Assembly: GCA_965662895.1 (NCBI GenBank)
Contig: CBFIJH010000004.1
Span: 98,073 to 162,072, forward strand
Length of the DNA stretch: 64,000 bases
DNA from: Candidatus Poseidoniaceae archaeon
Lineage (GTDB): Archaea > Thermoplasmatota > Poseidoniia > Poseidoniales > Poseidoniaceae
Direction of reading: 5' to 3'
The translations under genes were made by a program, and so were the position numbers. The number at the start of each line of letters is the position of its first letter. Position 1 is the first letter of the stretch. Positions 1 through 64,000 of this stretch are shown piece by piece. The notes under the pieces are model-generated. The model made no database searches and was not told where the DNA came from. It worked only from the letters and a program-made list of their open reading frames with translations.

Positions 1-393
1 GGCTTCATTGGTGATGCTTGGTTAACTGTCTCATATTGTCACTCTCCTGGCGTCGAAGCGCACTTCGGTGGAAATTACACGATTTCAAAAGCCGTTGAAA
101 TCGACTATGCTTCCTTCCATCAAATCGAATACGCAGCGAAAATTAACGGTGGGGGATCAAGCCCAGCCGTTGATGCCTTCATCGAGTATCTTCTAAGCGA
201 AGAAGTCAACAAAAATATGCCGTTGAACAATTACATGTATTCGGTTCTTGATGGCGAGGACATGCCTCTAGCAAATGGTTTCCGTCACCACAGCCCAATA
301 CCGTCCTCTCCCGCAGAGATTACCTCTGAACGCATTGATGCAGAAATGGAAACGTGGTTGAAGGATTGGCGCGAAGCGACACAAGCTCTCTGA
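1..393 (+). CDS. thiB: Thiamine ABC transporter substrate-binding protein, C-terminal part (runs off window start)
   Basis: Frame 1 open from base 1 to TGA at 391-393: VSYCHSP, FHQIEYAAKI, FIEYLLSEEVN..MPLNNYMY, C-terminal WLKDW, as in ThiB/TbpA. Directly upstream of thiP/thiQ-like genes. Confidence 0.75.
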   Translation, partial: GFIGDAWLTVSYCHSPGVEAHFGGNYTISKAVEIDYASFHQIEYAAKINGGGSSPAVDAFIEYLLSEEVNKNMPLNNYMYSVLDGEDMPLANGFRHHSPIPSSPAEITSERIDAEMETWLKDWREATQAL

Positions 394-403
394 GTTGTCT
401 GGC

Positions 404-2131
404 ATGACCAAGAGCATAGGGAAGTATCTCCCTGTTTTCATCTATCTTGCGATGATACTCGTACCACTGTTGTTCGCAGTCGATCGACTAATCTACGTCA
501 CTGGAACCAATCCCTTCGAAGCGATGTTTCTCATTGGCAAGCACCCATTCGGTTCGCAGGCCATACAATTCACAATTTTACAAGCAACATTCTCTGCCAT
601 CCTCACCTTGACAATTGGTCTTCCAATTGCATGGTGCCTTGGACGGTACAATTGGAAGCGTATTGGGTTGATTCGCGCAGCGTTGACACTACCCTTCGTC
701 ACACCAACAATTGTTGCAGCGATGGGCTTTCTTGCGCTCATCAAACAGGGAGGCCTTCTCGACTCGATTGGGATTGACCTTCGAAATGAAACAGGAATAA
801 TTGGTGCGTTTTCAACGATTACAGGAATCGAAAACTCAGGCCACATTCTTGCTCTCCTGCTTGCACATGCGTGGTTTAATCTTGCACTTGTCATCCGCTT
901 TGTGGAACCAAAGATTTCGACATTACCGCCACGATATGAGGATGCTTTTCGGATGCTACCAATTGGAACGAATCCCCTTCAACGTTTGACCAAGTTTTGG
1001 TGGCCGATGCTCAAAACGTCCATTCTCTCCGCATTTGTGTTTGCATTCATCTTTTCTTTCACATCGTTCGCTTTGGTTCGATGGCTGGCGCCGGACATGT
1101 GGACATTGGAAGCATTGATGGCAACAGAAGGAGGTGCAGCAGGGATACCTGGTTATCGGGTCGATGTGAGTCGGCTTGTTCTCGGTGGTGCAACCCTTCA
1201 AGGGATTGTTTTACTCACTGCGCTTGGCTTGGCTGGAAAGTGGCAACAACAACAAACGTCGGAAATCGATCTTGTATCCGAGAACTATTCACGGAAATAC
1301 ATCGGTAATCCTGGGCTCCTTGCTCGCATCGGCGTTCTCTGTGCAACCGTTTTTGCTCTTACACCTCTCGTCATTATGGTGTTCTCTTCATTCCGGATTC
1401 GTAATCGAACGACAGATTCCTATCGTTGGAGTCTTGAAGCATGGGAACGCGCATTTCGTGGAGATTTCTCCTACACATCCGTACCCGAGGCCCTCTCAAA
1501 TTCACTCGTTTATGCAATCGGGTGTCTTCTCGTATCCTGTTGCATCGGGTTCTTTGTCGCACAAACAATTCATTCCCTTGAACAACAAAAGAAACCAAAA
1601 TTGGCTCAAGTCATCGATGTTCTATCCATGCTTCCTTTGGCACTCTCTGGAGTCATGGTCGGTTTGGGAGTTTTGCTTGGAATCCTCAAGGTTTGGCCTG
1701 CTTTGTTTTCATGGTACGCCCTTCCAATATTGCCCCATGCGATGCTTACAACACCCTTCGTCGTGAGAATTATGCTACCTGCGATGAGAGAAATTGATGC
1801 AAGTTATGAAGAGGTCGGAATGATTTACGGTTATGGCCCTGTTGAGCGTTTTTTCCGAATCAAGATACCTCTGCTCAAACCGCAAATCGTTGTGGCTGCA
1901 GCACTTTCGATGGCATTTTCTTTAGGAGAATTCGGTGCATCTTGGATTCTACTGCGATCGGGCTCATGGGACACATTACCCGTCTTGGTCGACCAACTGA
2001 TGTCAAGACCGAAATATTTCGAGCTCGTTGAGCCAGTTGCGATGGCAACTGCGAGTGTCCTTATGTGCGTCACGTTTCTTCTCTTCGCCATTGCTGAACG
2101 GTTCCGCACCAATCAAGGAGGGGGCTTTTGA
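404..2131 (+). CDS. thiP: Thiamine/iron(III)-type ABC transporter permease (duplicated BPD_transp_1)
   Basis: Many TM segments, LTLPFVTPTIVAA, AHAWFN, two EAA-like loops, SLGEFGA. ATG at 404 preferred over TTG at 395. Confidence 0.8.
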   Translation: MTKSIGKYLPVFIYLAMILVPLLFAVDRLIYVTGTNPFEAMFLIGKHPFGSQAIQFTILQATFSAILTLTIGLPIAWCLGRYNWKRIGLIRAALTLPFVTPTIVAAMGFLALIKQGGLLDSIGIDLRNETGIIGAFSTITGIENSGHILALLLAHAWFNLALVIRFVEPKISTLPPRYEDAFRMLPIGTNPLQRLTKFWWPMLKTSILSAFVFAFIFSFTSFALVRWLAPDMWTLEALMATEGGAAGIPGYRVDVSRLVLGGATLQGIVLLTALGLAGKWQQQQTSEIDLVSENYSRKYIGNPGLLARIGVLCATVFALTPLVIMVFSSFRIRNRTTDSYRWSLEAWERAFRGDFSYTSVPEALSNSLVYAIGCLLVSCCIGFFVAQTIHSLEQQKKPKLAQVIDVLSMLPLALSGVMVGLGVLLGILKVWPALFSWYALPILPHAMLTTPFVVRIMLPAMREIDASYEEVGMIYGYGPVERFFRIKIPLLKPQIVVAAALSMAFSLGEFGASWILLRSGSWDTLPVLVDQLMSRPKYFELVEPVAMATASVLMCVTFLLFAIAERFRTNQGGGF

Positions 2132-2775
2132 TGAGTCTTACCATCCGTGATCTGAGTGTATCGTTTGGTTCACATCAAATTCTGTCCCATGTCAATTTAG
2201 AAATCGAAAGGGATGAAATTGTTGCAATACTTGGACCCAGTGGTTGCGGAAAAACAACCTTGTTGCGAGCAATTGCAGGCTTGCAAGAATTCGAGACAGG
2301 AACAATTCATTTTGATGGGAATCGAATTGATACGATTCCATGTGAAACCCGTGGCGTAGGTATGCTGTTCCAACGACCAGTCCTGTTCCCGTTCAAGGAT
2401 GTCATCGGAAACATTCTCTTTGCATACAAACGGAGGAGCGAATGGAACATGACCGCAGTGCATTCCATCATGGAGGAGTTGGGAATCAAACGTCTCCAGC
2501 ATCAATCAATCGAGACTCTATCCGGTGGAGAAGCTCAACGCGTTGTCTTGGCTCGGGCACTGCTCACAAATCCGAAACTCATGTTGCTGGACGAACCTCT
2601 GTCTGCCCTCGATGTTGAATTGCGTCGTAAGATTGCCCACGAGATACGTTCCATACTCAAATCGAGAGCCATTCCTGCGATACATGTCACGCACGACCCT
2701 GCTGAAGCAGAAATTATTGGGGACAGAGTTCTTCACTGGAAGGACCTACAACCGGGTGGGGACGATGAAGATTAG
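2128..2775 (+). CDS. thiQ: ABC transporter ATP-binding protein (ThiQ-like)
   Basis: Walker A GPSGCGKT, signature LSGGE, Walker B LLDEP, VTHD. Overlaps the permease stop. Confidence 0.8.
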   Translation: MMSLTIRDLSVSFGSHQILSHVNLEIERDEIVAILGPSGCGKTTLLRAIAGLQEFETGTIHFDGNRIDTIPCETRGVGMLFQRPVLFPFKDVIGNILFAYKRRSEWNMTAVHSIMEELGIKRLQHQSIETLSGGEAQRVVLARALLTNPKLMLLDEPLSALDVELRRKIAHEIRSILKSRAIPAIHVTHDPAEAEIIGDRVLHWKDLQPGGDDED

Positions 2776-3517
2776 ACTGTTTGGTGAGCGCCCCTGGAAG
2801 TTGTGGAAACTCGCCTGGGAAAAAAGACACAACAAAGTGGCCTTCACCTCATCCATTGGTGGCTTTCTGTTGGTGCTCATTGGACTTCCATACATTGCAA
2901 TCAACCATGTTTCAGGTACACTGGCTCGGTCGGCTTTCAACCCAGAGATTCCTCTTGATCAATCGATTCCATACGTCCCTGTTCTAAATTTAGCATATGT
3001 TTCGTTCTATGTTTACTATGTCGTAATCCCATTAATGGCTCAAACTGAGATGGAACGCAAATGTGCGATTGTCTTTTCACAGCGACTTTTCATCATAACG
3101 CTCCCGGTTTTCCTCATGTTCCTTTTGTTGCCTGTCGAAGTTGATCTTCGAAGTCAGGTGGAAGGTGACGATGTCTTTACTTCAATACTGTTGATTTTGC
3201 ATGGCGTTGACCAACCCTACAATGCTTGGCCCAGTCTTCATATTGCACACAGTTTGTGTGTCGTTTTAGCAACACCTCTTGTGTTCAAACTACGGCGAAC
3301 TCCTGTCATTTGTCTTTGGATTGCATGGCTATTGCTCACAATATCAACGATGACATCGCAACAACACTACATCTTTGATGTTGGAACGGGCGCAATTTAC
3401 GGCCTAATTGCACATTTTGGTTTCATTAAACCAACCATCATGCGCTGCAAATCCAAGGAACTGGATGATGCCTTTGAGCAATTTCAGGCAAACAGTGTTG
3501 AGACAACCTCAGGTTGA
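2765..3517 (+). CDS. PAP2-superfamily membrane phosphatase/phosphotransferase (PAP2_3-like)
   Basis: NAWPSLH and QHYIFDVGTG motifs, about 6 TMs. Start taken at MKIRLF (2765), not 2525. Confidence 0.7.
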   Translation: MKIRLFGERPWKLWKLAWEKRHNKVAFTSSIGGFLLVLIGLPYIAINHVSGTLARSAFNPEIPLDQSIPYVPVLNLAYVSFYVYYVVIPLMAQTEMERKCAIVFSQRLFIITLPVFLMFLLLPVEVDLRSQVEGDDVFTSILLILHGVDQPYNAWPSLHIAHSLCVVLATPLVFKLRRTPVICLWIAWLLLTISTMTSQQHYIFDVGTGAIYGLIAHFGFIKPTIMRCKSKELDDAFEQFQANSVETTSG

Positions 3518-4947
3518 GTCAGGTAGATAGTCAAACCCACACCAGCCATAATCATCATCCACGAACCAACCATCTTGATCATTCCAGTCATTCGTCGCAG
3601 GAAATTGATCATCACCTGACGACCAAGGCCAACAAGAACGGTTACCAGAATCATGAGAATGAGCAAACCAAGCATCAAACCTGACAAACCGGAGAGCGTG
3701 GCGCTTGTACCGAGTGTACCGAGGAAGATGACGAAGGGCAACACAGCAGCTGCAGTGCAATCAATTGATGCGGCAGCATACCCAATACCGTAGAGATACA
3801 TGTTTCGTCGTGGCGTGAAGGTTTCGTCCATTTCCGTTGTCGACCAACGATCGACCAGTTTTTGGACGAAGCCAAGGACGTGAGAGGTAATCCCGAGAAG
3901 CATAATCGAACCGAGTATAATCAAAAGGACTGCAATCCCAATCGCGATGTAATGAATCATACCGGATTGAGCAAAGGCCTCACCCATGGCGAAGGCGATA
4001 ATTCCGATGACGATGAAGAACGTCCACATTCCCAACCCTGCAAGCGTTCCAATCACCCAAGAAGAAGGCATGGGCGTCTTTAATTTCCCTTCCTCGATCA
4101 AATCGTCCTCTCGTGCTCCTAGGCTGAGATAGTACGAGATGAAACCTGGCAAAACAGGGAAGGCACAAGGAGAAAAGTACACCAGAATAGAGAGAATCAT
4201 TCCAAGAACAAAAACTGCAACGAACGATGTTGACGGTTCTTCCCATGCAATCCGATCATCCATAGTTAGGGAGACATTCCCCGAGAGGGCCTTCTCAACC
4301 GAGGAATCGAACTCATCCCAACCGCCGATTGGCGTCCCAGTTGCTTGACGTTCAATGATGTAACCTTCAACATCAATGACCATGACAACGGGTATTTGGC
4401 CAGTTCCAGCAGTTGTGAACAGTTTCACAGGATCGGTCGTCGAACCATCTTCAAGTACCGCAGACTCTGTTGAGCCAAGCCCAGTTGGATAGAGTGGAAC
4501 CGTGTATTCACCGCCAGACTCGTTGAGATATTCCAATGACTCCTGATACCAGGCACCATAACCAACAATATGGAAACCGACGCCGTTTTCATCAGCCGTT
4601 TGTTTCCATTCATCCATGTATTCCTCAAGATGAGCTTGAACAGCATGACAGTTTGAACAATCGTGTGCTAACAAATCGAGGATAATGACATCGCCACGTA
4701 GTTCTGATAAGCGAATCTCACCCTCCGCCGTATAGTTCTCTTCGATTCCAGTTCGGTTCAAACTCTGAACAATGATCTCAGGAATCGGAGCAGGTTCAGC
4801 ATCCGACTCAAATATCTCATCCATGCTGTCAAACAAGGACAAGCCAGCAAAAGCAATCACACCGAAGAGAACGACTGCAATACCGAACGCTTTCCACGTT
4901 TCAGAACGCTTGAATACACCCCAGTCGGCCTGATCAAGCATCCCCAT
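3484..4947 (-). CDS. Thioredoxin-fold domain fused to CcdA/DsbD-type transmembrane electron transporter
   Basis: N-terminal TM, DLLAHDCSNC (CxxC), GQIPV cis-Pro loop, then CcdA motifs FSPCAFPVLPG and SIDCTAA with 6 TMs. Confidence 0.8.
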   Translation of the reverse strand: MGMLDQADWGVFKRSETWKAFGIAVVLFGVIAFAGLSLFDSMDEIFESDAEPAPIPEIIVQSLNRTGIEENYTAEGEIRLSELRGDVIILDLLAHDCSNCHAVQAHLEEYMDEWKQTADENGVGFHIVGYGAWYQESLEYLNESGGEYTVPLYPTGLGSTESAVLEDGSTTDPVKLFTTAGTGQIPVVMVIDVEGYIIERQATGTPIGGWDEFDSSVEKALSGNVSLTMDDRIAWEEPSTSFVAVFVLGMILSILVYFSPCAFPVLPGFISYYLSLGAREDDLIEEGKLKTPMPSSWVIGTLAGLGMWTFFIVIGIIAFAMGEAFAQSGMIHYIAIGIAVLLIILGSIMLLGITSHVLGFVQKLVDRWSTTEMDETFTPRRNMYLYGIGYAAASIDCTAAAVLPFVIFLGTLGTSATLSGLSGLMLGLLILMILVTVLVGLGRQVMINFLRRMTGMIKMVGSWMMIMAGVGLTIYLTQPEVVSTLFA

Positions 4948-4977
4948 AACTTCTCCATTCACTGGTTGCAAATGAAA

Positions 4978-6075
4978 CTAATGCTGCTCCATCGATGTTG
5001 CATTGAGATGAACCACAGATACTTCCAAGCGCTCATGCGTTGGATGGACTTCAACCATTTGAACAGGGACTGAAATGACTTCTGCAAGTTCCTCAGCAAC
5101 ACTCAGAGGCATTTCGATTCGGCGAGCAGTTGCATCGTACCGTAGCCAAGAGGAACTGATGTGCAAGGTTTCTTGCAATTCCATCATATCATCGCGAGCA
5201 TCTTCAGGCTCTGTTGGAATCGCACCGAAAAGAATGGTATCGTCTTCTGAAAGCGTTTCATAGGGTCGAAGTGTCGCTTCTGCTCGACGTCGAAATCGAG
5301 CCCTGAGTTGACCAGCATCCTTGTAGGAAGCCGTACAGAATTTGAGATGGAAGGACTTGTCTTTTGCCGCTTCCTTCAGTCGAACACCGAGTTCAAACGA
5401 TCCTTCTGCTGCTGCAGAAAGACCACTCGAGAGATTGAAGCCTCGAACATCCATGTTCTCTTGGTTGCCTGTTGTAATTTCCAATTCGTTCAAATTCAGA
5501 AATTGGACAGGTAGTTGTTCCAATTGTTCGAGCAGTTCGAAGAGCGAATTTTCCTTGTCTGGTTCACATGGGAGTTCGATTCCGACATTGATTCCAGCGT
5601 CACTGGATGCTTTGATGACCTCTTCATACTGCTTTGTAGTTCCATCGAGAAGATGGAAGCGAAGCTCATCCAGACCTGCAGATGCAAGTTTCTCGACCCA
5701 TTCGAGTTTGAATGGAATCGATGTGTAGAGGTGAATGTGGTGTTCTTGTCCGAAGGCTTGCTTTAGTTGCTTAATGGCTTCGACCGATCGTTCTGGATCA
5801 AGCATCGGGTCTCCTCCAGTGATACCTGTTCCCGTAGCCTTCATGGCATGGCCTTCTTCGATGACTTCGTCCCACGTGCTGCACCTTCGCTCGTTGGCGA
5901 ACATATCGGGAGATTCACGTCGGTTCTCAGAAAGTGGACAGTAGTCGCATCCCCAGTGACACTTGCCAGTCACGAAGAGAACGAGTTTGCGTCCTTCTTG
6001 GCATTGAACGCAACCTTCTGCTTCACCTGCCTCAGGTGGCAGAATTTCCGTATGCATCGGAAGATGGACGACCAT
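4978..6075 (-). CDS. Archaeal radical SAM protein (COG2108-like)
   Basis: GCVQCQEGRKLVLFVTGKCHWGCDYCP (CxxxCxxC), GITGGDP, FLNLNELE. Start moved to 6075. Confidence 0.8.
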   Translation of the reverse strand: MVVHLPMHTEILPPEAGEAEGCVQCQEGRKLVLFVTGKCHWGCDYCPLSENRRESPDMFANERRCSTWDEVIEEGHAMKATGTGITGGDPMLDPERSVEAIKQLKQAFGQEHHIHLYTSIPFKLEWVEKLASAGLDELRFHLLDGTTKQYEEVIKASSDAGINVGIELPCEPDKENSLFELLEQLEQLPVQFLNLNELEITTGNQENMDVRGFNLSSGLSAAAEGSFELGVRLKEAAKDKSFHLKFCTASYKDAGQLRARFRRRAEATLRPYETLSEDDTILFGAIPTEPEDARDDMMELQETLHISSSWLRYDATARRIEMPLSVAEELAEVISVPVQMVEVHPTHERLEVSVVHLNATSMEQH

Positions 6076-6101
6076 GGAAAGAACCCCAGTGTACTCCTTG
6101 T

Positions 6102-6794
6102 TCAATCCGTCGGTGAAAGCACAGCGATTTCGTTCAATAACCATGCGTGGAATCGACGGTCGTTGGTCAGTTCTGGATGAAAGGTGACTGCACACTTTGA
6201 TCCATCACGGACACCCACTACTTCCTCGCCGAGCCGTGCAATAATCTTACAATTGAGACCTTCGGAATCGAAACGTGGTGCACGAATGAAAACGCCCGGG
6301 AATGCGTCGGTTTCATGCGCGTTTTGAACATCACCAACGACCAAAGGAGTGTGTCCAAAGACATCAGGAGTACGCTGGACAGAGACACCGCTCGTTTCCA
6401 AACGTTCCATTTCGACCTCTATGTCTGCCTCGAAGGATTGGCGTTGTCGACCCCATGCATTTCGTGAGATGTTGACGCTGATGTAGGGTTTCCGATTATG
6501 ACTGGGGGAGGCAAGTAGAATGGCTCCTGCACAAGTTCCGAGAACTGGGCGATTTGGATATTGATTCATCCAATTGTAAATGGAGTCAAGAAGACCTTCG
6601 AAACGAGAAGCAATCCGCATTGTTGTCGATTCACCCCCAGGTAGAATCAGACCGTGAATCGAAGCATTGAGATCTTCACCTTTGCGCAATTGGACGACCT
6701 CGACGTCATGTTGCAGTTCATTTGCGATGGAGAGTATGGCCTCTTCATGCTCATATCGAGCACCTTGCAACATCGCAAGACCCACTCGCATCAT
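6102..6794 (-). CDS. pdxT: Pyridoxal 5'-phosphate synthase glutaminase subunit
   Basis: LQG, LPGGESTT, GTCAG (catalytic Cys), RNAWGRQ, VFIRAP, FHPEL. Confidence 0.92.
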   Translation of the reverse strand: MMRVGLAMLQGARYEHEEAILSIANELQHDVEVVQLRKGEDLNASIHGLILPGGESTTMRIASRFEGLLDSIYNWMNQYPNRPVLGTCAGAILLASPSHNRKPYISVNISRNAWGRQRQSFEADIEVEMERLETSGVSVQRTPDVFGHTPLVVGDVQNAHETDAFPGVFIRAPRFDSEGLNCKIIARLGEEVVGVRDGSKCAVTFHPELTNDRRFHAWLLNEIAVLSPTD

Positions 6795-6902
6795 GACTGC
6801 TCCTAAACCTCCATGTCTTTAGCACATAGCATCCATGCAAACGCTCGAATCATGGGAAATCCAGTGTTCGTATTGAAAAACCGTGCGCGTTACCCTTCAC
6901 AC

Positions 6903-8087
6903 ATGGCACACGATGGTGACTGTTTTCTTGTCCCCGGGCCCGTACGAATGAGTCATGCTTGCTTACAGGCCATGGCGACACCTGTCATGACTGCACGGGG
7001 TACAGAATTTCGCGATGTGATGGCAGACCTCAATGCTGGTTTGCGGTCGGCCTTCAATCTCTCTCCTTCATCGCGACAACGGGGAACTGAATCGTGGTCT
7101 GGGGATGATGGCTACAAGGTCATCGCCGTTTCAGGGAGTGGAACAGCGGCAATGGAGATGGTAATCGCAAACAGATTCAGACCGAACGACCGGGTTCTTG
7201 TTCCAACGAACGGAAAATTTGGTGAGCGTGTCGCCCACATTTGCAAACAGTATTGTCAAGTCAAACACATCCAGTACGATTGGGGACGCAGTTTTGACGT
7301 CATGGAACTTGAGGAACAACTTGGTCGTGGTACCTTCGAAGCCCTCCTTATTTGCCACAATGAAACAAGTTCAGGAATTACCCAGGATGCTGAAGCACTC
7401 GCACAACTTTGCGATGAGCATGGTGTTGCGTTTATTCTCGATGGAATTACATCAGTCGGAGGCATGCCGGTACACCCTGAACAATGGGGTGCTGAAGCCG
7501 TTGTTATGGGAGCACAGAAGTGCACATCTGGACCGAGTGGAATCGCTGCAATCGCAATCAATGAGCATTTTATTGAACGCGTTCACACCATTCGACAACA
7601 AGGTGATTCAAACCCTGTGTACTATCTCGATTTGATACCAGCCCTCAAGAAAGGAAGCGACGATCAAACACCTTGGACGCCCGCCATCAACTTAGCCATG
7701 GGATGGGCTGCAGCACTTCGTGAACTCGAAGATGAAGGACTTGAGAATCGATGGGAGCGATGCAAAACGCTTGCAAGTGGCGTTCGTCGTTTGTTCGCCG
7801 ATCTTGGATTCATGCTGCTCGCTGATGCGGGTCAACAAAGCGATACAGTGACTGCCATCATGTATCCTGAAGGTATCGACGATTCATGGCGAAGAAAACT
7901 CAAAGACGATTATCACACGCAAGTTATCGGTGCCCAAGACCATCTCAAGGGCAAGATGTTTCGGGTAGGTAGTATGGGTATGACGAGCATCGATGAGATG
8001 ATTGAGGGTTGCAATCGGATGATTGCGTGCTTCAACAAAATGGGACATACACTTCCAAACGTTGATGTTGCATCCTACTTTGCATGA
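6903..8087 (+). CDS. Class V aminotransferase (alanine-glyoxylate/serine-pyruvate type)
   Basis: LVPGP, SGSGT, NGKFGER, HNETSSG, DGITS, GAQK (PLP Lys), QTPWTP, FRVGSMG. Confidence 0.85.
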   Translation: MAHDGDCFLVPGPVRMSHACLQAMATPVMTARGTEFRDVMADLNAGLRSAFNLSPSSRQRGTESWSGDDGYKVIAVSGSGTAAMEMVIANRFRPNDRVLVPTNGKFGERVAHICKQYCQVKHIQYDWGRSFDVMELEEQLGRGTFEALLICHNETSSGITQDAEALAQLCDEHGVAFILDGITSVGGMPVHPEQWGAEAVVMGAQKCTSGPSGIAAIAINEHFIERVHTIRQQGDSNPVYYLDLIPALKKGSDDQTPWTPAINLAMGWAAALRELEDEGLENRWERCKTLASGVRRLFADLGFMLLADAGQQSDTVTAIMYPEGIDDSWRRKLKDDYHTQVIGAQDHLKGKMFRVGSMGMTSIDEMIEGCNRMIACFNKMGHTLPNVDVASYFA

Positions 8088-8090
8088 TAC

Positions 8091-8639
8091 ATGGGCAAAG
8101 GAATCGTATTGGGGCGGTTCCAGCCTTTCCACAACGGTCATGCATTTTTGGTTGAACAAGCCCTTGCACGATTCGAACTCGTTACGATCGCCATTGGCTC
8201 TGCTCAAGAAGAATGGACGGTGGATAACCCATTTTCGTTTGAAGAACGAAGAGACATGATTCAAAAATGGGCTGACGGAAATGGGCACAAGGAGAAACTC
8301 GATATCGTTGGAATTGAAGATATCAATGACCCACCAAACTGGGTTCAGCATGCATCGAACCATCACGGTGAGGGAACACTCGTAACGTCCGATGAAAGAA
8401 CCAAGACACTCTATGAGGAGGCGAATTTTGAAGTCAGTTGGGTTGATCTTCATGAGCGTCAGCAGTTCGAAGGTTGGCGTATTCGCCAGACCTGCATGAT
8501 GCTTTCAACAGTCTACGATGACGAGGCTACGAGGATGGTTTTGGCTCCGAGTGTTCCTGTACCTGTCATCGAGTGGCTCATTGAACACGATGCTCTGTAC
8601 CGATTTTCGCAAATCAACACAAGCCCGCATGCCGGCTAA
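8091..8639 (+). CDS. nadM: Nicotinamide-nucleotide adenylyltransferase (archaeal NadM type)
   Basis: GRFQPFHNGH (HxGH), IGSAQE, NPFSFEER, WVQH. Confidence 0.85.
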   Translation: MGKGIVLGRFQPFHNGHAFLVEQALARFELVTIAIGSAQEEWTVDNPFSFEERRDMIQKWADGNGHKEKLDIVGIEDINDPPNWVQHASNHHGEGTLVTSDERTKTLYEEANFEVSWVDLHERQQFEGWRIRQTCMMLSTVYDDEATRMVLAPSVPVPVIEWLIEHDALYRFSQINTSPHAG

Positions 8640-9209
8640 TCACTCGGTTGCAACGACAACACGAGCGGCTCGAAGGAGCCGTTCTTTGTACATGTAGCCA
8701 GGTTCGAGAACATCGATGACTTGACCTGCAGGAAATTGTTCTGAAGCAGGTAATGTGGTAATCGCTTCCATGGTCGCTGGATTGAATTCATGGCCTTTCG
8801 CTTCGATGAGTTTTATTCCATCAGCTTCGAGTTCTCGCCACAATTTGTTTCGCAACAATCGAAGGCCCTGAGCAACTGGTGATTCATCATCATCTTCGAC
8901 TTGAGCCAAAGCACGGTCAACGTCGTTCAGAATTGGAATCATGCGACGAGCAAGACCCATTCCGCCGTATTGAATGAGCGTTGATTTTTCCGCCATCAGT
9001 CGCTTTCGAACATTTTGAATCTCTGCGTCTTTGTATGCGATTTCTTTCTCAGCCTTTTCTGCCCGCTGAATCGCTTCTTCGAGAGGATCAACAGGTTCGA
9101 CGTGTTCTGACAAATCCATTTGCTCATCGACCTCTTCGAAAGCAGGTGTCTCATCATCGTGGGATTCGGGGACATCATCCAAAGGAACGTCTTCGTTCTC
9201 TTCCGACAT
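8640..9209 (-). CDS. grpE: Nucleotide exchange factor GrpE
   Basis: Acidic N-terminus, AEIQNVRKR, FNPATMEA, GYMYKERLLRAARVVV. Confidence 0.92.
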   Translation of the reverse strand: MSEENEDVPLDDVPESHDDETPAFEEVDEQMDLSEHVEPVDPLEEAIQRAEKAEKEIAYKDAEIQNVRKRLMAEKSTLIQYGGMGLARRMIPILNDVDRALAQVEDDDESPVAQGLRLLRNKLWRELEADGIKLIEAKGHEFNPATMEAITTLPASEQFPAGQVIDVLEPGYMYKERLLRAARVVVATE

Positions 9210-9235
9210 GTTTCCACCGAAACGGATGTGGTCTT

Positions 9236-9850
9236 TCAACCCGACGCTGTTGTTTCATCAGGAAGTTCGTTCGCAAGAACAGTTGAGAGATTCCATGAGA
9301 ACGTGCCCCATTTTCTCGCTTCGAGATGATCTCGACCAATGATAGCTACGAGACTATCCTCGCTGTTCCAACGCTTCATGGTGTGAACAAGGGCCTTTGC
9401 TGCTCTGTCGTGAGCTTCGAAGGTTGGAACGATTCTTGGATCTTCTTTCTCATCCATCGTCTCACCCAACTCTTTACGGCGCTCCATCCAATCCAAACAA
9501 ACGCGTTCTGCGTATTCTTGCTCTGGAATGTTCCAAAGTGCTCGGCAGACTCCATCCCACGTTTCACCGCCGTAGAGTTCGTCTTCACCTTCAATCGTTT
9601 TTGAAAGCGCTACGTCGAGGTACATGTAAGCTCGTCCTTCCCATGCTTCCCAAGCGCCAGGACTCGCCCATTTCATGGCGAGAAGAAGACCCTTTTCACC
9701 ATCTCCTGAATCACGTAAGCACGCCCAAAAGGCCGTAGTGTCAGATGAATTGCGTTGTTGTGTATCCATCCAATCGAGCAATTCTGCCTCAGCATCAATG
9801 TCAAAATTGACCTTCAGCCGTGAATCCTGTTCCGGCCGAATCGATCGCAT
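9236..9850 (-). CDS. Hypothetical Trp/acid-rich protein
   Basis: Long ORF co-oriented with grpE, composition typical of this genome. Start taken at MRSIRP (9850). No family recognised. Confidence 0.6.
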   Translation of the reverse strand: MRSIRPEQDSRLKVNFDIDAEAELLDWMDTQQRNSSDTTAFWACLRDSGDGEKGLLLAMKWASPGAWEAWEGRAYMYLDVALSKTIEGEDELYGGETWDGVCRALWNIPEQEYAERVCLDWMERRKELGETMDEKEDPRIVPTFEAHDRAAKALVHTMKRWNSEDSLVAIIGRDHLEARKWGTFSWNLSTVLANELPDETTASG

Positions 9851-10083
9851 GGTGCGCTTATCAAGACCAGAGTAAACATCACACCACGGTGTCGAGACAA
9901 GTTTGTGCAAGCTTGGGACATCAACGAGAAGAACAACGATTTCCAGTCCCATATGAGAACCGAAGACCGGCTCTTCTTTGAGGCATTCGGCAGCATCAAA
10001 AAACAAAAGAATAGAAAATTTCTGTTTGAACAGGCAACAGGATTGAAGAACAGGGCCTGTTCCAAAAGGACAGGGGGGTTCGT

Positions 10084-11199
10084 ATGGCGACGATTAAAGA
10101 GCAAATCGAAATGATTCGCGCTGAGATCGATAAGACGCAAAAGAACAAGGCTACAAACGCCCACATTGGGAAGTTGAAGGCTAAGATTGCTCAACTGAAG
10201 ATCAAGGAAGAGAGAGCCGCTGCCCACTCGAAAGCGAGTGGTGGTGGCAAAGGCTTCGAAGTCAAGAAGTCTGGTGATGCGACCGTCTCACTGGTCGGTT
10301 TTCCTTCTGTCGGTAAATCAACACTTATCTCCAAAGTAACCGATGCTCATTCTGAAGCAGGTGGATATGCGTTCACAACCTTGACCTGCATCCCCGGTGT
10401 GATGGAGCATCGCGGTGCAAAAATTCAGATTCTTGACTTGCCGGGATTGATTAAAGGTGCTGCAGAAGGAAAGGGTCGTGGAAAAGAGATTCTCAATGTT
10501 ATTCGCTCCTCGGACATGGTCTTGTACATCGTCGATCCGTTCCAAGATGGGCACTTCACTGTCCTGCATCGAGAACTGCACAATTCTGGCCTTCGATTAA
10601 ATCAACAAAAGCCCCCTGTCTTCATCAAACGTGTCGATAAAGGTGGAATCGATGTACGAACGACAGTCGAACAAACACACCTTACGCCTGAAGAGATGGG
10701 TGAAATTATTCGATCGTTTGGATATACATCCGCGATTGTCACGCTTCGACAGGACACAACTGCAGAGCAGATTGTTGATTGTCTTGCAGGAAATATTGTG
10801 TACGAAAAGGCAGTCATTGCCATCAACAAAATTGACATTGCAACACCAGAAGACATTGAACGAGCAAAATCGGGACTGCCAAGTGATTGGCCAATCATGG
10901 AAATTTCAGCGTTCAAGGACATTGGACTCACGGAATTAAAGGATTTCATTTACGACAATCTTGGATTCATGCGTATCTTCCTCAAACCACAAGGCCAAGA
11001 GGCGGACCTCGAGGAGCCGCTCATTGTCAAAGACGATTCAACCGTGGAAACAATCTGCAACAAATTGCATCGTGATTTTGTTCGAAAATTCAGATTTGCT
11101 CGAATTAAGGGTCCTTCTGCAAAATTTGATTGGCAGCGTGTTGGGCTTGATCATCAACTCAAGGATGGGGATTTGCTAACCATCGTGGTGAAACGATGA
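10084..11199 (+). CDS. DRG/Rbg1-family OBG GTPase with TGS domain
   Basis: TQKNKATNAH, GFPSVGKS, YAFTT, DLPG, NKID, C-terminal QRVGLDHQLKDGD. Confidence 0.92.
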   Translation: MATIKEQIEMIRAEIDKTQKNKATNAHIGKLKAKIAQLKIKEERAAAHSKASGGGKGFEVKKSGDATVSLVGFPSVGKSTLISKVTDAHSEAGGYAFTTLTCIPGVMEHRGAKIQILDLPGLIKGAAEGKGRGKEILNVIRSSDMVLYIVDPFQDGHFTVLHRELHNSGLRLNQQKPPVFIKRVDKGGIDVRTTVEQTHLTPEEMGEIIRSFGYTSAIVTLRQDTTAEQIVDCLAGNIVYEKAVIAINKIDIATPEDIERAKSGLPSDWPIMEISAFKDIGLTELKDFIYDNLGFMRIFLKPQGQEADLEEPLIVKDDSTVETICNKLHRDFVRKFRFARIKGPSAKFDWQRVGLDHQLKDGDLLTIVVKR

Positions 11200-11609
11200 A
11201 ACACTTGCGGCGGTATCACAAAGACGTGTTAGCCATTGGCTTAGGATTGTTTTTCATTAATGTTGGAATCATGCACTTTACTGACGTTGAATGGTTCACG
11301 CCAATCGTACCGGAGATTCTTCCTTTTCGTGCAGAATTTTGGGTCATAGTCAGCGGCATTCCTGAAATCGCATGCGGGATTGGACTGATTCTTCCTCGAA
11401 CACGAGTCCTTGCAGGAAAAGCAACTGTGGCCTTACTGATTGTCTTGTATTGGGCAAATCTCAACATGTGGATCAATGACATCCCTTTGGATGGGAATAC
11501 ATTCCCACTGTGGGCGCACGTCTTACGAGGACTTGCCCAACTTGGAATGATCGCAATCGCTGCTTACTTGGGCGAATGGATTCCAGAATTTTCAAAATCA
11601 AAGGATTAG
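11196..11609 (+). CDS. DoxX-like membrane protein
   Basis: GIMHF..F..IVP..LP, SGIPEI..GIGL, YWANLNM; 4 TMs. Confidence 0.7.
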   Translation: MKHLRRYHKDVLAIGLGLFFINVGIMHFTDVEWFTPIVPEILPFRAEFWVIVSGIPEIACGIGLILPRTRVLAGKATVALLIVLYWANLNMWINDIPLDGNTFPLWAHVLRGLAQLGMIAIAAYLGEWIPEFSKSKD

Positions 11610-14600
11610 ACCCATTTGTCATCGTCGTCTTGACTGTTACGAACACGAACAAAGGCGATGAGTAGAACCAGTACGGTAACGAGGATACCAACTTGAACGA
11701 TACCGCTTGAGACAGGTGATGCTTTGTCGTCCACGTCTGTTTCGTTGGATGAATCGTTCGGGTTCGTTGGACTTGGATTTGTATTTTCACCCTCGAGATT
11801 AATCCGCACAGAAACGCTGCTTTCATTGGAATTTCCTGAAGCATCAGCACTCTTGACAATGAAAACATAATCGCCATTCGCATAGCCTTCTGTCACATAT
11901 TCGTGGTTCTTTTTGACTGCGAATGGGTCACTATGAATCGATGTCGAACCAATAAGAATCTCCTCGGTTGAACTTTCGGAGGTGTACCACGTAATCTTCA
12001 CACGGCCATCCTCAAGAACTTCAGCATCCAAATTCAGGAGTTCAGGAGGCGTATCGTCGACAACCGTACTCGTATTGAAGTAAAGAATGACATCATCAGT
12101 ACCTTCTGCACGAATGAAAACCCAGTACGCTGTACCAACATCGAGGTCTGTTAGGGTGACCGCATGGTCTGTACCACTTGCCGTTTCAAGAAGGTTCGTG
12201 CTTGCATCGATAGGCTGTTGACCAGCAAGAGCAAATTGAATCGAAGTCGCATCTGAAACGGTTGTCGACCAAGTAATCACCGCCGTTGAAGCAGTAACAG
12301 CCTCAATGGATGCTCCGAAAATCTGCTGTGGAACTTCAGGCATCTCAAAGCCTGTAAGTTTCGCATAGACGTGATTCTCAACGTCGTACGAAGAAAGCAT
12401 TTGTTCTTGCCCAGAACCATTGAGAATCATATCGATGATGTTTGGATCGTAGTCAATACCATCATCTGCAGCAGGGTTTGAACCACCTCCTAGCGTCCAT
12501 GTTGATGGTGTCTCATCCACATCTCGCCATTTACCAGTTCCAAAACCGTCTTGACTTCCGATGACGACGATGTATCGATAATTCGGAATATCATCACCGA
12601 TAACGTCCTTACTGACAGTAAAGGTGATGGTTTTTGCATCGACATCGCCAGAGACATCGATGCCTCGTGAAGAGGTGCTACCGGTTTCAGACTGAACTGC
12701 GAGGACCGCACCTGGTTCACCCGTTCCACTGATGGCAACTTCCCAAGCCCAATCCTCATCGATTTCTGCATTTGCACCATCGAGCATCTCTGTTGATCCA
12801 TACGATGTTTGACCATGATCAACATAAATCTGAACAATTTGATGACTAAATCCATTGCTCAATCCCCAAATATCGGTCATTTCACCCATCTCTAAGATGA
12901 ATTGGGCATTCCAAGCACTTTGCCGAATGGTGAGTTTCTTGGCATCCCAAAGGCCACCATTGTTTGGTGTAGCAAAATCGCTTGCAAGTGGGTACGAGTA
13001 GTCACCATCACCTGTTTCATCACCAGCAGCATCTTCAAGTTCGAGCAGTGTCACCCATTCTTCCAGATCAGGAAGGACAACTTCAGCAGGAGCAGGTGGT
13101 GCCATTTCCTTATCCTCTCCATCACCATAAGAAAGTGATTCTGCCAGTGCTGCGACCACCTTTATTCGAGTGGAGTATCGAGGTGCAAGTCCAATCTCTG
13201 ACCATGGAATTGCAAATTCATAAACATCCTGAACTGCACAACTTCCAAGCGAGGAACTTCCGCTTAGAACCCATTGCTCTTGATCTCCACTCTTCCCTTT
13301 CGCCGTGAAGAGATTCCATTTTGCTCGACCATCGTCTCGTAGCGTATCAAAGTCAAAGGCAATCATGTATTTTGCAGGGAAACCAAGAATTTGATTTCCG
13401 TAATACGTTCGGAAATTGGTTTCAGCTTCGTTGAAATTGACTGCGTTGGCCTGCATGAAGTAGAGAGCCAAATCGGGTGACTTTTCATCGAGCGACGCAT
13501 CCTGAAGTTCAGCAACGGTTGTCGCATCCACACGAATGAACACATTGGATGCATCATAGCCAACATAGAACTCATCAATGTTGAACGGTGAGCCGTCAAC
13601 CGGGGCATCGTACCGTGCAGCACCATCCCATTCACCTGGCAATGCAACACCGTCAATCATCGGCTCGATGATTGATGAGGACGCGGGCGAGGGAACTGCT
13701 GGATTGGTCCACAGGTCTTGCAAGTAGGGAGGGAGGTCCAGATTGACCGCACGATAGATGTTTGACAGGTGAACCTTAAACAACACATCCCAATTCTCAT
13801 CGTAACCGCTGTCTTGGTCAAGGCCATACCACCAGAACCAATCGCTTCCTTCTGCGATGTAGAGCGATTCCCATGCGGCCTCAAGACCACTGTGGTTTGG
13901 ATTCTCTTCTTCGAAGGCCACGAGTTCTTGCCGTGCTTCAACGAGACGTTGCCAGGCAAGCGATTCCTCTTCCTCACCAGCCCACGTGCGTAGTGTTCCA
14001 TCAATCCAAGAGCCCGTTCCTATGGTTTGGATTTCTGGTAGCGTTGGATCGGATTCAAGGAACTCTGATGGCGTTGTCGTGACAACGGTCGGATGAGTTG
14101 CAAGTCGACTGTACCACTCTGCCATGAATGGTCGAGCATTGTCCTGATGTTGGAATTCGGACATGAACATCCAGTTTTCACCGTCCAATGCAACGGTAAG
14201 GAGGTGTTCTGAAGGGTCCTCGCCTGCATCGAGAAGTTGCTGACGGATGTTATCGAGGTATGCAATGAAATCGGAAACGGCTGCTTCTGGCGTCATTGTT
14301 CCATATTGGAATGCAATACGGTCAGAAATCACTCGATCACGGAAAATGACAGCAACCTCACCACCATCTGCACCGGTCACTGTCCAAGGTGTGGCAAGAT
14401 TGGTCACGTCCTCAACATCGATGTAATCACCGTTTTGGTTGGTTGATTGCTTGAGGATTTCCTCATCCGTCACCATCCACTCGATTCCGACATCTGTGAC
14501 GGGTTGAACCATCGCTGGAGAAACGGCTTCTTCGCTGGGCCACATACCGGTTGGACGGAATCCAAGTTCATCCTCAAAGAGATTCATTCCTGTGATGAGA

Positions 14601-16075
14601 TGATTCTGCACATCTTCAGGCCATGCTTCTTTGTTGACTCGAATGCCATCTTCCATCGTCCAACCATCCATCATCAGCAGCGGCATGATTGGATGGTAGT
14701 ACGGTGTTGTTGTCAACTCAATTTGACCCTTTGCAGCAAGTTCGCTGTACATCGGCAAAACATTGCCCATGTGTTCATGTTGAGCGTCGAGAACATAATT
14801 CAAATCATCCAAATCGTAATTCCCATTTTGCATAAACAAGTCGATCAAACCCTGATCTCGATGGCTGGCATTGTAGGCTCCTAGGACGTAATCAGGTGAG
14901 AATTGATAGAGATACCACAGGACCTGAAGATCGAGGAAATCTTGAGGAGCAAGCAAATCGTCATCCATAATGGTTGCAGGCTTGAGGTTGTGCAGGGTTT
15001 CATCATAGAGTTCTTTGTACCGCTCACTCGAAGGATGAAGCCATCCTAACTTGGCATCATCTTCGGATACGTTGTATATCCAACCGCTGTTCCAAAATGA
15101 CTGAAACTGCATGGTATGCAATTCCAGATCTGTTGCATTGGGATAGCCGCCCTCTGTCCACGAACGTTTCGCAATGTCTGTGTGAACGTCGAGCGTTTCC
15201 TGCTCATGGTAATCGACCAATTGCTCAATGAACGATGGTACGAGGTTGTAGGTCACTTTGGTGTCGGAATCGGCAAGTATGCCTGGTGAGTCAACATACT
15301 CAGTCATGGCATGGACCCGAACCCATGGCATCTCGTACATGCCAGTTAGTTTGTTTTTGTAATAGGGCTGGTGTTGATGGAAGACGATAGCGAGGTTGAG
15401 TGCATCGTCGACCTTTCCGGAAGCTGCAGGTTGAATCACAGGAAGTTGACTTGGATTCGTAACATTGTTCACGTTTTCAATGTGCCAAGCATGCGTAAAC
15501 GTTTCAGCACCATTATTGCTTGCAGGATTTTGTTGAGGGAAGGATACCCAGACATTCCCTTCATCTTGCCATTGTGCGTAAACGATGACATCGAGGGTTG
15601 AAGGCGTTCCAATCTCAGTCCATGGAATTGCAAGTTCAGTCACCTTGTTGTCGCTCCATCCGCTGTAGATTTCAACGACGTGTGAAGAATCAATCCAAGC
15701 ACTTCCATCAAAAGATATGAGGCGAAAATATGAATCATCTTCAAGAACGAATCCGTAGTTTGCCGCAAAGGGCAAGGTGTGGGCAAAGCCCCAATCTTTG
15801 CTCAGTACAGAGCCTGTCGAAGAGGTGTTGAAGTAAACGAACAAATCTGCTCCTTCAAAGGTATCTTTCCAGTCTGTTCCTTCCCAACCGAAATAGAGAC
15901 TGTTTTCGTCCCACGTTAGGTGAAGGTCAACATTTCCAGAAGCCATTTGGCTGTCTGAACTCCAATCGGAAAGGTCGCCATCAACACTTATTGTTGAAGG
16001 GGTAACTCCGGCAGCAAATCCGCCCATGGTCGAGGTTATGAAAAGCAGCGACAAAATCACAGCACTTCTCCGCAT
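11606..16075 (-). CDS. Secreted, C-terminally membrane-anchored GH57 amylopullulanase with glucodextranase-C/DOMON-like and FN3-like modules
   Basis: Signal peptide MRRSAVIL; GH57 motifs FHQHQP, ELTTTPYYHPIMPL, WPSE (nucleophile), LDGENW (acid/base), AEGSDWFWW; GDETGDGDYSYP; C-terminal TM GIVQVGILVTVLVLLIAFVR. Confidence 0.9.
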   Translation of the reverse strand: MRRSAVILSLLFITSTMGGFAAGVTPSTISVDGDLSDWSSDSQMASGNVDLHLTWDENSLYFGWEGTDWKDTFEGADLFVYFNTSSTGSVLSKDWGFAHTLPFAANYGFVLEDDSYFRLISFDGSAWIDSSHVVEIYSGWSDNKVTELAIPWTEIGTPSTLDVIVYAQWQDEGNVWVSFPQQNPASNNGAETFTHAWHIENVNNVTNPSQLPVIQPAASGKVDDALNLAIVFHQHQPYYKNKLTGMYEMPWVRVHAMTEYVDSPGILADSDTKVTYNLVPSFIEQLVDYHEQETLDVHTDIAKRSWTEGGYPNATDLELHTMQFQSFWNSGWIYNVSEDDAKLGWLHPSSERYKELYDETLHNLKPATIMDDDLLAPQDFLDLQVLWYLYQFSPDYVLGAYNASHRDQGLIDLFMQNGNYDLDDLNYVLDAQHEHMGNVLPMYSELAAKGQIELTTTPYYHPIMPLLMMDGWTMEDGIRVNKEAWPEDVQNHLITGMNLFEDELGFRPTGMWPSEEAVSPAMVQPVTDVGIEWMVTDEEILKQSTNQNGDYIDVEDVTNLATPWTVTGADGGEVAVIFRDRVISDRIAFQYGTMTPEAAVSDFIAYLDNIRQQLLDAGEDPSEHLLTVALDGENWMFMSEFQHQDNARPFMAEWYSRLATHPTVVTTTPSEFLESDPTLPEIQTIGTGSWIDGTLRTWAGEEEESLAWQRLVEARQELVAFEEENPNHSGLEAAWESLYIAEGSDWFWWYGLDQDSGYDENWDVLFKVHLSNIYRAVNLDLPPYLQDLWTNPAVPSPASSSIIEPMIDGVALPGEWDGAARYDAPVDGSPFNIDEFYVGYDASNVFIRVDATTVAELQDASLDEKSPDLALYFMQANAVNFNEAETNFRTYYGNQILGFPAKYMIAFDFDTLRDDGRAKWNLFTAKGKSGDQEQWVLSGSSSLGSCAVQDVYEFAIPWSEIGLAPRYSTRIKVVAALAESLSYGDGEDKEMAPPAPAEVVLPDLEEWVTLLELEDAAGDETGDGDYSYPLASDFATPNNGGLWDAKKLTIRQSAWNAQFILEMGEMTDIWGLSNGFSHQIVQIYVDHGQTSYGSTEMLDGANAEIDEDWAWEVAISGTGEPGAVLAVQSETGSTSSRGIDVSGDVDAKTITFTVSKDVIGDDIPNYRYIVVIGSQDGFGTGKWRDVDETPSTWTLGGGSNPAADDGIDYDPNIIDMILNGSGQEQMLSSYDVENHVYAKLTGFEMPEVPQQIFGASIEAVTASTAVITWSTTVSDATSIQFALAGQQPIDASTNLLETASGTDHAVTLTDLDVGTAYWVFIRAEGTDDVILYFNTSTVVDDTPPELLNLDAEVLEDGRVKITWYTSESSTEEILIGSTSIHSDPFAVKKNHEYVTEGYANGDYVFIVKSADASGNSNESSVSVRINLEGENTNPSPTNPNDSSNETDVDDKASPVSSGIVQVGILVTVLVLLIAFVRVRNSQDDDDKWV

Positions 16076-16120
16076 GGCTGTACCGTAGAAATGATAACTT
16101 GAAAGACTTTGCAAAATTTG

Positions 16121-17374
16121 ATGGAGTCCGAAAAAGCGATCGGGATTCTCTGTCACATCACTTCATTGCCCAACCAAAGTTTGGCAGAGGGCCACATATT
16201 TGTTGACTGGTTGAGCAAAAATGGATTCGATTATTGGCAATTGCTTCCACTTACACCTCCAGACAAATACGCCTCACCGTACGCGTCGCCATCAGCCTTT
16301 GCTGGTTGGAGTGCATTGTGCGATTCGGATGCAACGTCATCGATGGAGAAGGATGAATATTGGTTGAACGATTGGGCATTGTATTGTGCAATCAAAGCCG
16401 ACCAGGGTGGCAAGCCATGGTACGAATGGCCCGAACCACTCAAGAACCGAGACAGTGATGCATTAAGCAAATTCAACAGTCAACGCCAACCTTTCATCGA
16501 GCAACAAGCAAATTTTATGGCGGAATGGAACAATTTACGACAATATGCTGCTCATCATGGTGTGAAAATCATTGGCGACGTCCCTATTTTCATCGCCCAC
16601 GATTCTGCAGACGTTTGGGCGCATCAAGAGTTGTTTCAATTGGACGACAATGGCTATCCAACCTTCATCGCTGGCGTCCCTCCGGACTATTTTAGTGAAA
16701 CGGGCCAAGTCTGGGAAACAGTCCTCTACGATTGGGAAGCACACGAAAAACAGCAGTGGAAATGGTGGGAGGAACGCATGAAACGCATGTTTCGAATGTA
16801 CGATGTTGTCCGAATCGATCACTTTCGAGGCTTCCATTCCAATTGGGCCGTACCTTATCCAGAAGAGAACGCGATGAATGGGCACTGGCAATCTGGACCT
16901 GAGCACAAACTCTTCGATCATCTGATGGCATTGGTAACCTCTCCAGACCAAATCATAGCAGAAGATTTGGGCATCATTCCGGAAGCTGTTATCGACTTTC
17001 GTAATCGACATAACCTTCGCGGAATGAGTGTCTTGCAATTTGGGTTTGCGGGAGATTTGGCAACAAACCCACATCATCCAAACAACATAACAGAGCAGCA
17101 AATTGCATACAGTGGAACACATGACAACAATACTGCAGTCGGTTGGTTTGAAGAGATAACAGAGGAAGAGCAGGCCAACGTTCAATCCCTTGCGTTACCG
17201 GGTGAAGCCATACAAGACACATTGATGCGGTTAGCAATGGATTCTGATGCAAGAATATCCATCTTCCCGTTGCAGGACTTTTTGGGATTAGGTTCCGAGG
17301 CTCGGATGAACGTGCCTGGTCAGAAAGGGGAAAACTGGAATTGGAAATTTACATGGCAGCAACTCGTTAGGTGA
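16121..17374 (+). CDS. malQ: 4-alpha-glucanotransferase (amylomaltase, GH77)
   Basis: GILCHITSLP, WQLLPL, SPYASPSAFAG, GDVPIF, RIDHFRG, IAEDLG, GTHDNNT, RMNVPG..NW. Confidence 0.93.
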   Translation: MESEKAIGILCHITSLPNQSLAEGHIFVDWLSKNGFDYWQLLPLTPPDKYASPYASPSAFAGWSALCDSDATSSMEKDEYWLNDWALYCAIKADQGGKPWYEWPEPLKNRDSDALSKFNSQRQPFIEQQANFMAEWNNLRQYAAHHGVKIIGDVPIFIAHDSADVWAHQELFQLDDNGYPTFIAGVPPDYFSETGQVWETVLYDWEAHEKQQWKWWEERMKRMFRMYDVVRIDHFRGFHSNWAVPYPEENAMNGHWQSGPEHKLFDHLMALVTSPDQIIAEDLGIIPEAVIDFRNRHNLRGMSVLQFGFAGDLATNPHHPNNITEQQIAYSGTHDNNTAVGWFEEITEEEQANVQSLALPGEAIQDTLMRLAMDSDARISIFPLQDFLGLGSEARMNVPGQKGENWNWKFTWQQLVR

Positions 17375-17419
17375 GGCGACCGACAAAGAACTCATAACCT
17401 GACAAGAATAGCATAATCC

Positions 17420-19066
17420 ATGCCTGTAGTGGGGTATTTTACAGCAGAGATTGGCCTCTGGTCAGAGTTGCATACCTACTCAGGGGGGCTCGGAGTTCTT
17501 GCCGGAGACCATGTCAAATCAGCGGCTGATGCAGGTATACCTCTGGTCGGCGTAACACTCCTTTACCATCAAGGATATGCACGACAACACATTGACAATG
17601 CTGGAATTCAAACCGAAACTTTTCCCGAAATTGACATGAACAATCTTCTCACAAAAACAAACACCATTCTTGAACTTGAACTTGATGGAACACCATTGTT
17701 TGCATATGTTTGGATGGCTGAAATTGTTGGGCAATCTGGTCACAAGGTTCCCGTCTACTTCATCGACACCAGACACCCTGAAAACACAACTGAACATCAG
17801 GAACTCTCCTCGAGATTGTATGGTGGTGATGATCGTATGCGAATTCGACAAGAGTACGTTCTCGGTGTAGGGGGCATCCATTTGTTTGACCATTTGGAAA
17901 TCAAAATGGATGGTCTTCATTTGAATGAAGGCCATTGTACATTCGCGATGCTTGAACTCTTGAAGCGTGGCTGGAGTCGTGAACAATTAGCTCAGCGGAG
18001 TCTGTTCACAACCCACACTCCTGTACCTGCAGGACATGATCGATTCGATTGGTCGTTGGTCGAGGAGGTCATTGGAGACTTGTTGCCGCCAGATGCGAAG
18101 GAATTGGTGAGAAGTGCAGGTGACCCCGAGGATGCTGCTCGCTGTTCGATGTCGCATCTCGCCGTTTCACTTTCAACCAGTGTGAACGCTGTTTCCAAAC
18201 TCAACGCGGACGTCGCAATGACAATGTTCGAACAAAACATCCAACCAATCACCAATGGGGTCCATCATATCACGTGGACATCCCCGGTTATGTCATCCCT
18301 CTTCGACAAGCATCTGACTGGTTGGAGAACTCATCCGGAGTCAATTTCCAACGCCGAAACGTTGCCAACGGAAGATCTCAAAGAAGCACGCTCAAAGGCT
18401 CGAAGCCAGCTTCGTGACTACGTTCGATCAACAACAGGTGTCGAATTGTCTCCCGATCGATTAACGATTGGGTTTGCACGTCGATTTGCAACTTATAAGC
18501 GAGCGAACCTAGTGTTCAAAGATTTGCAGCGACTGCGAGCACTTGGTGCAGGAAAAATACAATTTGTGTTTTCTGGAAAAGCACATCCAAAAGACCAGGG
18601 TGGTAAGCAATTGATTCGTGATATCTTTGAATCTGCACACCAAATCGAAGACGAAATTCCAGTTGCTTTCATCGAGAATTACGACATGCATACCGGATTG
18701 ATGATGACCAGTGGCGTTGACATCTGGCTGAACAATCCAATTCGTCCAATGGAAGCATCAGGCACATCTGGCATGAAGGCTGCAATGAACGGTGTCCCGA
18801 ACTGTTCGATTCTCGACGGATGGTGGCCAGAAGCCTGTCTTCATGGTGTGAATGGGTGGGCAATTGGAAACGCAGAAGATAATCGAAACGATGACAGAGA
18901 TGCTGAAAACATCTACAAGGTGCTTGAAGATGAAGTCATCCCGCTCTGGGAACAGGCAGGTGATGGTTGGGCTGAGATGATGAAAGCAAGCATCGCAGTA
19001 TCAGCAGGCTTTACTGGACAGCGTATGGTTCAAGACTACCTTGAATTTTACAATCAATTCTCTTGA
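17420..19066 (+). CDS. glgP: Alpha-glucan (maltodextrin/glycogen) phosphorylase, GT35
   Basis: YSGGLGVLAGD, HLNEGH, FTTHTP, ITNGVH, FARRFATYKRA, GKAHP, EASGTSGMK (PLP Lys). Confidence 0.93.
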   Translation: MPVVGYFTAEIGLWSELHTYSGGLGVLAGDHVKSAADAGIPLVGVTLLYHQGYARQHIDNAGIQTETFPEIDMNNLLTKTNTILELELDGTPLFAYVWMAEIVGQSGHKVPVYFIDTRHPENTTEHQELSSRLYGGDDRMRIRQEYVLGVGGIHLFDHLEIKMDGLHLNEGHCTFAMLELLKRGWSREQLAQRSLFTTHTPVPAGHDRFDWSLVEEVIGDLLPPDAKELVRSAGDPEDAARCSMSHLAVSLSTSVNAVSKLNADVAMTMFEQNIQPITNGVHHITWTSPVMSSLFDKHLTGWRTHPESISNAETLPTEDLKEARSKARSQLRDYVRSTTGVELSPDRLTIGFARRFATYKRANLVFKDLQRLRALGAGKIQFVFSGKAHPKDQGGKQLIRDIFESAHQIEDEIPVAFIENYDMHTGLMMTSGVDIWLNNPIRPMEASGTSGMKAAMNGVPNCSILDGWWPEACLHGVNGWAIGNAEDNRNDDRDAENIYKVLEDEVIPLWEQAGDGWAEMMKASIAVSAGFTGQRMVQDYLEFYNQFS

Positions 19067-21807
19067 TTTTCCAAATCGATTTCAAACGATTCATCCTCTT
19101 GCCATCCCTTCTTTCTTGCAGATAGACCGAGGACGAGAGCTGCGATGATGACCCCTCCAATCAACAATGTTCGTGTGAGTGTTATTGCAGACGATTTGGA
19201 ATCCGATGGTTCCGCATTTTCACATGGAAGGCAGGCTGCAACCGGACACGGTTGATCGACGGGGTGTTCGTAGGTTTCACCACAGCAAAGGTCACAAATT
19301 TGTACGCCAGATTCATTTCCAACCGTCTCATTGTTCGAGTCGGGTAATTGTGTTTCATTGGTTGAGCCCGTTTGGTTTGTCGTATCACTTGTTTGATTTG
19401 TGGTATCATCCGTTTGATTTGTCGTATTTGTTTGATTGTTGTCGCTTGGCCCTTGACAACTTGGACAACACTCCCCCTCGGCAGCTGGTATCGTTGTCCA
19501 TCCATCAGGGCATGCATCACAGAACGCATCAGCACACGGGTCGGTTTGATACTGGCAACTTCCATCATCTTGGGTTGCTTCAGCATCAAAATTTGTTGCT
19601 GTGCTGTCCGTACAGCCTAGAATTGGTTCGGGTGGATATTCACAGGATCCATCGTCTACCGTAGCAGATGCGTCAAAATTGGTTGCTGTTGAATCTGTAC
19701 AACCGTACACAGGATTCACCTCAATATCAACATCGAGTTCGATAACAGTAACAGAATGGGCATCCACAGAAAGTGTACCATCGAGCATTGAGGATTCACC
19801 AAAACGGACAATGTCGTTGCTCTCAAAGCCCCCAACAGTCGTTGGAGCACCTCGATTAAGTACGACGGACATCGTTTGATTCTCATGCGTCATGTTGTAA
19901 ACCAAGAGATTCGCCATTGCGAGACGTGTACTGTACTCGCCACGTTGCAATGCAATCGATTCTGACCGTACCTTACCAAGTTCTGAGATGTTCTCAAACA
20001 ATTGCGATTCCATAGCACTCCACAAACTTTCATTTCGATACATGTGACGATTGTCAGGATCTGCACCACCGTATTCACCGTATTCATCACCATAATAGAG
20101 AAGTGGAGCACCAGGGGTTGTCAACAACCAGCCATACGCTTGCATAGCAGCGTTGTAGGCAGAGACATCACCTGGTTGACCAGGAAGTCCATCTTCAGCC
20201 CATTGATTGAACGCGTCATTGGTTCCAGTATCTGCACGACTCGTCAATCGAGGCACATCGTGACTGCCAACATATGGCACCATAATCGAACCATTGAGAT
20301 ACTGGTCCTGACTTCGGTTTGTCCAGTAATCAAGGTGCATGTAATTCTCATTGCCAGAAACGAAAACATTGTCGACAACTGCATGATAAAGCACGAAATC
20401 GGCTTGACCATCCAATCCATCCTCACCCATGTATCCATTAATCGTCCCGTATTGATCTTGATTATCTTCAAGCGAGTGTCCTTCCCAACCCATAGCAGTT
20501 TCGCCCTTGAGATAGTAATCCGTTCCAACCGTCTCGAACCGTTCATTGACTTGAGCGACTAAATTTCTTGTCGCTAAATCTTCGACGTGTTTCACGGCAT
20601 CGATTCGTAATCCATCTAAATCATAAGTTTCGAGCCACCAAAGCGCATCATCGATGAATTGTTCAGAAGCATTCCGAATCTTCCAGTTGACATCGGGCAT
20701 GTACGACGTAAATTGACAATCCAAGCGATGCTCGGTCCAATCACAGCCTGGAGAACCACAGATACAACCTGCATTGAACCACTCTGGATGTTCTTCGTAG
20801 TAGGTATGTTGCTCGTGAACATGGTTGACAACAAAATCCATCATGACCCGAATGTCACGGTCGTGGGCAGCTTGAATCAATGCATGAAGTTCTTCTTCAG
20901 TTCCCAGTTTGGGTTCGATGCCTCGTGGCTCGGTTGGCCAATATCCATGAAAGGCGGAGACATCATGTATTCCATCAGCAGCCTTCCCGGTTCCATTCGC
21001 TGCCGTATTGAAAGGGGTAAGCCAAAGTGCCCCTACACCCAATTCATCGAAATAACCCGATTCGATCATTTGGGTGACTCCAGCAAAGTCGCCCCCTTGC
21101 CAATCAGCACCTTGAGCAGCACCGACCATGGGCTCATCGTTCGATGTATTTCCATTGACGAATCGGTCGGTCATGACCATGTAGATGAGTGCGTCTTGCC
21201 ATTCAAAATCAGCACTTGGGCCTGTCCAAAAGGGTATCAACAGGTCGTATGCAGGGTTCCCGTTTACATCGAATCCATCGATTTTCAAGGTGTGCTTACC
21301 ATCAGTGAATCCACTTACATCATACGTCCAAGTGTGTTGTTGTGAATCCCAGACAGCACCTGAAATGGCGGATGGCGTTCCACTAAAAGCGGCTCCAGAA
21401 GAACCGGGATGATAGGTTACAACAAGCGATTCATCCGTCAATTCAGCACTGAATTGTGGCCGAACATGGTCGCGAACACGAACAAGGGAGTTTTCGAAAT
21501 CTCCACAATACGATCGTTCCGAATTCATTGGATCGAAAATGAATTCCTCATCGACAATGAATTTGTAACAATACAAGCCTTCCTGAAGTTCAACTTCGGC
21601 CGTCCAAATACCATCCTGTTCAGTCATTGGAATATGGTCGCTCCAGTTCCATTCTCCAACAACAAAGACCTCGTTGGCAACACCTTCGTACGAGAACAAC
21701 GTCGTTGATGATAACGAATGTTCCGTCGCACGCACCTCGTTTGATGAAAGGGGTGAAAAGACAACAAGGAGCATCATCAAAATCAAGAAACGCGGTGCGA
21801 ATTTCAT
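19054..21807 (-). CDS. Secreted membrane-anchored GH13 alpha-amylase-family enzyme with N-terminal CBM48-like module and Cys-rich stalk
   Basis: Signal peptide; EVFVVGEWNW..YKFIVD (CBM48-like); DFVVNH, GLRIDAVKH, KGE, GSHDVPR; C-terminal TM. Confidence 0.9.
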   Translation of the reverse strand: MKFAPRFLILMMLLVVFSPLSSNEVRATEHSLSSTTLFSYEGVANEVFVVGEWNWSDHIPMTEQDGIWTAEVELQEGLYCYKFIVDEEFIFDPMNSERSYCGDFENSLVRVRDHVRPQFSAELTDESLVVTYHPGSSGAAFSGTPSAISGAVWDSQQHTWTYDVSGFTDGKHTLKIDGFDVNGNPAYDLLIPFWTGPSADFEWQDALIYMVMTDRFVNGNTSNDEPMVGAAQGADWQGGDFAGVTQMIESGYFDELGVGALWLTPFNTAANGTGKAADGIHDVSAFHGYWPTEPRGIEPKLGTEEELHALIQAAHDRDIRVMMDFVVNHVHEQHTYYEEHPEWFNAGCICGSPGCDWTEHRLDCQFTSYMPDVNWKIRNASEQFIDDALWWLETYDLDGLRIDAVKHVEDLATRNLVAQVNERFETVGTDYYLKGETAMGWEGHSLEDNQDQYGTINGYMGEDGLDGQADFVLYHAVVDNVFVSGNENYMHLDYWTNRSQDQYLNGSIMVPYVGSHDVPRLTSRADTGTNDAFNQWAEDGLPGQPGDVSAYNAAMQAYGWLLTTPGAPLLYYGDEYGEYGGADPDNRHMYRNESLWSAMESQLFENISELGKVRSESIALQRGEYSTRLAMANLLVYNMTHENQTMSVVLNRGAPTTVGGFESNDIVRFGESSMLDGTLSVDAHSVTVIELDVDIEVNPVYGCTDSTATNFDASATVDDGSCEYPPEPILGCTDSTATNFDAEATQDDGSCQYQTDPCADAFCDACPDGWTTIPAAEGECCPSCQGPSDNNQTNTTNQTDDTTNQTSDTTNQTGSTNETQLPDSNNETVGNESGVQICDLCCGETYEHPVDQPCPVAACLPCENAEPSDSKSSAITLTRTLLIGGVIIAALVLGLSARKKGWQEDESFEIDLENQEN
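19545..19705 (-). repeat. Two tandem GCTDSTATNFD-A--DDGSC-Y peptide repeats in the GH13 stalk
   Basis: GCTDSTATNFDASATVDDGSCEY and GCTDSTATNFDAEATQDDGSCQY in the translation. Confidence 0.85.
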
Positions 21808-22592
21808 TCGTTAACCTCCTGTGGTTTTTTGAACAATGCGTTGGCTGTATCGACCAAATCGTCAATGTGCTTGCAAAGGAAAGAACGAACAAATTCGTTT
21901 GCAGGGTTATGATAAGCCTCCATTGGTTCACAATGCTGTTGCAATACACCCTTGTCGAGAATAGCAATGCGATCGGCTAATGTCATGGCCTCGATTTGAT
22001 CGTGTGTCACATAGATAGTGGTCGTTCCCAATTCATTGTGCAGGCGTCGTATTTCATTCCGCATTTGATGACGAAGTTCTGCATCAAGGTTGGAAAGTGG
22101 CTCATCCATGAGAAGAACCTTCGGTCTTCGAATCAGAGCACGACCGAGTGCAACGCGCTGACGTTGACCACCACTCAACTCCTTTGGTTTCTTGTCGAGA
22201 TGATCCTTCAATTCCAACAATTGAGCTACATCGATGACTCGCTTTGAAATCTCATCACCATTTAATTTCTCATCGCCTTTCATCATTCGCAATCCGAACG
22301 ACAAATTGTCACGAATGGTCATGTGAGGATAGAGAGCATAAGATTGGAACACCATACCAAGTCCTCGCGCACCTGCGGGCAGATGGTTCACTTTCATGCC
22401 GTCAATTCGTATGTCACCCGCCGTGACTTCCTCAAGTCCAGCAAGCATTCGAAGCGTGGTTGACTTTCCACAACCTGATGGACCGAGGAGTACCAAGAAT
22501 TCCTTATCTTTGATGTCCAAGGTCAAGTCCTGGACAGCTTGGAACCCATCTTCGTACAGTTTGTTCACGTTTTCAAATTCTACACTTACCAT
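21804..22592 (-). CDS. malK: Sugar ABC transporter ATP-binding protein (MalK/MsmK type, short)
   Basis: GPSGCGKST, VFQSYALYPHM, LSGGQRQR, MDEPLSNLD, YVTHDQ. GGTGA RBS precedes the ATG at 22592. Confidence 0.88.
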   Translation of the reverse strand: MVSVEFENVNKLYEDGFQAVQDLTLDIKDKEFLVLLGPSGCGKSTTLRMLAGLEEVTAGDIRIDGMKVNHLPAGARGLGMVFQSYALYPHMTIRDNLSFGLRMMKGDEKLNGDEISKRVIDVAQLLELKDHLDKKPKELSGGQRQRVALGRALIRRPKVLLMDEPLSNLDAELRHQMRNEIRRLHNELGTTTIYVTHDQIEAMTLADRIAILDKGVLQQHCEPMEAYHNPANEFVRSFLCKHIDDLVDTANALFKKPQEVNE

Positions 22593-22596
22593 AATC

Positions 22597-23844
22597 TCAC
22601 CCTTTGACGCCACCTGCGGATAAACCATCGATCAAAAATTTCTGGAAAAAGAGGAATAAGAGGGCCACAGGTAAACTTACCAACAAACTGGCAGCAGCAA
22701 AGTCACCCCATGCTTGACCCGTGGATGAAATAAGGGAGGCCAACCCGACCGGAAGTGTGTACATGTCATTTGAGGTGTTGAACGTTAATGCCAACAAGAA
22801 TTCGTTCCAAGCAGCGAGGAAACTAAACAATGCTGTGACGGCGATGGCGGGGGTTGAGAGAGGCAACACAACCTTCGTAAAAACCTGGAATTGGTTGCAA
22901 CCATCAAGGGCAGCAGCTTCCTCAAGTTCGCGAGGAATTGTATCAAAAAACCCCTTCAACATCCAAACACAAAGTGGTAACGCTGTAACACAGTAAGCAA
23001 GGATAAGTCCCAAATGTGAATTCAAAAGACCAAGCGTCTTCATAACCAAGAAGTATGGAACAAGAATAATGATTCCTGGGAACATTTGCACCAAAAGGAA
23101 GGAAAACATGGAAGCGTCACGTCCAGTAAATTTGTATCGACTAAACGCATAACCTGCAGGTATGGCGATGAAGAGTCCGAGAAGAGCAGTTCCAACACTC
23201 ACAATAAGCGAATTTGTTAACCACGTCCAAAACGAATCCCCATTGAGTATCTTCGAGAAATGATCCGTTGTGAAGGAATCACCGATTTGTCCCCCAAGAG
23301 CATTCCCTTCTGAGAACGCAATGTCAATAATCCAAACCAATGGAATGACCGTAATGGCGACAAAGTGAAGAAGCGTGATATGTGTCGATGTTGCATGGTA
23401 AAATTTGCTTAGATTCGCATTCCTCATCAACCCGTACTCAATTGCTGAATCGGAGAGTTTCCTCGAGGTCCAAACTGTAACAGGTCGTCCCGACAGCCAG
23501 AAGAGTGTCAAACCGGATGGAAGAAGGCTCCAGCAATGAAACCAGATGTTAAAGATGGTTGGGTCGGTTCGTAGAATCCGGTACACAGCGATACCGAAAA
23601 GTGACGCACTTAAGACCAAAGAGATGTTCCTGCGTACATGGTCGTTAACGTTCGGAAGCGATGCACGAAGAGCCGCAAAGAGAAGGCAAGTAATTACCCC
23701 AAGAAGGAGTAAGTCCGATTCAGCACGGAGATAATCCACTGTAAGAAGAAGGATATTCATGAGAAATGCAGCAACAAGCCATCGTCGCAACATGACAATT
23801 TCCAATGGCACATACCACCAGCGCATGTCATTGGAATCGGTCAT
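22597..23844 (-). CDS. malG: Maltodextrin ABC permease MalG with N-terminal extra TM region
   Basis: AGYAFSRYKF, VQMFP, KGFFDTIPRELEEAAALDG, WGDFAAAS, GLSAGGVKG. Confidence 0.88.
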   Translation of the reverse strand: MTDSNDMRWWYVPLEIVMLRRWLVAAFLMNILLLTVDYLRAESDLLLLGVITCLLFAALRASLPNVNDHVRRNISLVLSASLFGIAVYRILRTDPTIFNIWFHCWSLLPSGLTLFWLSGRPVTVWTSRKLSDSAIEYGLMRNANLSKFYHATSTHITLLHFVAITVIPLVWIIDIAFSEGNALGGQIGDSFTTDHFSKILNGDSFWTWLTNSLIVSVGTALLGLFIAIPAGYAFSRYKFTGRDASMFSFLLVQMFPGIIILVPYFLVMKTLGLLNSHLGLILAYCVTALPLCVWMLKGFFDTIPRELEEAAALDGCNQFQVFTKVVLPLSTPAIAVTALFSFLAAWNEFLLALTFNTSNDMYTLPVGLASLISSTGQAWGDFAAASLLVSLPVALLFLFFQKFLIDGLSAGGVKG

Positions 23845-26462
23845 CCTACCGCCTCCGTGGCATTGGTTTGCTTCATGTATCGCCAAGAGAATGCAAACAA
23901 CATCAGGAAGATGATGACCGACCACGCCGCTGCAACGCCATAGGCACCTTCACGGAAGGCCACATCGTAGACGTAAGTGATCAAAATATCTGTTTGACCT
24001 GGTTCGCCAAAGTAGAGATTCGGACCACCATCCGTCATCAAATAAATGACGTTGAACATGTTGAATGTCCAGATAAATCCAAGAAGCGTGAGCGGAATTA
24101 AGGCACTTCGCAAGTTTGGTAACGTCAGATGTCGGAACGCTTGCCACCCCATTACACCGTCGATTTCAGCGGCCTCGTACATGTTCTTGGGTAACGATTG
24201 CAATGCACCACTTATGGACATCATCATGAACGGAACACCCAACCAAATGTTCACAAGAATAACAATAATTTGTGCCCCAGTTGGATCTGAAAGGAAATCG
24301 ATGTTGGTTCCGAGTAGGTCGTTGATAAAACCATCCGGTTGGAACATACCCCTCCAGACGAGTACAGAAATGTAAGATGGAACAGCCCAAGGAAGCAACA
24401 AAACCGTGCGGTAGGCAACCTTACCTCGAATACGACTACGATGCAACATGATAGCGAGGAACAACCCAATTCCGATGTGTGCTGAAACATTGACAACGGT
24501 CCAAACAAGGGTGAACAAGGTCACACGGAGGAAGCCATCCGAAGCAAAAACCTCCCAGAAGTTCTCGAGTCCAATGAAGGATTGATCGCCAAGTTGCGTT
24601 TGATTTGCATCGGTAAATGCAAGCCAAAACCCGTACAAAACAGGATAGAAAGTCAGGATTGCCAACGAGAGTAAGGCAGGTGCAACATAGAAGTGCGCAA
24701 GTTTTGATTTCGTCCGACCAAGTTTTGTGTCGTTCCACTTTGCAAAACTGAGCAATGCAATGAGCGAAAGAACAATTGCTCCTAAGGCGAACATGACTGG
24801 TGATGTATCACCTGCTTCAGGTCGTTCATCGGCAACACTGGTACGCGCATTGATGGAAGAAATCAAAACACCATCTCCGTACACTTCAATTCGATGTTCT
24901 TGACCAGGAACCATACCTGTAAGGTCGCATTCTATTGCATCCATAGTTTCCAAGGCGACCCGTTGTTGGCCGACTTGGAACAGCTCATTGGCTCCAGCAG
25001 TACACGAATCATAACCGAGAAGTGAACCGTTGTTTGATGCTTCGATACGAATCTCTGTGTGCAATTGATCATCAACAAAAACGTCGTACGCTGTCGCATT
25101 GGTTGTCTCAAACTCGATGGTAATCGTACGGTAACCCTCTGCAAGCGGGTAAGGCTCTGCACGAGAGATTGAATCCATTTGCTCTTGGAGTTGTTGATTG
25201 GCCCCTGACAAGGCATCCACTGTTGAGGCAATGCCTGAATACGCCTGCTCAAAAGCGGTTGACAACGGATCGTAAACAAGGGACATGGCTCTTGTGGTCG
25301 GAGCGGGCGTTCCTTCCTTGGTTTGCTGAAGGAAACCAGCGAGCACTTCATCTTCGTTGATTTCTGAATCTGATTCAAGTGCAACATGTGTGGGCATCGT
25401 GTACGTCTCAACTGCAAATTCCTTCTGGACATCTTCCGATGAGAGCCAAAGTGCAAGTTCTGTTGCTGCAATTTTATTGGCGCTTTGTTTGCTCACAGTC
25501 CACCCTTTGTAGGTAACAAGTGGCGACATTCGCTGCTCAGTACTTTCGACAGTTGGCAACAACGTTTGACCAATGTTTAGCCGACTGGCTTCATAGGTCG
25601 CCCAATTCCATGGACCATCGAAAATCATGGCTGCTTTTGAGGAAATAAACTGATTCTTCATACCCTCAATCTGTGTACCCGTTGCGACCACACCGTGTTC
25701 CAATTCCAAATCAAGCATCCATTGCATCGCTTCACTCGAACCATTCGAATTGAGCGTAGGCTCACCGTTCTCATCAAAGAGCGAACCTCCAAATCCTTCC
25801 TGAATTGGGAACCACCAATATGCGGTCTTGACTGGAATTGCCAGTCCTTGCACATCATCATAGGTCAGGGATTTCGCTGCCTGCAACAAGTCTTCTTCCG
25901 TCCAACTCTCATCCGGATATTCAAGACCGCGGGAGTCAAACAACGCTTTGTTGTAAATCAAAGAAAGACAGTCCTGACTTGCTGGAACCCCGTACAGTGC
26001 GTCACCGTAACGCATCGCTTGAAGAGCACGCTCCTCGAATTGGGCTCGGTCTTGTGGCGTGAGGTGAGGTCGTAAATCTTCCAACAGCGGGTATCCATCG
26101 ACACGTACCTCTCCAATAGCGCCGAGTTGGTCACTCGATAATCGCATCAAATCAGGAGCTTGTCCACCCTGAGCAGCAGTCATGAACAACTGATCAGCGT
26201 TACCAAACGGAACCATCGTCACGTCAACCGTAACATTCGGATTCACAGTCTCGAAGGTCGAAATAGAATTCATGAAGACTTGTTCTTCCTTGCTTTCAGC
26301 AGCGAACGTATGCCAAACTTCGAGAACGACTTGACCGTCTACGGATGTTGCTTCACCAGATTGTTGATCAGTTCCGAGGCAGCCCGATAAGAAAAGCAAC
26401 ATGAACAAGGCGAAGGCAAGGAGTCGTTTCCGAAAGGAAGGACCATGCTCCACCCCCAGCAT
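23841..26462 (-). CDS. Fused maltodextrin-binding protein (MalE) and permease (MalF)
   Basis: Lipobox LSGC; SBP_bac_1-type motifs (APDL, LYGVP..LIYNK, FDGPW); C-terminal MalF motifs LLPWAVP, WLGVPFMM, YEAAEIDG, FNMFNVIYL, TDILIT. Confidence 0.88.
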   Translation of the reverse strand: MLGVEHGPSFRKRLLAFALFMLLFLSGCLGTDQQSGEATSVDGQVVLEVWHTFAAESKEEQVFMNSISTFETVNPNVTVDVTMVPFGNADQLFMTAAQGGQAPDLMRLSSDQLGAIGEVRVDGYPLLEDLRPHLTPQDRAQFEERALQAMRYGDALYGVPASQDCLSLIYNKALFDSRGLEYPDESWTEEDLLQAAKSLTYDDVQGLAIPVKTAYWWFPIQEGFGGSLFDENGEPTLNSNGSSEAMQWMLDLELEHGVVATGTQIEGMKNQFISSKAAMIFDGPWNWATYEASRLNIGQTLLPTVESTEQRMSPLVTYKGWTVSKQSANKIAATELALWLSSEDVQKEFAVETYTMPTHVALESDSEINEDEVLAGFLQQTKEGTPAPTTRAMSLVYDPLSTAFEQAYSGIASTVDALSGANQQLQEQMDSISRAEPYPLAEGYRTITIEFETTNATAYDVFVDDQLHTEIRIEASNNGSLLGYDSCTAGANELFQVGQQRVALETMDAIECDLTGMVPGQEHRIEVYGDGVLISSINARTSVADERPEAGDTSPVMFALGAIVLSLIALLSFAKWNDTKLGRTKSKLAHFYVAPALLSLAILTFYPVLYGFWLAFTDANQTQLGDQSFIGLENFWEVFASDGFLRVTLFTLVWTVVNVSAHIGIGLFLAIMLHRSRIRGKVAYRTVLLLPWAVPSYISVLVWRGMFQPDGFINDLLGTNIDFLSDPTGAQIIVILVNIWLGVPFMMMSISGALQSLPKNMYEAAEIDGVMGWQAFRHLTLPNLRSALIPLTLLGFIWTFNMFNVIYLMTDGGPNLYFGEPGQTDILITYVYDVAFREGAYGVAAAWSVIIFLMLFAFSWRYMKQTNATEAVG

Positions 26463-26515
26463 GCACCGCCCTTGAATTATGCCGACTTAAACACCACGGA
26501 AAGCCGTTGAAAACA

Positions 26516-27436
26516 TTAGTTTGAATTGTGGTAGGCAACTGGCAATTGACCAAGTTGCATCCATTCGAAATGCAAGAGGGTCTTCATTTCCATTCGAGCA
26601 CCTTGTCTCCATCGTTTCCTCATGGTCCGTTCAACCTCTCGGCTTGGAAGAGGTGGAGCAGAAAACCTGCAGTTCGATTCATCAGCCTTCGGAATGGGTG
26701 CATCGTTCCACTCAACACCCCATAGAATCAACCATTCCGGAGGAGCGACACCAAAGTCCACCTCAATTTCTGGATGTTCAATCGCCTTTTGGACATCACT
26801 TGGTGTAATCTCTCCAAGCGCAAGAAGATGGATTGCCATTGCAGTACGTCGAACTTGATTCCAGAGAAATGCTTCACCAACGATTTCGAATCCAACAGTT
26901 CGACCATCGACAATCCATGGAGTGCACGAACGAACGGTTCGAATTGGGTTTTTTCCGGGTTCAAGTCGGGCAAAGTTTCGAGCATCGTACGTCCCTTCGA
27001 ACAACTTCAACCAATCCACGATTGCTTCACCAGGATCTTTCCAAAACTCGATCCCTTCCAACCTGTATCGATACGTACGGTAGAGCGCCATCCGCGGATT
27101 CCAATCACCATCAACCTCTCGAACATCCAAAAAAGCAATTTCATCAGGAAGAAGGTCATCAACTGCACGAACGAATTTACGAGGCGTGATGCTCTCCCAG
27201 AGCGAGGTAGCGATTCGAACGGTTCCGCCATTCAAACGAACGTGGACACCAGCATCCGTCCGACTTGAAAGAACCAAATTGTGTCCTTCTTGGTTTGCCG
27301 AAATCCATCCCAGCTTCTGAAATGCGTGAATCAGTTCTCCTTGGACGGTACGAACATCGGGTTGAATCTGGCTGCCATGAAAAGCGTCGCCAAGATAGCC
27401 AATTCGAAAATGCAGACGAGTTTCTGCATCGGACAT
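26516..27436 (-). CDS. truA: tRNA pseudouridine(38-40) synthase
   Basis: GYLGDAFHGSQIQPDVRTVQG, SRTDAGVH (catalytic Asp), FLWNQVRR. Confidence 0.92.
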   Translation of the reverse strand: MSDAETRLHFRIGYLGDAFHGSQIQPDVRTVQGELIHAFQKLGWISANQEGHNLVLSSRTDAGVHVRLNGGTVRIATSLWESITPRKFVRAVDDLLPDEIAFLDVREVDGDWNPRMALYRTYRYRLEGIEFWKDPGEAIVDWLKLFEGTYDARNFARLEPGKNPIRTVRSCTPWIVDGRTVGFEIVGEAFLWNQVRRTAMAIHLLALGEITPSDVQKAIEHPEIEVDFGVAPPEWLILWGVEWNDAPIPKADESNCRFSAPPLPSREVERTMRKRWRQGARMEMKTLLHFEWMQLGQLPVAYHNSN

Positions 27437-27445
27437 AACCGAGCC

Positions 27446-27964
27446 TCAATCTTCGGAGGTTAGGATTTTTGCTGCTTCCTCTGGAGTGTAGCCAAGTCCA
27501 CCAACTGCCCAAATCAAAGCTTGCTTAACCCATGGTTGAACCATCGGGTTGCCTTTTTCTGGGTCGATGACTTCAATGGTGTCAACTATGTTTCTTGCAG
27601 CCATGTAAAGAACGTCATCGGTTGGGATGTCTGCCATCTCGAGACGGCGGCTGTACCGTTGGAACTCTTTGACCGCTTGAGGTACTCGACGACATTCAAG
27701 GGCAAACGAGGCAAAATCAGCGATGTACTCATCGTTTTCTTCATCAAGTTCCATTGCCTTTTTGTACGACATCATGATTTTTGTACCGGGGACAACATCG
27801 TCCTGTTCTTCCATGTTGAGCATGTTTGCAAATTCTGCATAGGTGTGCTGAAGTATTGCGTTGTCTCGGTTGGAACGTAGTTTGCCATCCAAATTTTCAA
27901 CAGCACCTTTCAAGTCACCAGAGCGAAATAATTCCATCGCTTCTGCCATCACATCATCACTCAT
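27446..27964 (-). CDS. Hypothetical alpha-helical (TPR-like) protein
   Basis: AMELFRSGDLKGAVE and YKKAMELDEEN are TPR-like. Within the operon. Confidence 0.55.
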   Translation of the reverse strand: MSDDVMAEAMELFRSGDLKGAVENLDGKLRSNRDNAILQHTYAEFANMLNMEEQDDVVPGTKIMMSYKKAMELDEENDEYIADFASFALECRRVPQAVKEFQRYSRRLEMADIPTDDVLYMAARNIVDTIEVIDPEKGNPMVQPWVKQALIWAVGGLGYTPEEAAKILTSED

Positions 27965-28014
27965 GCTTCTCTCTCCGATTTGACCAAAAATTGGGGGTTC
28001 TTGAAGACAGCGGT

Positions 28015-29055
28015 TCATTCTTGTCCTTGGTTTTGTTCGGTTAGGATTTCAGCGAGGTTGTCCAACTTTGTAGACTGACTGTGCTTTTTGTGCATCTCAT
28101 TCAGGAGAGTCTTGGTATCCTCCCAACCACGGATTTTGTAAAAGCAGTGTTTCGGATCGGGCCGAACGGTGCGGATTGTGCGTTGGTAGAACAACAACGC
28201 AAAGAAGGATTTGAGAAGACTCTTTCCTGCTTTTTCGGCAGTGGTGTCGCCCTCATTTTCAGGCAGGTTCGGAGAGACTCCAACACTACCACCAACAGAT
28301 TCTTCGACGATTCCGACACCGGAATCGGTCAGAATCGAAAGCGTAGCAAATCCCGTCATGGTTCCAAATGGCGTGCGTTCCACCTGCACTTCTGAAATAC
28401 GATCGAAAAGAATTCTTCGATGAGCACGACTGAGGAGGAATGCATGCTTGAAGATGACAGCATTGCTTGTAATGGCATAATCAAAACTTCGCTGATAGTA
28501 GAACACCAGCGCCCAATATGTCAGCGTAAGGACAAGCCCTGCAATAAGGAAATTGTAGGTAAGGCCGAGGAATGGTTCAACATCTGCATCAGAGAATAGG
28601 TCTCGAATCAGTGCGATGAAACCATCTATCTGAATAAATACGGGCAAGAAGGTCGCTAGGAGCAACCAAACCGTTACCCACTTTCCGGACGTCGATGTGT
28701 TCATCATTCTGTTAAACCATGTGATGATGGCCATGACCAAAACAAACCCAAACGGGAACGTAGAACCTCCCAATCCCATGACCCAAACGATAAATTTCGC
28801 AAACCCTCCGGAATTTTCGTTCAAGAGAGCGTCCGGTTTCCAAAAGAGCAAATGGATTCCAAAGACGATTAATCCAAGGACGTACATACCCATGAATCCA
28901 ACGGGACTCGGAGATTTCGTGAGAAGGACTTCCTCTCCTTCGATGAGCTTAAACCGGTGCTTCAACGCATCTTCGTTGGACATTTTTTTCGAAGAATCAT
29001 CGACTTCAGTGCTTGTGTTTTCAGTTTCTCGAGACTGGACCTCTTCATCGCTCAT
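28015..29055 (-). CDS. Membrane protein with bacterial PH (bPH_2) domain
   Basis: 4 TMs, then YAITSNAVIFKH...RRILFDRISEVQVERTPFGTMTGFATLSILT. Confidence 0.7.
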   Translation of the reverse strand: MSDEEVQSRETENTSTEVDDSSKKMSNEDALKHRFKLIEGEEVLLTKSPSPVGFMGMYVLGLIVFGIHLLFWKPDALLNENSGGFAKFIVWVMGLGGSTFPFGFVLVMAIITWFNRMMNTSTSGKWVTVWLLLATFLPVFIQIDGFIALIRDLFSDADVEPFLGLTYNFLIAGLVLTLTYWALVFYYQRSFDYAITSNAVIFKHAFLLSRAHRRILFDRISEVQVERTPFGTMTGFATLSILTDSGVGIVEESVGGSVGVSPNLPENEGDTTAEKAGKSLLKSFFALLFYQRTIRTVRPDPKHCFYKIRGWEDTKTLLNEMHKKHSQSTKLDNLAEILTEQNQGQE

Positions 29056-29133
29056 CGTGTTGACCCATTATGGTGTTGTCACACAAGCACATAAGCCCTT
29101 TGCCGGATTTAAATCCAAACAAGTCGCATTTGG

Positions 29134-30270
29134 TTAGTGCAAAAGCCCCCAACTGTGCTCTGCATTTCCTCGAATCCATTCGTACATCGACGCTTGACGA
29201 AGTCCATGCTCATCTTCGATGGTGAGCGATTCAACTTCGAGAGGGTATTCGTTGTAGGTAAGGTGCGACCAAATTCCACCCCGAGTTGGTTGATGGAAAT
29301 CCCAATATGCACGCGCAACGGCGCGGACCTTCACACGGATTGAGGTTCGACCGTTCTTGAGGTGAATGTCGAAAAGCGGCAACTCATTGTCTTGCTTTTG
29401 CTTGTCAACGGTTACGATTCGAAAACGCTCGCTTCGACCGTGTTTCGCGTCGTGGAATAAGCCACCTTGACTCACAGCGATGTGCGATACATCACGACGT
29501 TTCCATGCACGAGGATCACGGCTGAGAATCGTCGTTGAAACGTGTGGTAAGAACCAATCCAAATAGGACCCATCGGAAAAGTGAAGAACGCCCCAGTACC
29601 ATGGAACGCTCGGTGCTTGAACACAGACTTTTTGGAAATAAGCTGTTCCGGTAACATCAATATGATCGATGGTTCCAGTGACCTTGGTTCCATGAAGACG
29701 AAGGATATCATATCCCAAGGAGCCGAGGTATGTTGCTGTCGCTTCGCGAGTGGTTGACATCGCTGGATTCCACGGCGTCATGTTCAATCGTATGGATTGC
29801 ACAGCATCATGGTCCAAATCGAGGTTGAGCCAGAATTGTGAGCGATCGGAATGCATGCCCATTGAACAATCACCATCGAGCAATGGAACCACAGCTCCAC
29901 CACCCTGACCTTTCGTACCTGGCCATGAAGAGTGGTTTGATGGTAGGACAATCATATCGCATACCTTAGCAATGATCTCATCGTGCATCTCCGAACCGTC
30001 AAACCACCATGCGCAGACCATACCATCAATTTGGATACCGCCTTGGTCGTCAAACCCAGGCGTCCCCTTCGGTTTCCATTCAACATCGTTGATGTGAACT
30101 TCATCGTTCTCCTTGGTCGACCAAAGGACCATCAACTGTTTCCCTGCCTTGGGGTGTTCATCATCATCAAGCATCACAAGCCACCACCACCAGTCCCATG
30201 TCAGATGTTGGATGGGTGGCCGTTGGTTCAATGTCCACAAGGTCGAGAAATCACCTTCAAAGGAATCCAT
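29134..30270 (-). CDS. Hypothetical Trp-rich beta protein, probable AttH/CrtC/tocopherol-cyclase-like fold
   Basis: TWDWWWW near the N-terminus, GTAYFQKV, PWYWG, C-terminal GNAEHSWG. Confidence 0.45.
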   Translation of the reverse strand: MDSFEGDFSTLWTLNQRPPIQHLTWDWWWWLVMLDDDEHPKAGKQLMVLWSTKENDEVHINDVEWKPKGTPGFDDQGGIQIDGMVCAWWFDGSEMHDEIIAKVCDMIVLPSNHSSWPGTKGQGGGAVVPLLDGDCSMGMHSDRSQFWLNLDLDHDAVQSIRLNMTPWNPAMSTTREATATYLGSLGYDILRLHGTKVTGTIDHIDVTGTAYFQKVCVQAPSVPWYWGVLHFSDGSYLDWFLPHVSTTILSRDPRAWKRRDVSHIAVSQGGLFHDAKHGRSERFRIVTVDKQKQDNELPLFDIHLKNGRTSIRVKVRAVARAYWDFHQPTRGGIWSHLTYNEYPLEVESLTIEDEHGLRQASMYEWIRGNAEHSWGLLH

Positions 30271-30279
30271 AAAAATCCC

Positions 30280-31614
30280 TCATACAATCTCTTTGGACTT
30301 GAAAATCAACTGCCCAATAAACCAGAAGAAGATGGCTTGAAACACGAGGACAAGGATGGAGACCACCGTTGTCGCATAGGGCCCCATTCCCAACCCAAGG
30401 TCGGATTGTGCCCATTCCAAAGCACCGTAGCCCGGAAGTTCGTTACCACTGATGAAAAAGAATGAGCCTGAGTCGTTTGAACCTCCTGCCCAAGAACCTG
30501 CTTCAGTGAACATCGCCATGTCAGGCCAGGCAAGGTAAGCGCCAGAATCAATGATGCTCATGGACCAACCAACGACCGACATTCGCAAGAAACTCGACTC
30601 CGGGACAGACATCGAAAGAAGGGCCATTCCAAGTTCCCAGGCTGCAATGGGCAGTGCCAGTATGATACCGTATTTCCACAATACGCCGAGGAATGCGAAC
30701 AACATCCCGTAAACCAATGTCGCAAGGAGGGCTGCGATGAGAATTGCGAACCACACGCCAAGGTCCCCGAACCGGTAGAACTGATCACCAGGACCCATGA
30801 ATCCTGAAACGAGCGCAAGAAGCGAGCAAACGATGAGAAGATAGGGCCAAACGATGGCAAGATAACCAAGCATACGGTAAAGGAAAATCTCACCGCGTGC
30901 GATTGGTTTTGCTGTCATGTATTGCATCGTTCCCGAGGTCATCTCGTCTCGGATTAAGCCCGTAGCAAGGAAAAGAGGAATGAAAATACTCAGCAAGAAC
31001 ACAAATCCAAGCTTGCCGATACCAAGAATAAACGCTCGATGTTGAGCTTCCTTTCCATACCGGTCTTCGTCGGGGTCTTCGTCAACGTTTGGATCTGCTA
31101 AAATCGAATACGAACCACTCATGGAATCGTATTGCAAAAGAATGTTGCAAGGCGTACCGTCCCCGTTTGAGTCCTGTTGACTCGGAAGAAGATTCTGCTC
31201 CAAGCAATCGCCATCATCATCATATCCAACGCGAACGGATGAGGCATCGGAGTAATCCCAGTCATAATCGTCCTCATTGATGTACATCGAAGCAGGTTCA
31301 GGCTCGATGGAAGCATCAAGGAGTCCAGGATGCGAAAATTCGTCATAAATGTCGGTTCCATATTTGAGTTCTTGACCGTTTACATAGCCATCACCATCCC
31401 AATCAAAGGAATCGCCGTCGTTGTCGATGGCTTCAATTTCGGTGTTCATCGCATCGATGTAGAACAGTAAGACAACGGAAAGAGCAAGGAATCCTACACC
31501 GAGCACAACCCACGTCGAGAGTCGAGTGCGATACTGGCGAATTGTAAACTCTGCAAGTGCAGTTGCCTTTCGATCGAGTGATGTCCAAATGGTCTCTCCT
31601 CGTTTCTTTTCCAT
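30280..31614 (-). CDS. ABC-2 type exporter permease with Asp-rich (Ca-binding-like) extracellular loop
   Basis: IRDEMTSGTMQYMTAKPIAR permease motif; DNDGD, DWDGDG, DDDGD, DSNGDG after TM1. Confidence 0.75.
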   Translation of the reverse strand: MEKKRGETIWTSLDRKATALAEFTIRQYRTRLSTWVVLGVGFLALSVVLLFYIDAMNTEIEAIDNDGDSFDWDGDGYVNGQELKYGTDIYDEFSHPGLLDASIEPEPASMYINEDDYDWDYSDASSVRVGYDDDGDCLEQNLLPSQQDSNGDGTPCNILLQYDSMSGSYSILADPNVDEDPDEDRYGKEAQHRAFILGIGKLGFVFLLSIFIPLFLATGLIRDEMTSGTMQYMTAKPIARGEIFLYRMLGYLAIVWPYLLIVCSLLALVSGFMGPGDQFYRFGDLGVWFAILIAALLATLVYGMLFAFLGVLWKYGIILALPIAAWELGMALLSMSVPESSFLRMSVVGWSMSIIDSGAYLAWPDMAMFTEAGSWAGGSNDSGSFFFISGNELPGYGALEWAQSDLGLGMGPYATTVVSILVLVFQAIFFWFIGQLIFKSKEIV

Positions 31615-32603
31615 CAGCGTACACCTCCTGTGAGGTAACCTAAAATCGACTGAAGGTCGTCATCGGGGTTGTTGATCACCATGACATCGTGTTCATTGTC
31701 AACGATGATTTTGGGCAAACGTTGGTGAAATTCACCAAGATGATGTGTGAATATTTTCAATTTGGTTGGCGTTGGAAATTGAAGACCATGAACGACTTCA
31801 AGACTGAGGACATCCTTCGCCAACGATTTCGCATTCCTGCATTCAATTTCAATCGTATGCGGAATGTTGTCAAGTTGCTCACGAATCGCGTGAAGATTGC
31901 CTATGGCGAGCAACTTTCCTTGATGCAGAATCACGATCTGTTCGGTGATTCGTTCGATTTCAGAGAGTATGTGGCTGCTGAGCAATACGGTTCGACCCAT
32001 TCGACCAAGCTCCCGGATGACGTTCATAATCGTAGTACGAGCAAGCGGATCACAACCTTGCAAAGGCTCGTCTAGGATGATAAGTTCGGGATCGTTCACC
32101 AATGCATGAGCAATCTTTGCTCGCTGTCGCATCCCCTTCGAATAACGACCGAGCTTTTTGTGCATGACATCCGTTAGGCCAACAAACTCGAGAACTCGTT
32201 CAGCTTCTGCTTTTGCTTCGTCTCTCGTAAGGCCATGAAGTCGTGCGAACGTCGAAACAAATTCATGCGCAGTCATCCAATCGTACATGTTTTCGTTCTC
32301 TGGAACATACCCGACTCGTGCATAAGGTGCAGGATTTTTCCATGGGTTTGTACCAAACAACCGGACTTCACCATGCGTCGGCTGAAGTTTGCCCATTAGC
32401 AACTTGAACAGCGTTGATTTTCCAGCACCATTTAATCCCAAAATCCCTGTAACTCCACCGCTCAGCGCCAGCGATATGCCGCCAATGGCTTGGTAGCGAC
32501 CGTACGTCTTTCCGACGTTGTTGAACATCACAACCGGTGCTTTTGGTTGAGGAACCCACTTCTGTTCCTCTGCTTTTCCTTCCTGTGCAAGATCGGGTAT
32601 CAT
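31614..32603 (-). CDS. ABC exporter ATP-binding protein
   Basis: GLNGAGKST, YSKGMRQR, LDEP, SSHIL. Confidence 0.9.
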   Translation of the reverse strand: MIPDLAQEGKAEEQKWVPQPKAPVVMFNNVGKTYGRYQAIGGISLALSGGVTGILGLNGAGKSTLFKLLMGKLQPTHGEVRLFGTNPWKNPAPYARVGYVPENENMYDWMTAHEFVSTFARLHGLTRDEAKAEAERVLEFVGLTDVMHKKLGRYSKGMRQRAKIAHALVNDPELIILDEPLQGCDPLARTTIMNVIRELGRMGRTVLLSSHILSEIERITEQIVILHQGKLLAIGNLHAIREQLDNIPHTIEIECRNAKSLAKDVLSLEVVHGLQFPTPTKLKIFTHHLGEFHQRLPKIIVDNEHDVMVINNPDDDLQSILGYLTGGVR

Positions 32604-33604
32604 TCGCGAGTCACCTCCATGGATGAAACACGTACGCTCAAAACATACAACGCAATGGCGTTAATGGCAATGACCGAAGCGAGGGACCAAATCCAAGGAT
32701 GGTCATACATTACATTCGTACCAATGAGCGCTTGCCCGACGTGGGCAACAGAGTCGTACGGCGAGATAAGGTAGAGAATTGAACGGTCAAACAATCCCTC
32801 GACAATTGCTGCGAGAGTTTTCGTCCCCAAAAGGAGAGCCAGAAGCGCAATTCCCGGAAAGAATTTTCCTCGTGAGACTGAGGAGAGAGCCAGACCAAGA
32901 CTGGTGTACGTTGCAATGAGAAGGAGCGCGCAAAACAAGGTTTTCAAGAACAATGGGAAGGTATCGAGAATCCATGACCAGCCCCTTCCCATCGCTAAAA
33001 TATCAACAAAATAGTACAAAAACAACGTTCCAATGATGATAAACGACTGAATCGTCGCAACGGCGAGATATTTCATTCCAGCATAATCAAAGCGGTTGAT
33101 GGGTCGTGAGAAATACAGAGCACTTGTTCCGTTTGAGCGATCTTCTGAAATCACACCACCAACCAACAGAGCTGCAACCAATGGATAGAACAACATATTT
33201 CTTGGGAAAAAGCCGAGCACGTGTCCGTACAAATTGTTTCGACCTACGCCCCACAACTCATACAAATTCGGCTCACCGATGACAGCAAAGAGGAGCGTTA
33301 AGGCGACATCGGTCATCGATGCGATCAAAACAAAGATCAAAACGAGTTTTGTTGGTACACCCCAAGGCCGATGCCCTTTACGGACAATTCCAAGAACGTG
33401 ATGGCGGAATATGGCCCAATTTCGCATCCACCGTGGATTGAGTGTACCTTGCCATGGAACGTAGACTTGCTCAAACACTTGGCCGGTTTGAGCAACGGGT
33501 TGAGCAACGGCTGCTTGTTCGCTCGATTCCGAGCCCCAGGCCGCATCCATTCGGCTTTGACCGGTGACCGGTGTTGAAGCATCGATAAGAGGTTCTTCCG
33601 TCAT
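32600..33604 (-). CDS. ABC-2 type exporter permease
   Basis: ISEDRSNGTSALYFSRPINRFDY; 6 TMs. Confidence 0.8.
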   Translation of the reverse strand: MTEEPLIDASTPVTGQSRMDAAWGSESSEQAAVAQPVAQTGQVFEQVYVPWQGTLNPRWMRNWAIFRHHVLGIVRKGHRPWGVPTKLVLIFVLIASMTDVALTLLFAVIGEPNLYELWGVGRNNLYGHVLGFFPRNMLFYPLVAALLVGGVISEDRSNGTSALYFSRPINRFDYAGMKYLAVATIQSFIIIGTLFLYYFVDILAMGRGWSWILDTFPLFLKTLFCALLLIATYTSLGLALSSVSRGKFFPGIALLALLLGTKTLAAIVEGLFDRSILYLISPYDSVAHVGQALIGTNVMYDHPWIWSLASVIAINAIALYVLSVRVSSMEVTRE

Positions 33605-34611
33605 GCACCAGAACCTCCCATAGACTCTGGAGCATCGACTTTTCGAGCCTCAGCAGGCGATGCGAGGAGGTCTTCACTCGATTTCACTTCGTATCCAAAA
33701 CGTTCCATGATGACGATGAAAAGGTCTTCAAGCGATGCTTCGTATTCGTGCATTCGACGAATTTGGGCACCCGTTTCTGCAGCACATTTGAGAATTCGGT
33801 GCGTCGTCTTTTCACCATCGTGGCGAACACGCATCATACGTCCTTCTCGACGGACCTCGAGCCCTTCTTTTCCAAGTGCTGTTTCAAGTTCACGCGTTTT
33901 CCCCCAAACGTGAATTTCAATTTCACGATCGATGGCTTTCAAATCCTCAATTCTTCCCTGAGCTGCAAGTTTTCCTTTGTGCAACAGAACAATGTTTTCG
34001 CATACTTGCTCAACATCTTCCATTAAATGGCTCGCCATGAGAACGGACCTCTTTCCTGCATTCACCATGTTCGAGAGCGTAGTAAGCATCGCTTGTCTCG
34101 AATCGGCATCAAGACCGTTTGATGGTTCATCGGCAATGATCAATTGGGGGTCATGAATAATGGAGCACGCCAATTTTGTCGCTTGTTTCATACCCGTTGA
34201 GAAGGAAGAAATCGGGCGATAGCGTAATTCTCCGAGCCCGACGTACTCCATCGCTGTGTGCGCTCTGGACATCGCAACAACTGGGTTCATTCCCAGCAAT
34301 TCCCCGCTGTACCTTACTTGATGGATGGCGTCCATATCATCGTCTAGCGCATCGTATTCAGGCATGTAGCCAATTTTTGAACGGATGGCCATGCCTTCCG
34401 TACGGATATCGTGACCGAGAACACGGCCATCCCCAGATGTGGCCTGTATAAGGCCAAGAATGGTCTTGAAAAACGTCGATTTTCCTGCTCCATTTGGACC
34501 GAGGAGACCCGTTGCACCTGGTTGGACTTGAATACTCAAATTGTCAAGAGCAACATGAGGACCATACGATTTGGTCAACTGCGTCGTCTCGATAATGAGT
34601 TCATTCGACAT
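33601..34611 (-). CDS. ABC exporter ATP-binding protein
   Basis: GPNGAGKST, FSTGMKQ, ADEP, ASHL. Confidence 0.9.
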   Translation of the reverse strand: MSNELIIETTQLTKSYGPHVALDNLSIQVQPGATGLLGPNGAGKSTFFKTILGLIQATSGDGRVLGHDIRTEGMAIRSKIGYMPEYDALDDDMDAIHQVRYSGELLGMNPVVAMSRAHTAMEYVGLGELRYRPISSFSTGMKQATKLACSIIHDPQLIIADEPSNGLDADSRQAMLTTLSNMVNAGKRSVLMASHLMEDVEQVCENIVLLHKGKLAAQGRIEDLKAIDREIEIHVWGKTRELETALGKEGLEVRREGRMMRVRHDGEKTTHRILKCAAETGAQIRRMHEYEASLEDLFIVIMERFGYEVKSSEDLLASPAEARKVDAPESMGGSGA

Positions 34612-34662
34612 TGTTCCCATTGGAGACACGGAAAGGAAGTCTTTCAATCCTTTTACACATGG

Positions 34663-36906
34663 TTACTTGAATGTCTTGGAAAAATCACTGCGTGTTCGCA
34701 CAGCAATGCCTTTCTTGAAACGTCGTGCTTCATCGGCGTCGCACTGAGCAAGCCCGTGTCCAATCAACACCCCTTGCTCATCTGCAATGAGGCATTGTTG
34801 ACCGGCTTTGAGCCATGCATCACATGTTACGATAAATCCGTGGAAAACGTTTCGCCCACGCAACACGAATTCAACAGCATCCTGTTCAACGACGAGGATC
34901 GGAAGACCTTGCCCCACCCCGTCATTTGGTTTGAAGAAGCCATCCTCCGAAATCGGAATGGAACGACGTTCGTACATGGCTTTCGCTCCCAAATCCGTAA
35001 TAGATAAGCCTCCATCGGTCAATCTTGGACTCAATATGTGATTTCCATGTCGATCGATGACATTTTTCACTCGTCCCGTTCCACCGATGACAAACGTGCA
35101 AGAATCAATCAGTTCATCAGCCTCATCGTAATCGACGTTTGCCAACACTGCGAGTTTGTCGAGAATTTGTCGACGACGCAGCTCGTCACGAAGTGTGGCC
35201 AGTTCTGATTCATCGACGAGGATTTGGTCTTCAAGTAGACCGTGCTTCAACAAAAGTTTAGAGGCTTGTTGGATAAGTGCATCTTGGCCAATGTCCAAGA
35301 TGAGAATCCGGTCTGCATCGATGTGCAACCGCTTGGTTTCCTCTCGCAAAAGGACTGGATTCAATCGGCGCTTCCACAACCACGTCGGTCCATCGATTTG
35401 GCCAAACGGATTCAAATCTTCCAGTGAATATGGCAAGAGTCCGATGGGTGTCTGAACGAGAATTTCAAGTTCGGGCAACACATGTTTCAAGCGCGCAACA
35501 AGAAGGTCACAACGTTGCCGCCAAGGACCAGGTTTGCCATTCAGGACCAAGACATCAACTGGACCAGATGTTTGTGGCCGCCAGCGATGTTGCAGATGCT
35601 TCCGAGCTGCGAGGATGTACGGCCGAGAGAGTGTATCTTCGCCGCCCCAACGTTCGCCTTTCTTTCGCTGTAAGGCTTGTTTGTTCACGATGTGAGACCA
35701 ATCGGATTCCCACAGACCTCCACTTGGGTGATGTTCGCGGGCGGCTGTTCGGTCGTCCTGAACCAAATCATCCAACAATTCGGACGAAAGGCCCGAGGGG
35801 AGTGGCCGTGTTGTAAGCCAAAGGAACGCTTCTCTGAGCGCAGGGTGTTGATGACTACGTTGTTCAGCAAGTTGCCAAATCGTTCCTTCAAACACAGCCT
35901 GTTTGCATCGAGAAAGTTCAGCCAAGGTCACTTCGAGGTTGTACTTTGCAAGAAGTGTGGTTCGCTCATCATCATCCAATTTCCGAACATCTTCTGGCGT
36001 CCAATTGACGATGCAGGGAACCAATTCTGGCCATGCATGAAGGTCGTTCAATCGGTAGGTTCCTTGCGGTGAAAGCAAGCGATCATCTCGAGCGAACAAA
36101 GCATATGCTGCAGAATCAAACAAGTCTGCACCGAGCGCAATGAGCATCGAAAACAGCATGGGATGTCCACAACCAAACATGTGACGTGGACGTTCAGGAG
36201 GGAGCTCGCCAATCGTTGCAAGCATAATTTTTGCCAGGTCTTTGTAGCGATGCTTCTCCATAATAGGAACGATTCCCCCGATTGGGTGAATTGCAAAATC
36301 AAATCGTCCCATTTCGCGAGCGGAGTGTTTTCGCAAATCGCGATACGTTCCTCCTTGTATCGGTCCGTTGAGCATGACATGTTCTGCTGCATTGAGTGAA
36401 GCTTCACAACGTTCAATGGTTGTTTCAACTGCTTTTTGGACTTCATTTTCCGTCATATCTGGCCGGCTGAATACATCGAGCATGGTTGCGATATCAACGC
36501 CAATACTGCGTTGAAATTCGACGATTTCCTCAACACCGACCTCAACGTCCCCATATACATAGGATTGGAACGTGCCCGAGTCGGTCATGACAACGCCGGG
36601 AAAATTTAGCAAGTCATGGACGCCTTTTTCGACTGCATGACGCTTGAGGTCGTCGTGTTTCCAAATGATGTAGGAATTCGTGATCAATCCTTGAATTCCG
36701 TAGCGATCCCACATCTCTCTCGGTTCAATTGTTCGGATGTTTGGATTGATGACGGGCAACAACGCAGGCGTTTCAAGAACGCCGTGAGCGGTATGGAGTT
36801 TCCCGATGCGGGCACAGCCGTCTCGGGCGACAATCTCAAACTTTCCACAGTCGACCTCTCGACTCGGCTCGGGATTCTCTCTCGAGGCGTCCATCCATGC
36901 AGTCAT
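34663..36906 (-). CDS. tgtA: tRNA-guanine(15) transglycosylase (archaeosine TGT) with C-terminal PUA domain
   Basis: ETPALLPVINP, ITNSYII, MTDSGTFQ, HPIGGIVP, HMFGCGHP, DLFDSAAY; PUA-like GRNVFHGFI...GIAVRTR. GGAGG RBS before 36906. Confidence 0.92.
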   Translation of the reverse strand: MTAWMDASRENPEPSREVDCGKFEIVARDGCARIGKLHTAHGVLETPALLPVINPNIRTIEPREMWDRYGIQGLITNSYIIWKHDDLKRHAVEKGVHDLLNFPGVVMTDSGTFQSYVYGDVEVGVEEIVEFQRSIGVDIATMLDVFSRPDMTENEVQKAVETTIERCEASLNAAEHVMLNGPIQGGTYRDLRKHSAREMGRFDFAIHPIGGIVPIMEKHRYKDLAKIMLATIGELPPERPRHMFGCGHPMLFSMLIALGADLFDSAAYALFARDDRLLSPQGTYRLNDLHAWPELVPCIVNWTPEDVRKLDDDERTTLLAKYNLEVTLAELSRCKQAVFEGTIWQLAEQRSHQHPALREAFLWLTTRPLPSGLSSELLDDLVQDDRTAAREHHPSGGLWESDWSHIVNKQALQRKKGERWGGEDTLSRPYILAARKHLQHRWRPQTSGPVDVLVLNGKPGPWRQRCDLLVARLKHVLPELEILVQTPIGLLPYSLEDLNPFGQIDGPTWLWKRRLNPVLLREETKRLHIDADRILILDIGQDALIQQASKLLLKHGLLEDQILVDESELATLRDELRRRQILDKLAVLANVDYDEADELIDSCTFVIGGTGRVKNVIDRHGNHILSPRLTDGGLSITDLGAKAMYERRSIPISEDGFFKPNDGVGQGLPILVVEQDAVEFVLRGRNVFHGFIVTCDAWLKAGQQCLIADEQGVLIGHGLAQCDADEARRFKKGIAVRTRSDFSKTFK

Positions 36907-36932
36907 ACAACGACCTCCTGAACCTTTGCTTT

Positions 36933-37397
36933 TCAATTGCCCGATGATGCATCAACGAATTCCACGTTTCCATGAGCGAGGATGAACTCTCGACCAAGTT
37001 CATCAAACGTGTCGAGCAACGTTGAAGAAAACCGAATTCGAGCGATTTCAGAATCCTTCTCCAAGTCATCGCGAACCCCTTGAAGCGTTCCTGGTGCAGC
37101 CCCACACGAGAGACAAGCGCCCGTGAGATCGAGAACAAAATCGAATCCATCCTCGGTCTTGTCCCACATCGATACTGCGATACCCCCTCCGTGTCCATCA
37201 AGTGCTGCTCGAACCGGTCCCAACCTGGAAAGCAACACGGGGACGATGTGTTCTGTTTCGACGACATCCTCGATTCGAGTGTTTCTCAATCGGGCCTCTT
37301 CCTCTGCGTCGGTTTGTTCTGCAATGCGACGCTGTGCTTCTTGTTCCATGGCCTTCTGCGCCTCAAGGGCATAGGCCCGAACCAAATCGTCGTCCAT
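36933..37397 (-). CDS. NifU/NfuA C-terminal domain Fe-S carrier
   Basis: VRAALDGHGGGI, LTGACLSC..A..TL. Divergent from the suf operon. Confidence 0.85.
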   Translation of the reverse strand: MDDDLVRAYALEAQKAMEQEAQRRIAEQTDAEEEARLRNTRIEDVVETEHIVPVLLSRLGPVRAALDGHGGGIAVSMWDKTEDGFDFVLDLTGACLSCGAAPGTLQGVRDDLEKDSEIARIRFSSTLLDTFDELGREFILAHGNVEFVDASSGN

Positions 37398-37500
37398 ACC
37401 GTGGCCTAACTGCGGTGGTGTTTGAAATGTTGCAAAGCAGTGGTATCGTGATAGATTGCATCCATTGATAAGGGGGAGACGGTACCAAGGAACAGGTGAG

Positions 37501-38247
37501 ATGATGACGGAAGACCTGTTGCGTGTTGAAAACCTTCACGTATCTGTTGGGGACACACCAATCATTCAGGGAATAAGCCTCGACATCAAACGAGGAGAAA
37601 TTCACGCCATCATGGGCAGAAACGGAGCCGGAAAGTCCACACTTGCGAACGTTGTCATGGGTCATCCAGCGTACAACATCACCGAAGGAAGCGTCCACTA
37701 CAAAGGTCAAAACATTGAGGATATGGAAGTCTTCGAGCGGGCCCGTGCAGGGATGTTTCTCTCGTTCCAATACCCTGCCGCAATCCCGGGAGTTCAGGTT
37801 GGAACCTTCTTGCGAAAATCGGTTGCTTCTGTCCGAGGCGAAGCCCCTTCTCCACGAGAGTTTCGAAAGGAACTCAACCAAGCTATGAACCAACTCAACA
37901 TGGACAAATCCTTCTTGTCACGCTATGTCAACGACGGATTCAGCGGGGGAGAAAAAAAGCGACTTGAAATTCTTCAAATGCTGCTGCTTCAGCCGGACCT
38001 TGCTCTCCTCGATGAAACCGATTCGGGACTCGATATCGATGCATTACGAATCGTTGCAGAGGGCATCAATGCTGTCGCAGAGAACACTGGATGTCTCATC
38101 ATCACCCACTATCAACGACTTTTGGACCTGGTGAAACCGGATGTTGTTCACGTGATGATCGATGGAAAATTTGTCGAAAGTGGTGGCCCTGAGTTGGCAC
38201 TTAAACTCGAAAAGGAAGGATACGATTGGGCTGACGCCCTTGCCTGA
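37501..38247 (+). CDS. sufC: Fe-S assembly ATPase SufC
   Basis: GRNGAGKST, FQYP, VNDGFSGGEKKR, LDETDSGLD, ITHYQRLL. GGTGAG RBS. Confidence 0.95.
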   Translation: MMTEDLLRVENLHVSVGDTPIIQGISLDIKRGEIHAIMGRNGAGKSTLANVVMGHPAYNITEGSVHYKGQNIEDMEVFERARAGMFLSFQYPAAIPGVQVGTFLRKSVASVRGEAPSPREFRKELNQAMNQLNMDKSFLSRYVNDGFSGGEKKRLEILQMLLLQPDLALLDETDSGLDIDALRIVAEGINAVAENTGCLIITHYQRLLDLVKPDVVHVMIDGKFVESGGPELALKLEKEGYDWADALA

Positions 38248-38253
38248 GGTGAT

Positions 38254-39663
38254 ATGGTGACACAAGAAGCACAAGACGCCGTTGGTGATTACAAATATGG
38301 ATTTCATGACCCTGAAGCTGCAACGATTCGTTTCGACAAGGGTCTGAGTGAACAGGTCGTTCGAGACATTTCGGAATTAAAGGGAGAACCAGAATGGATG
38401 ACCGACCTTCGCGTCAAAGCCTATCATCACTTCATGGAGCGGGAGATGCCAACGTGGGGCAATTGCGATTCATTGGCAGGGATCAACTTTGACAACGTGA
38501 CCTATTTCCTCCGTTCTTCGGATAAAACCGAAAAAGATTGGGACGATGTTCCCGATGACATCAAGCGGACCTTTGACCGACTCGGTATTCCTGAAGCTGA
38601 GCAGAAATGGCTCGGTGGCGTAACCGCCCAATACGAAAGCGAAGCCGTGTACCACTCAATCCGTGAAGACCTCGAAGAACAAGGAGTTCTCTTCCTCGAC
38701 ATGGATTCAGGCCTCAAAGAATACCCCGAAATCATCAAGAAATATTTTGGCACCGTTATTCCACATACTGACAACAAATTCTCAGCACTCAACACAGCAG
38801 TTTGGTCTGGTGGATCGTTCATCTATGTCCCCAAAGGCGTCCACGTCGAATTGCCCGTACAGGCCTACTTCCGCATCAATGCCAAGAACATGGGTCAATT
38901 TGAGCGAACGTTGATCATTGCCGATGAGGGCTCGTCAATCCATTACGTCGAAGGATGCACTGCACCGACGTATTCAACCGACTCCCTCCATTCAGCCGTC
39001 GTCGAGTTGATTGCCATGGAAGGTGCAAAGATTCGTTACTCAACCGTCCAAAATTGGTCAGCGAACGTGTACAATCTCGTTACAAAGCGTGGCGTTGCTC
39101 ACAAGAATGCGACGGTTGAATGGGTTGACGGAAACATCGGCTCAAAGTTAACGATGAAATATCCTGCAGTGTTGCTCAAAGGCGAAGGTGCCCACGCTGA
39201 AGTGATTTCTGTCGCCTATGCTGGTGAAGGACAACACCAAGATGCTGGCGCCAAAGTCCATCACCTCGCCCCGAATACAACGTCCAACATTCTGTCAAAA
39301 TCCATCTCAAAGAACGGCGGTCGTTCCTCATACCGAGGTATGCTTCAAGTGACACCAAAGGCGTCAGGATGTCGCTCAAAAGTCGTTTGTGATGCCTTGA
39401 TGCTCGACGAACATAGTCGTAGCGACACCTATCCTACGATGGAGATTGGAAATTCTTCCGCAGACCTTGAACATGAGGCAAGCGTCTCGAAAGTCTCTGG
39501 CGACCAGCTCTTCTATCTTATGAGCAGAGGCCATACCGAAGAAGAGGCCATGGGCATGATTGTGAATGGATTCTTTGAGCCGTTTACTCGTGAACTTCCG
39601 ATGGAATATGCTGTCGAATTGAACCGACTCTTGGAATTGGAAATGGAGGGCTCGATTGGATGA
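38254..39663 (+). CDS. sufB: Fe-S assembly protein SufB
   Basis: [50 protein letters not shown]. Confidence 0.96.
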
Positions 39664-40694
39664 CATCGTATCTCGATGCCATAGTTCCAAGTCGATCCGA
39701 ACACCTCTGGCGCTACACGCCATGGTCAAGGGTTCACCCAGGAAAAGTTGATTCCATTCCACAAGTCGATGCTCCAGTTGTTAAAAGCGACGATTTCAAT
39801 CTCACCAATGTCCCCTTTGAACCACTTCCAACGAGCGATATTGCTCGTATGTTCATGAACGAAATTCTGGAAGAAACAATTGTTGTTGCATGCGATGATG
39901 GCCAAGGACACCTTCACATCCATGCGGGCGGTCATGCCGTTGCCCTTCACCTCCATTTCAAATGCTCAACGAAATCCAGCATCGTCGTCCATCTTCATGG
40001 CGAGGCGGATTGGTTCGGTCTTGCGTTCACAGGAGAGACTACGGCGAACGCCCAACTAAGTTTGGGAGTGATCAACGAATTGTCCTCCGATTCTGTTCTG
40101 GTTCGCGTTGATGACTGGAACATTCAACGTGATGGTCGGTTTGAACTTGCGACCTTGTCGATGGGTGGTCATCGAAACAAATCCGATATTCGCTCAACCT
40201 TGGTTGGAACCAACGCCTCACTCAAGCAATTTATTGCTGTTCATGGACATGGGACACGGCATGATGATCATCACATCGAAATCCATCACAAGCAACCACA
40301 TACAACCTCGCACCTGTTGTTGAACGCTGCATGCGATGACCGGAGCCATTCGATTGGAACCGGTTCTCTTACCATCGACGAAGTTGCACAGCATACGGAT
40401 GCAGGGCAGGTTTTTCGGAATCTTCTGCTCTCACCATCGTCCCGTGCTGAAGCAATACCTGAACTTGAAGTTCTTGCCAATGAAGTCGCTGCTGCGCATG
40501 GTGCTGCCTCAGCCCCCATCAATCAAGATCAACTGCACTATCTCATGAGCCGGGGCCTGTCAAAAGAAGAAGCAATTTCGATGATCGTTGAAGGGTTCCT
40601 TGTGGATGCATTTACTGGCCTTGACTCCGATCATGTTCGGGAAGCGATGCAGACACGATTGACTGTTCATCTTGAATGTCAACTCATTGGGTGA
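39660..40694 (+). CDS. sufD: Fe-S assembly protein SufD
   Basis: [35 protein letters not shown]. Confidence 0.9.
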
Positions 40695-40699
40695 TTCTC

Positions 40700-41890
40700 A
40701 TGGCGATTCAAGACGACTTTCCAATCTTGCAACGCCAAGTCAATGGGCATCGGCTCATCTACCTCGACAATGCTGCGACGACACAGAAACCTGCTGTTGT
40801 CATCGATGCGATGAATGATTACTATACCAAAAACAACGCAAACGTCCACAGAGCAGTTCACACACTTGCAGGAGAAGCAACCGATGGGTATGAGGCCTGT
40901 CGGACGACCCTAAAGACATGGTTCAACGCTGAGCGATGCATTCTCACAAGCGGGACGACCGAAGCCATCAACCTTGCAGCGCATGCATGGGGCCATCCTC
41001 AACTCAAAGGTCGTGCCATCGTTTTGACCGAAATGGAACATCATAGCGATATCGTTCCATGGCAAATGCTGGCCGAGACTTTTGGTAACGAATTACGGTA
41101 CGTACCCGTAAAGCCAGACCTGACACTCGATATGGAAGCACTCGAGGCATCCATCGAAGGCGCTGGTCTGGTTTGTGTCGTTCACACATCCAATGTTCTT
41201 GGTGTACGCAATCCAATTGAAGAGATTATTCGTATTGCACATGCGAACGGTGCAAAGGTTTTGCTCGATGCTGCCCAAGGCGCTCCCCATTGCCAAATCA
41301 ACATGGCTGAACTTGGTGCGGATATGATGGCGTTGTCGGCACACAAAATGTGTGGCCCAACCGGAATTGGTTGTCTCTTGGTGAATGAGGAAACCTTCCA
41401 AGAGATGAAGCCATTCCTTGGAGGAGGCGATATGATTGAAACCGTCACACTCGAAGGTTCAACCTACCAAACCAATGAACACAAATTCGAAGCGGGCACA
41501 CCACGCATTGCAGAAGCAATTGGATGGAATGCTGCAATGACCTATCTTGGAGAATTGAATCTTGAACAGCAACATCTCCGACTCCTCAACATTGCTCGAC
41601 ATGTTGCAAGCGAATTACGATCCATGGGAATGACCGTGTATGGGCGCCACGATGACGGTGATTCTGCGGTCGTCTCGTTCCTTCACCCCACACTTCACAG
41701 CGAAGATTTCGCTCACCTCCTCGATGCTCGTGGCGTAGCTGTTCGAACGGGCCACCATTGTGCTCAGCCTCTTTTGAACCGTTTAGGAATAAGCGGAACG
41801 GTTCGTGCCTCGTTCTACATTTACAATACCATGCAAGATGCTGAAGAATTTCTTACCCATGTTCGTGCTATTTTGGAGCGGTTTGCATGA
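40700..41890 (+). CDS. sufS: Cysteine desulfurase SufS (class II)
   Basis: YLDNAATTQKP, ANVHRA, MEHHS, DAAQ, SAHKMCGPTG, RTGHHCAQP. Confidence 0.95.
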   Translation: MAIQDDFPILQRQVNGHRLIYLDNAATTQKPAVVIDAMNDYYTKNNANVHRAVHTLAGEATDGYEACRTTLKTWFNAERCILTSGTTEAINLAAHAWGHPQLKGRAIVLTEMEHHSDIVPWQMLAETFGNELRYVPVKPDLTLDMEALEASIEGAGLVCVVHTSNVLGVRNPIEEIIRIAHANGAKVLLDAAQGAPHCQINMAELGADMMALSAHKMCGPTGIGCLLVNEETFQEMKPFLGGGDMIETVTLEGSTYQTNEHKFEAGTPRIAEAIGWNAAMTYLGELNLEQQHLRLLNIARHVASELRSMGMTVYGRHDDGDSAVVSFLHPTLHSEDFAHLLDARGVAVRTGHHCAQPLLNRLGISGTVRASFYIYNTMQDAEEFLTHVRAILERFA

Positions 41891-42297
41891 GCTACCCAGA
41901 ACAACTTTCTGAATTGATCGAAGATTTTCAATCCATTGACGACAGAATGGAGAGACTCGAATACGTCTTTGACTTAGCCTCCGAAGTCAACGAACTTCCT
42001 GTTGATGAATGGAGCGACGTAACACGAATACAGGGGTGCCAATCCGAAGCACATGTGCGCGTCGAAGTCGAAGAAAACACGGTTCGCCTTCATTCCGGTG
42101 CGGATTCCAAACTCGTTCAAGGACTCATGGGCGTGTTAACAATCGCAATCGACAATCAACCGATTGAACTTGCCTTATCGTTAACGCCTGAGTTCGCCGT
42201 TGAGATGGGCATTTTGAATTCACTCTCACCATCACGAAGCAATGGATTTCGGAACATGTTCGATAAAGTCATGAACGATTTAGAGGAGGCGCAGTAA
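41887..42297 (+). CDS. sufE: Sulfur acceptor SufE
   Basis: RIQGCQS, ADSKLVQG, LSPSRSNG. Confidence 0.9.
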   Translation: MSYPEQLSELIEDFQSIDDRMERLEYVFDLASEVNELPVDEWSDVTRIQGCQSEAHVRVEVEENTVRLHSGADSKLVQGLMGVLTIAIDNQPIELALSLTPEFAVEMGILNSLSPSRSNGFRNMFDKVMNDLEEAQ

Positions 42298-42614
42298 TGG
42301 TCGATGAAAAAGAAGTCATGCAAGCATTGCAAACGGTCGAAGATCCAGAATTGGACATTTCAATTGTCGATTTGGGATTGGTGTATGCTGTTCGCTTCGA
42401 AGATCGTGATGAAGGCAAACATGCTGAAATCGATTTGACATTGACCTCACCGGGATGCCCAGCAGCACCCGAAATCATGGCTGCTGCACATCGGGCTGCT
42501 CTGCAAACGGATGGTCTGGAGAGCGTGCACATCAATCTGGTTTGGACGCCAAGGTGGGACCCAAGAGTTCACGCTACGGAAGACGCCCGAATGGATATGG
42601 GCATTTGGGATTGA
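42297..42614 (+). CDS. sufT: DUF59/SufT Fe-S maturation factor
   Basis: VEDPELDISIVDLGLVY, TLTSPGCP, LVWTPRW. Confidence 0.88.
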   Translation: MVDEKEVMQALQTVEDPELDISIVDLGLVYAVRFEDRDEGKHAEIDLTLTSPGCPAAPEIMAAAHRAALQTDGLESVHINLVWTPRWDPRVHATEDARMDMGIWD

Positions 42615-43133
42615 CTAATTGCCAACGTGGAGTGTTACATCATCACCATCTTGTATTCCAAGACGTTCACGCAAGAACGGCCCAGAAATGACCTCAACCA
42701 CGTCGACATGTCGCGTTAAATCAGGAATCAGAATTGCACAATCGATGACCTGCTCGAGATGCGAAATTTTGGCTCGGAACGCGGTTGCCCCACCAAACGA
42801 AACCCCGTCACGTAGGAACCCGCGTACACGCAGTGCTTCAAAATCGTCCACATCCACTTCGGTTGCATCTTGCAATGCATCTTCATCTGCATCGAGTGTG
42901 TCGATTCCAGCCTTGTTTCGTAGTGCAATGTACCGGGCCAAATGTTCATCCTCGACAGTGATGTTGAGCGTACCTGGCCAAGCCGTTGTACCAAGAACGG
43001 TACGGAATTGTTCTTGGTAATGTGGTTGCGACATGAAGACATGAGCTCGACCTAAGCCGCTGCTAACGATTCCATTCAGTTGCACAATGCTATGGTGAAC
43101 ATTCTCCTTTTTCATCATGCGTGTTGAGTCCAT
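42615..43133 (-). CDS. ribK: CTP-dependent riboflavin kinase (archaeal, no HTH)
   Basis: GIVSSGLG, YQEQF..LG..WPGTLN, EVIS..LRERLGIQDGDDV. Confidence 0.85.
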   Translation of the reverse strand: MDSTRMMKKENVHHSIVQLNGIVSSGLGRAHVFMSQPHYQEQFRTVLGTTAWPGTLNITVEDEHLARYIALRNKAGIDTLDADEDALQDATEVDVDDFEALRVRGFLRDGVSFGGATAFRAKISHLEQVIDCAILIPDLTRHVDVVEVISGPFLRERLGIQDGDDVTLHVGN

Positions 43134-43183
43134 ATCTCACAAAAGCCCTTAATCAACCTCGTTGAGGGAGGGATGGTGAGACC

Positions 43184-44365
43184 GTGCCGGGCGACATGAC
43201 GTGGATGAAACAACGCTTTGATGAACTCAATGAAAAGTCGTTGTTATGGGAACCTCCGACCTTGGAAGGACCGAATGAACCGCGTTGCACAATGGAAGGA
43301 AAACCAACCATTATGCTCTCTGCGAACAATTATCTCAACCTAACGACACATCCCAAAGTGGTTCAAGCGATGGTTGATGCGACAACAACCTACGGTGCAG
43401 GCAGCGGCTCCGTACGAGCCATTGCAGGGACCATGGACCTCCACCTTGACGCAGAGCGGACAGTTGCAAAATTCAAGGGAGTTGAAGCCGCTTTGATTTA
43501 TTCAGCAGGTTATACTGCCAACGTCGGGCTTATTCCTACGCTGGTTCAAGGACCGCAAGATGTGATCATCAGCGATGAGCTCAATCACGGTTCAATCATT
43601 GATGGCGTACGCTTGACCAAAGCACGACGTGGCGTCTATGCCCACAATGACATGGGCGAACTTGAAGCAGTGCTTCGAGCCCACGAAGATGCAGAACGGA
43701 AACTCATCATTACTGACGGAGTGTTCTCCATGGATGGCGATTATGCACCACTTGACGAAGTGAACAAACTCGCCGAAGAATTTGGTGCGATGGTCCTTGT
43801 TGACGATTGTCATGGAGAAGGCGTTCTTGGGGAAGGTGGTCGCGGTATTGTTGATCATTTCAAACTCCAAGGAAAGGTGGATTTTGAAGTCGGATCGTTC
43901 TCAAAAGCACTCGGTGTACAAGGAGGAATCTTAGCGGGGACTGAGATGACCAGGACACATGCACTCAATCACTCACGGTCTTGGCTTCTTTCAGGTTCTC
44001 AACCTCCTGGTGTTGCTGCTGCACAAAAAGCTGCCATTGAAGTGTTAATGGAAGAACCTGAGCATCATGCAAAGCTTTGGGAGAATACGAATTATTTCCG
44101 CAAAGAACTGCAATCGCTTGGTTTCGATACGGGCGTGTCCTCAACACCCATCATACCCATCATGTGCGGTGAGTCTTCAACTGCAAAAGCGATGACAAAC
44201 CATCTTCAACAAGAGGGCGTAATGGCCGGCGCCATTGTCTTCCCAATGGTGGCGCGAGACAAGGCAAGAATACGAACACAAATGTCGGCTGGACTTACAA
44301 GAGAAGACTTGGATGAGGTTTTGAGACTGCTTGAATCGATTGGACCAAAGGTCGGACTGCTGTGA
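43184..44365 (+). CDS. kbl: Glycine C-acetyltransferase / AON synthase family PLP enzyme
   Basis: ANNYL, GSGSVRAIAGT, SDELNHGSIIDG, TDGVFSMDGD, DDCH, GSFSKALG, ARIR. GGTGAG RBS before GTG. Confidence 0.8.
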   Translation: MPGDMTWMKQRFDELNEKSLLWEPPTLEGPNEPRCTMEGKPTIMLSANNYLNLTTHPKVVQAMVDATTTYGAGSGSVRAIAGTMDLHLDAERTVAKFKGVEAALIYSAGYTANVGLIPTLVQGPQDVIISDELNHGSIIDGVRLTKARRGVYAHNDMGELEAVLRAHEDAERKLIITDGVFSMDGDYAPLDEVNKLAEEFGAMVLVDDCHGEGVLGEGGRGIVDHFKLQGKVDFEVGSFSKALGVQGGILAGTEMTRTHALNHSRSWLLSGSQPPGVAAAQKAAIEVLMEEPEHHAKLWENTNYFRKELQSLGFDTGVSSTPIIPIMCGESSTAKAMTNHLQQEGVMAGAIVFPMVARDKARIRTQMSAGLTREDLDEVLRLLESIGPKVGLL

Positions 44366-44369
44366 AAAC

Positions 44370-44729
44370 CTAAGATTTAATCTCAGGTTGTTCCGCATCT
44401 TCCATCAAAATGAATTCAAACGCACCAGTGGCACTGTCGTAATCAATCGAGAGAAACAAGGCCTTCATGTGCCGCTCCTCGAATGGGTCATGAAACCACG
44501 GTTGACCGCCCCTGAATATTTTGAGAATCTGCTTGTACTCTGTCATGGACATGTTGCCAGTAATCGTATATTCTGCAGACTCTGAACCTTCATCCAGCAA
44601 ATCATCCCCCTCCTGACCACGGATCACGGTTCGTTGCAATCGTCGTTTCACGCTCATATGGACGTTGCAGTTTGTAATCTTGTGCCAGTCTTTGCCGACC
44701 GATGCAATAAAGCACTCATTGACTTCCAT
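44370..44729 (-). CDS. Hypothetical protein resembling phage tail tube-fold proteins (Mu DNA-circulation N-terminal / P2 GpU-like)
   Basis: KRRLQRTVIRGQEGDDLLDEGSESAEYTITG...FHDPF...FEFILMED. Similarity by eye only. Confidence 0.4.
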   Translation of the reverse strand: MEVNECFIASVGKDWHKITNCNVHMSVKRRLQRTVIRGQEGDDLLDEGSESAEYTITGNMSMTEYKQILKIFRGGQPWFHDPFEERHMKALFLSIDYDSATGAFEFILMEDAEQPEIKS

Positions 44730-44794
44730 GAGATTGATACTTACCAGTCAATGTTATAGATGTTTCAACAACGTCTCTTTGCCAACTGTTGGAC

Positions 44795-45409
44795 TTATTC
44801 GGATTCAAACGCGTCGACGACTTCGAGCAGTTCAAGGTCACTTCCCGCTATCTCGTCCGCAGATTCTTGTGGATGAGGAACATCCGCCTTTCCTCCAGCA
44901 AATGGGTTCACACCCTCATCAATCAAGCAAAGAAGACGCCATCGAGGCGCCCACGAGAGGTGAACGTAAGCAGGACCAGGGAGCAAGAGGATAAACAGAG
45001 AAATTCCACCAGGTACATCGAGAATGTTCGAGTAGTCGAGCCCAAGCAGACCGATTCCGAAAAACGGCATCGGGTAAAGGAGAAGCCGAGGCGGCGCCAT
45101 CGGCATGCGATTTGAAAAGGCAACCAAGATCAACGAAGAAAAGCCTAGTACTAGGCAAGCTGCCATAAACAGTGCTGAAAATACGAGCCAGTTGGAGAAG
45201 GATTCATTCATACTATCGTAACGAAGTGTGTATGGAAAAATCAGTGCCAAACTAATGAGGAAGCCATAGAACATACCAATGTTGGCAGGATGGGACAACC
45301 ATAACGGAAGTCGAGAGAACCGACGAGAGAGCGATGTCCCGAATAAGAGGTCCTTCTGTTCTTCATTCAGTTCTGAGATGACCTCAGACCAACGAGTTGA
45401 AGGCTCCAT
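44795..45409 (-). CDS. Hypothetical membrane protein
   Basis: 4 hydrophobic segments, acidic C-terminal tail. Confidence 0.6.
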   Translation of the reverse strand: MEPSTRWSEVISELNEEQKDLLFGTSLSRRFSRLPLWLSHPANIGMFYGFLISLALIFPYTLRYDSMNESFSNWLVFSALFMAACLVLGFSSLILVAFSNRMPMAPPRLLLYPMPFFGIGLLGLDYSNILDVPGGISLFILLLPGPAYVHLSWAPRWRLLCLIDEGVNPFAGGKADVPHPQESADEIAGSDLELLEVVDAFESE

Positions 45410-45467
45410 GATGATATGCTGACAAGTTGAGGTTTTCAATGCACCCGTTCATGCATCGAGAATTTGT

Positions 45468-46109
45468 CTATTCTTGACCCATTAATTTCTTTGCAATTGG
45501 TCCTGCTGCATCTTCAAGTTCCATCTCTTCAGGCCATTCTCGCTCAAGCAACCCATAATCCAATCCTTCACGTTGACGCGCATGCTCGATGTCGTCCTCT
45601 AGATTGTTGTGGGCATCTCGCAGAGCAAGAGATTGATTGAGCAAAGCCATGGTTCGACGAAGGTTGGAATCAATCGTCTTCGATTCTGTGAAAAAGCCAA
45701 GTATGGTGTAATCATCATCCGTAGCGACCAAGTTGAAACCAGAAAGAAGATCGTCAGCAATCAAGCGATAGCGAACTTGTCCGGCTTTGACCCATCGCCC
45801 ATCCATCAATCGAATCATGACTTCAGCATCCTTATCCGAATCGAGTTCCATCATCGGATGGGGTGGATTGACTGCGAAAGGCATCTGCTGCCAACGCTTC
45901 CATTCCCTCCACCCAAGACCGAGAAGAGCGACAAATGCACACGCAAAAATAAGGCTAAGCACAATCGTACGGAAAACGATGATTCCAAGCACTGGCGTCA
46001 TTAAGAAAGCAGCATAACGAAGAAACAGACGTCGTGATTGATCTTGAGCTTTTGGCGTCTGAGCAAACACAACAAAATGCTCAGGAAGACCTTCCTCAAA
46101 CCGACTCAT
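45468..46109 (-). CDS. Hypothetical membrane protein
   Basis: Two N-terminal TMs then a soluble domain. Overlaps the DUF309 stop. Confidence 0.6.
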   Translation of the reverse strand: MSRFEEGLPEHFVVFAQTPKAQDQSRRLFLRYAAFLMTPVLGIIVFRTIVLSLIFACAFVALLGLGWREWKRWQQMPFAVNPPHPMMELDSDKDAEVMIRLMDGRWVKAGQVRYRLIADDLLSGFNLVATDDDYTILGFFTESKTIDSNLRRTMALLNQSLALRDAHNNLEDDIEHARQREGLDYGLLEREWPEEMELEDAAGPIAKKLMGQE

Positions 46110-46498
46110 CCCTCCACCCCTGATGATTCAGGCAACCGCATGTCTTCATAGGTTTGTTTCCAGGTGTCAACATCATCGACGTATACCGATATGTTCTGCA
46201 TGTGCAACGCAATATCGAAGCCCCAGGCGTCCTTCCAAGGTGCGAGTTTTGGAACCAATTTCTCCCATTGATTCCGAACCCCTCGGGGTTTTTTACGCTG
46301 ATGGTTATAGAGCAATGCTGCAGTTTGAATCAGACCTTGAATCAACAATATCTCATCCTTCGCAGCGTTTCTTTGCTTAAGAGCATTCCATAGGTCCTCC
46401 CAAGCCTCGTGTGCGTGCCAATACCGGCCGGTGTCGAAATCAAGCCGTCCTTTCTGGAGCAATTCCGATTCCTGCGCGGAAAGTGGTGATGGCTCCAT
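46106..46498 (-). CDS. DUF309 family protein
   Basis: FDTGRYWHAHEAWEDLW...QGLIQTAA..YNH. Confidence 0.85.
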   Translation of the reverse strand: MEPSPLSAQESELLQKGRLDFDTGRYWHAHEAWEDLWNALKQRNAAKDEILLIQGLIQTAALLYNHQRKKPRGVRNQWEKLVPKLAPWKDAWGFDIALHMQNISVYVDDVDTWKQTYEDMRLPESSGVEG

Positions 46499-46601
46499 GA
46501 TTGGCCGAAACCTTCGACCATTGAAATGCTTCTCATTCGGCTTCAAAGGGCACACAGTTCAAAAGACAAAAGGAAATGTTCCCCAACGCGGGGTGGATTT
46601 T

Positions 46602-48281
46602 GTGCCAGTTTTTGTTGCAGGAGATGTGCTTGAAACTCGTCGCGGAGGTGTCGATGTTCTCCGCCATCTCGCACAGGAATTGGCTACCCTAGAGCGTCAT
46701 GGATCGATCCAAATCTTACGCAATGTTCCCAAAGTTGGACAACGGATTGGCCACCTTCTGATTTACGACGGAACCCTCGCAGCGGCTTTTCACGATGCTG
46801 ATGCAGAACGGTACGGTATCGAAGCCTTGCTTGAGATTGAGTCCGATGCTGCTGCACTCGATGCTCATGTAAGCCTTCATGAATTGTCAGAAGCAGCCTA
46901 CATGACCACGTTATCTGAGCATCCTTCTGCCCGGCTTATCGTTCCTGAAAAGGAAGCACGAGATGAATCGTGGTGGACAACTGTACGTGCACCTCGACGA
47001 CGCATTGACCGAGAGGATCGTTTGCCTGAATTGAAACCAAGTGTTCCAGTTCCTGAAGCATTACGAAGGAAAAGTGAGGCCCGATTGAAAAACCGCGATG
47101 GGCCTGTCCTTATGCGTGGACAAGCGTGGCTTGAACACACCATTGAACCGGATGAAGTGTTCCAGTTGGCAAGCATTCTTGGTGAAATGCAACAACCATA
47201 CTTGGTCATTTCACGACAAGCACCAACTCGAGTCGAGGCGAATTATTCCATCGATATGCAACACTATCGATGGTTGTCAGAGACTGAACATGTCAATACG
47301 CTAGAGCCGTCTCTGGAAACCATCCGCCAAACCATCGAACAGTTCTTTTCCGAGCATCCATCGAGCGTCTTTATTTTCGAAGGCATTGAGTATCTTTCAG
47401 GTATCCATGGAGAGGCTCGAGTCATTGAAATGATTCGAAGTATCGTCGACCATGTGCGATTTGAGGGGCATGTTTGCATCCTTTCTTCAAACCTTGAAGC
47501 CTTCAACATTCAACAGCGAGCACGTTTGGAACGAGAGTTTCGCAAATTAGAATCCAACCAGATACAAGCATGGTTGCTTGATATTGATTTGCTTCGCCAC
47601 CACCCATATTTCACTGCAATGGACGAAGAAGTCGAAACAGCTCTTGCAGAACACATCAGTGCGAATCTGCCTGAGCCGAGTTTCGAACCAACCACGCAAA
47701 CGCAGCCGCTGGTTGAACAAGTCCCATTGCCTGTTGAGCATCAATCCATGAGGGTTGATGATGAATTAAGAAAGAAGATGCAAGCCTGGGCAAGCGAAGA
47801 ACCTGAAACTGTGGAAACAAAGGCTAAGATTCAAGTTGTTGAAGAATCTGAAAGAAAAAAGGAGTCAAAACCTGCTAAAGGCCCACGAATTCCTCAACGC
47901 ATTGTCCGCAAACGGAAATATGTTGCATCAACAAGCAAGCAGACAACGATCGACGCTGCTGCAAACAAAAACATCGAATTGCCTTCGTTTCACACTCCAA
48001 CGCCTGGTAAACCATTCGTCCCTATTCCAGCCGATAAAAAGCACAAACTTCCTCAACCAAAACCCTCCTATGCTCAACGAGGGATGAATCAGGCTGCTGC
48101 ATCAACATCAACAAAAAAACAGGCGCAATTTCCGCCAATCCAAGCCAAGAGAAAACTGGCAACTTCACTTCCGATTGTGAAACAACCGATTGAAGCGGTT
48201 GAGCCATCGCCGCATGCTCGCGAATATGCTTCTGTACAACAGACAATACCCGACGAATCTGAACAGGAGGAAGACGCATGA
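46602..48281 (+). CDS. DUF835 (inactive KaiC-like) domain protein with N-terminal DUF2226/PATAN-like region and Pro/Lys-rich tail
   Basis: YLVISRQAP..WLSE..LEPSLETI..VFIFEGIEYL (DUF835); N-terminal GSIQI..GHLLIYDG..AAF..YGIEALLEI. GTG start at 46602. Confidence 0.7.
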   Translation: MPVFVAGDVLETRRGGVDVLRHLAQELATLERHGSIQILRNVPKVGQRIGHLLIYDGTLAAAFHDADAERYGIEALLEIESDAAALDAHVSLHELSEAAYMTTLSEHPSARLIVPEKEARDESWWTTVRAPRRRIDREDRLPELKPSVPVPEALRRKSEARLKNRDGPVLMRGQAWLEHTIEPDEVFQLASILGEMQQPYLVISRQAPTRVEANYSIDMQHYRWLSETEHVNTLEPSLETIRQTIEQFFSEHPSSVFIFEGIEYLSGIHGEARVIEMIRSIVDHVRFEGHVCILSSNLEAFNIQQRARLEREFRKLESNQIQAWLLDIDLLRHHPYFTAMDEEVETALAEHISANLPEPSFEPTTQTQPLVEQVPLPVEHQSMRVDDELRKKMQAWASEEPETVETKAKIQVVEESERKKESKPAKGPRIPQRIVRKRKYVASTSKQTTIDAAANKNIELPSFHTPTPGKPFVPIPADKKHKLPQPKPSYAQRGMNQAAASTSTKKQAQFPPIQAKRKLATSLPIVKQPIEAVEPSPHAREYASVQQTIPDESEQEEDA

Positions 48282-50107
48282 GTATTGAGCGTACCAACCG
48301 ATTGCGGATTGCTCTGCAAAAAGCAAAATCCGGTCTTGGAAGACAAGAAGAGACCCCTGTTGACAATCCATCGAAACTCGGCCGATTGCTCAACAAGAAA
48401 CGAACAATCCCCAAGGAGCGTGGTTTCATCCAATCGCAACCCATCCATGAGCGTCCGGTTTTCGATGCAATCAGCAAGGAGGTATTGGGTGACAAAACCG
48501 AATACGAGCCTTTGATTGAACTTGATCGAGACCATCCTGTCTCCAGATTGAAGGATTTGCGAGAGCGAAGAAACGATGCACCGATTCCGGAAGGAAACCT
48601 CGGTGAAAAAATAGGATTTTCAGCCACTGGTCAACCGTTGTGGTCGACCATCTTGGACCAGCAAAGAAACACTTCAATCAATTCGCTTCCAGAAGAATTA
48701 GCAACACATCCGTCCGGCGAGAAAGGACATCACAGCAATGTTCTTCGAAATCAAGCCGACTGGCCAATGCGCTTGAAATTGAATGAACGAAAAACGTTCA
48801 AGCATTGGAAAGTAACTCCAGAAAATTCGCACGCAACGAAGGTATGCGAATCGATTGTCGATAACCTCGGAGAGCGCCATAATCCCCACATTCTTCTTGG
48901 TGAGCGTGAGGTAGGAAAGAGCCATCTTTTGCATGCAACCGGGCAGAGCGTGTTGCGATATTTCGATGGTGATGTGCGAATTATACGGGCTACGGATACA
49001 ATCAGCCTTGCTGCAATTCCAAACGATTGGCACGAGGCAATTGCCTCGACAGCGCTTCTTCTCATCGATGATGTCCATCTCATTGCAGAGCATGAACAGC
49101 ATGCTCAAAGCATGGGCCACATCGTAGACCATGCGTTAAATCTCGGCGTTCACGTTCTGGTGTCATCAACATCGCATCCAAGCGAGTGGAATTCATCAAG
49201 ACTCTGGGAAATGTTACGCCACGCCTCGGTTTCGACCATCCACCCTACATCAGAAGCAAGTTTGGCTATGCACGTCAAGCAACAGGCTTCGTTGCTTGGA
49301 ATGCTCTTTGAAGACATCCATACGATGGAGGTATTGAAGCAAAGTGGTGCATCATGGAGGGGAGTCGAGGCAGCTTTGTCTGCCCTTAAGGACGCCCGTG
49401 ATCTCGGCCAAACTGTCGTCGAACCTGAGGACATCGGTATCATTCTCAGTGGCCGACAAAGCCAAGCATCGGAAACGATGGAAATGCCCTCCAAGACTTC
49501 GATTTCGCTCGCATCAGATATCTTCAAGCGCGCAACAGACGTTGTTTATTCCGAGGTGGATGTTGGTGGTATCGAGCTCCATACTGATGCAATTCTTGAT
49601 GACGAGGACGATGATTGGGAACCGTCAGTGGTGACGGCCGAGGATCTTACGACTGCGAACGATTTGCTTGAAATGCACTTGAAAACAACGCTTGAGGAGT
49701 TGACACCTGAAGCACCGAACGTGCTTGATGCTGATTCTCAAGATCGCCACCTTACGCACCAACTGGGGACGGTTGAAGGCCTTGACGTTGAGCGAACTGC
49801 AAATGTTTTGGCAGGAATTGATGCTTCCATAGATGAAGCGTTAGCGGAACGTGAAAAGATCATTGTACGTGATGATTTACGCTTGCGGCACCTTGAGTTG
49901 ATGATGGAAAACCTTCTCGAACGAACGGCTCATGCGGATGCAAATGAACTCAACGACATTGTCGATGAACTTCGAGTGATTGAGCATGAACTTGGACTCG
50001 TTAGCGAAGATGCAATGGAAGCATTCGAATTGGAAGATGAAGAAATCAGGATTGCTCACCTCGCAACAATAAAACCAACAACTCGACTTTTGGGTGAGGA
50101 AGAATGA
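48278..50107 (+). CDS. DnaA/Hda-type AAA+ ATPase domain protein lacking DnaA domain IV
   Basis: LNERKTFKHW...N..A...NPHILLGEREVGKSHLLHA...LLLIDDVHLIA...VLVSS..P...RL...RGVEAAL matches DnaA domain III in order. Confidence 0.8.
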   Translation: MSIERTNRLRIALQKAKSGLGRQEETPVDNPSKLGRLLNKKRTIPKERGFIQSQPIHERPVFDAISKEVLGDKTEYEPLIELDRDHPVSRLKDLRERRNDAPIPEGNLGEKIGFSATGQPLWSTILDQQRNTSINSLPEELATHPSGEKGHHSNVLRNQADWPMRLKLNERKTFKHWKVTPENSHATKVCESIVDNLGERHNPHILLGEREVGKSHLLHATGQSVLRYFDGDVRIIRATDTISLAAIPNDWHEAIASTALLLIDDVHLIAEHEQHAQSMGHIVDHALNLGVHVLVSSTSHPSEWNSSRLWEMLRHASVSTIHPTSEASLAMHVKQQASLLGMLFEDIHTMEVLKQSGASWRGVEAALSALKDARDLGQTVVEPEDIGIILSGRQSQASETMEMPSKTSISLASDIFKRATDVVYSEVDVGGIELHTDAILDDEDDDWEPSVVTAEDLTTANDLLEMHLKTTLEELTPEAPNVLDADSQDRHLTHQLGTVEGLDVERTANVLAGIDASIDEALAEREKIIVRDDLRLRHLELMMENLLERTAHADANELNDIVDELRVIEHELGLVSEDAMEAFELEDEEIRIAHLATIKPTTRLLGEEE

Positions 50108-50562
50108 GGGGCGCTTGGTGGGCGGATGGTGTCCAATTCACGTGTCAACCCGATTGTGGACGTTGCTGTGACGAGCCTGGGGGCATTGTCTACCTTTCAA
50201 GGAATGATGCAAAACGACTTGCCGAACATGCACGTCTTAGCGTTCGTGAATTTCTGAAGCGAGATTGTACAACAACATTGGATGGCCGCTATATCCTGAG
50301 ATCAAATCAGTCGGATGGTATTTGCATCTATTTGGATGAAAAGAAGCAATGCACCATTTATGAGGTTCGGCCTCAGCAATGCAAAGCGTTTCCATGGTGG
50401 GCTGAAAATTTGCGGAGCAAACGCTCGTGGAACAATGTGAAAGCGAGTTGTCCCGGATTAACTGCAGAGGATGCAATCCTCATTCGCGGGGAAGAAATAC
50501 GGCTCCATATCGATGCTGACCGGCAATCAACGCAAGGATTCCGAGTGTGGGAAGAAAACTGA
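50104..50562 (+). CDS. YkgJ/FliB-family CxxCxxCC Zn/Fe-S-binding protein
   Basis: FTCQPDCGRCC, CIYL..CTIYEVRPQQCKAFPWW, CPG. Confidence 0.88.
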   Translation: MRGAWWADGVQFTCQPDCGRCCDEPGGIVYLSRNDAKRLAEHARLSVREFLKRDCTTTLDGRYILRSNQSDGICIYLDEKKQCTIYEVRPQQCKAFPWWAENLRSKRSWNNVKASCPGLTAEDAILIRGEEIRLHIDADRQSTQGFRVWEEN

Positions 50563-50647
50563 TTTGGTGTAATTTCCCACACCGAATGGATTCCATTCCG
50601 GGCTTTCCTTTATACGAATGACCGAATTGGGTCAAATCGGTGAGACC

Positions 50648-51814
50648 GTGACAGATGAAGCAAGCCATTTGCTGAACTTGACGGAGGCTCATCTCGACAT
50701 CGGTATGCGAGGCGTTCCAGTCGGCACGTGTCGAACATCGTTTGTCACCCCCACCGAGGGAGTTCACTATTGTGGCTATCCCATCGCAGAACTTGCTGAG
50801 ATGGATCCCGAGGATGTTGTTTACCTCCTTCACAACAAGGAACTACCTTCACCCGAAGAGTCTTCTGCCTTTCGCGAAAATCTTGCTCAACGAGCAACGC
50901 TTCCTGGCGATTTTCATCCCATCTTCTCAGCACTTCCAATAAATGGGCATCCAATGGATTGGCTTGCTGTTGGAATCCAAACTCTTGGAATGTGGGATTG
51001 CAAGAATGACTGGCGCGAGGATGCACTCAATCTTGTCGCCCGAATGCCGCGTATGATGGGTCTTCTCTTTCGCTACCGAGAGGGGCGTACTGACAACATC
51101 CCGGCCGATGACCCATCCTTATCGATGATTGAACGCTTTACCAACACGCTTGAACTCGATGTTGACCAGGAGAAACTTGCCCGCGTCCTTTCGGTCTACC
51201 TTGTTTTGCACATGGACCACGGAGGTGGGAATCTCTCAACATTCGTTGGCAAGGCAGTCGCTAGTGGACACGCCACATTGTACTCGGCAATGGCCAGTTC
51301 AATGAACGCGCTGAGCGGCCCGCTTCATGGTCGTGCCAATCAATCGTGTTTGGAATTCGTTCTACGGGTTGGAACATCCGACCCAGACGAAGTTGAACGA
51401 TTTGTTCGTGGTGAGCTCGCTGCTGGACGTCCAGTGTTTGGATTCGGACATGCAGTTCTGAGAGCAGAGGATCCGAGGGCTACGGTACAGTTTGCACTCG
51501 GTGAGAAGATCTGTCCTGACGATGAAAACTTCAAAATTATCCGCGCACTACGCGAAGTTGCACCTCGCGTCCTTGGTGAAAATCCAAAGATTTCCAACCC
51601 AAACGCAAACGTCGACATTGCATCTGGAGCGTTGTTGCATCACGTTGGACTCAAGGACCCGAACTACTACACCACCTTCTTTGGTTGGGCTCGAGTTGCC
51701 GGTATCGGCGCACAAATCTACGACGAACGAGTTGTTCTCCGAAACGGCAAGGGTGTTCCGATTTACCGTCCAAAATACTTTGCCCGAGAACAAGAACTTC
51801 GTCACATTGAATGA
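50648..51814 (+). CDS. gltA: Citrate synthase
   Basis: LHMDHGGGNLST, GPLHGRAN, GFGHAVLR..DPR, ANVD, IYRP. GGTGAG RBS before GTG at 50648. Confidence 0.92.
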   Translation: MTDEASHLLNLTEAHLDIGMRGVPVGTCRTSFVTPTEGVHYCGYPIAELAEMDPEDVVYLLHNKELPSPEESSAFRENLAQRATLPGDFHPIFSALPINGHPMDWLAVGIQTLGMWDCKNDWREDALNLVARMPRMMGLLFRYREGRTDNIPADDPSLSMIERFTNTLELDVDQEKLARVLSVYLVLHMDHGGGNLSTFVGKAVASGHATLYSAMASSMNALSGPLHGRANQSCLEFVLRVGTSDPDEVERFVRGELAAGRPVFGFGHAVLRAEDPRATVQFALGEKICPDDENFKIIRALREVAPRVLGENPKISNPNANVDIASGALLHHVGLKDPNYYTTFFGWARVAGIGAQIYDERVVLRNGKGVPIYRPKYFAREQELRHIE

Positions 51815-52192
51815 CTACGAATTGAGATTGATTTCGACGTATCCATCGTGTTCACGGACTTCATAGGTTTTCAACGAAGACGGTTTTCGCAATTTTCCGA
51901 GCAGCTTGCCGAGTGGCGGAAAATAATGCGCAGGCGACCATTCATTGACAGAACCATCCTCAGGATGGTACGAGGTTTGATGCAGAGGGCAACGCAAACA
52001 TCCGTCCTTAATTTTCCCACCCCAATGAATCGGCCAAGCCATGTGGCGACAGAGGGCATTACTTCCAAACAAACCCTCCTCTGTGCGCATGACAAGAACC
52101 ATCTTGCTTCCAATTGCCTTTCCTTTGATTTTGTTCATCTTCAATTTTGATGATTTGCAGACGCGTTTCCATTTGGCTTGGGCCTCGGACAT
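51815..52192 (-). CDS. Rieske [2Fe-2S] ferredoxin-like protein
   Basis: CRH and CPLH ligand boxes, LKTYEV. Confidence 0.85.
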   Translation of the reverse strand: MSEAQAKWKRVCKSSKLKMNKIKGKAIGSKMVLVMRTEEGLFGSNALCRHMAWPIHWGGKIKDGCLRCPLHQTSYHPEDGSVNEWSPAHYFPPLGKLLGKLRKPSSLKTYEVREHDGYVEINLNS

Positions 52193-52268
52193 AGATTGAA
52201 ATCTACTTCTTGACTTATCAATAGATGTTCAAATTCACAATGGATTTGTTTCAGTTTCTGAACATCCA

Positions 52269-52276
52269 TTTATACA
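52269..52276 (+). promoter_or_regulatory. Archaeal TATA box for the MMPL gene (leaderless transcript likely)
   Basis: TTTATACA at -29 to -22 from the ATG at 52298, with no RBS. Confidence 0.55.
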
Positions 52277-52297
52277 TGGTGCTCAGCACTTTAAGTC

Positions 52298-55066
52298 ATG
52301 GAGAACCCATTCAACGCGTTGACCAACATTTCTGTGACTCGACCGAAGGCTACCATCGCTTCAATCCTCATCATCACCATAGCGCTTTCATCGATGGCGC
52401 AATACATCAATTTCGACAACAGCGAGGATGCTTTTTACCCGCAAAACGACACAACAGATCTGCTGTACGAAATCGAAGATCGCTACCAAGCATCACTCGA
52501 TTTTATTCGAATTATTGATGAAATCGAAGCGAGCGATATGAAACAAACAGCAACATGGGAACAATTTGCAAGAATTGAGTCCGAACTTTCAACCAACGAA
52601 GACTTTCTCCCGTATCAGGAACCACTTTTTGGTGGAAGTTCAACGAATGGACCGGCAGGCTCGGCTTTGTTTTGGCTCAACACGCAGGACCCCGTCACAA
52701 CACAGGCCTGGAGAGACACGCTAAGTTTCCATATTGGAAATGTCACTGCTGCTAGCGAAGAGAACTTCACCGTCGCTCTTCGTGACTTGCAAGGAGCCAT
52801 CGACAGCATACCGTCTCCCGTTGCCCCGACTCCTCAAGAATTGCTGGATTGGAATCCTGGCGCCGTTACTGAATGGCAGGACAGGATGGATTCCAATCTT
52901 AACATCAGTGACGAACTTGGTGCACTTCTTGGCCAAATACAATGGCTTCAAGCAAGTCGTACAAACCCAGCAGAAATAGGACCGCTTGCCACAGCTACCG
53001 GCCCGCTCCAAGGTTTGCTCGGAACGTACATGGGATTGCAAAACATCGACCACCTCGGCAACATCGTTGCGACAATGCCCGCTGAGGACAAACAAAACCC
53101 ATGGGAGAGCGATGGCCCTATTCTCATCAGCATGGTTGTCTCAACCGACCCAACGAATTACGAACAAGCAGACATCATTGGTGATGTACAGGAACTTGTC
53201 GTCAAATGGGCGGATTCTTCAGTTTCCGAATTGCGAAATACCACGGGCGATGAGAATCTCCGAGTGTTTAGTTTCTCAGCATTCCAATACGAACAAAACG
53301 CCAACATCGGCAAAGAAATTGGTATTTTGACCTCATTAGCCTTGGTTTTCTTAACTGTGCTCTTGTACATTAAGTTCCGATCTGTACGAGACACTGCATA
53401 TGTCATCGGACTGACAGTTCTTGCCATCGCAGCGACCTACGGAGCAGCTGGGATTTTCAAGTTAACATTCAATGCGGCAATGAACAGCATTCCGATTCTG
53501 CTCTTGGCGATCGGTGTCGATTATGGTATCCACGTCGTCACACGAATTCGAGAAGTAATGCAAGACATGGAGCGTGATGATCCGCAAGGACGAATGACGT
53601 TGAAAGATTTCGACGCTGAACTACGCATCAAAGCGATTCGCTCTGGAGCTGTGCTCACATCAGCAGCATTGGTGATTGCGATTTTTACTGATATGGTCGG
53701 TTTCCTCTCCTTCAGACTCTCCTCGCAAATGTTCCTTGTCAATTTTGGAACGGTCATTGCTCTGGGTTTGTTCGCCATTTACGTGCTGAGCATTTCTCTC
53801 CTCCCCGCATTGATGACTGCCTTGCCCACGAAGGCTTTGCCACTCAAGAAATCGGGTGCTATGAACGAAACAAAACTCACAATCGGAATTGGAGAAATGG
53901 CGGAAAACAAGCCAGCAGTAGTTCTTCTTGTTGCACTTGTTTTATCCCTCCCAATGGCCTATGGAATGAGTACGCTCGAAGTTGGTTTTGATACAGCTGG
54001 ACAATTTGATGATTCACTTGAAGTCGTTCAGGACTTCCTGATGATCGCTGACGAGTTCCAGAGCAGCCCCACACCGTTGTATGTTGTTCTTGAAGGTGAG
54101 ATACTCTCTCCTGAAGGCGTCCAAGCCTACAACACTGCGTTAGCAACCCTCAGCAATACAGAGGGCGTGACTGGCGTTCCTACTGGACTTTGGGAAACGT
54201 TGGAATCCGAGCGTGGAAGAAACCCAACATTGGATAGTTTGCTTGACAATCTTTCGGGCGAGAATGGGTTTGGTGAACTCCAAACCTACCTCCTCGACAC
54301 CGAGGATGGTAGGAGTCTTGTTGACTCGCTTCTCTACATTGATGGACAACAAACCATCATCTCCTTCCAAGCCAATACACTCGACTGGCAAGCGACTGTG
54401 GATTTTGAAGAAGCACTTTCTGCATCGCTGGAGGATGCCTCATCAACGGTTGACGGTGATTTTTCCATGGAACTGAGTGGCCGAGCTCTTATCCTCGCCC
54501 AAATTAGTGCCGATGTTGCGATTTCAGCGATAACCTCCACTGCAATTGTAGCATTCACCATTCTTTTTGTCTTGATTATCATACAATTCATTCGAACTCA
54601 AAGCATCAGTCAAGCCGTTCTTCGGGGTGGGGTCATTTGGATTCCATTGATCACTGTGGTCTTGTGGGTCTACGGTATCATGGGGCTTGCAGGCTACCAA
54701 CTGAATTCACAAACGGTGACCATCGGTGCTCTTGCCTTAGGATTGGGTGTTGATTATGCCGTGCATTATGTGATACGTTTGGAAGAAGAAGTCGAATTGC
54801 ATCCTGAGAAAACGGTTGCAGAATGGACTTCGAAGACAACGGCGACAACTGGACGAGCCATGCTGGGTGCTGCAATCAGTACTGCAGGTGGTTTCGCAAT
54901 CCTCAACTTTTCAGGATTGCTTCCTCTTCGCTTGTTTGGACAGGTGTTCATCGTTGCCATCAGCTTAGCAATGATTTCGAGTGTCACACTCCTACCAACA
55001 CTGTATGGACCGTTCCTTCGACACGATGCCAAGCATCACCATCTCAACCCTGTTGAGCAGGAATAG
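52298..55066 (+). CDS. MMPL/RND-superfamily (HAE3-like) transporter
   Basis: Two repeats of TM1, large extracellular domain and 5 TMs; AIGVDYGIH and GLGVDYAVH. Confidence 0.9.
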   Translation: MENPFNALTNISVTRPKATIASILIITIALSSMAQYINFDNSEDAFYPQNDTTDLLYEIEDRYQASLDFIRIIDEIEASDMKQTATWEQFARIESELSTNEDFLPYQEPLFGGSSTNGPAGSALFWLNTQDPVTTQAWRDTLSFHIGNVTAASEENFTVALRDLQGAIDSIPSPVAPTPQELLDWNPGAVTEWQDRMDSNLNISDELGALLGQIQWLQASRTNPAEIGPLATATGPLQGLLGTYMGLQNIDHLGNIVATMPAEDKQNPWESDGPILISMVVSTDPTNYEQADIIGDVQELVVKWADSSVSELRNTTGDENLRVFSFSAFQYEQNANIGKEIGILTSLALVFLTVLLYIKFRSVRDTAYVIGLTVLAIAATYGAAGIFKLTFNAAMNSIPILLLAIGVDYGIHVVTRIREVMQDMERDDPQGRMTLKDFDAELRIKAIRSGAVLTSAALVIAIFTDMVGFLSFRLSSQMFLVNFGTVIALGLFAIYVLSISLLPALMTALPTKALPLKKSGAMNETKLTIGIGEMAENKPAVVLLVALVLSLPMAYGMSTLEVGFDTAGQFDDSLEVVQDFLMIADEFQSSPTPLYVVLEGEILSPEGVQAYNTALATLSNTEGVTGVPTGLWETLESERGRNPTLDSLLDNLSGENGFGELQTYLLDTEDGRSLVDSLLYIDGQQTIISFQANTLDWQATVDFEEALSASLEDASSTVDGDFSMELSGRALILAQISADVAISAITSTAIVAFTILFVLIIIQFIRTQSISQAVLRGGVIWIPLITVVLWVYGIMGLAGYQLNSQTVTIGALALGLGVDYAVHYVIRLEEEVELHPEKTVAEWTSKTTATTGRAMLGAAISTAGGFAILNFSGLLPLRLFGQVFIVAISLAMISSVTLLPTLYGPFLRHDAKHHHLNPVEQE

Positions 55067-56257
55067 TCAGAAGATCGGACGTTTGGTTTTTCCTGAACCA
55101 CGATGACCAATCATTCGAACAACTTCCCAAGGCATGCTCTGGTGTTGTTTCTCAAAATCAAGCAGCTGATCAACGGTTTTTCCCCACTTCCATTTTTTCC
55201 GCCAGTAGGTCAACAGTTCGCGCTTTCGTGATGCATCGCATTCCTTCCAAGATGGAACTTCGCTCTTGAGGAGAGCGACAACGGCCTGATGATTTTCCTT
55301 TGTTGCTTTGTTGAGTTGGTCCTGTTGCCCAGCATCGAGAGGATTGGTTGCAGGACGCGTCCAACGTGCATGACCACTTGGCAGCCATGTCATGTCCGGA
55401 TTGCCTTCGTCCGATAAAGCTGAAAGTCCAGCGTTGAGAACGGAATGCTCAACCTTAGGAATCACTGGCCACAGGTAGACTGGGAAACCTTTGCGAATAT
55501 CCGTTAGGCGTTGCAATTGTTTCCCATGCAGCCCAACTGTTCGACCGATTGGAATACGATTTGTTGGTGGTCGTAAGTACTCCATCGCACAAGGCATCAT
55601 CGGAGATCCGTTTTTTTGGTGCTTACGCATCAATCGCGCGAATGAGGTGGTAAAGTATTCAGGAAATGCCAGGATTCGATGTGTGTTCTTCCCACCAAAC
55701 GGTCGAATTGAAGGCAGGAGCGTCGACCAATTTCGCTGTATGCCACCTGCCTTTACAGCATCTTTCATCGACGCATGAAACGCATAATGGATCGTGGATT
55801 GTTCAGGAAAATCGTGTTCATTGAGCAACATTTCTGCTTGTTTCATCAACGTGCCCATGTGCACATCATGCTTCTTTTTCTCAAACCATCCACCACTTCT
55901 CTTGACCTTCAAACTGGGACGTTTCGATTCAACAATGAGGACTTTACCTTCTCCATTGACTGCCTTTTGGATGCTGGAATCTTCGAGCAAGGTTTGCAAG
56001 GAACAGAACCCAATTTCGGTAAGTTCGTCCAAGGTCCAATCTTCAACAAAAGGTGAACGATTCTCACGACGTTGTTCATCGATTGCCACCATTCGATCGT
56101 GGTGGATGATGATTTGGTCATCCTTTGTCAAACGAATATCAAATTCGATCGCATCAAACATGTTCATGCCATTGACAAGGCTTGTGAACGTGTTCTCAGG
56201 CGGTGGATCATACATCGGATTCAATTCAACCAAGGCATGGAGGTTTTTGAATTCCAT
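55067..56257 (-). CDS. Glycerophosphodiester phosphodiesterase family protein, circularly permuted
   Basis: N-terminal PENT, IEFDIRLTKD, HHD, VESK; the IGHRG motif lies at the extreme C-terminus. Confidence 0.78.
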   Translation of the reverse strand: MEFKNLHALVELNPMYDPPPENTFTSLVNGMNMFDAIEFDIRLTKDDQIIIHHDRMVAIDEQRRENRSPFVEDWTLDELTEIGFCSLQTLLEDSSIQKAVNGEGKVLIVESKRPSLKVKRSGGWFEKKKHDVHMGTLMKQAEMLLNEHDFPEQSTIHYAFHASMKDAVKAGGIQRNWSTLLPSIRPFGGKNTHRILAFPEYFTTSFARLMRKHQKNGSPMMPCAMEYLRPPTNRIPIGRTVGLHGKQLQRLTDIRKGFPVYLWPVIPKVEHSVLNAGLSALSDEGNPDMTWLPSGHARWTRPATNPLDAGQQDQLNKATKENHQAVVALLKSEVPSWKECDASRKRELLTYWRKKWKWGKTVDQLLDFEKQHQSMPWEVVRMIGHRGSGKTKRPIF

Positions 56258-56339
56258 TGAATACAGCAATGCCACCAATCGGGTAACAAGTCACAGAATC
56301 TCGGAGAATCTCTATATGGACAACATCTGAGGCATCTTC

Positions 56340-57797
56340 ATGAATCCATGGGCAGTCATGATGACCATGATTCTGTTCCTTACTCCACTCATTTGCATCC
56401 TTTTCTCACTTCATGACAAATCCTCTCGACTCAAGTTCGGCACGTGGATGAAAACCATCAAAGAGCAGCGATATTATCTCCACATACTCGGTTATCTCGT
56501 CATCATTCTCTGGAAGAGATTGACCGATGGATTCAACGAGCCCGTTAAACAACACGTCGGACATTGGACGGATCGTGTTCATGGCATCGAAGGGAATATC
56601 GTATTATGGATTCAAACCACATTCAACAACGATGCGCTCACAGGCATTCTCAACTTTCACTATCTGTTTGTCTACTTGTTTTTGATATATGTCACGACGG
56701 TGTATTTTGCATACACCAACGATCGGGATATGACAGACAAAGTTACGTTGAATTATCTCCTCATCTACGCACTCGCCGTACCTTACTACTTGTTCTTCAA
56801 TGTTGAAGTAACGTCTTCTTGGATACCTGGGATGGACGCTTTGTTGTATCATGATGCATGGTACGCATCCTTCTATGCAGCACATGACCCATTGGACAAT
56901 GCTGTTCCTTCATTGCATGTTGCCATACCGTTTGGAATCTTAATGCTCAATTATCTCCATGTCAAAGAACAAAACCTTGCAATGCGAGATTGGCGCCATT
57001 ACCGATATCATCTGTTTATTCTCTTCAATACAATTTTGTTTATTTTTTCAATCCTCTATCTCGGAATCCATTGGATAATCGACATACCTCTTGGAATGAT
57101 AGTTGGAGGAATAGGGGCGCTTTTCATCCACCATCTTCAGCCCAGATTACGAAACGATTACGGCGCAATGTTTGAGGGTGTGACAAAGAAAAAAGTAAGG
57201 AATCATGTGCTTGTTGAAGGTACGATTCTTCTCTTGCTCCTTGCTGCAATCATGGGATCGATTGGTCAACACGAACTCCTCAACGATGAGCAACCGTCCT
57301 TCCGTCTTGGCCCGGGCGACACAGTTCAAGACATCCTTGCGGAAATGGATCCAAAATACAGTGCTACAACAACCATTGAGAATTTCGATGATGCACTGCA
57401 CCTTGAATATGCCATTATCACAGTCGACCTCGCAGAATCTGGGTTTTCAGGTTACGGAGTCGATTGGGAAAAGATGCAAGATTTAGCAGAGCAACATTGT
57501 ATCCAAGGAGTCGCTTGTACGGGTACAATCCTACCAAATCAGAGCACTGAATTGAGTTTGCAATCCCCAGATGTGTATACCTACATCTTTTTGCATCACT
57601 CCGGTGAACGTGGAATCCTTGAGGTTCAAGTTGACTCCATCTACGGACATTCAAATGATACGATGACAAAAGCCGTTGCGCTTTCCCTACCATCGTTGTA
57701 CATCACTGGATTTGTTGTTTATCGATTGTATCGATTGAGGAACTATGGCCGAAGATGGTTCGATTCTCAACCATCTCATGCTTGGGAAGAGGAGTGA
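56340..57797 (+). CDS. PAP2_3 / Aur1-like membrane phosphotransferase with extracellular C-terminal domain
   Basis: NAVPSLHVA and YLGIHWIIDIPLG motifs; multiple TMs. Confidence 0.75.
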   Translation: MNPWAVMMTMILFLTPLICILFSLHDKSSRLKFGTWMKTIKEQRYYLHILGYLVIILWKRLTDGFNEPVKQHVGHWTDRVHGIEGNIVLWIQTTFNNDALTGILNFHYLFVYLFLIYVTTVYFAYTNDRDMTDKVTLNYLLIYALAVPYYLFFNVEVTSSWIPGMDALLYHDAWYASFYAAHDPLDNAVPSLHVAIPFGILMLNYLHVKEQNLAMRDWRHYRYHLFILFNTILFIFSILYLGIHWIIDIPLGMIVGGIGALFIHHLQPRLRNDYGAMFEGVTKKKVRNHVLVEGTILLLLLAAIMGSIGQHELLNDEQPSFRLGPGDTVQDILAEMDPKYSATTTIENFDDALHLEYAIITVDLAESGFSGYGVDWEKMQDLAEQHCIQGVACTGTILPNQSTELSLQSPDVYTYIFLHHSGERGILEVQVDSIYGHSNDTMTKAVALSLPSLYITGFVVYRLYRLRNYGRRWFDSQPSHAWEEE

Positions 57798-57833
57798 GCA
57801 TTCACTTTTTGACAACAAACACGTGGGGGTAGC

Positions 57834-58646
57834 ATGGCGTCCTCATCATCTTTGGAAGACGCTGTGTCCGAATTGATGGAATCACCCGGTGGTCAACTGC
57901 TTGAGGCTATTCGACAATATCTGAGGAAACGAGCAACTGCGTTGGCCGGATTGTTCCTCTTTGGTTTGGTTCTTGGATTCCCAATTGCAAAGGCCGTTGT
58001 ATCGTGGTTGATTGAAGCTCAGCGGCTTCCAGATGATGTTGACATCATCGTCACATCACCCGTTGAGTTCTTGATGCTTCAAATTCAATTATCAGCAAGT
58101 TTGGGTCTTTTGTTTGCCCTCCTTCTTCTAATCACTGAAACAACCCTTCGAGGAGCTCGGCACCCGTTGGTACTTGAACGAATCAAGGAACTCAACATCC
58201 AAGCACCAAAACCTACGTTCTCATTCGTCCTTGCAACAATTTCAAGCATCCTTCTCGCAGTATGCGGAATTCTCTACGCGTGGGAGTTGTTGACGCCAAT
58301 GTTGTTTGAATATCTTAGCAGTGATGCGCAACAGGCTGGACTTTCAACACAATGGAGACTGGAAGCATACGTTGGATTTATTCTCAACCTGTGCATTGCA
58401 AGCGCAATTGGTTTTCAGGCACCCGTCATCACGCTTCTTGCACTTCGCGTCGGAATGGTTGAACCTCAGGCATTGACGACGTATCGAAAACACATCTGGT
58501 TTGGAGCCTTCGTTTTGGGAGCAGTCTTTTCGCCACCTGATCCACTTTCGCTTTTCTTGGTCTCAATACCAGTGATTCTTTTGTTCGAGGTCGCGTTGAT
58601 ACTTCACCGAATTATGCCAATGCGATCAAATCAGGCAAACTCTTGA
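57834..58646 (+). CDS. tatC: Sec-independent translocase subunit TatC
   Basis: IVTSPVEFL, IGFQAP, YRKH, FSPPDPLSLFLVSIPVILLFE. Confidence 0.88.
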   Translation: MASSSSLEDAVSELMESPGGQLLEAIRQYLRKRATALAGLFLFGLVLGFPIAKAVVSWLIEAQRLPDDVDIIVTSPVEFLMLQIQLSASLGLLFALLLLITETTLRGARHPLVLERIKELNIQAPKPTFSFVLATISSILLAVCGILYAWELLTPMLFEYLSSDAQQAGLSTQWRLEAYVGFILNLCIASAIGFQAPVITLLALRVGMVEPQALTTYRKHIWFGAFVLGAVFSPPDPLSLFLVSIPVILLFEVALILHRIMPMRSNQANS

Positions 58647-59490
58647 CGACAACCGGCATGTGTCCGGGACGATGCCCTCCATGGAAGGAATGGAAGTCCG
58701 ACCCGACGGTCACCGAGAGTCCGTATTTTTGAGCAAGCTTCCACAGTTGGTAACGGTCGTCATCGGTATGTGAACGATGAAATGCTTCAATTGCATCCAC
58801 ATTGGAAGCTTTGAGGTGTTGAATCAATTCTTCATAATCGACCCCATAATAGCGCGGGTGTGCGAGAGATGTAATGCCTCCAGCTGCATGAACCAACGCT
58901 GTCGCTTCAGCAAGCGACGGCTTCGGACGCTCAACATTGCAAGGGCGACCATCGCCAAGCCATTTCTCAAATGCTTCATCCATGGATTCAACGTGCCCCG
59001 CATCGATCATGGCCTTTGCGAGATGCGGTCTTCCTACACTGCCTTGAGCTCGTGAAAGAACGTCCTCAGTTTCAATTTTCATACCGAATGCATTGACTTT
59101 GTCGATCATCTCCAGCATCCGAGGAACTCGGTCCTCATGCAAAGGCGAAAGCCATTCCTCAAATTTCTGCAGCCCCTCTGGTTGAGGACTGCTTGGAAAA
59201 TATGCAAGAAGATGCCACGATGAAGGAGGTCGGTTCCGAGCATTCGATTCCAGAATGTTCTCGTCCCACGGCAATTCGACATCGCAAGTTAATTCAACAC
59301 CAGGAATGAAACGAATTCCCCGTTTTGCAGCAGCAATTCTTGCCTCTTCCCAACCAGCGATGGTGTCATGATCTGTCAAAGACCACACTTCGACCTGTTG
59401 GTTGGCCATTTCTTCTGCAAGTTGATCGACTGAAAGCGAACCATCACTGTGCGTGGTATGGCAGTGCAAATCAAACGACGAACTCCACAT
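58612..59490 (-). CDS. PHP-domain phosphoesterase (TrpH/YciV-like)
   Basis: DLHCHTTHSDG, TDHD, GVE, HLLAY, GRPHLA, AHP, GSDFH. Confidence 0.88.
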   Translation of the reverse strand: MWSSSFDLHCHTTHSDGSLSVDQLAEEMANQQVEVWSLTDHDTIAGWEEARIAAAKRGIRFIPGVELTCDVELPWDENILESNARNRPPSSWHLLAYFPSSPQPEGLQKFEEWLSPLHEDRVPRMLEMIDKVNAFGMKIETEDVLSRAQGSVGRPHLAKAMIDAGHVESMDEAFEKWLGDGRPCNVERPKPSLAEATALVHAAGGITSLAHPRYYGVDYEELIQHLKASNVDAIEAFHRSHTDDDRYQLWKLAQKYGLSVTVGSDFHSFHGGHRPGHMPVVVKSLPDLIALA

Positions 59491-59534
59491 GGGTTCCCCT
59501 AACGACCAACGGTTTTGAACTTCGCCTTCCGATT

Positions 59535-60362
59535 TTAGAACAAATCATCGAGGTTGGGTAATGTGGGTGTCGAATCCTTCGAGTCAAACAAGTCATCCAG
59601 ATCTGGCATTTCTGGTAGTTCGTATTTATGGTCGTCATCCAAATCGGGAAGTTCTGGTAACGGGACGTTCTTTGGGCCGTCAGAAACAAATGCGGTATTG
59701 TTGTCCCGAACCGGAACCGGGGTTTTGTTGCTTTTTTCCACACCAGGAAGAGGTATGTATGCTGGTCCATCTGAAATGAATTCCCGATTTTCAAGGTGAA
59801 TCTCTTCAGATTCCGTCGGTTGCAATTCGGATTCCATGGTTCGAGATTCAATGTCCGTGTTACGCTCGGAAACAATGGATGCGGCATATTTGCCAAGATC
59901 ACTATTTGAGAGAAGTTCTGTCGCAGATTGAATTTTCTCCTCATCAATCGTGGGCTTTTCGGATACAATCGATGAAAGAATGCTCGATGTGTGTTGCGAC
60001 ACCAACGACGTTGAAGGACTGCTTACCATCGTACTCGTCGATTCAAAATCCGCAATTTGTTCCTCTACTGACCTTTGTCCCGGCAATTCAGGTATTGAGC
60101 GTTCGCCACGCCCCCATACTGCAAGCATTCCAAGACAGATGGTCATGACCAGCCAGATCCATTCTTGCAACGACCAACCGGTTGAGGCCCAATAGTCGGT
60201 TTCGTTTCCAAAAAGAATCCCATCGAAGAGTGGCTCCAGAAGAACCCGTTGACCTTCTTGCCCGGGATATTTCCCAAGAAATGCGTTTGCGAATAAAGCA
60301 ATCAACGACATGGTCGCAACCGTCGAAGCAAATGCTGCGGTTCGAGGTGCACGTTGTATCAT
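59535..60362 (-). CDS. Hypothetical membrane protein with acidic, repetitive disordered tail
   Basis: Two N-terminal TMs; repeated F.SDGP..PLP and P.LDD motifs. Confidence 0.6.
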   Translation of the reverse strand: MIQRAPRTAAFASTVATMSLIALFANAFLGKYPGQEGQRVLLEPLFDGILFGNETDYWASTGWSLQEWIWLVMTICLGMLAVWGRGERSIPELPGQRSVEEQIADFESTSTMVSSPSTSLVSQHTSSILSSIVSEKPTIDEEKIQSATELLSNSDLGKYAASIVSERNTDIESRTMESELQPTESEEIHLENREFISDGPAYIPLPGVEKSNKTPVPVRDNNTAFVSDGPKNVPLPELPDLDDDHKYELPEMPDLDDLFDSKDSTPTLPNLDDLF

Positions 60363-60371
60363 ACCATCACA

Positions 60372-61241
60372 TCATGATGCACTCAGATACTCTGCAGCCG
60401 TCACCGTGTTGGCCATCAACATCGCTACCGTCATTGGGCCAACACCACCAGGAACGGGTGATAAGAGGGAGGCGTGAGCAGCCACATCAGGGTGTACATC
60501 TCCTGCAAGCCGCCAACCCCGCTCTCGCGTTGCATCATCAACGCGATTGATTCCAACATCAATCACAATCGCTCCTTCTTTGACCCAATCGGGTTGAACC
60601 ATCTCAGGGCGACCAACAGCTGCGACGATGATGTCGGCTTGCAGACATTCCGAGCGAGCATCTTTGGTTCGTGAATGAACGACGGTAACGGTCGCATCTG
60701 CCCCTCGAGCTGCAAGCAACAAGGCTTGTGGCATACCGACATTGAACGAACGTCCGAGAACTACGGCTTTCTTCCCCGAGATATCAACTTCCGCCCATCG
60801 CAACATTTCCATGACACCGGATGGGGTGCAAGGGACCATTCCATCGGTTCTGCCTTGAACCAAGCGTCCAAGATTGACCGGGTGAAAGCCATCCACGTCT
60901 TTTCGAGGGTTGATCAATTCAGTAAGAGCTTCCTCATCCATGTGTTTCGGTAAAGGAGATTGGATGAGGATTCCGTGCAGGTCGGCTTGTTGGTTCATAG
61001 TACGAATATGTTCAGCAACCAATGATTCATCGGTGTCTTCGGGTAGTTCAATGTGGGTTGATCGAATTCCTAACCGCTCACAAGATCGAATCTTGTTGTT
61101 GACGTACACGTGCGATGCAGGATCATCACCCACAATGATCACTGCAAGATGAGGTTGAACTGGACACGCTGCAATTCGCAGTTTGAGTTGTTCTTCCAAA
61201 TCGGCTGCACATGCTTTCCCATCAAGACGAACAGCGGTCAT
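60372..61241 (-). CDS. folD: Methylene-THF dehydrogenase/cyclohydrolase
   Basis: LDGK, YVNNK, GILIQSPLP, KDVDGFHP, PCTP, GRS..VG, DVGIN, PVPGGVGPMT. True start at 61241. Confidence 0.95.
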   Translation of the reverse strand: MTAVRLDGKACAADLEEQLKLRIAACPVQPHLAVIIVGDDPASHVYVNNKIRSCERLGIRSTHIELPEDTDESLVAEHIRTMNQQADLHGILIQSPLPKHMDEEALTELINPRKDVDGFHPVNLGRLVQGRTDGMVPCTPSGVMEMLRWAEVDISGKKAVVLGRSFNVGMPQALLLAARGADATVTVVHSRTKDARSECLQADIIVAAVGRPEMVQPDWVKEGAIVIDVGINRVDDATRERGWRLAGDVHPDVAAHASLLSPVPGGVGPMTVAMLMANTVTAAEYLSAS

Positions 61242-61291
61242 GAAACGACCAGACGCTTCAACGGTTTGAGGATTCTCATAGTGAACAATGG

Positions 61292-61368
61292 TGGAGCCAA
61301 CGGAGGGACTCGAACCCCCGACCGTCTGATTACAAATCAGACGCACTACCAGACTGTGCTACGTTGGC
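61292..61368 (-). tRNA. tRNA-Thr(UGU) with encoded CCA
   Basis: GCCAACG-TA-GCAC-AGTCTGGTA-GTGC-G-TCTGA-TTTGTAA-TCAGA-CGGTC-GGGGG-TTCGAGT-CCCTC-CGTTGGC-T-CCA; full cloverleaf, no intron. Confidence 0.96.
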
Positions 61369-61453
61369 CTTGAACCGTGGGTTACGTCACCCCTTGATGA
61401 AGGAAACGGTTCAACCTCGACAAGGTCAAGAGTGAAACCTGCTTGGCTTGGCT

Positions 61454-62737
61454 ATGGACGAAGAACCTGGCGCATCTCTTGTTAACGCACTTGCTATGAC
61501 GCGTCAAGGAAACGATACCATCTTTGGATGGTACGCACGCTACCTTGCTGCAATGGAGCAAGGCCATGATGCAGTCAACGGAACGGCAGGTATCCTTCTT
61601 GAAAACGATGGTACATTGGCAATCAACGATGTTGTTGATCGAATGCTTCGAGAAGCACCTGCAGTGGAATTTTCCTCATACGCTCCGCTCAAAGGCCTTC
61701 CTGATTTCCTCGATCTAAGCATCTCTCTTGCTCTTGGAGAGCATCGTAATGTCATGGAACGTATGGGATTTCATTTTGTTTCAACAGCCTCGCCAGGAGG
61801 TTCGGGGGCACTGTTCCTCGCTGCAAACAACTTGTGTGAACGAGGCGATTCCATCTTGCTTCGTGATCGACATTGGGGACCATATGCTGGTTTTCTCAAA
61901 GGATGTGGCCTCAACATGGCCACATGGCCGCTCCTACCCAAAAAGGAAGGCGACTATCCGTATTTTGCAAATGAAGCATTCGAGACGGCTGTTGAACAAC
62001 TCGCTCAATCCCAGAGTACAGTGATGGTTTGGCTGAATGACCCCGCACATAACCCAACAGGACTGACTATGACAGCAGAAGGTCGAAGAGCAGCCTTGGA
62101 TGTCATGATGGCGAGTGCGTCAAAGCACCCAGACGTTGGCCACACACTGCTTCTTGATACCGCATACAGTCTGTATGCGGATGAACCCCATGGTTGGGGT
62201 CAAACCATCGTTGATGCAATGGAGGATGGTACGCCTTGGCCTGAAAACTTCCTCATAACCTACGCACTTTCCTTGTCCAAATCCCACACAGCATACGGTT
62301 TGCGAACTGGAGCACTCATCGGCATCCATCCTGATGAAGCAGTAACAGAGCGTTTGAGAGATATTTTCGGAACGACTGGACGACAAACCTGGTCGGCAGC
62401 ACCTCGAATCCTCCAATACACTGCTGCACAGTTGCACGGGAATGAACAATCGGCAGAGGAGTGGTCAAAAGAACGAGATCGATTGCAAGGCTTGCTGACA
62501 GAGCGAAGGGACATCTTTGTCAAAGCATGTCAAGAGTACAACGTGCCAATCAATCCAACACACGATGGATTCTTTGCGTGGCTTGAACATGAAGAACCTG
62601 AAACAATCACGGAAGCTTGTGCTGAACATCATGTCTACCTCGTACCTTTACGCGGCGGTGTTCGAATCGGTTTGTGTGCCATGCCCACTCATGCAGTTGA
62701 ACGAGTCGCAAAGACGCTCGCAACCGTTCTCAACTAG
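61454..62737 (+). CDS. Class I/II aminotransferase (aspartate/aromatic type)
   Basis: YAPLKG, SPGGSGAL, NDPAHNPTG, DTAY, SLSKSHTAYGLRTG (PLP Lys), VRIGL. Confidence 0.85.
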   Translation: MDEEPGASLVNALAMTRQGNDTIFGWYARYLAAMEQGHDAVNGTAGILLENDGTLAINDVVDRMLREAPAVEFSSYAPLKGLPDFLDLSISLALGEHRNVMERMGFHFVSTASPGGSGALFLAANNLCERGDSILLRDRHWGPYAGFLKGCGLNMATWPLLPKKEGDYPYFANEAFETAVEQLAQSQSTVMVWLNDPAHNPTGLTMTAEGRRAALDVMMASASKHPDVGHTLLLDTAYSLYADEPHGWGQTIVDAMEDGTPWPENFLITYALSLSKSHTAYGLRTGALIGIHPDEAVTERLRDIFGTTGRQTWSAAPRILQYTAAQLHGNEQSAEEWSKERDRLQGLLTERRDIFVKACQEYNVPINPTHDGFFAWLEHEEPETITEACAEHHVYLVPLRGGVRIGLCAMPTHAVERVAKTLATVLN

Positions 62738-63127
62738 GTGAAAACTATGGTTCGCAACGTGCGAGAGAACCTCATCCTTTCAGGAATGATTTGCATCGCA
62801 TTTGGAGGGTTCCTCTCCGTTGGGGGCGTCTTGTCCATGGGCGCAGTCATCGGCGTGTCGGGTATACTCTTGTTTGTGATAGGAATGAGCACTCCAAGTC
62901 AACGATCCATGAACGAAGAGGACATTGCAGCCTGGAAACCGAGTGCAGAGCAACTCCCTGATGCGAACCGCATCATGTACCGAGTTGATGTCACCATCGA
63001 TGAACCAAAAAAGACAACAATCCTTTGTGGACCATGTGGTGTCGTTACTGAACTCGATGGAGACCGACCCAAATCATTCACATGCCCTGCATGCAAGACG
63101 TTCCTCTACGAGGACGAAGAAGAGTGA
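62738..63127 (+). CDS. Membrane protein with C-terminal zinc ribbon
   Basis: 2 TMs, then CGPC and CPAC. Confidence 0.7.
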   Translation: MKTMVRNVRENLILSGMICIAFGGFLSVGGVLSMGAVIGVSGILLFVIGMSTPSQRSMNEEDIAAWKPSAEQLPDANRIMYRVDVTIDEPKKTTILCGPCGVVTELDGDRPKSFTCPACKTFLYEDEEE

Positions 63128-63796
63128 TTACTTCTGCTCGTATTCGTAAGGCTGTGCTGTTGTCTGCGCAGGCATTTGCTGCGCAGGCATTTGTTGTGCA
63201 GGCATTTGCTGCATAGGCATCTGTCCTGCCATCATTTGACCACCCATCATTTGTCCTTGTTGCATCACAACAGGATCTTTGGTCTTGAGTGTCAATGCGA
63301 GAATAAGTCCAATGAGAAGGATGACACCACCGCAAATAGCAACCAATACACCACCAGCCGCAGCAAGGAATCCTCCAGCTGCGTCACCTAGTGCCTCAAA
63401 TTCACCAACAACGTAGATTGTTGAGGAGGTCTGGCCGAAATTAAGTGTGTCTCCTGCGTTTGTGTCCCAGAAACTAATATCTCCGACTTTAATGTAATCA
63501 TCATCAATTAGGTCATCCTCATTGTTGTAGTCGCAAGAGGAACTGAAGAGGTTGTAATCGGGATCGCCTGAGCTCGTAATTGTCATTTCAAACGATTCAC
63601 AATTGACTGAGCTCGAAGTGTAGACAGCGTAGAAATCATCACCAGGCACCGTCCAGGTATCTCCACCGTTTCCTGCATAGTAGTTCTCGTTTGATGGGTC
63701 AAGGTTCGCAGTTGCTGCGCCCCCAACAATCAAAACAATTCCAAGAGCCGTAATTACTCCACCAATGATTAACAATACCTTACCTGCTGTATGCAT
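63128..63796 (-). CDS. Membrane protein with Gln/Met/Pro-rich cytoplasmic tail
   Basis: N-terminal TM, extracellular beta domain with a Cys pair, second TM, QQMPA repeats. Start at 63796 supported by the TATA box. Confidence 0.7.
   Translation of the reverse strand: MHTAGKVLLIIGGVITALGIVLIVGGAATANLDPSNENYYAGNGGDTWTVPGDDFYAVYTSSSVNCESFEMTITSSGDPDYNLFSSSCDYNNEDDLIDDDYIKVGDISFWDTNAGDTLNFGQTSSTIYVVGEFEALGDAAGGFLAAAGGVLVAICGGVILLIGLILALTLKTKDPVVMQQGQMMGGQMMAGQMPMQQMPAQQMPAQQMPAQTTAQPYEYEQK
63165..63266 (-). repeat. Imperfect 15-bp tandem repeat encoding (Q/G)QM(P/M)(A/G/M)
   Basis: GCAGGCATTTG(C/T)TG units on the + strand; peptide QQGQMMGGQMMAGQMPMQQMPAQQMPAQQMPAQ. Confidence 0.8.
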
Positions 63797-63818
63797 GATG
63801 CGTCCTTTCAACTGGCAA

Positions 63819-63826
63819 TTTATAAG
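63819..63826 (-). promoter_or_regulatory. Archaeal TATA box (leaderless transcript likely)
   Basis: CTTATAAA on the minus strand at -30 to -23 from the ATG at 63796. Confidence 0.55.
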
Positions 63827-63850
63827 AATGCCTCCTTAGGAGGACTCAAT

Positions 63851-64000
63851 TCATTCTGCAATGGTCTTTTCTTCAGTCTTGACGGATTCGTCCGTTGATG
63901 GGAACTGGTAGGGTTCTGCTCTGGTCATTTCTTCTGTGACAACGCTTGATGTTGTGACTTGTGCTATGGTTTGGTTGACACCGACACCTACCGCATTCGG
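63851..64000 (-). CDS. C-terminal end of a protein running in from beyond the window
   Basis: Open minus frame PNAVGVGVNQ...RAEPYQFPSTDESVKTEEKTIAE*. Confidence 0.5.
   Translation of the reverse strand, partial: PNAVGVGVNQTIAQVTTSSVVTEEMTRAEPYQFPSTDESVKTEEKTIAE

Follow-up and report, generated by a model that had tools for sequence, protein, structure and literature searches.

Archaea initiate replication with Orc1/Cdc6 proteins, and conservation of the ATPase core of the bacterial initiator DnaA across a whole archaeal phylum is therefore unexpected. The closest described relatives of such a core are the AAA+ domain III of DnaA (PF00308; TIGR00362; PDB 8bv3, 2z4r, 1l8q) and Hda (TIGR03420; PDB 3bos, 5x06), a DnaA paralogue that has no DNA-binding domain, works through protein partners, and depends both on a clamp-binding motif and on an arginine finger, with which it sets off hydrolysis on DnaA. 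Galperin et al. (2018; PMC5847659) list DUF835 among the output domains of archaeal response regulators, as an inactivated form of KaiC. Here, we analyzed a locus that joins a DnaA-type ATPase to a DUF835 protein within a 64,000-nucleotide stretch of DNA from a Candidatus Poseidoniaceae archaeon (hereafter, the window).

The locus consists of three plus-strand open reading frames (Table 1), the first of which extends upstream to position 46431 in its longest form. The shorter form with a GTG start is backed by database homologues that are likewise 559 residues long (99% and 79% identical) and also fits the upstream minus-strand gene, which ends at 46555. The preliminary description had depicted an operon of three ATGA-coupled genes in the window, and its coordinates and both overlaps are confirmed. 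Outside the window's family, nine loci contain both the DUF835 and the DnaA-like gene, and in five of them the same 4-bp overlap joins the two.

Table 1. Coordinates (window positions) of the genes, joints, and protein regions of the locus.
Feature	Position	Strand	Basis
DUF835 protein gene, 559 aa	46602..48281	+	ORF, GTG start, same-length homologues, Pfam DUF835 2.1e-16
N-terminal alpha/beta domain, aa 1-118	46602..46955	+	pLDDT 83-91 for aa 10-110; conserved across the order
DUF835 domain, aa 166-335, KaiC/ArlH-like RecA fold without P-loop	47097..47606	+	pLDDT >90, structural match
Disordered tail of DUF835 protein	47607..48278	+	pLDDT <50; charge; fastest-evolving part
ATGA stop/start overlap, DUF835 gene/DnaA-like gene	48278..48281	+	Sequence read directly
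DnaA-like AAA+ protein gene, 609 aa	48278..50107	+	ORF, PF00308 54.1 bits, TIGR00362 9.2e-18
N-terminal region, aa 1-160, mostly disordered	48278..48757	+	Alignment; pLDDT mostly <60
DnaA-domain-III-type AAA+ module, base and lid	48758..49462	+	pLDDT 82-94, Foldseek, motif table
Acidic linker, aa 396-500, net charge -21	49463..49777	+	Predicted model, charge
Long helical hairpin/coiled coil, aa 502-572, then conserved C-terminal peptide	49778..50104	+	Model, alignment
ATGA overlap, DnaA-like gene/CxxCxxCC gene, lineage-specific	50104..50107	+	Sequence read directly; orientation survey
CxxCxxCC gene (PF03692, YkgJ-type); constant neighbor, not a conserved operon member	50104..50562	+	Pfam 6.9e-11

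In a Pfam search, the ATPase matches Bac_DnaA over residues 168-305 (2.8e-14, against a bit-score cut-off of 23). This cut-off is permissive, as a control search gave matches in three archaeal model genomes; the match is unspecific by itself, and the assignment to DnaA therefore rests on other evidence. NCBIfam models rank DnaA above Hda and Hda above IstB (4.2e-5): the DnaA equivalog TIGR00362 gives 64.5 bits, short of its cut-off of 343.9, and is covered over positions 65-322 of 437, and the Hda equivalog TIGR03420 gives 53.9 bits, short of 194.8. Pfam and NCBIfam profile searches returned no Cdc6 match. At E ≤ 1, a PDB sequence search gave six matches: five DnaA sequences (best 1.6e-6) and a ribosomal protein with a non-significant E of 0.14. 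A Foldseek search with the predicted structure placed DnaA or Hda at ranks 1-16, with RuvB and RFC coming next; DnaA domain III shares the AAA+ base-plus-lid fold (8bv3, E 4.5e-13, TM 0.82; 2z4r, TM 0.79), as does Hda (TM 0.71-0.74, the higher value for 5x06). Phylogenetic analysis sets the protein's clade beside DnaA and apart from E. coli DnaC, a long outgroup branch, but with the deep forks open. Profiles, predicted fold, and tree support membership in the DnaA/Hda branch of AAA+ proteins rather than in DnaC/IstB or Orc1/Cdc6, as had been proposed at the outset.

An alignment to E. coli DnaA, with residue numbers verified on the K-12 sequence, recovered every motif on which the preliminary description had based its likeness to domain III. 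Shared with DnaA are the N-terminal NP..I.G motif, Walker A (GEREVGKS in the window), Walker B (LLIDD), and the first arginine of box VII (R281); the sensor II arginine (R334) is also kept in the window and in 20 of 35 Poseidoniales-type sequences. The alignment likewise bears out the reported replacement of RLKSR (E. coli 281-285) by RLWEM. The arginine finger itself (box VII, R285) is Met in the window and a hydrophobic residue (V, I, L, A, or M) in all 35 Poseidoniales-type sequences, none of which has the Arg or Lys found in 27/27 sequences from other Thermoplasmatota and 19/19 bacterial DnaA proteins. Sensor I (D269) is Thr in the window and Asp in only 4/35. The initiator-specific insert is seven residues shorter than in DnaA (49 versus 56 residues between Walker A and Walker B), and the column of the ssDNA-contacting V211 is a gap in 35/35. 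The Walker B residues persist in 32/35 and 31/35 sequences and the Walker A lysine in 28/35; its absence from the other seven suggests that even nucleotide binding may be non-essential. The Poseidoniales ATPase is a fast-evolving, degenerate branch, and its clade, which may or may not descend from the fused forms described below, sits on a long stem (1.32 changes per column). In the earlier phrase 'repurposed DnaA nucleotide switch', the placement in the DnaA/Hda branch stands, but the word 'switch' is doubtful in view of the losses at the arginine finger, sensor I, and the Walker A lysine.

Unlike DnaA, the ATPase has neither domain I nor the helix-turn-helix of domain IV. Bac_DnaA_C (PF08299) gave no Pfam match at E ≤ 1, and a query with E. 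coli domain IV returned 36 canonical DnaA and 0 Poseidoniales-type proteins among the 148 further representatives listed (P0350-P0497). Where DnaA has domain IV, the predicted model shows the acidic linker followed by a long hairpin of two helices (502-552 and 555-572, pLDDT 73-83), in agreement with the acidic region and coiled coil first read from the sequence; the conserved C-terminal columns follow the pattern LxP...LxPxE. Within the genus, the hairpin is the most conserved part of the ATPase (dN 0.07 versus 0.15 for the AAA+ module). Short conserved motifs also punctuate the N-terminal region, namely a helix at residues 6-19, PxWxxVLDxQR near residue 120, and WPP near residue 162.

Homology to DnaA and to Hda, which is likewise a DnaA-type AAA+ protein without domain IV, could point to a replication-linked regulator, that is, an Hda-like or initiator-accessory protein whose target is the archaeal replisome or Orc1/Cdc6. 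One fused relative (L046) adjoins the gene for the PolD large subunit, and the order gyrB, thiC, DnaA-DUF835 is common to three Methanomassiliicoccales-type loci. However, the ATPase has no DNA-binding domain, lacks in 35/35 sequences the finger that Hda requires, and has no DnaA to act on in an archaeon with Orc1/Cdc6; a pattern search for PIP-box-like clamp motifs found none in 27 DnaA-like or 18 DUF835 proteins. The genome's two Orc1/Cdc6 genes are on other contigs than the pair, and in a relative assembled as one contig the nearest such gene lies about 308 kb away. The pair was furthermore not found in 49 of 63 sampled sister-family genomes, all at least 85% complete, and so is dispensable. 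A role in replication control is, on balance, quite improbable.

The DUF835 protein matches PF05763 over residues 188-313 (60.4 bits versus a cut-off of 33.1), as do all 18 family members. The translation of the domain contains no GK[ST] Walker A motif and reads LVISRQAPTR after the first strand. Structurally, the domain comes closest to FlaH (4yds; Z 13.0, rmsd 3.1 over 146 residues), and a second ArlH/FlaH structure (Z 12.7), KaiC (Z 11.9), RadA, and DnaB are also matched. In contrast to DUF835 ('iKaiC') proteins of response regulators, the window protein has no REC or PAS fusion and carries an unassigned N-terminal domain, a long basic tail, and a DnaA-type partner. The N-terminal domain has no Pfam match in 18/18 family members and gives weak language-model leads only (DUF2226, 0.82; PatA_N, 0.80). 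The partner had initially been labeled DUF2226 (PF09987), a label that finds no support, as the family was matched in 0 of 121 Thermoplasmatota genomes, the window's own included, and in 0 of the 18 members at E ≤ 1. The last 159 residues are basic (net charge +10, pI 9.8), and the tail evolves rapidly (dN 0.35-0.55).

With ArlH/FlaH as the top structural matches, the pair might be conceived as assisting the motor of an archaellum or type IV pilus, and in one Thermoplasmatota relative (L039), encoded in a pilus locus, DnaA domain III is indeed fused with a FlaI/T2SSE-type ATPase. The distributions disagree, however: in 6 of 24 genera the pair and archaellin are discordant (three with the pair only, three with archaellin only), and the archaellin genes are on contig C3, not near the window's pair. 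We give such a motor role very little credence.

In all 27 Poseidoniales loci with both genes, the DUF835 gene precedes the DnaA-like gene on one strand. Local gene order is widely conserved across Poseidoniales (among 10 loci outside the window's family, a citrate synthase gene recurs in all 10 and a DUF309 gene in four), so adjacency alone is weak evidence and the argument is carried by gene fusions. In 7 of 18 loci from Thermoplasmatota outside the order, PF00308 and PF05763 are fused in one polypeptide, and in two more a DUF835 gene lies one or two genes from the DnaA-domain gene; both domains occur in 120/120 relatives of one fusion, among the matches listed. These fusions strongly back the link between the DnaA-like and DUF835 proteins drawn in the preliminary description. 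The fused proteins couple the same two domains and also lack domain IV, but they place the DnaA domain N-terminal to DUF835, the reverse of the Poseidoniales gene order, and they are catalytically intact (arginine finger Arg or Lys in 27/27, sensor I in 26/27, PF00308 scores of 200-240 bits), whereas the window form is split and degenerate. Genes for KaiC, 7TM-DUF835 proteins, Ras-like GTPases, HEAT/TPR proteins, and zinc ribbons surround the relatives, a context typical of signaling. We found no description of the DnaA-type/DUF835 pairing in the literature searched, a scope outside which falls the survey of KaiC-like proteins by Makarova, Galperin and Koonin (2017); within it, the suggestion that the module is undescribed holds.

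The pair is present in every one of the 97 genomes sampled from the window's family, the window's own among them, and was found in none of those sampled from eight small-genome genera. This apparent absence, the loss of catalytic residues, and an amino-acid change faster than in neighboring genes (dN 0.15-0.28 versus 0.05-0.12) could each be read as marks of a horizontally acquired DnaA gene in decay, now a functionless relic. Yet dN lies far below dS (dN/dS about 0.06-0.12, with dS saturated), pointing to purifying selection, the frames are intact and full length in 110 of the 112 genomes with a match, and family-specific motifs are conserved, the coiled coil strongly so. That the pair is a relic is scarcely believable.

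The CxxCxxCC gene (43.1 bits versus a cut-off of 23) overlaps the DnaA-like gene in the window, adjoins the pair in all 29 Poseidoniales loci examined, and shows the strongest conservation among the three genes (dN 0.05). Its product, a YkgJ-type metal or Fe-S protein, might supply the pair with a redox or metal signal as part of a three-gene functional unit. The orientation survey argues otherwise: the gene shares the strand of the pair in 19/19 loci of the window's family but in only 1/10 outside it, the remaining nine having it on the opposite strand, including one of two congeneric species (L016 versus L017). The three-gene operon thus finds no support as a conserved unit. Past the CxxCxxCC gene, the citrate synthase gene is an equally constant neighbor, so this neighborhood looks like frozen synteny, and at none of the 18 DnaA-domain loci outside the order is a CxxCxxCC gene adjacent. 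We regard the three-gene unit as unlikely; the conserved unit comprises the DUF835 and DnaA-like genes only.

We lean, with modest confidence, toward a model drawn from sequence comparison in which the pair serves as a nucleotide-binding scaffold or adaptor in a KaiC-type signaling or assembly network and not as a replication initiator. The window pair is the Poseidoniales version of a wider Thermoplasmatota module, in which a DnaA domain III ATPase core that lacks domain IV, the part that binds oriC, accompanies an inactivated KaiC/ArlH-like DUF835 domain, as two translationally coupled genes in Poseidoniales and as one polypeptide elsewhere in the phylum. The Walker A and B motifs, and with them the nucleotide-binding pocket, are mostly kept in the Poseidoniales AAA+ module, which has lost elements with which DnaA senses and hydrolyzes ATP across protomers and grips ssDNA, namely the arginine finger, sensor I, and a portion of the initiator-specific insert. 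Its motifs suggest that nucleotide is bound and hydrolyzed poorly or not at all. The ATPase is predicted to act as the adaptor or scaffold and to assemble with the DUF835 protein via its coiled-coil C-terminus, the conserved short motifs, and the oppositely charged disordered tails (+10 on the DUF835 protein tail, -40 on the acidic C-terminal half of the ATPase).

A more speculative and rather unlikely extension is that the DnaA-type core and DUF835 form an archaeal counterpart of the loader-and-ring partnership of DnaA or DnaC with DnaB. The likeness to DnaC/IstB loaders with DnaB is by analogy only, each pairing an initiator-clade AAA+ protein with a ring protein of RecA fold; DnaB and DnaB-DnaC interaction domains (Z 10.6 and 10.2) are indeed among the structures that the DUF835 domain matches, but the ATPase scores far better with DnaA than with IstB, and helicase motifs are lacking. 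If it were true, an oligomer of initiator-clade AAA+ subunits would dock onto a RecA-fold ring, open it, or assemble it, the ring consisting of DUF835 alone or of DUF835 mixed with active KaiC, ArlH, or FlaI-type ATPases. The intact fused forms would then use ATP to remodel KaiC-type signaling hubs or pilus motors; as their descendant, the Poseidoniales pair would bind ATP but not hydrolyze it, and the AAA+/RecA-fold ring partnership would be reusable outside DNA replication.

Conservation of a DnaA core in these archaea indicates that the ATP module of an initiator is separable from origin DNA and reusable. In the surface ocean, Poseidoniales rank with the most abundant archaea, and we know of no cultured member. 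Methanomassiliicoccales, some of whose species are cultured, harbor fused relatives with intact catalytic motifs, which makes the question experimentally approachable.

Database annotations of the fusions vary among 'DnaA/Hda family protein', 'DUF835 domain-containing protein', and, wrongly, 'chromosomal replication initiator protein DnaA', a public label that is attached to many such proteins and is misleading for archaeal genomes.

At the locus of the DnaA-like ATPase, three genes abut with ATGA at both junctions, as read from the sequence. The start of the DUF835 gene is most likely the GTG codon at 46602, because the divergent upstream gene ends at 46555 and because homologues of 99% and 79% identity likewise comprise 559 residues. 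This divergent gene encodes a DUF309 protein, and the gap to the GTG codon is only 46 bases (46556–46601), so that the promoters of the two genes must either overlap there or sit within coding sequence. Database entries for near-identical proteins carry source names that point to a Poseidoniaceae archaeon (Marine Group II). The remainder of the window carries housekeeping genes (SUF, glycogen enzymes, ABC transporters, citrate synthase), and none of the genes in the 64 kb encodes Orc1/Cdc6. A glycogen or alpha-glucan cluster includes genes for a 1516-aa GH57 enzyme whose C-terminal binding module is of the glucodextranase type, a GH77 glucanotransferase, a phosphorylase and an alpha-amylase that bears a glycogen-binding module. 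The stretch 46400–50700 is contained in four DNA runs, all from one study, and no RNA run is among those listed.

Positions of the genes and loci discussed (window coordinates unless a genome, contig or locus is named)
Feature	Position	Strand	Evidence
Glycogen or alpha-glucan cluster	11609–21807		
DUF309 gene	46106–46555	−	
DUF835 gene	46602–48281 (open frame from 46431)	+	ORF, Pfam 60.4 bits (cut-off 33.1)
DnaA-like ATPase gene	48278–50107	+	ORF, Pfam Bac_DnaA 54.1 bits (cut-off 23)
CxxCxxCC (YkgJ-type) gene	50104–50562	+	ORF, Pfam 43.1 bits (cut-off 23)
Second DUF835 gene, own genome, outside the window	C1:105256–105600		54.6 bits
Interrupted DnaA-like frame, genome G466	C1:28812–30641		
Interrupted DnaA-like frame, genome G490	C29:984–2771		
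DnaA/FlaI-type fusion, genome G079	L039:5935–8373		

A PF00308 (Bac_DnaA) match near the cut-off is insufficient alone, and a control search was also positive in three archaeal model genomes. Because this profile is not specific near its cut-off, the ATPase was assigned on the basis of NCBIfam profiles, a PDB sequence search, the structural model and Foldseek. The NCBIfam profiles rank DnaA (9.2e-18) above Hda (1.7e-14) and IstB (4.2e-5), all far under their cut-offs, and only positions 65–322 of the 437 in the DnaA profile are matched. The PDB search returned five DnaA entries (best 1.6e-6) and one ribosomal protein with a non-significant E of 0.14. The AlphaFold model contains a confident AAA+ core (aa 160–390, pLDDT 82–94), and its top Foldseek match is domain III of Bacillus subtilis DnaA (E 4.5e-13, TM 0.82), followed by domain III of Thermotoga maritima DnaA (TM 0.79), by Hda (TM 0.71–0.74) and, lower, by RuvB and RFC. 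NCBIfam, the PDB search and Foldseek all put DnaA first, which bears out the DnaA-type identity proposed in the preliminary description. The proposed lack of a helix-turn-helix also holds, as the C-terminal half, which carries a net charge of −40, is modeled as a long helical hairpin (aa 502–572) preceded by an acidic linker; a search of Atlas with a language model yielded no usable match for this half. The module is a DnaA-derived AAA+ protein devoid of the DNA-binding parts.

An exhaustive search of the protein library with the AAA+ part retrieved 846 proteins at E ≤ 0.001. Strong matches are few (50 at ≤1e-10 and 11 at ≤1e-30), which marks the branch found in Poseidoniales as compact and isolated. 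In the tree, the 35 Poseidoniales-type sequences group together with an SH-aLRT of 94 and are set apart by a long stem (1.32 changes per column), other Thermoplasmatota forms are mixed among bacterial DnaA on short and poorly supported branches, and Escherichia coli DnaC and Hda are long branches. The tree confirms the DnaA affinity of the family; where the Poseidoniales clade stands with respect to the fused forms described below, and with it any descent of the split pair from a fusion, lies beyond its resolution.

Catalytic residues were compared in an alignment of these 35 sequences with 27 DnaA-domain proteins of other Thermoplasmatota, 19 canonical DnaA proteins and E. coli DnaA, with residue numbers verified on the K-12 sequence. 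The reading of RLKSR as RLWEM at the arginine-finger position is correct and is true across the clade. The stretch with the initiator-specific insert measures 49 residues versus 56, and all 35 Poseidoniales-type sequences have a gap at the V211 column.

Conservation of DnaA motif residues (E. coli numbering)
Residue	Poseidoniales-type	Other Thermoplasmatota	Bacterial DnaA
Arginine finger R285	0/35 (V/I/L/A/M; window Met)	27/27 R or K	19/19 R
Sensor I D269	4/35 (window Thr)	26/27	19/19
Sensor II R334	20/35 (window Arg)	25/27	19/19
Walker A K178	28/35	27/27	19/19
Walker B D235, D236	32/35, 31/35	27/27, 27/27	19/19, 19/19

Residues for hydrolysis and oligomer sensing have been lost in the Poseidoniales, and the pair of DUF835 and ATPase genes is under purifying selection. 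Measured against the two closest orthologues, dN/dS is about 0.06–0.08 for the ATPase and 0.10–0.12 for the DUF835 protein, although saturated synonymous sites make these ratios only rough. The pair evolves faster than its neighbors, with dN of 0.15–0.28 versus 0.05 for the CxxCxxCC gene and 0.07–0.12 for citrate synthase. In the ATPase itself, conservation is highest in the coiled-coil C-terminus (dN 0.07 versus 0.15 for the AAA+ module), which points to a role in assembly rather than an enzymatic one.

The DnaA-like gene is present in all 36 sampled genomes of the genus, in all 96 genomes of the family that are at least 85% complete, in the one genome of a second family, and in 14 of 63 genomes of the sister family. 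The sister family splits by genus, with the gene in five genera (14/14 genomes) and absent from eight (0/49). Across the order, the pair occurs in every sampled genome of 16 genera and in none of 8. The latter have the smallest genomes (1.3–1.7 Mb), suggesting that the pair was lost there during genome streamlining. Among the 112 genomes with a match, two (G466 and G490) have a DnaA-like frame broken by one stop codon (TAG and TGA, respectively); these may be pseudogenes or assembly errors.

Wherever a Poseidoniales locus holds both genes (10 loci from the genus, 8 from other genera of the family and 9 from beyond it), DUF835 lies immediately 5′ of the DnaA-like gene on the same strand, and the 4-bp overlap recurs in five of the nine loci beyond the family. 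The CxxCxxCC gene is always adjacent and, within the window's family, shares the strand of the pair in 19/19 loci; in 9/10 loci beyond the family it is encoded on the other strand, and its strand differs even between two species of one genus (L016 versus L017). Because of this variation, and because the citrate synthase gene beyond it is an equally constant neighbor, the position of the CxxCxxCC gene is best explained by frozen synteny, with an overlap specific to this lineage. Of the coupled three-gene operon proposed earlier, the ATGA junctions and the conserved unit of the first two genes stand, but the third gene does not belong to that unit.

The strongest evidence for the link between DnaA-like protein and DUF835 is provided by fusions in other groups of the phylum. 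A profile built from the Poseidoniales proteins matches the AAA+ part in many other Thermoplasmatota (1e-16 to 1e-29), with matches in 133 of 401 sampled genomes and in 23 of 24 from one family. Eighteen non-Poseidoniales loci with a match were fetched and 116 ORFs scanned. Each of the 18 proteins has a full-length Bac_DnaA domain (E 1e-46 to 1e-72 in 17, 3.5e-21 in the divergent L046). DUF835 follows C-terminally in the same polypeptide in seven loci and is encoded separately, one or two genes downstream, in two, once with an active KaiC gene in between. The nine loci lacking DUF835 comprise five solo forms (386–438 aa), three giants (1250–1420 aa) that contain coiled coils and zinc ribbons, and one FlaI/T2SSE fusion. 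When one DnaA-DUF835 fusion was used as the query, 120/120 among the matches listed carried both PF00308 and PF05763, and their source names place them in Methanomassiliicoccales and Thermoplasmata. The link is a Rosetta-stone case. In Poseidoniales, where DUF835 comes first, the genes are arranged in the opposite order to the domains of the fusions; the association has therefore outlasted rearrangement.

The non-Poseidoniales proteins score 160–377 bits with the NCBIfam DnaA equivalog (4 of 11 tested above cut-off), and their Hda scores are about three times lower. None of those tested matches the DnaA profile beyond position 351 of 437, and they therefore lack domain IV. The family thus derives from DnaA domain III.

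In the partner protein, the DUF835 domain (aa 166–335, pLDDT >90) matches the folds of ArlH/FlaH (Z 13.0 and 12.7), PH0284, KaiC, RadA and DnaB, and neither its translation nor the family alignment contains a P-loop. This P-loop-less, KaiC-like fold fits the label 'inactivated KaiC' that DUF835 bears in a passage of Galperin et al. (2018; PMC5847659). In genomes, the AAA+ module is obligately coupled to this inactive KaiC-like domain. An N-terminal alpha/beta domain (aa 1–118, pLDDT 83–91) is conserved across Poseidoniales and has no Pfam match in 18/18 family members. The DUF2226 label given to the partner is not supported, as its profile matched 0/121 genomes; the DUF4388 profile gave just one unrelated match in the own genome (0.16, on another contig). 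Atlas language-model leads for this domain are DUF2226 or PatA_N, both weak (all <0.9), and the Foldseek and VIA lists are filled by the DUF835 domain, so that the N-terminal domain was barely probed by them. The C-terminal 159 residues form a disordered, basic tail (net +10), as against the acidic half of the ATPase. A complex prediction of ATPase 1–609 with DUF835 protein 1–345, run without controls, gave ipSAE values of 0.01 and 0.00 (mark 0.32), which speak neither for binding nor against it.

We propose that the ATPase would bind nucleotide and barely hydrolyze it, would dimerize or oligomerize through its coiled coil, and would join the DUF835 protein in an assembly that serves as a scaffold or a slow switch in an archaeal KaiC-type network. 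The own genome encodes a single DnaA-like protein and two DUF835 proteins and has at least six KaiC-family matches, and active RecA-fold partners are thus available. Its second DUF835 gene is shorter (open frame 291 aa) and is not adjacent to the single PF00308 match of the genome, which is the window ATPase. An archaellum link was considered and rejected: the pair and archaellin genes are discordant in presence in 6/24 genera, which makes an archaellum-specific role unlikely, the FlaH-like fold notwithstanding.

In automatic annotation, the proteins are labeled 'DnaA/Hda family protein', 'DnaA ATPase domain-containing protein' or, erroneously, 'chromosomal replication initiator protein DnaA'. 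Both Orc1/Cdc6 genes of the genome are on other contigs, and in a relative assembled as one contig, about 308 kb separate the DnaA-like gene from the nearest Orc1/Cdc6 gene. No PIP-like motif was found in 27 ATPase and 18 partner sequences. A full-text literature search returned no paper on an archaeal DnaA-domain/DUF835 protein, with the main survey of KaiC-like proteins (Makarova, Galperin and Koonin 2017, mBio 8:e01959-17), which may mention it, outside its scope.

Several other architectures were encountered. The FlaI/T2SSE fusion (L039) is an 813-aa protein combining a full DnaA domain III (aa 25–184, 234 bits) with a FlaI/T2SSE-type ATPase (aa 456–696), encoded within an archaeal pilus locus that has a pilin gene and two T2SSF genes; it represents a second way in which a DnaA core is partnered with a RecA-fold ATPase. 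Three Methanomassiliicoccales-type loci (L040, L043 and L047, from genomes G272, G414 and G420) have genes in common in the order gyrB, thiC, the DnaA-DUF835 fusion, a zinc-ribbon protein and an AP-endonuclease-type TIM-barrel protein. Bacteria have a dnaA-gyrB origin cluster, which the proximity of gyrB to the fusion resembles, perhaps by chance. DnaA domain III seems to have found repeated use beyond the initiation of replication: library proteins of ~600–670 aa contain two tandem DnaA-type AAA+ domains (P0387, P0392, P0404, P0415, P0383 and P0399, the last also with a domain IV helix-turn-helix), and others of 700–2000 aa carry an MshEN domain together with either one or two domains of DnaA (P0408, P0441, P0447 and P0464).
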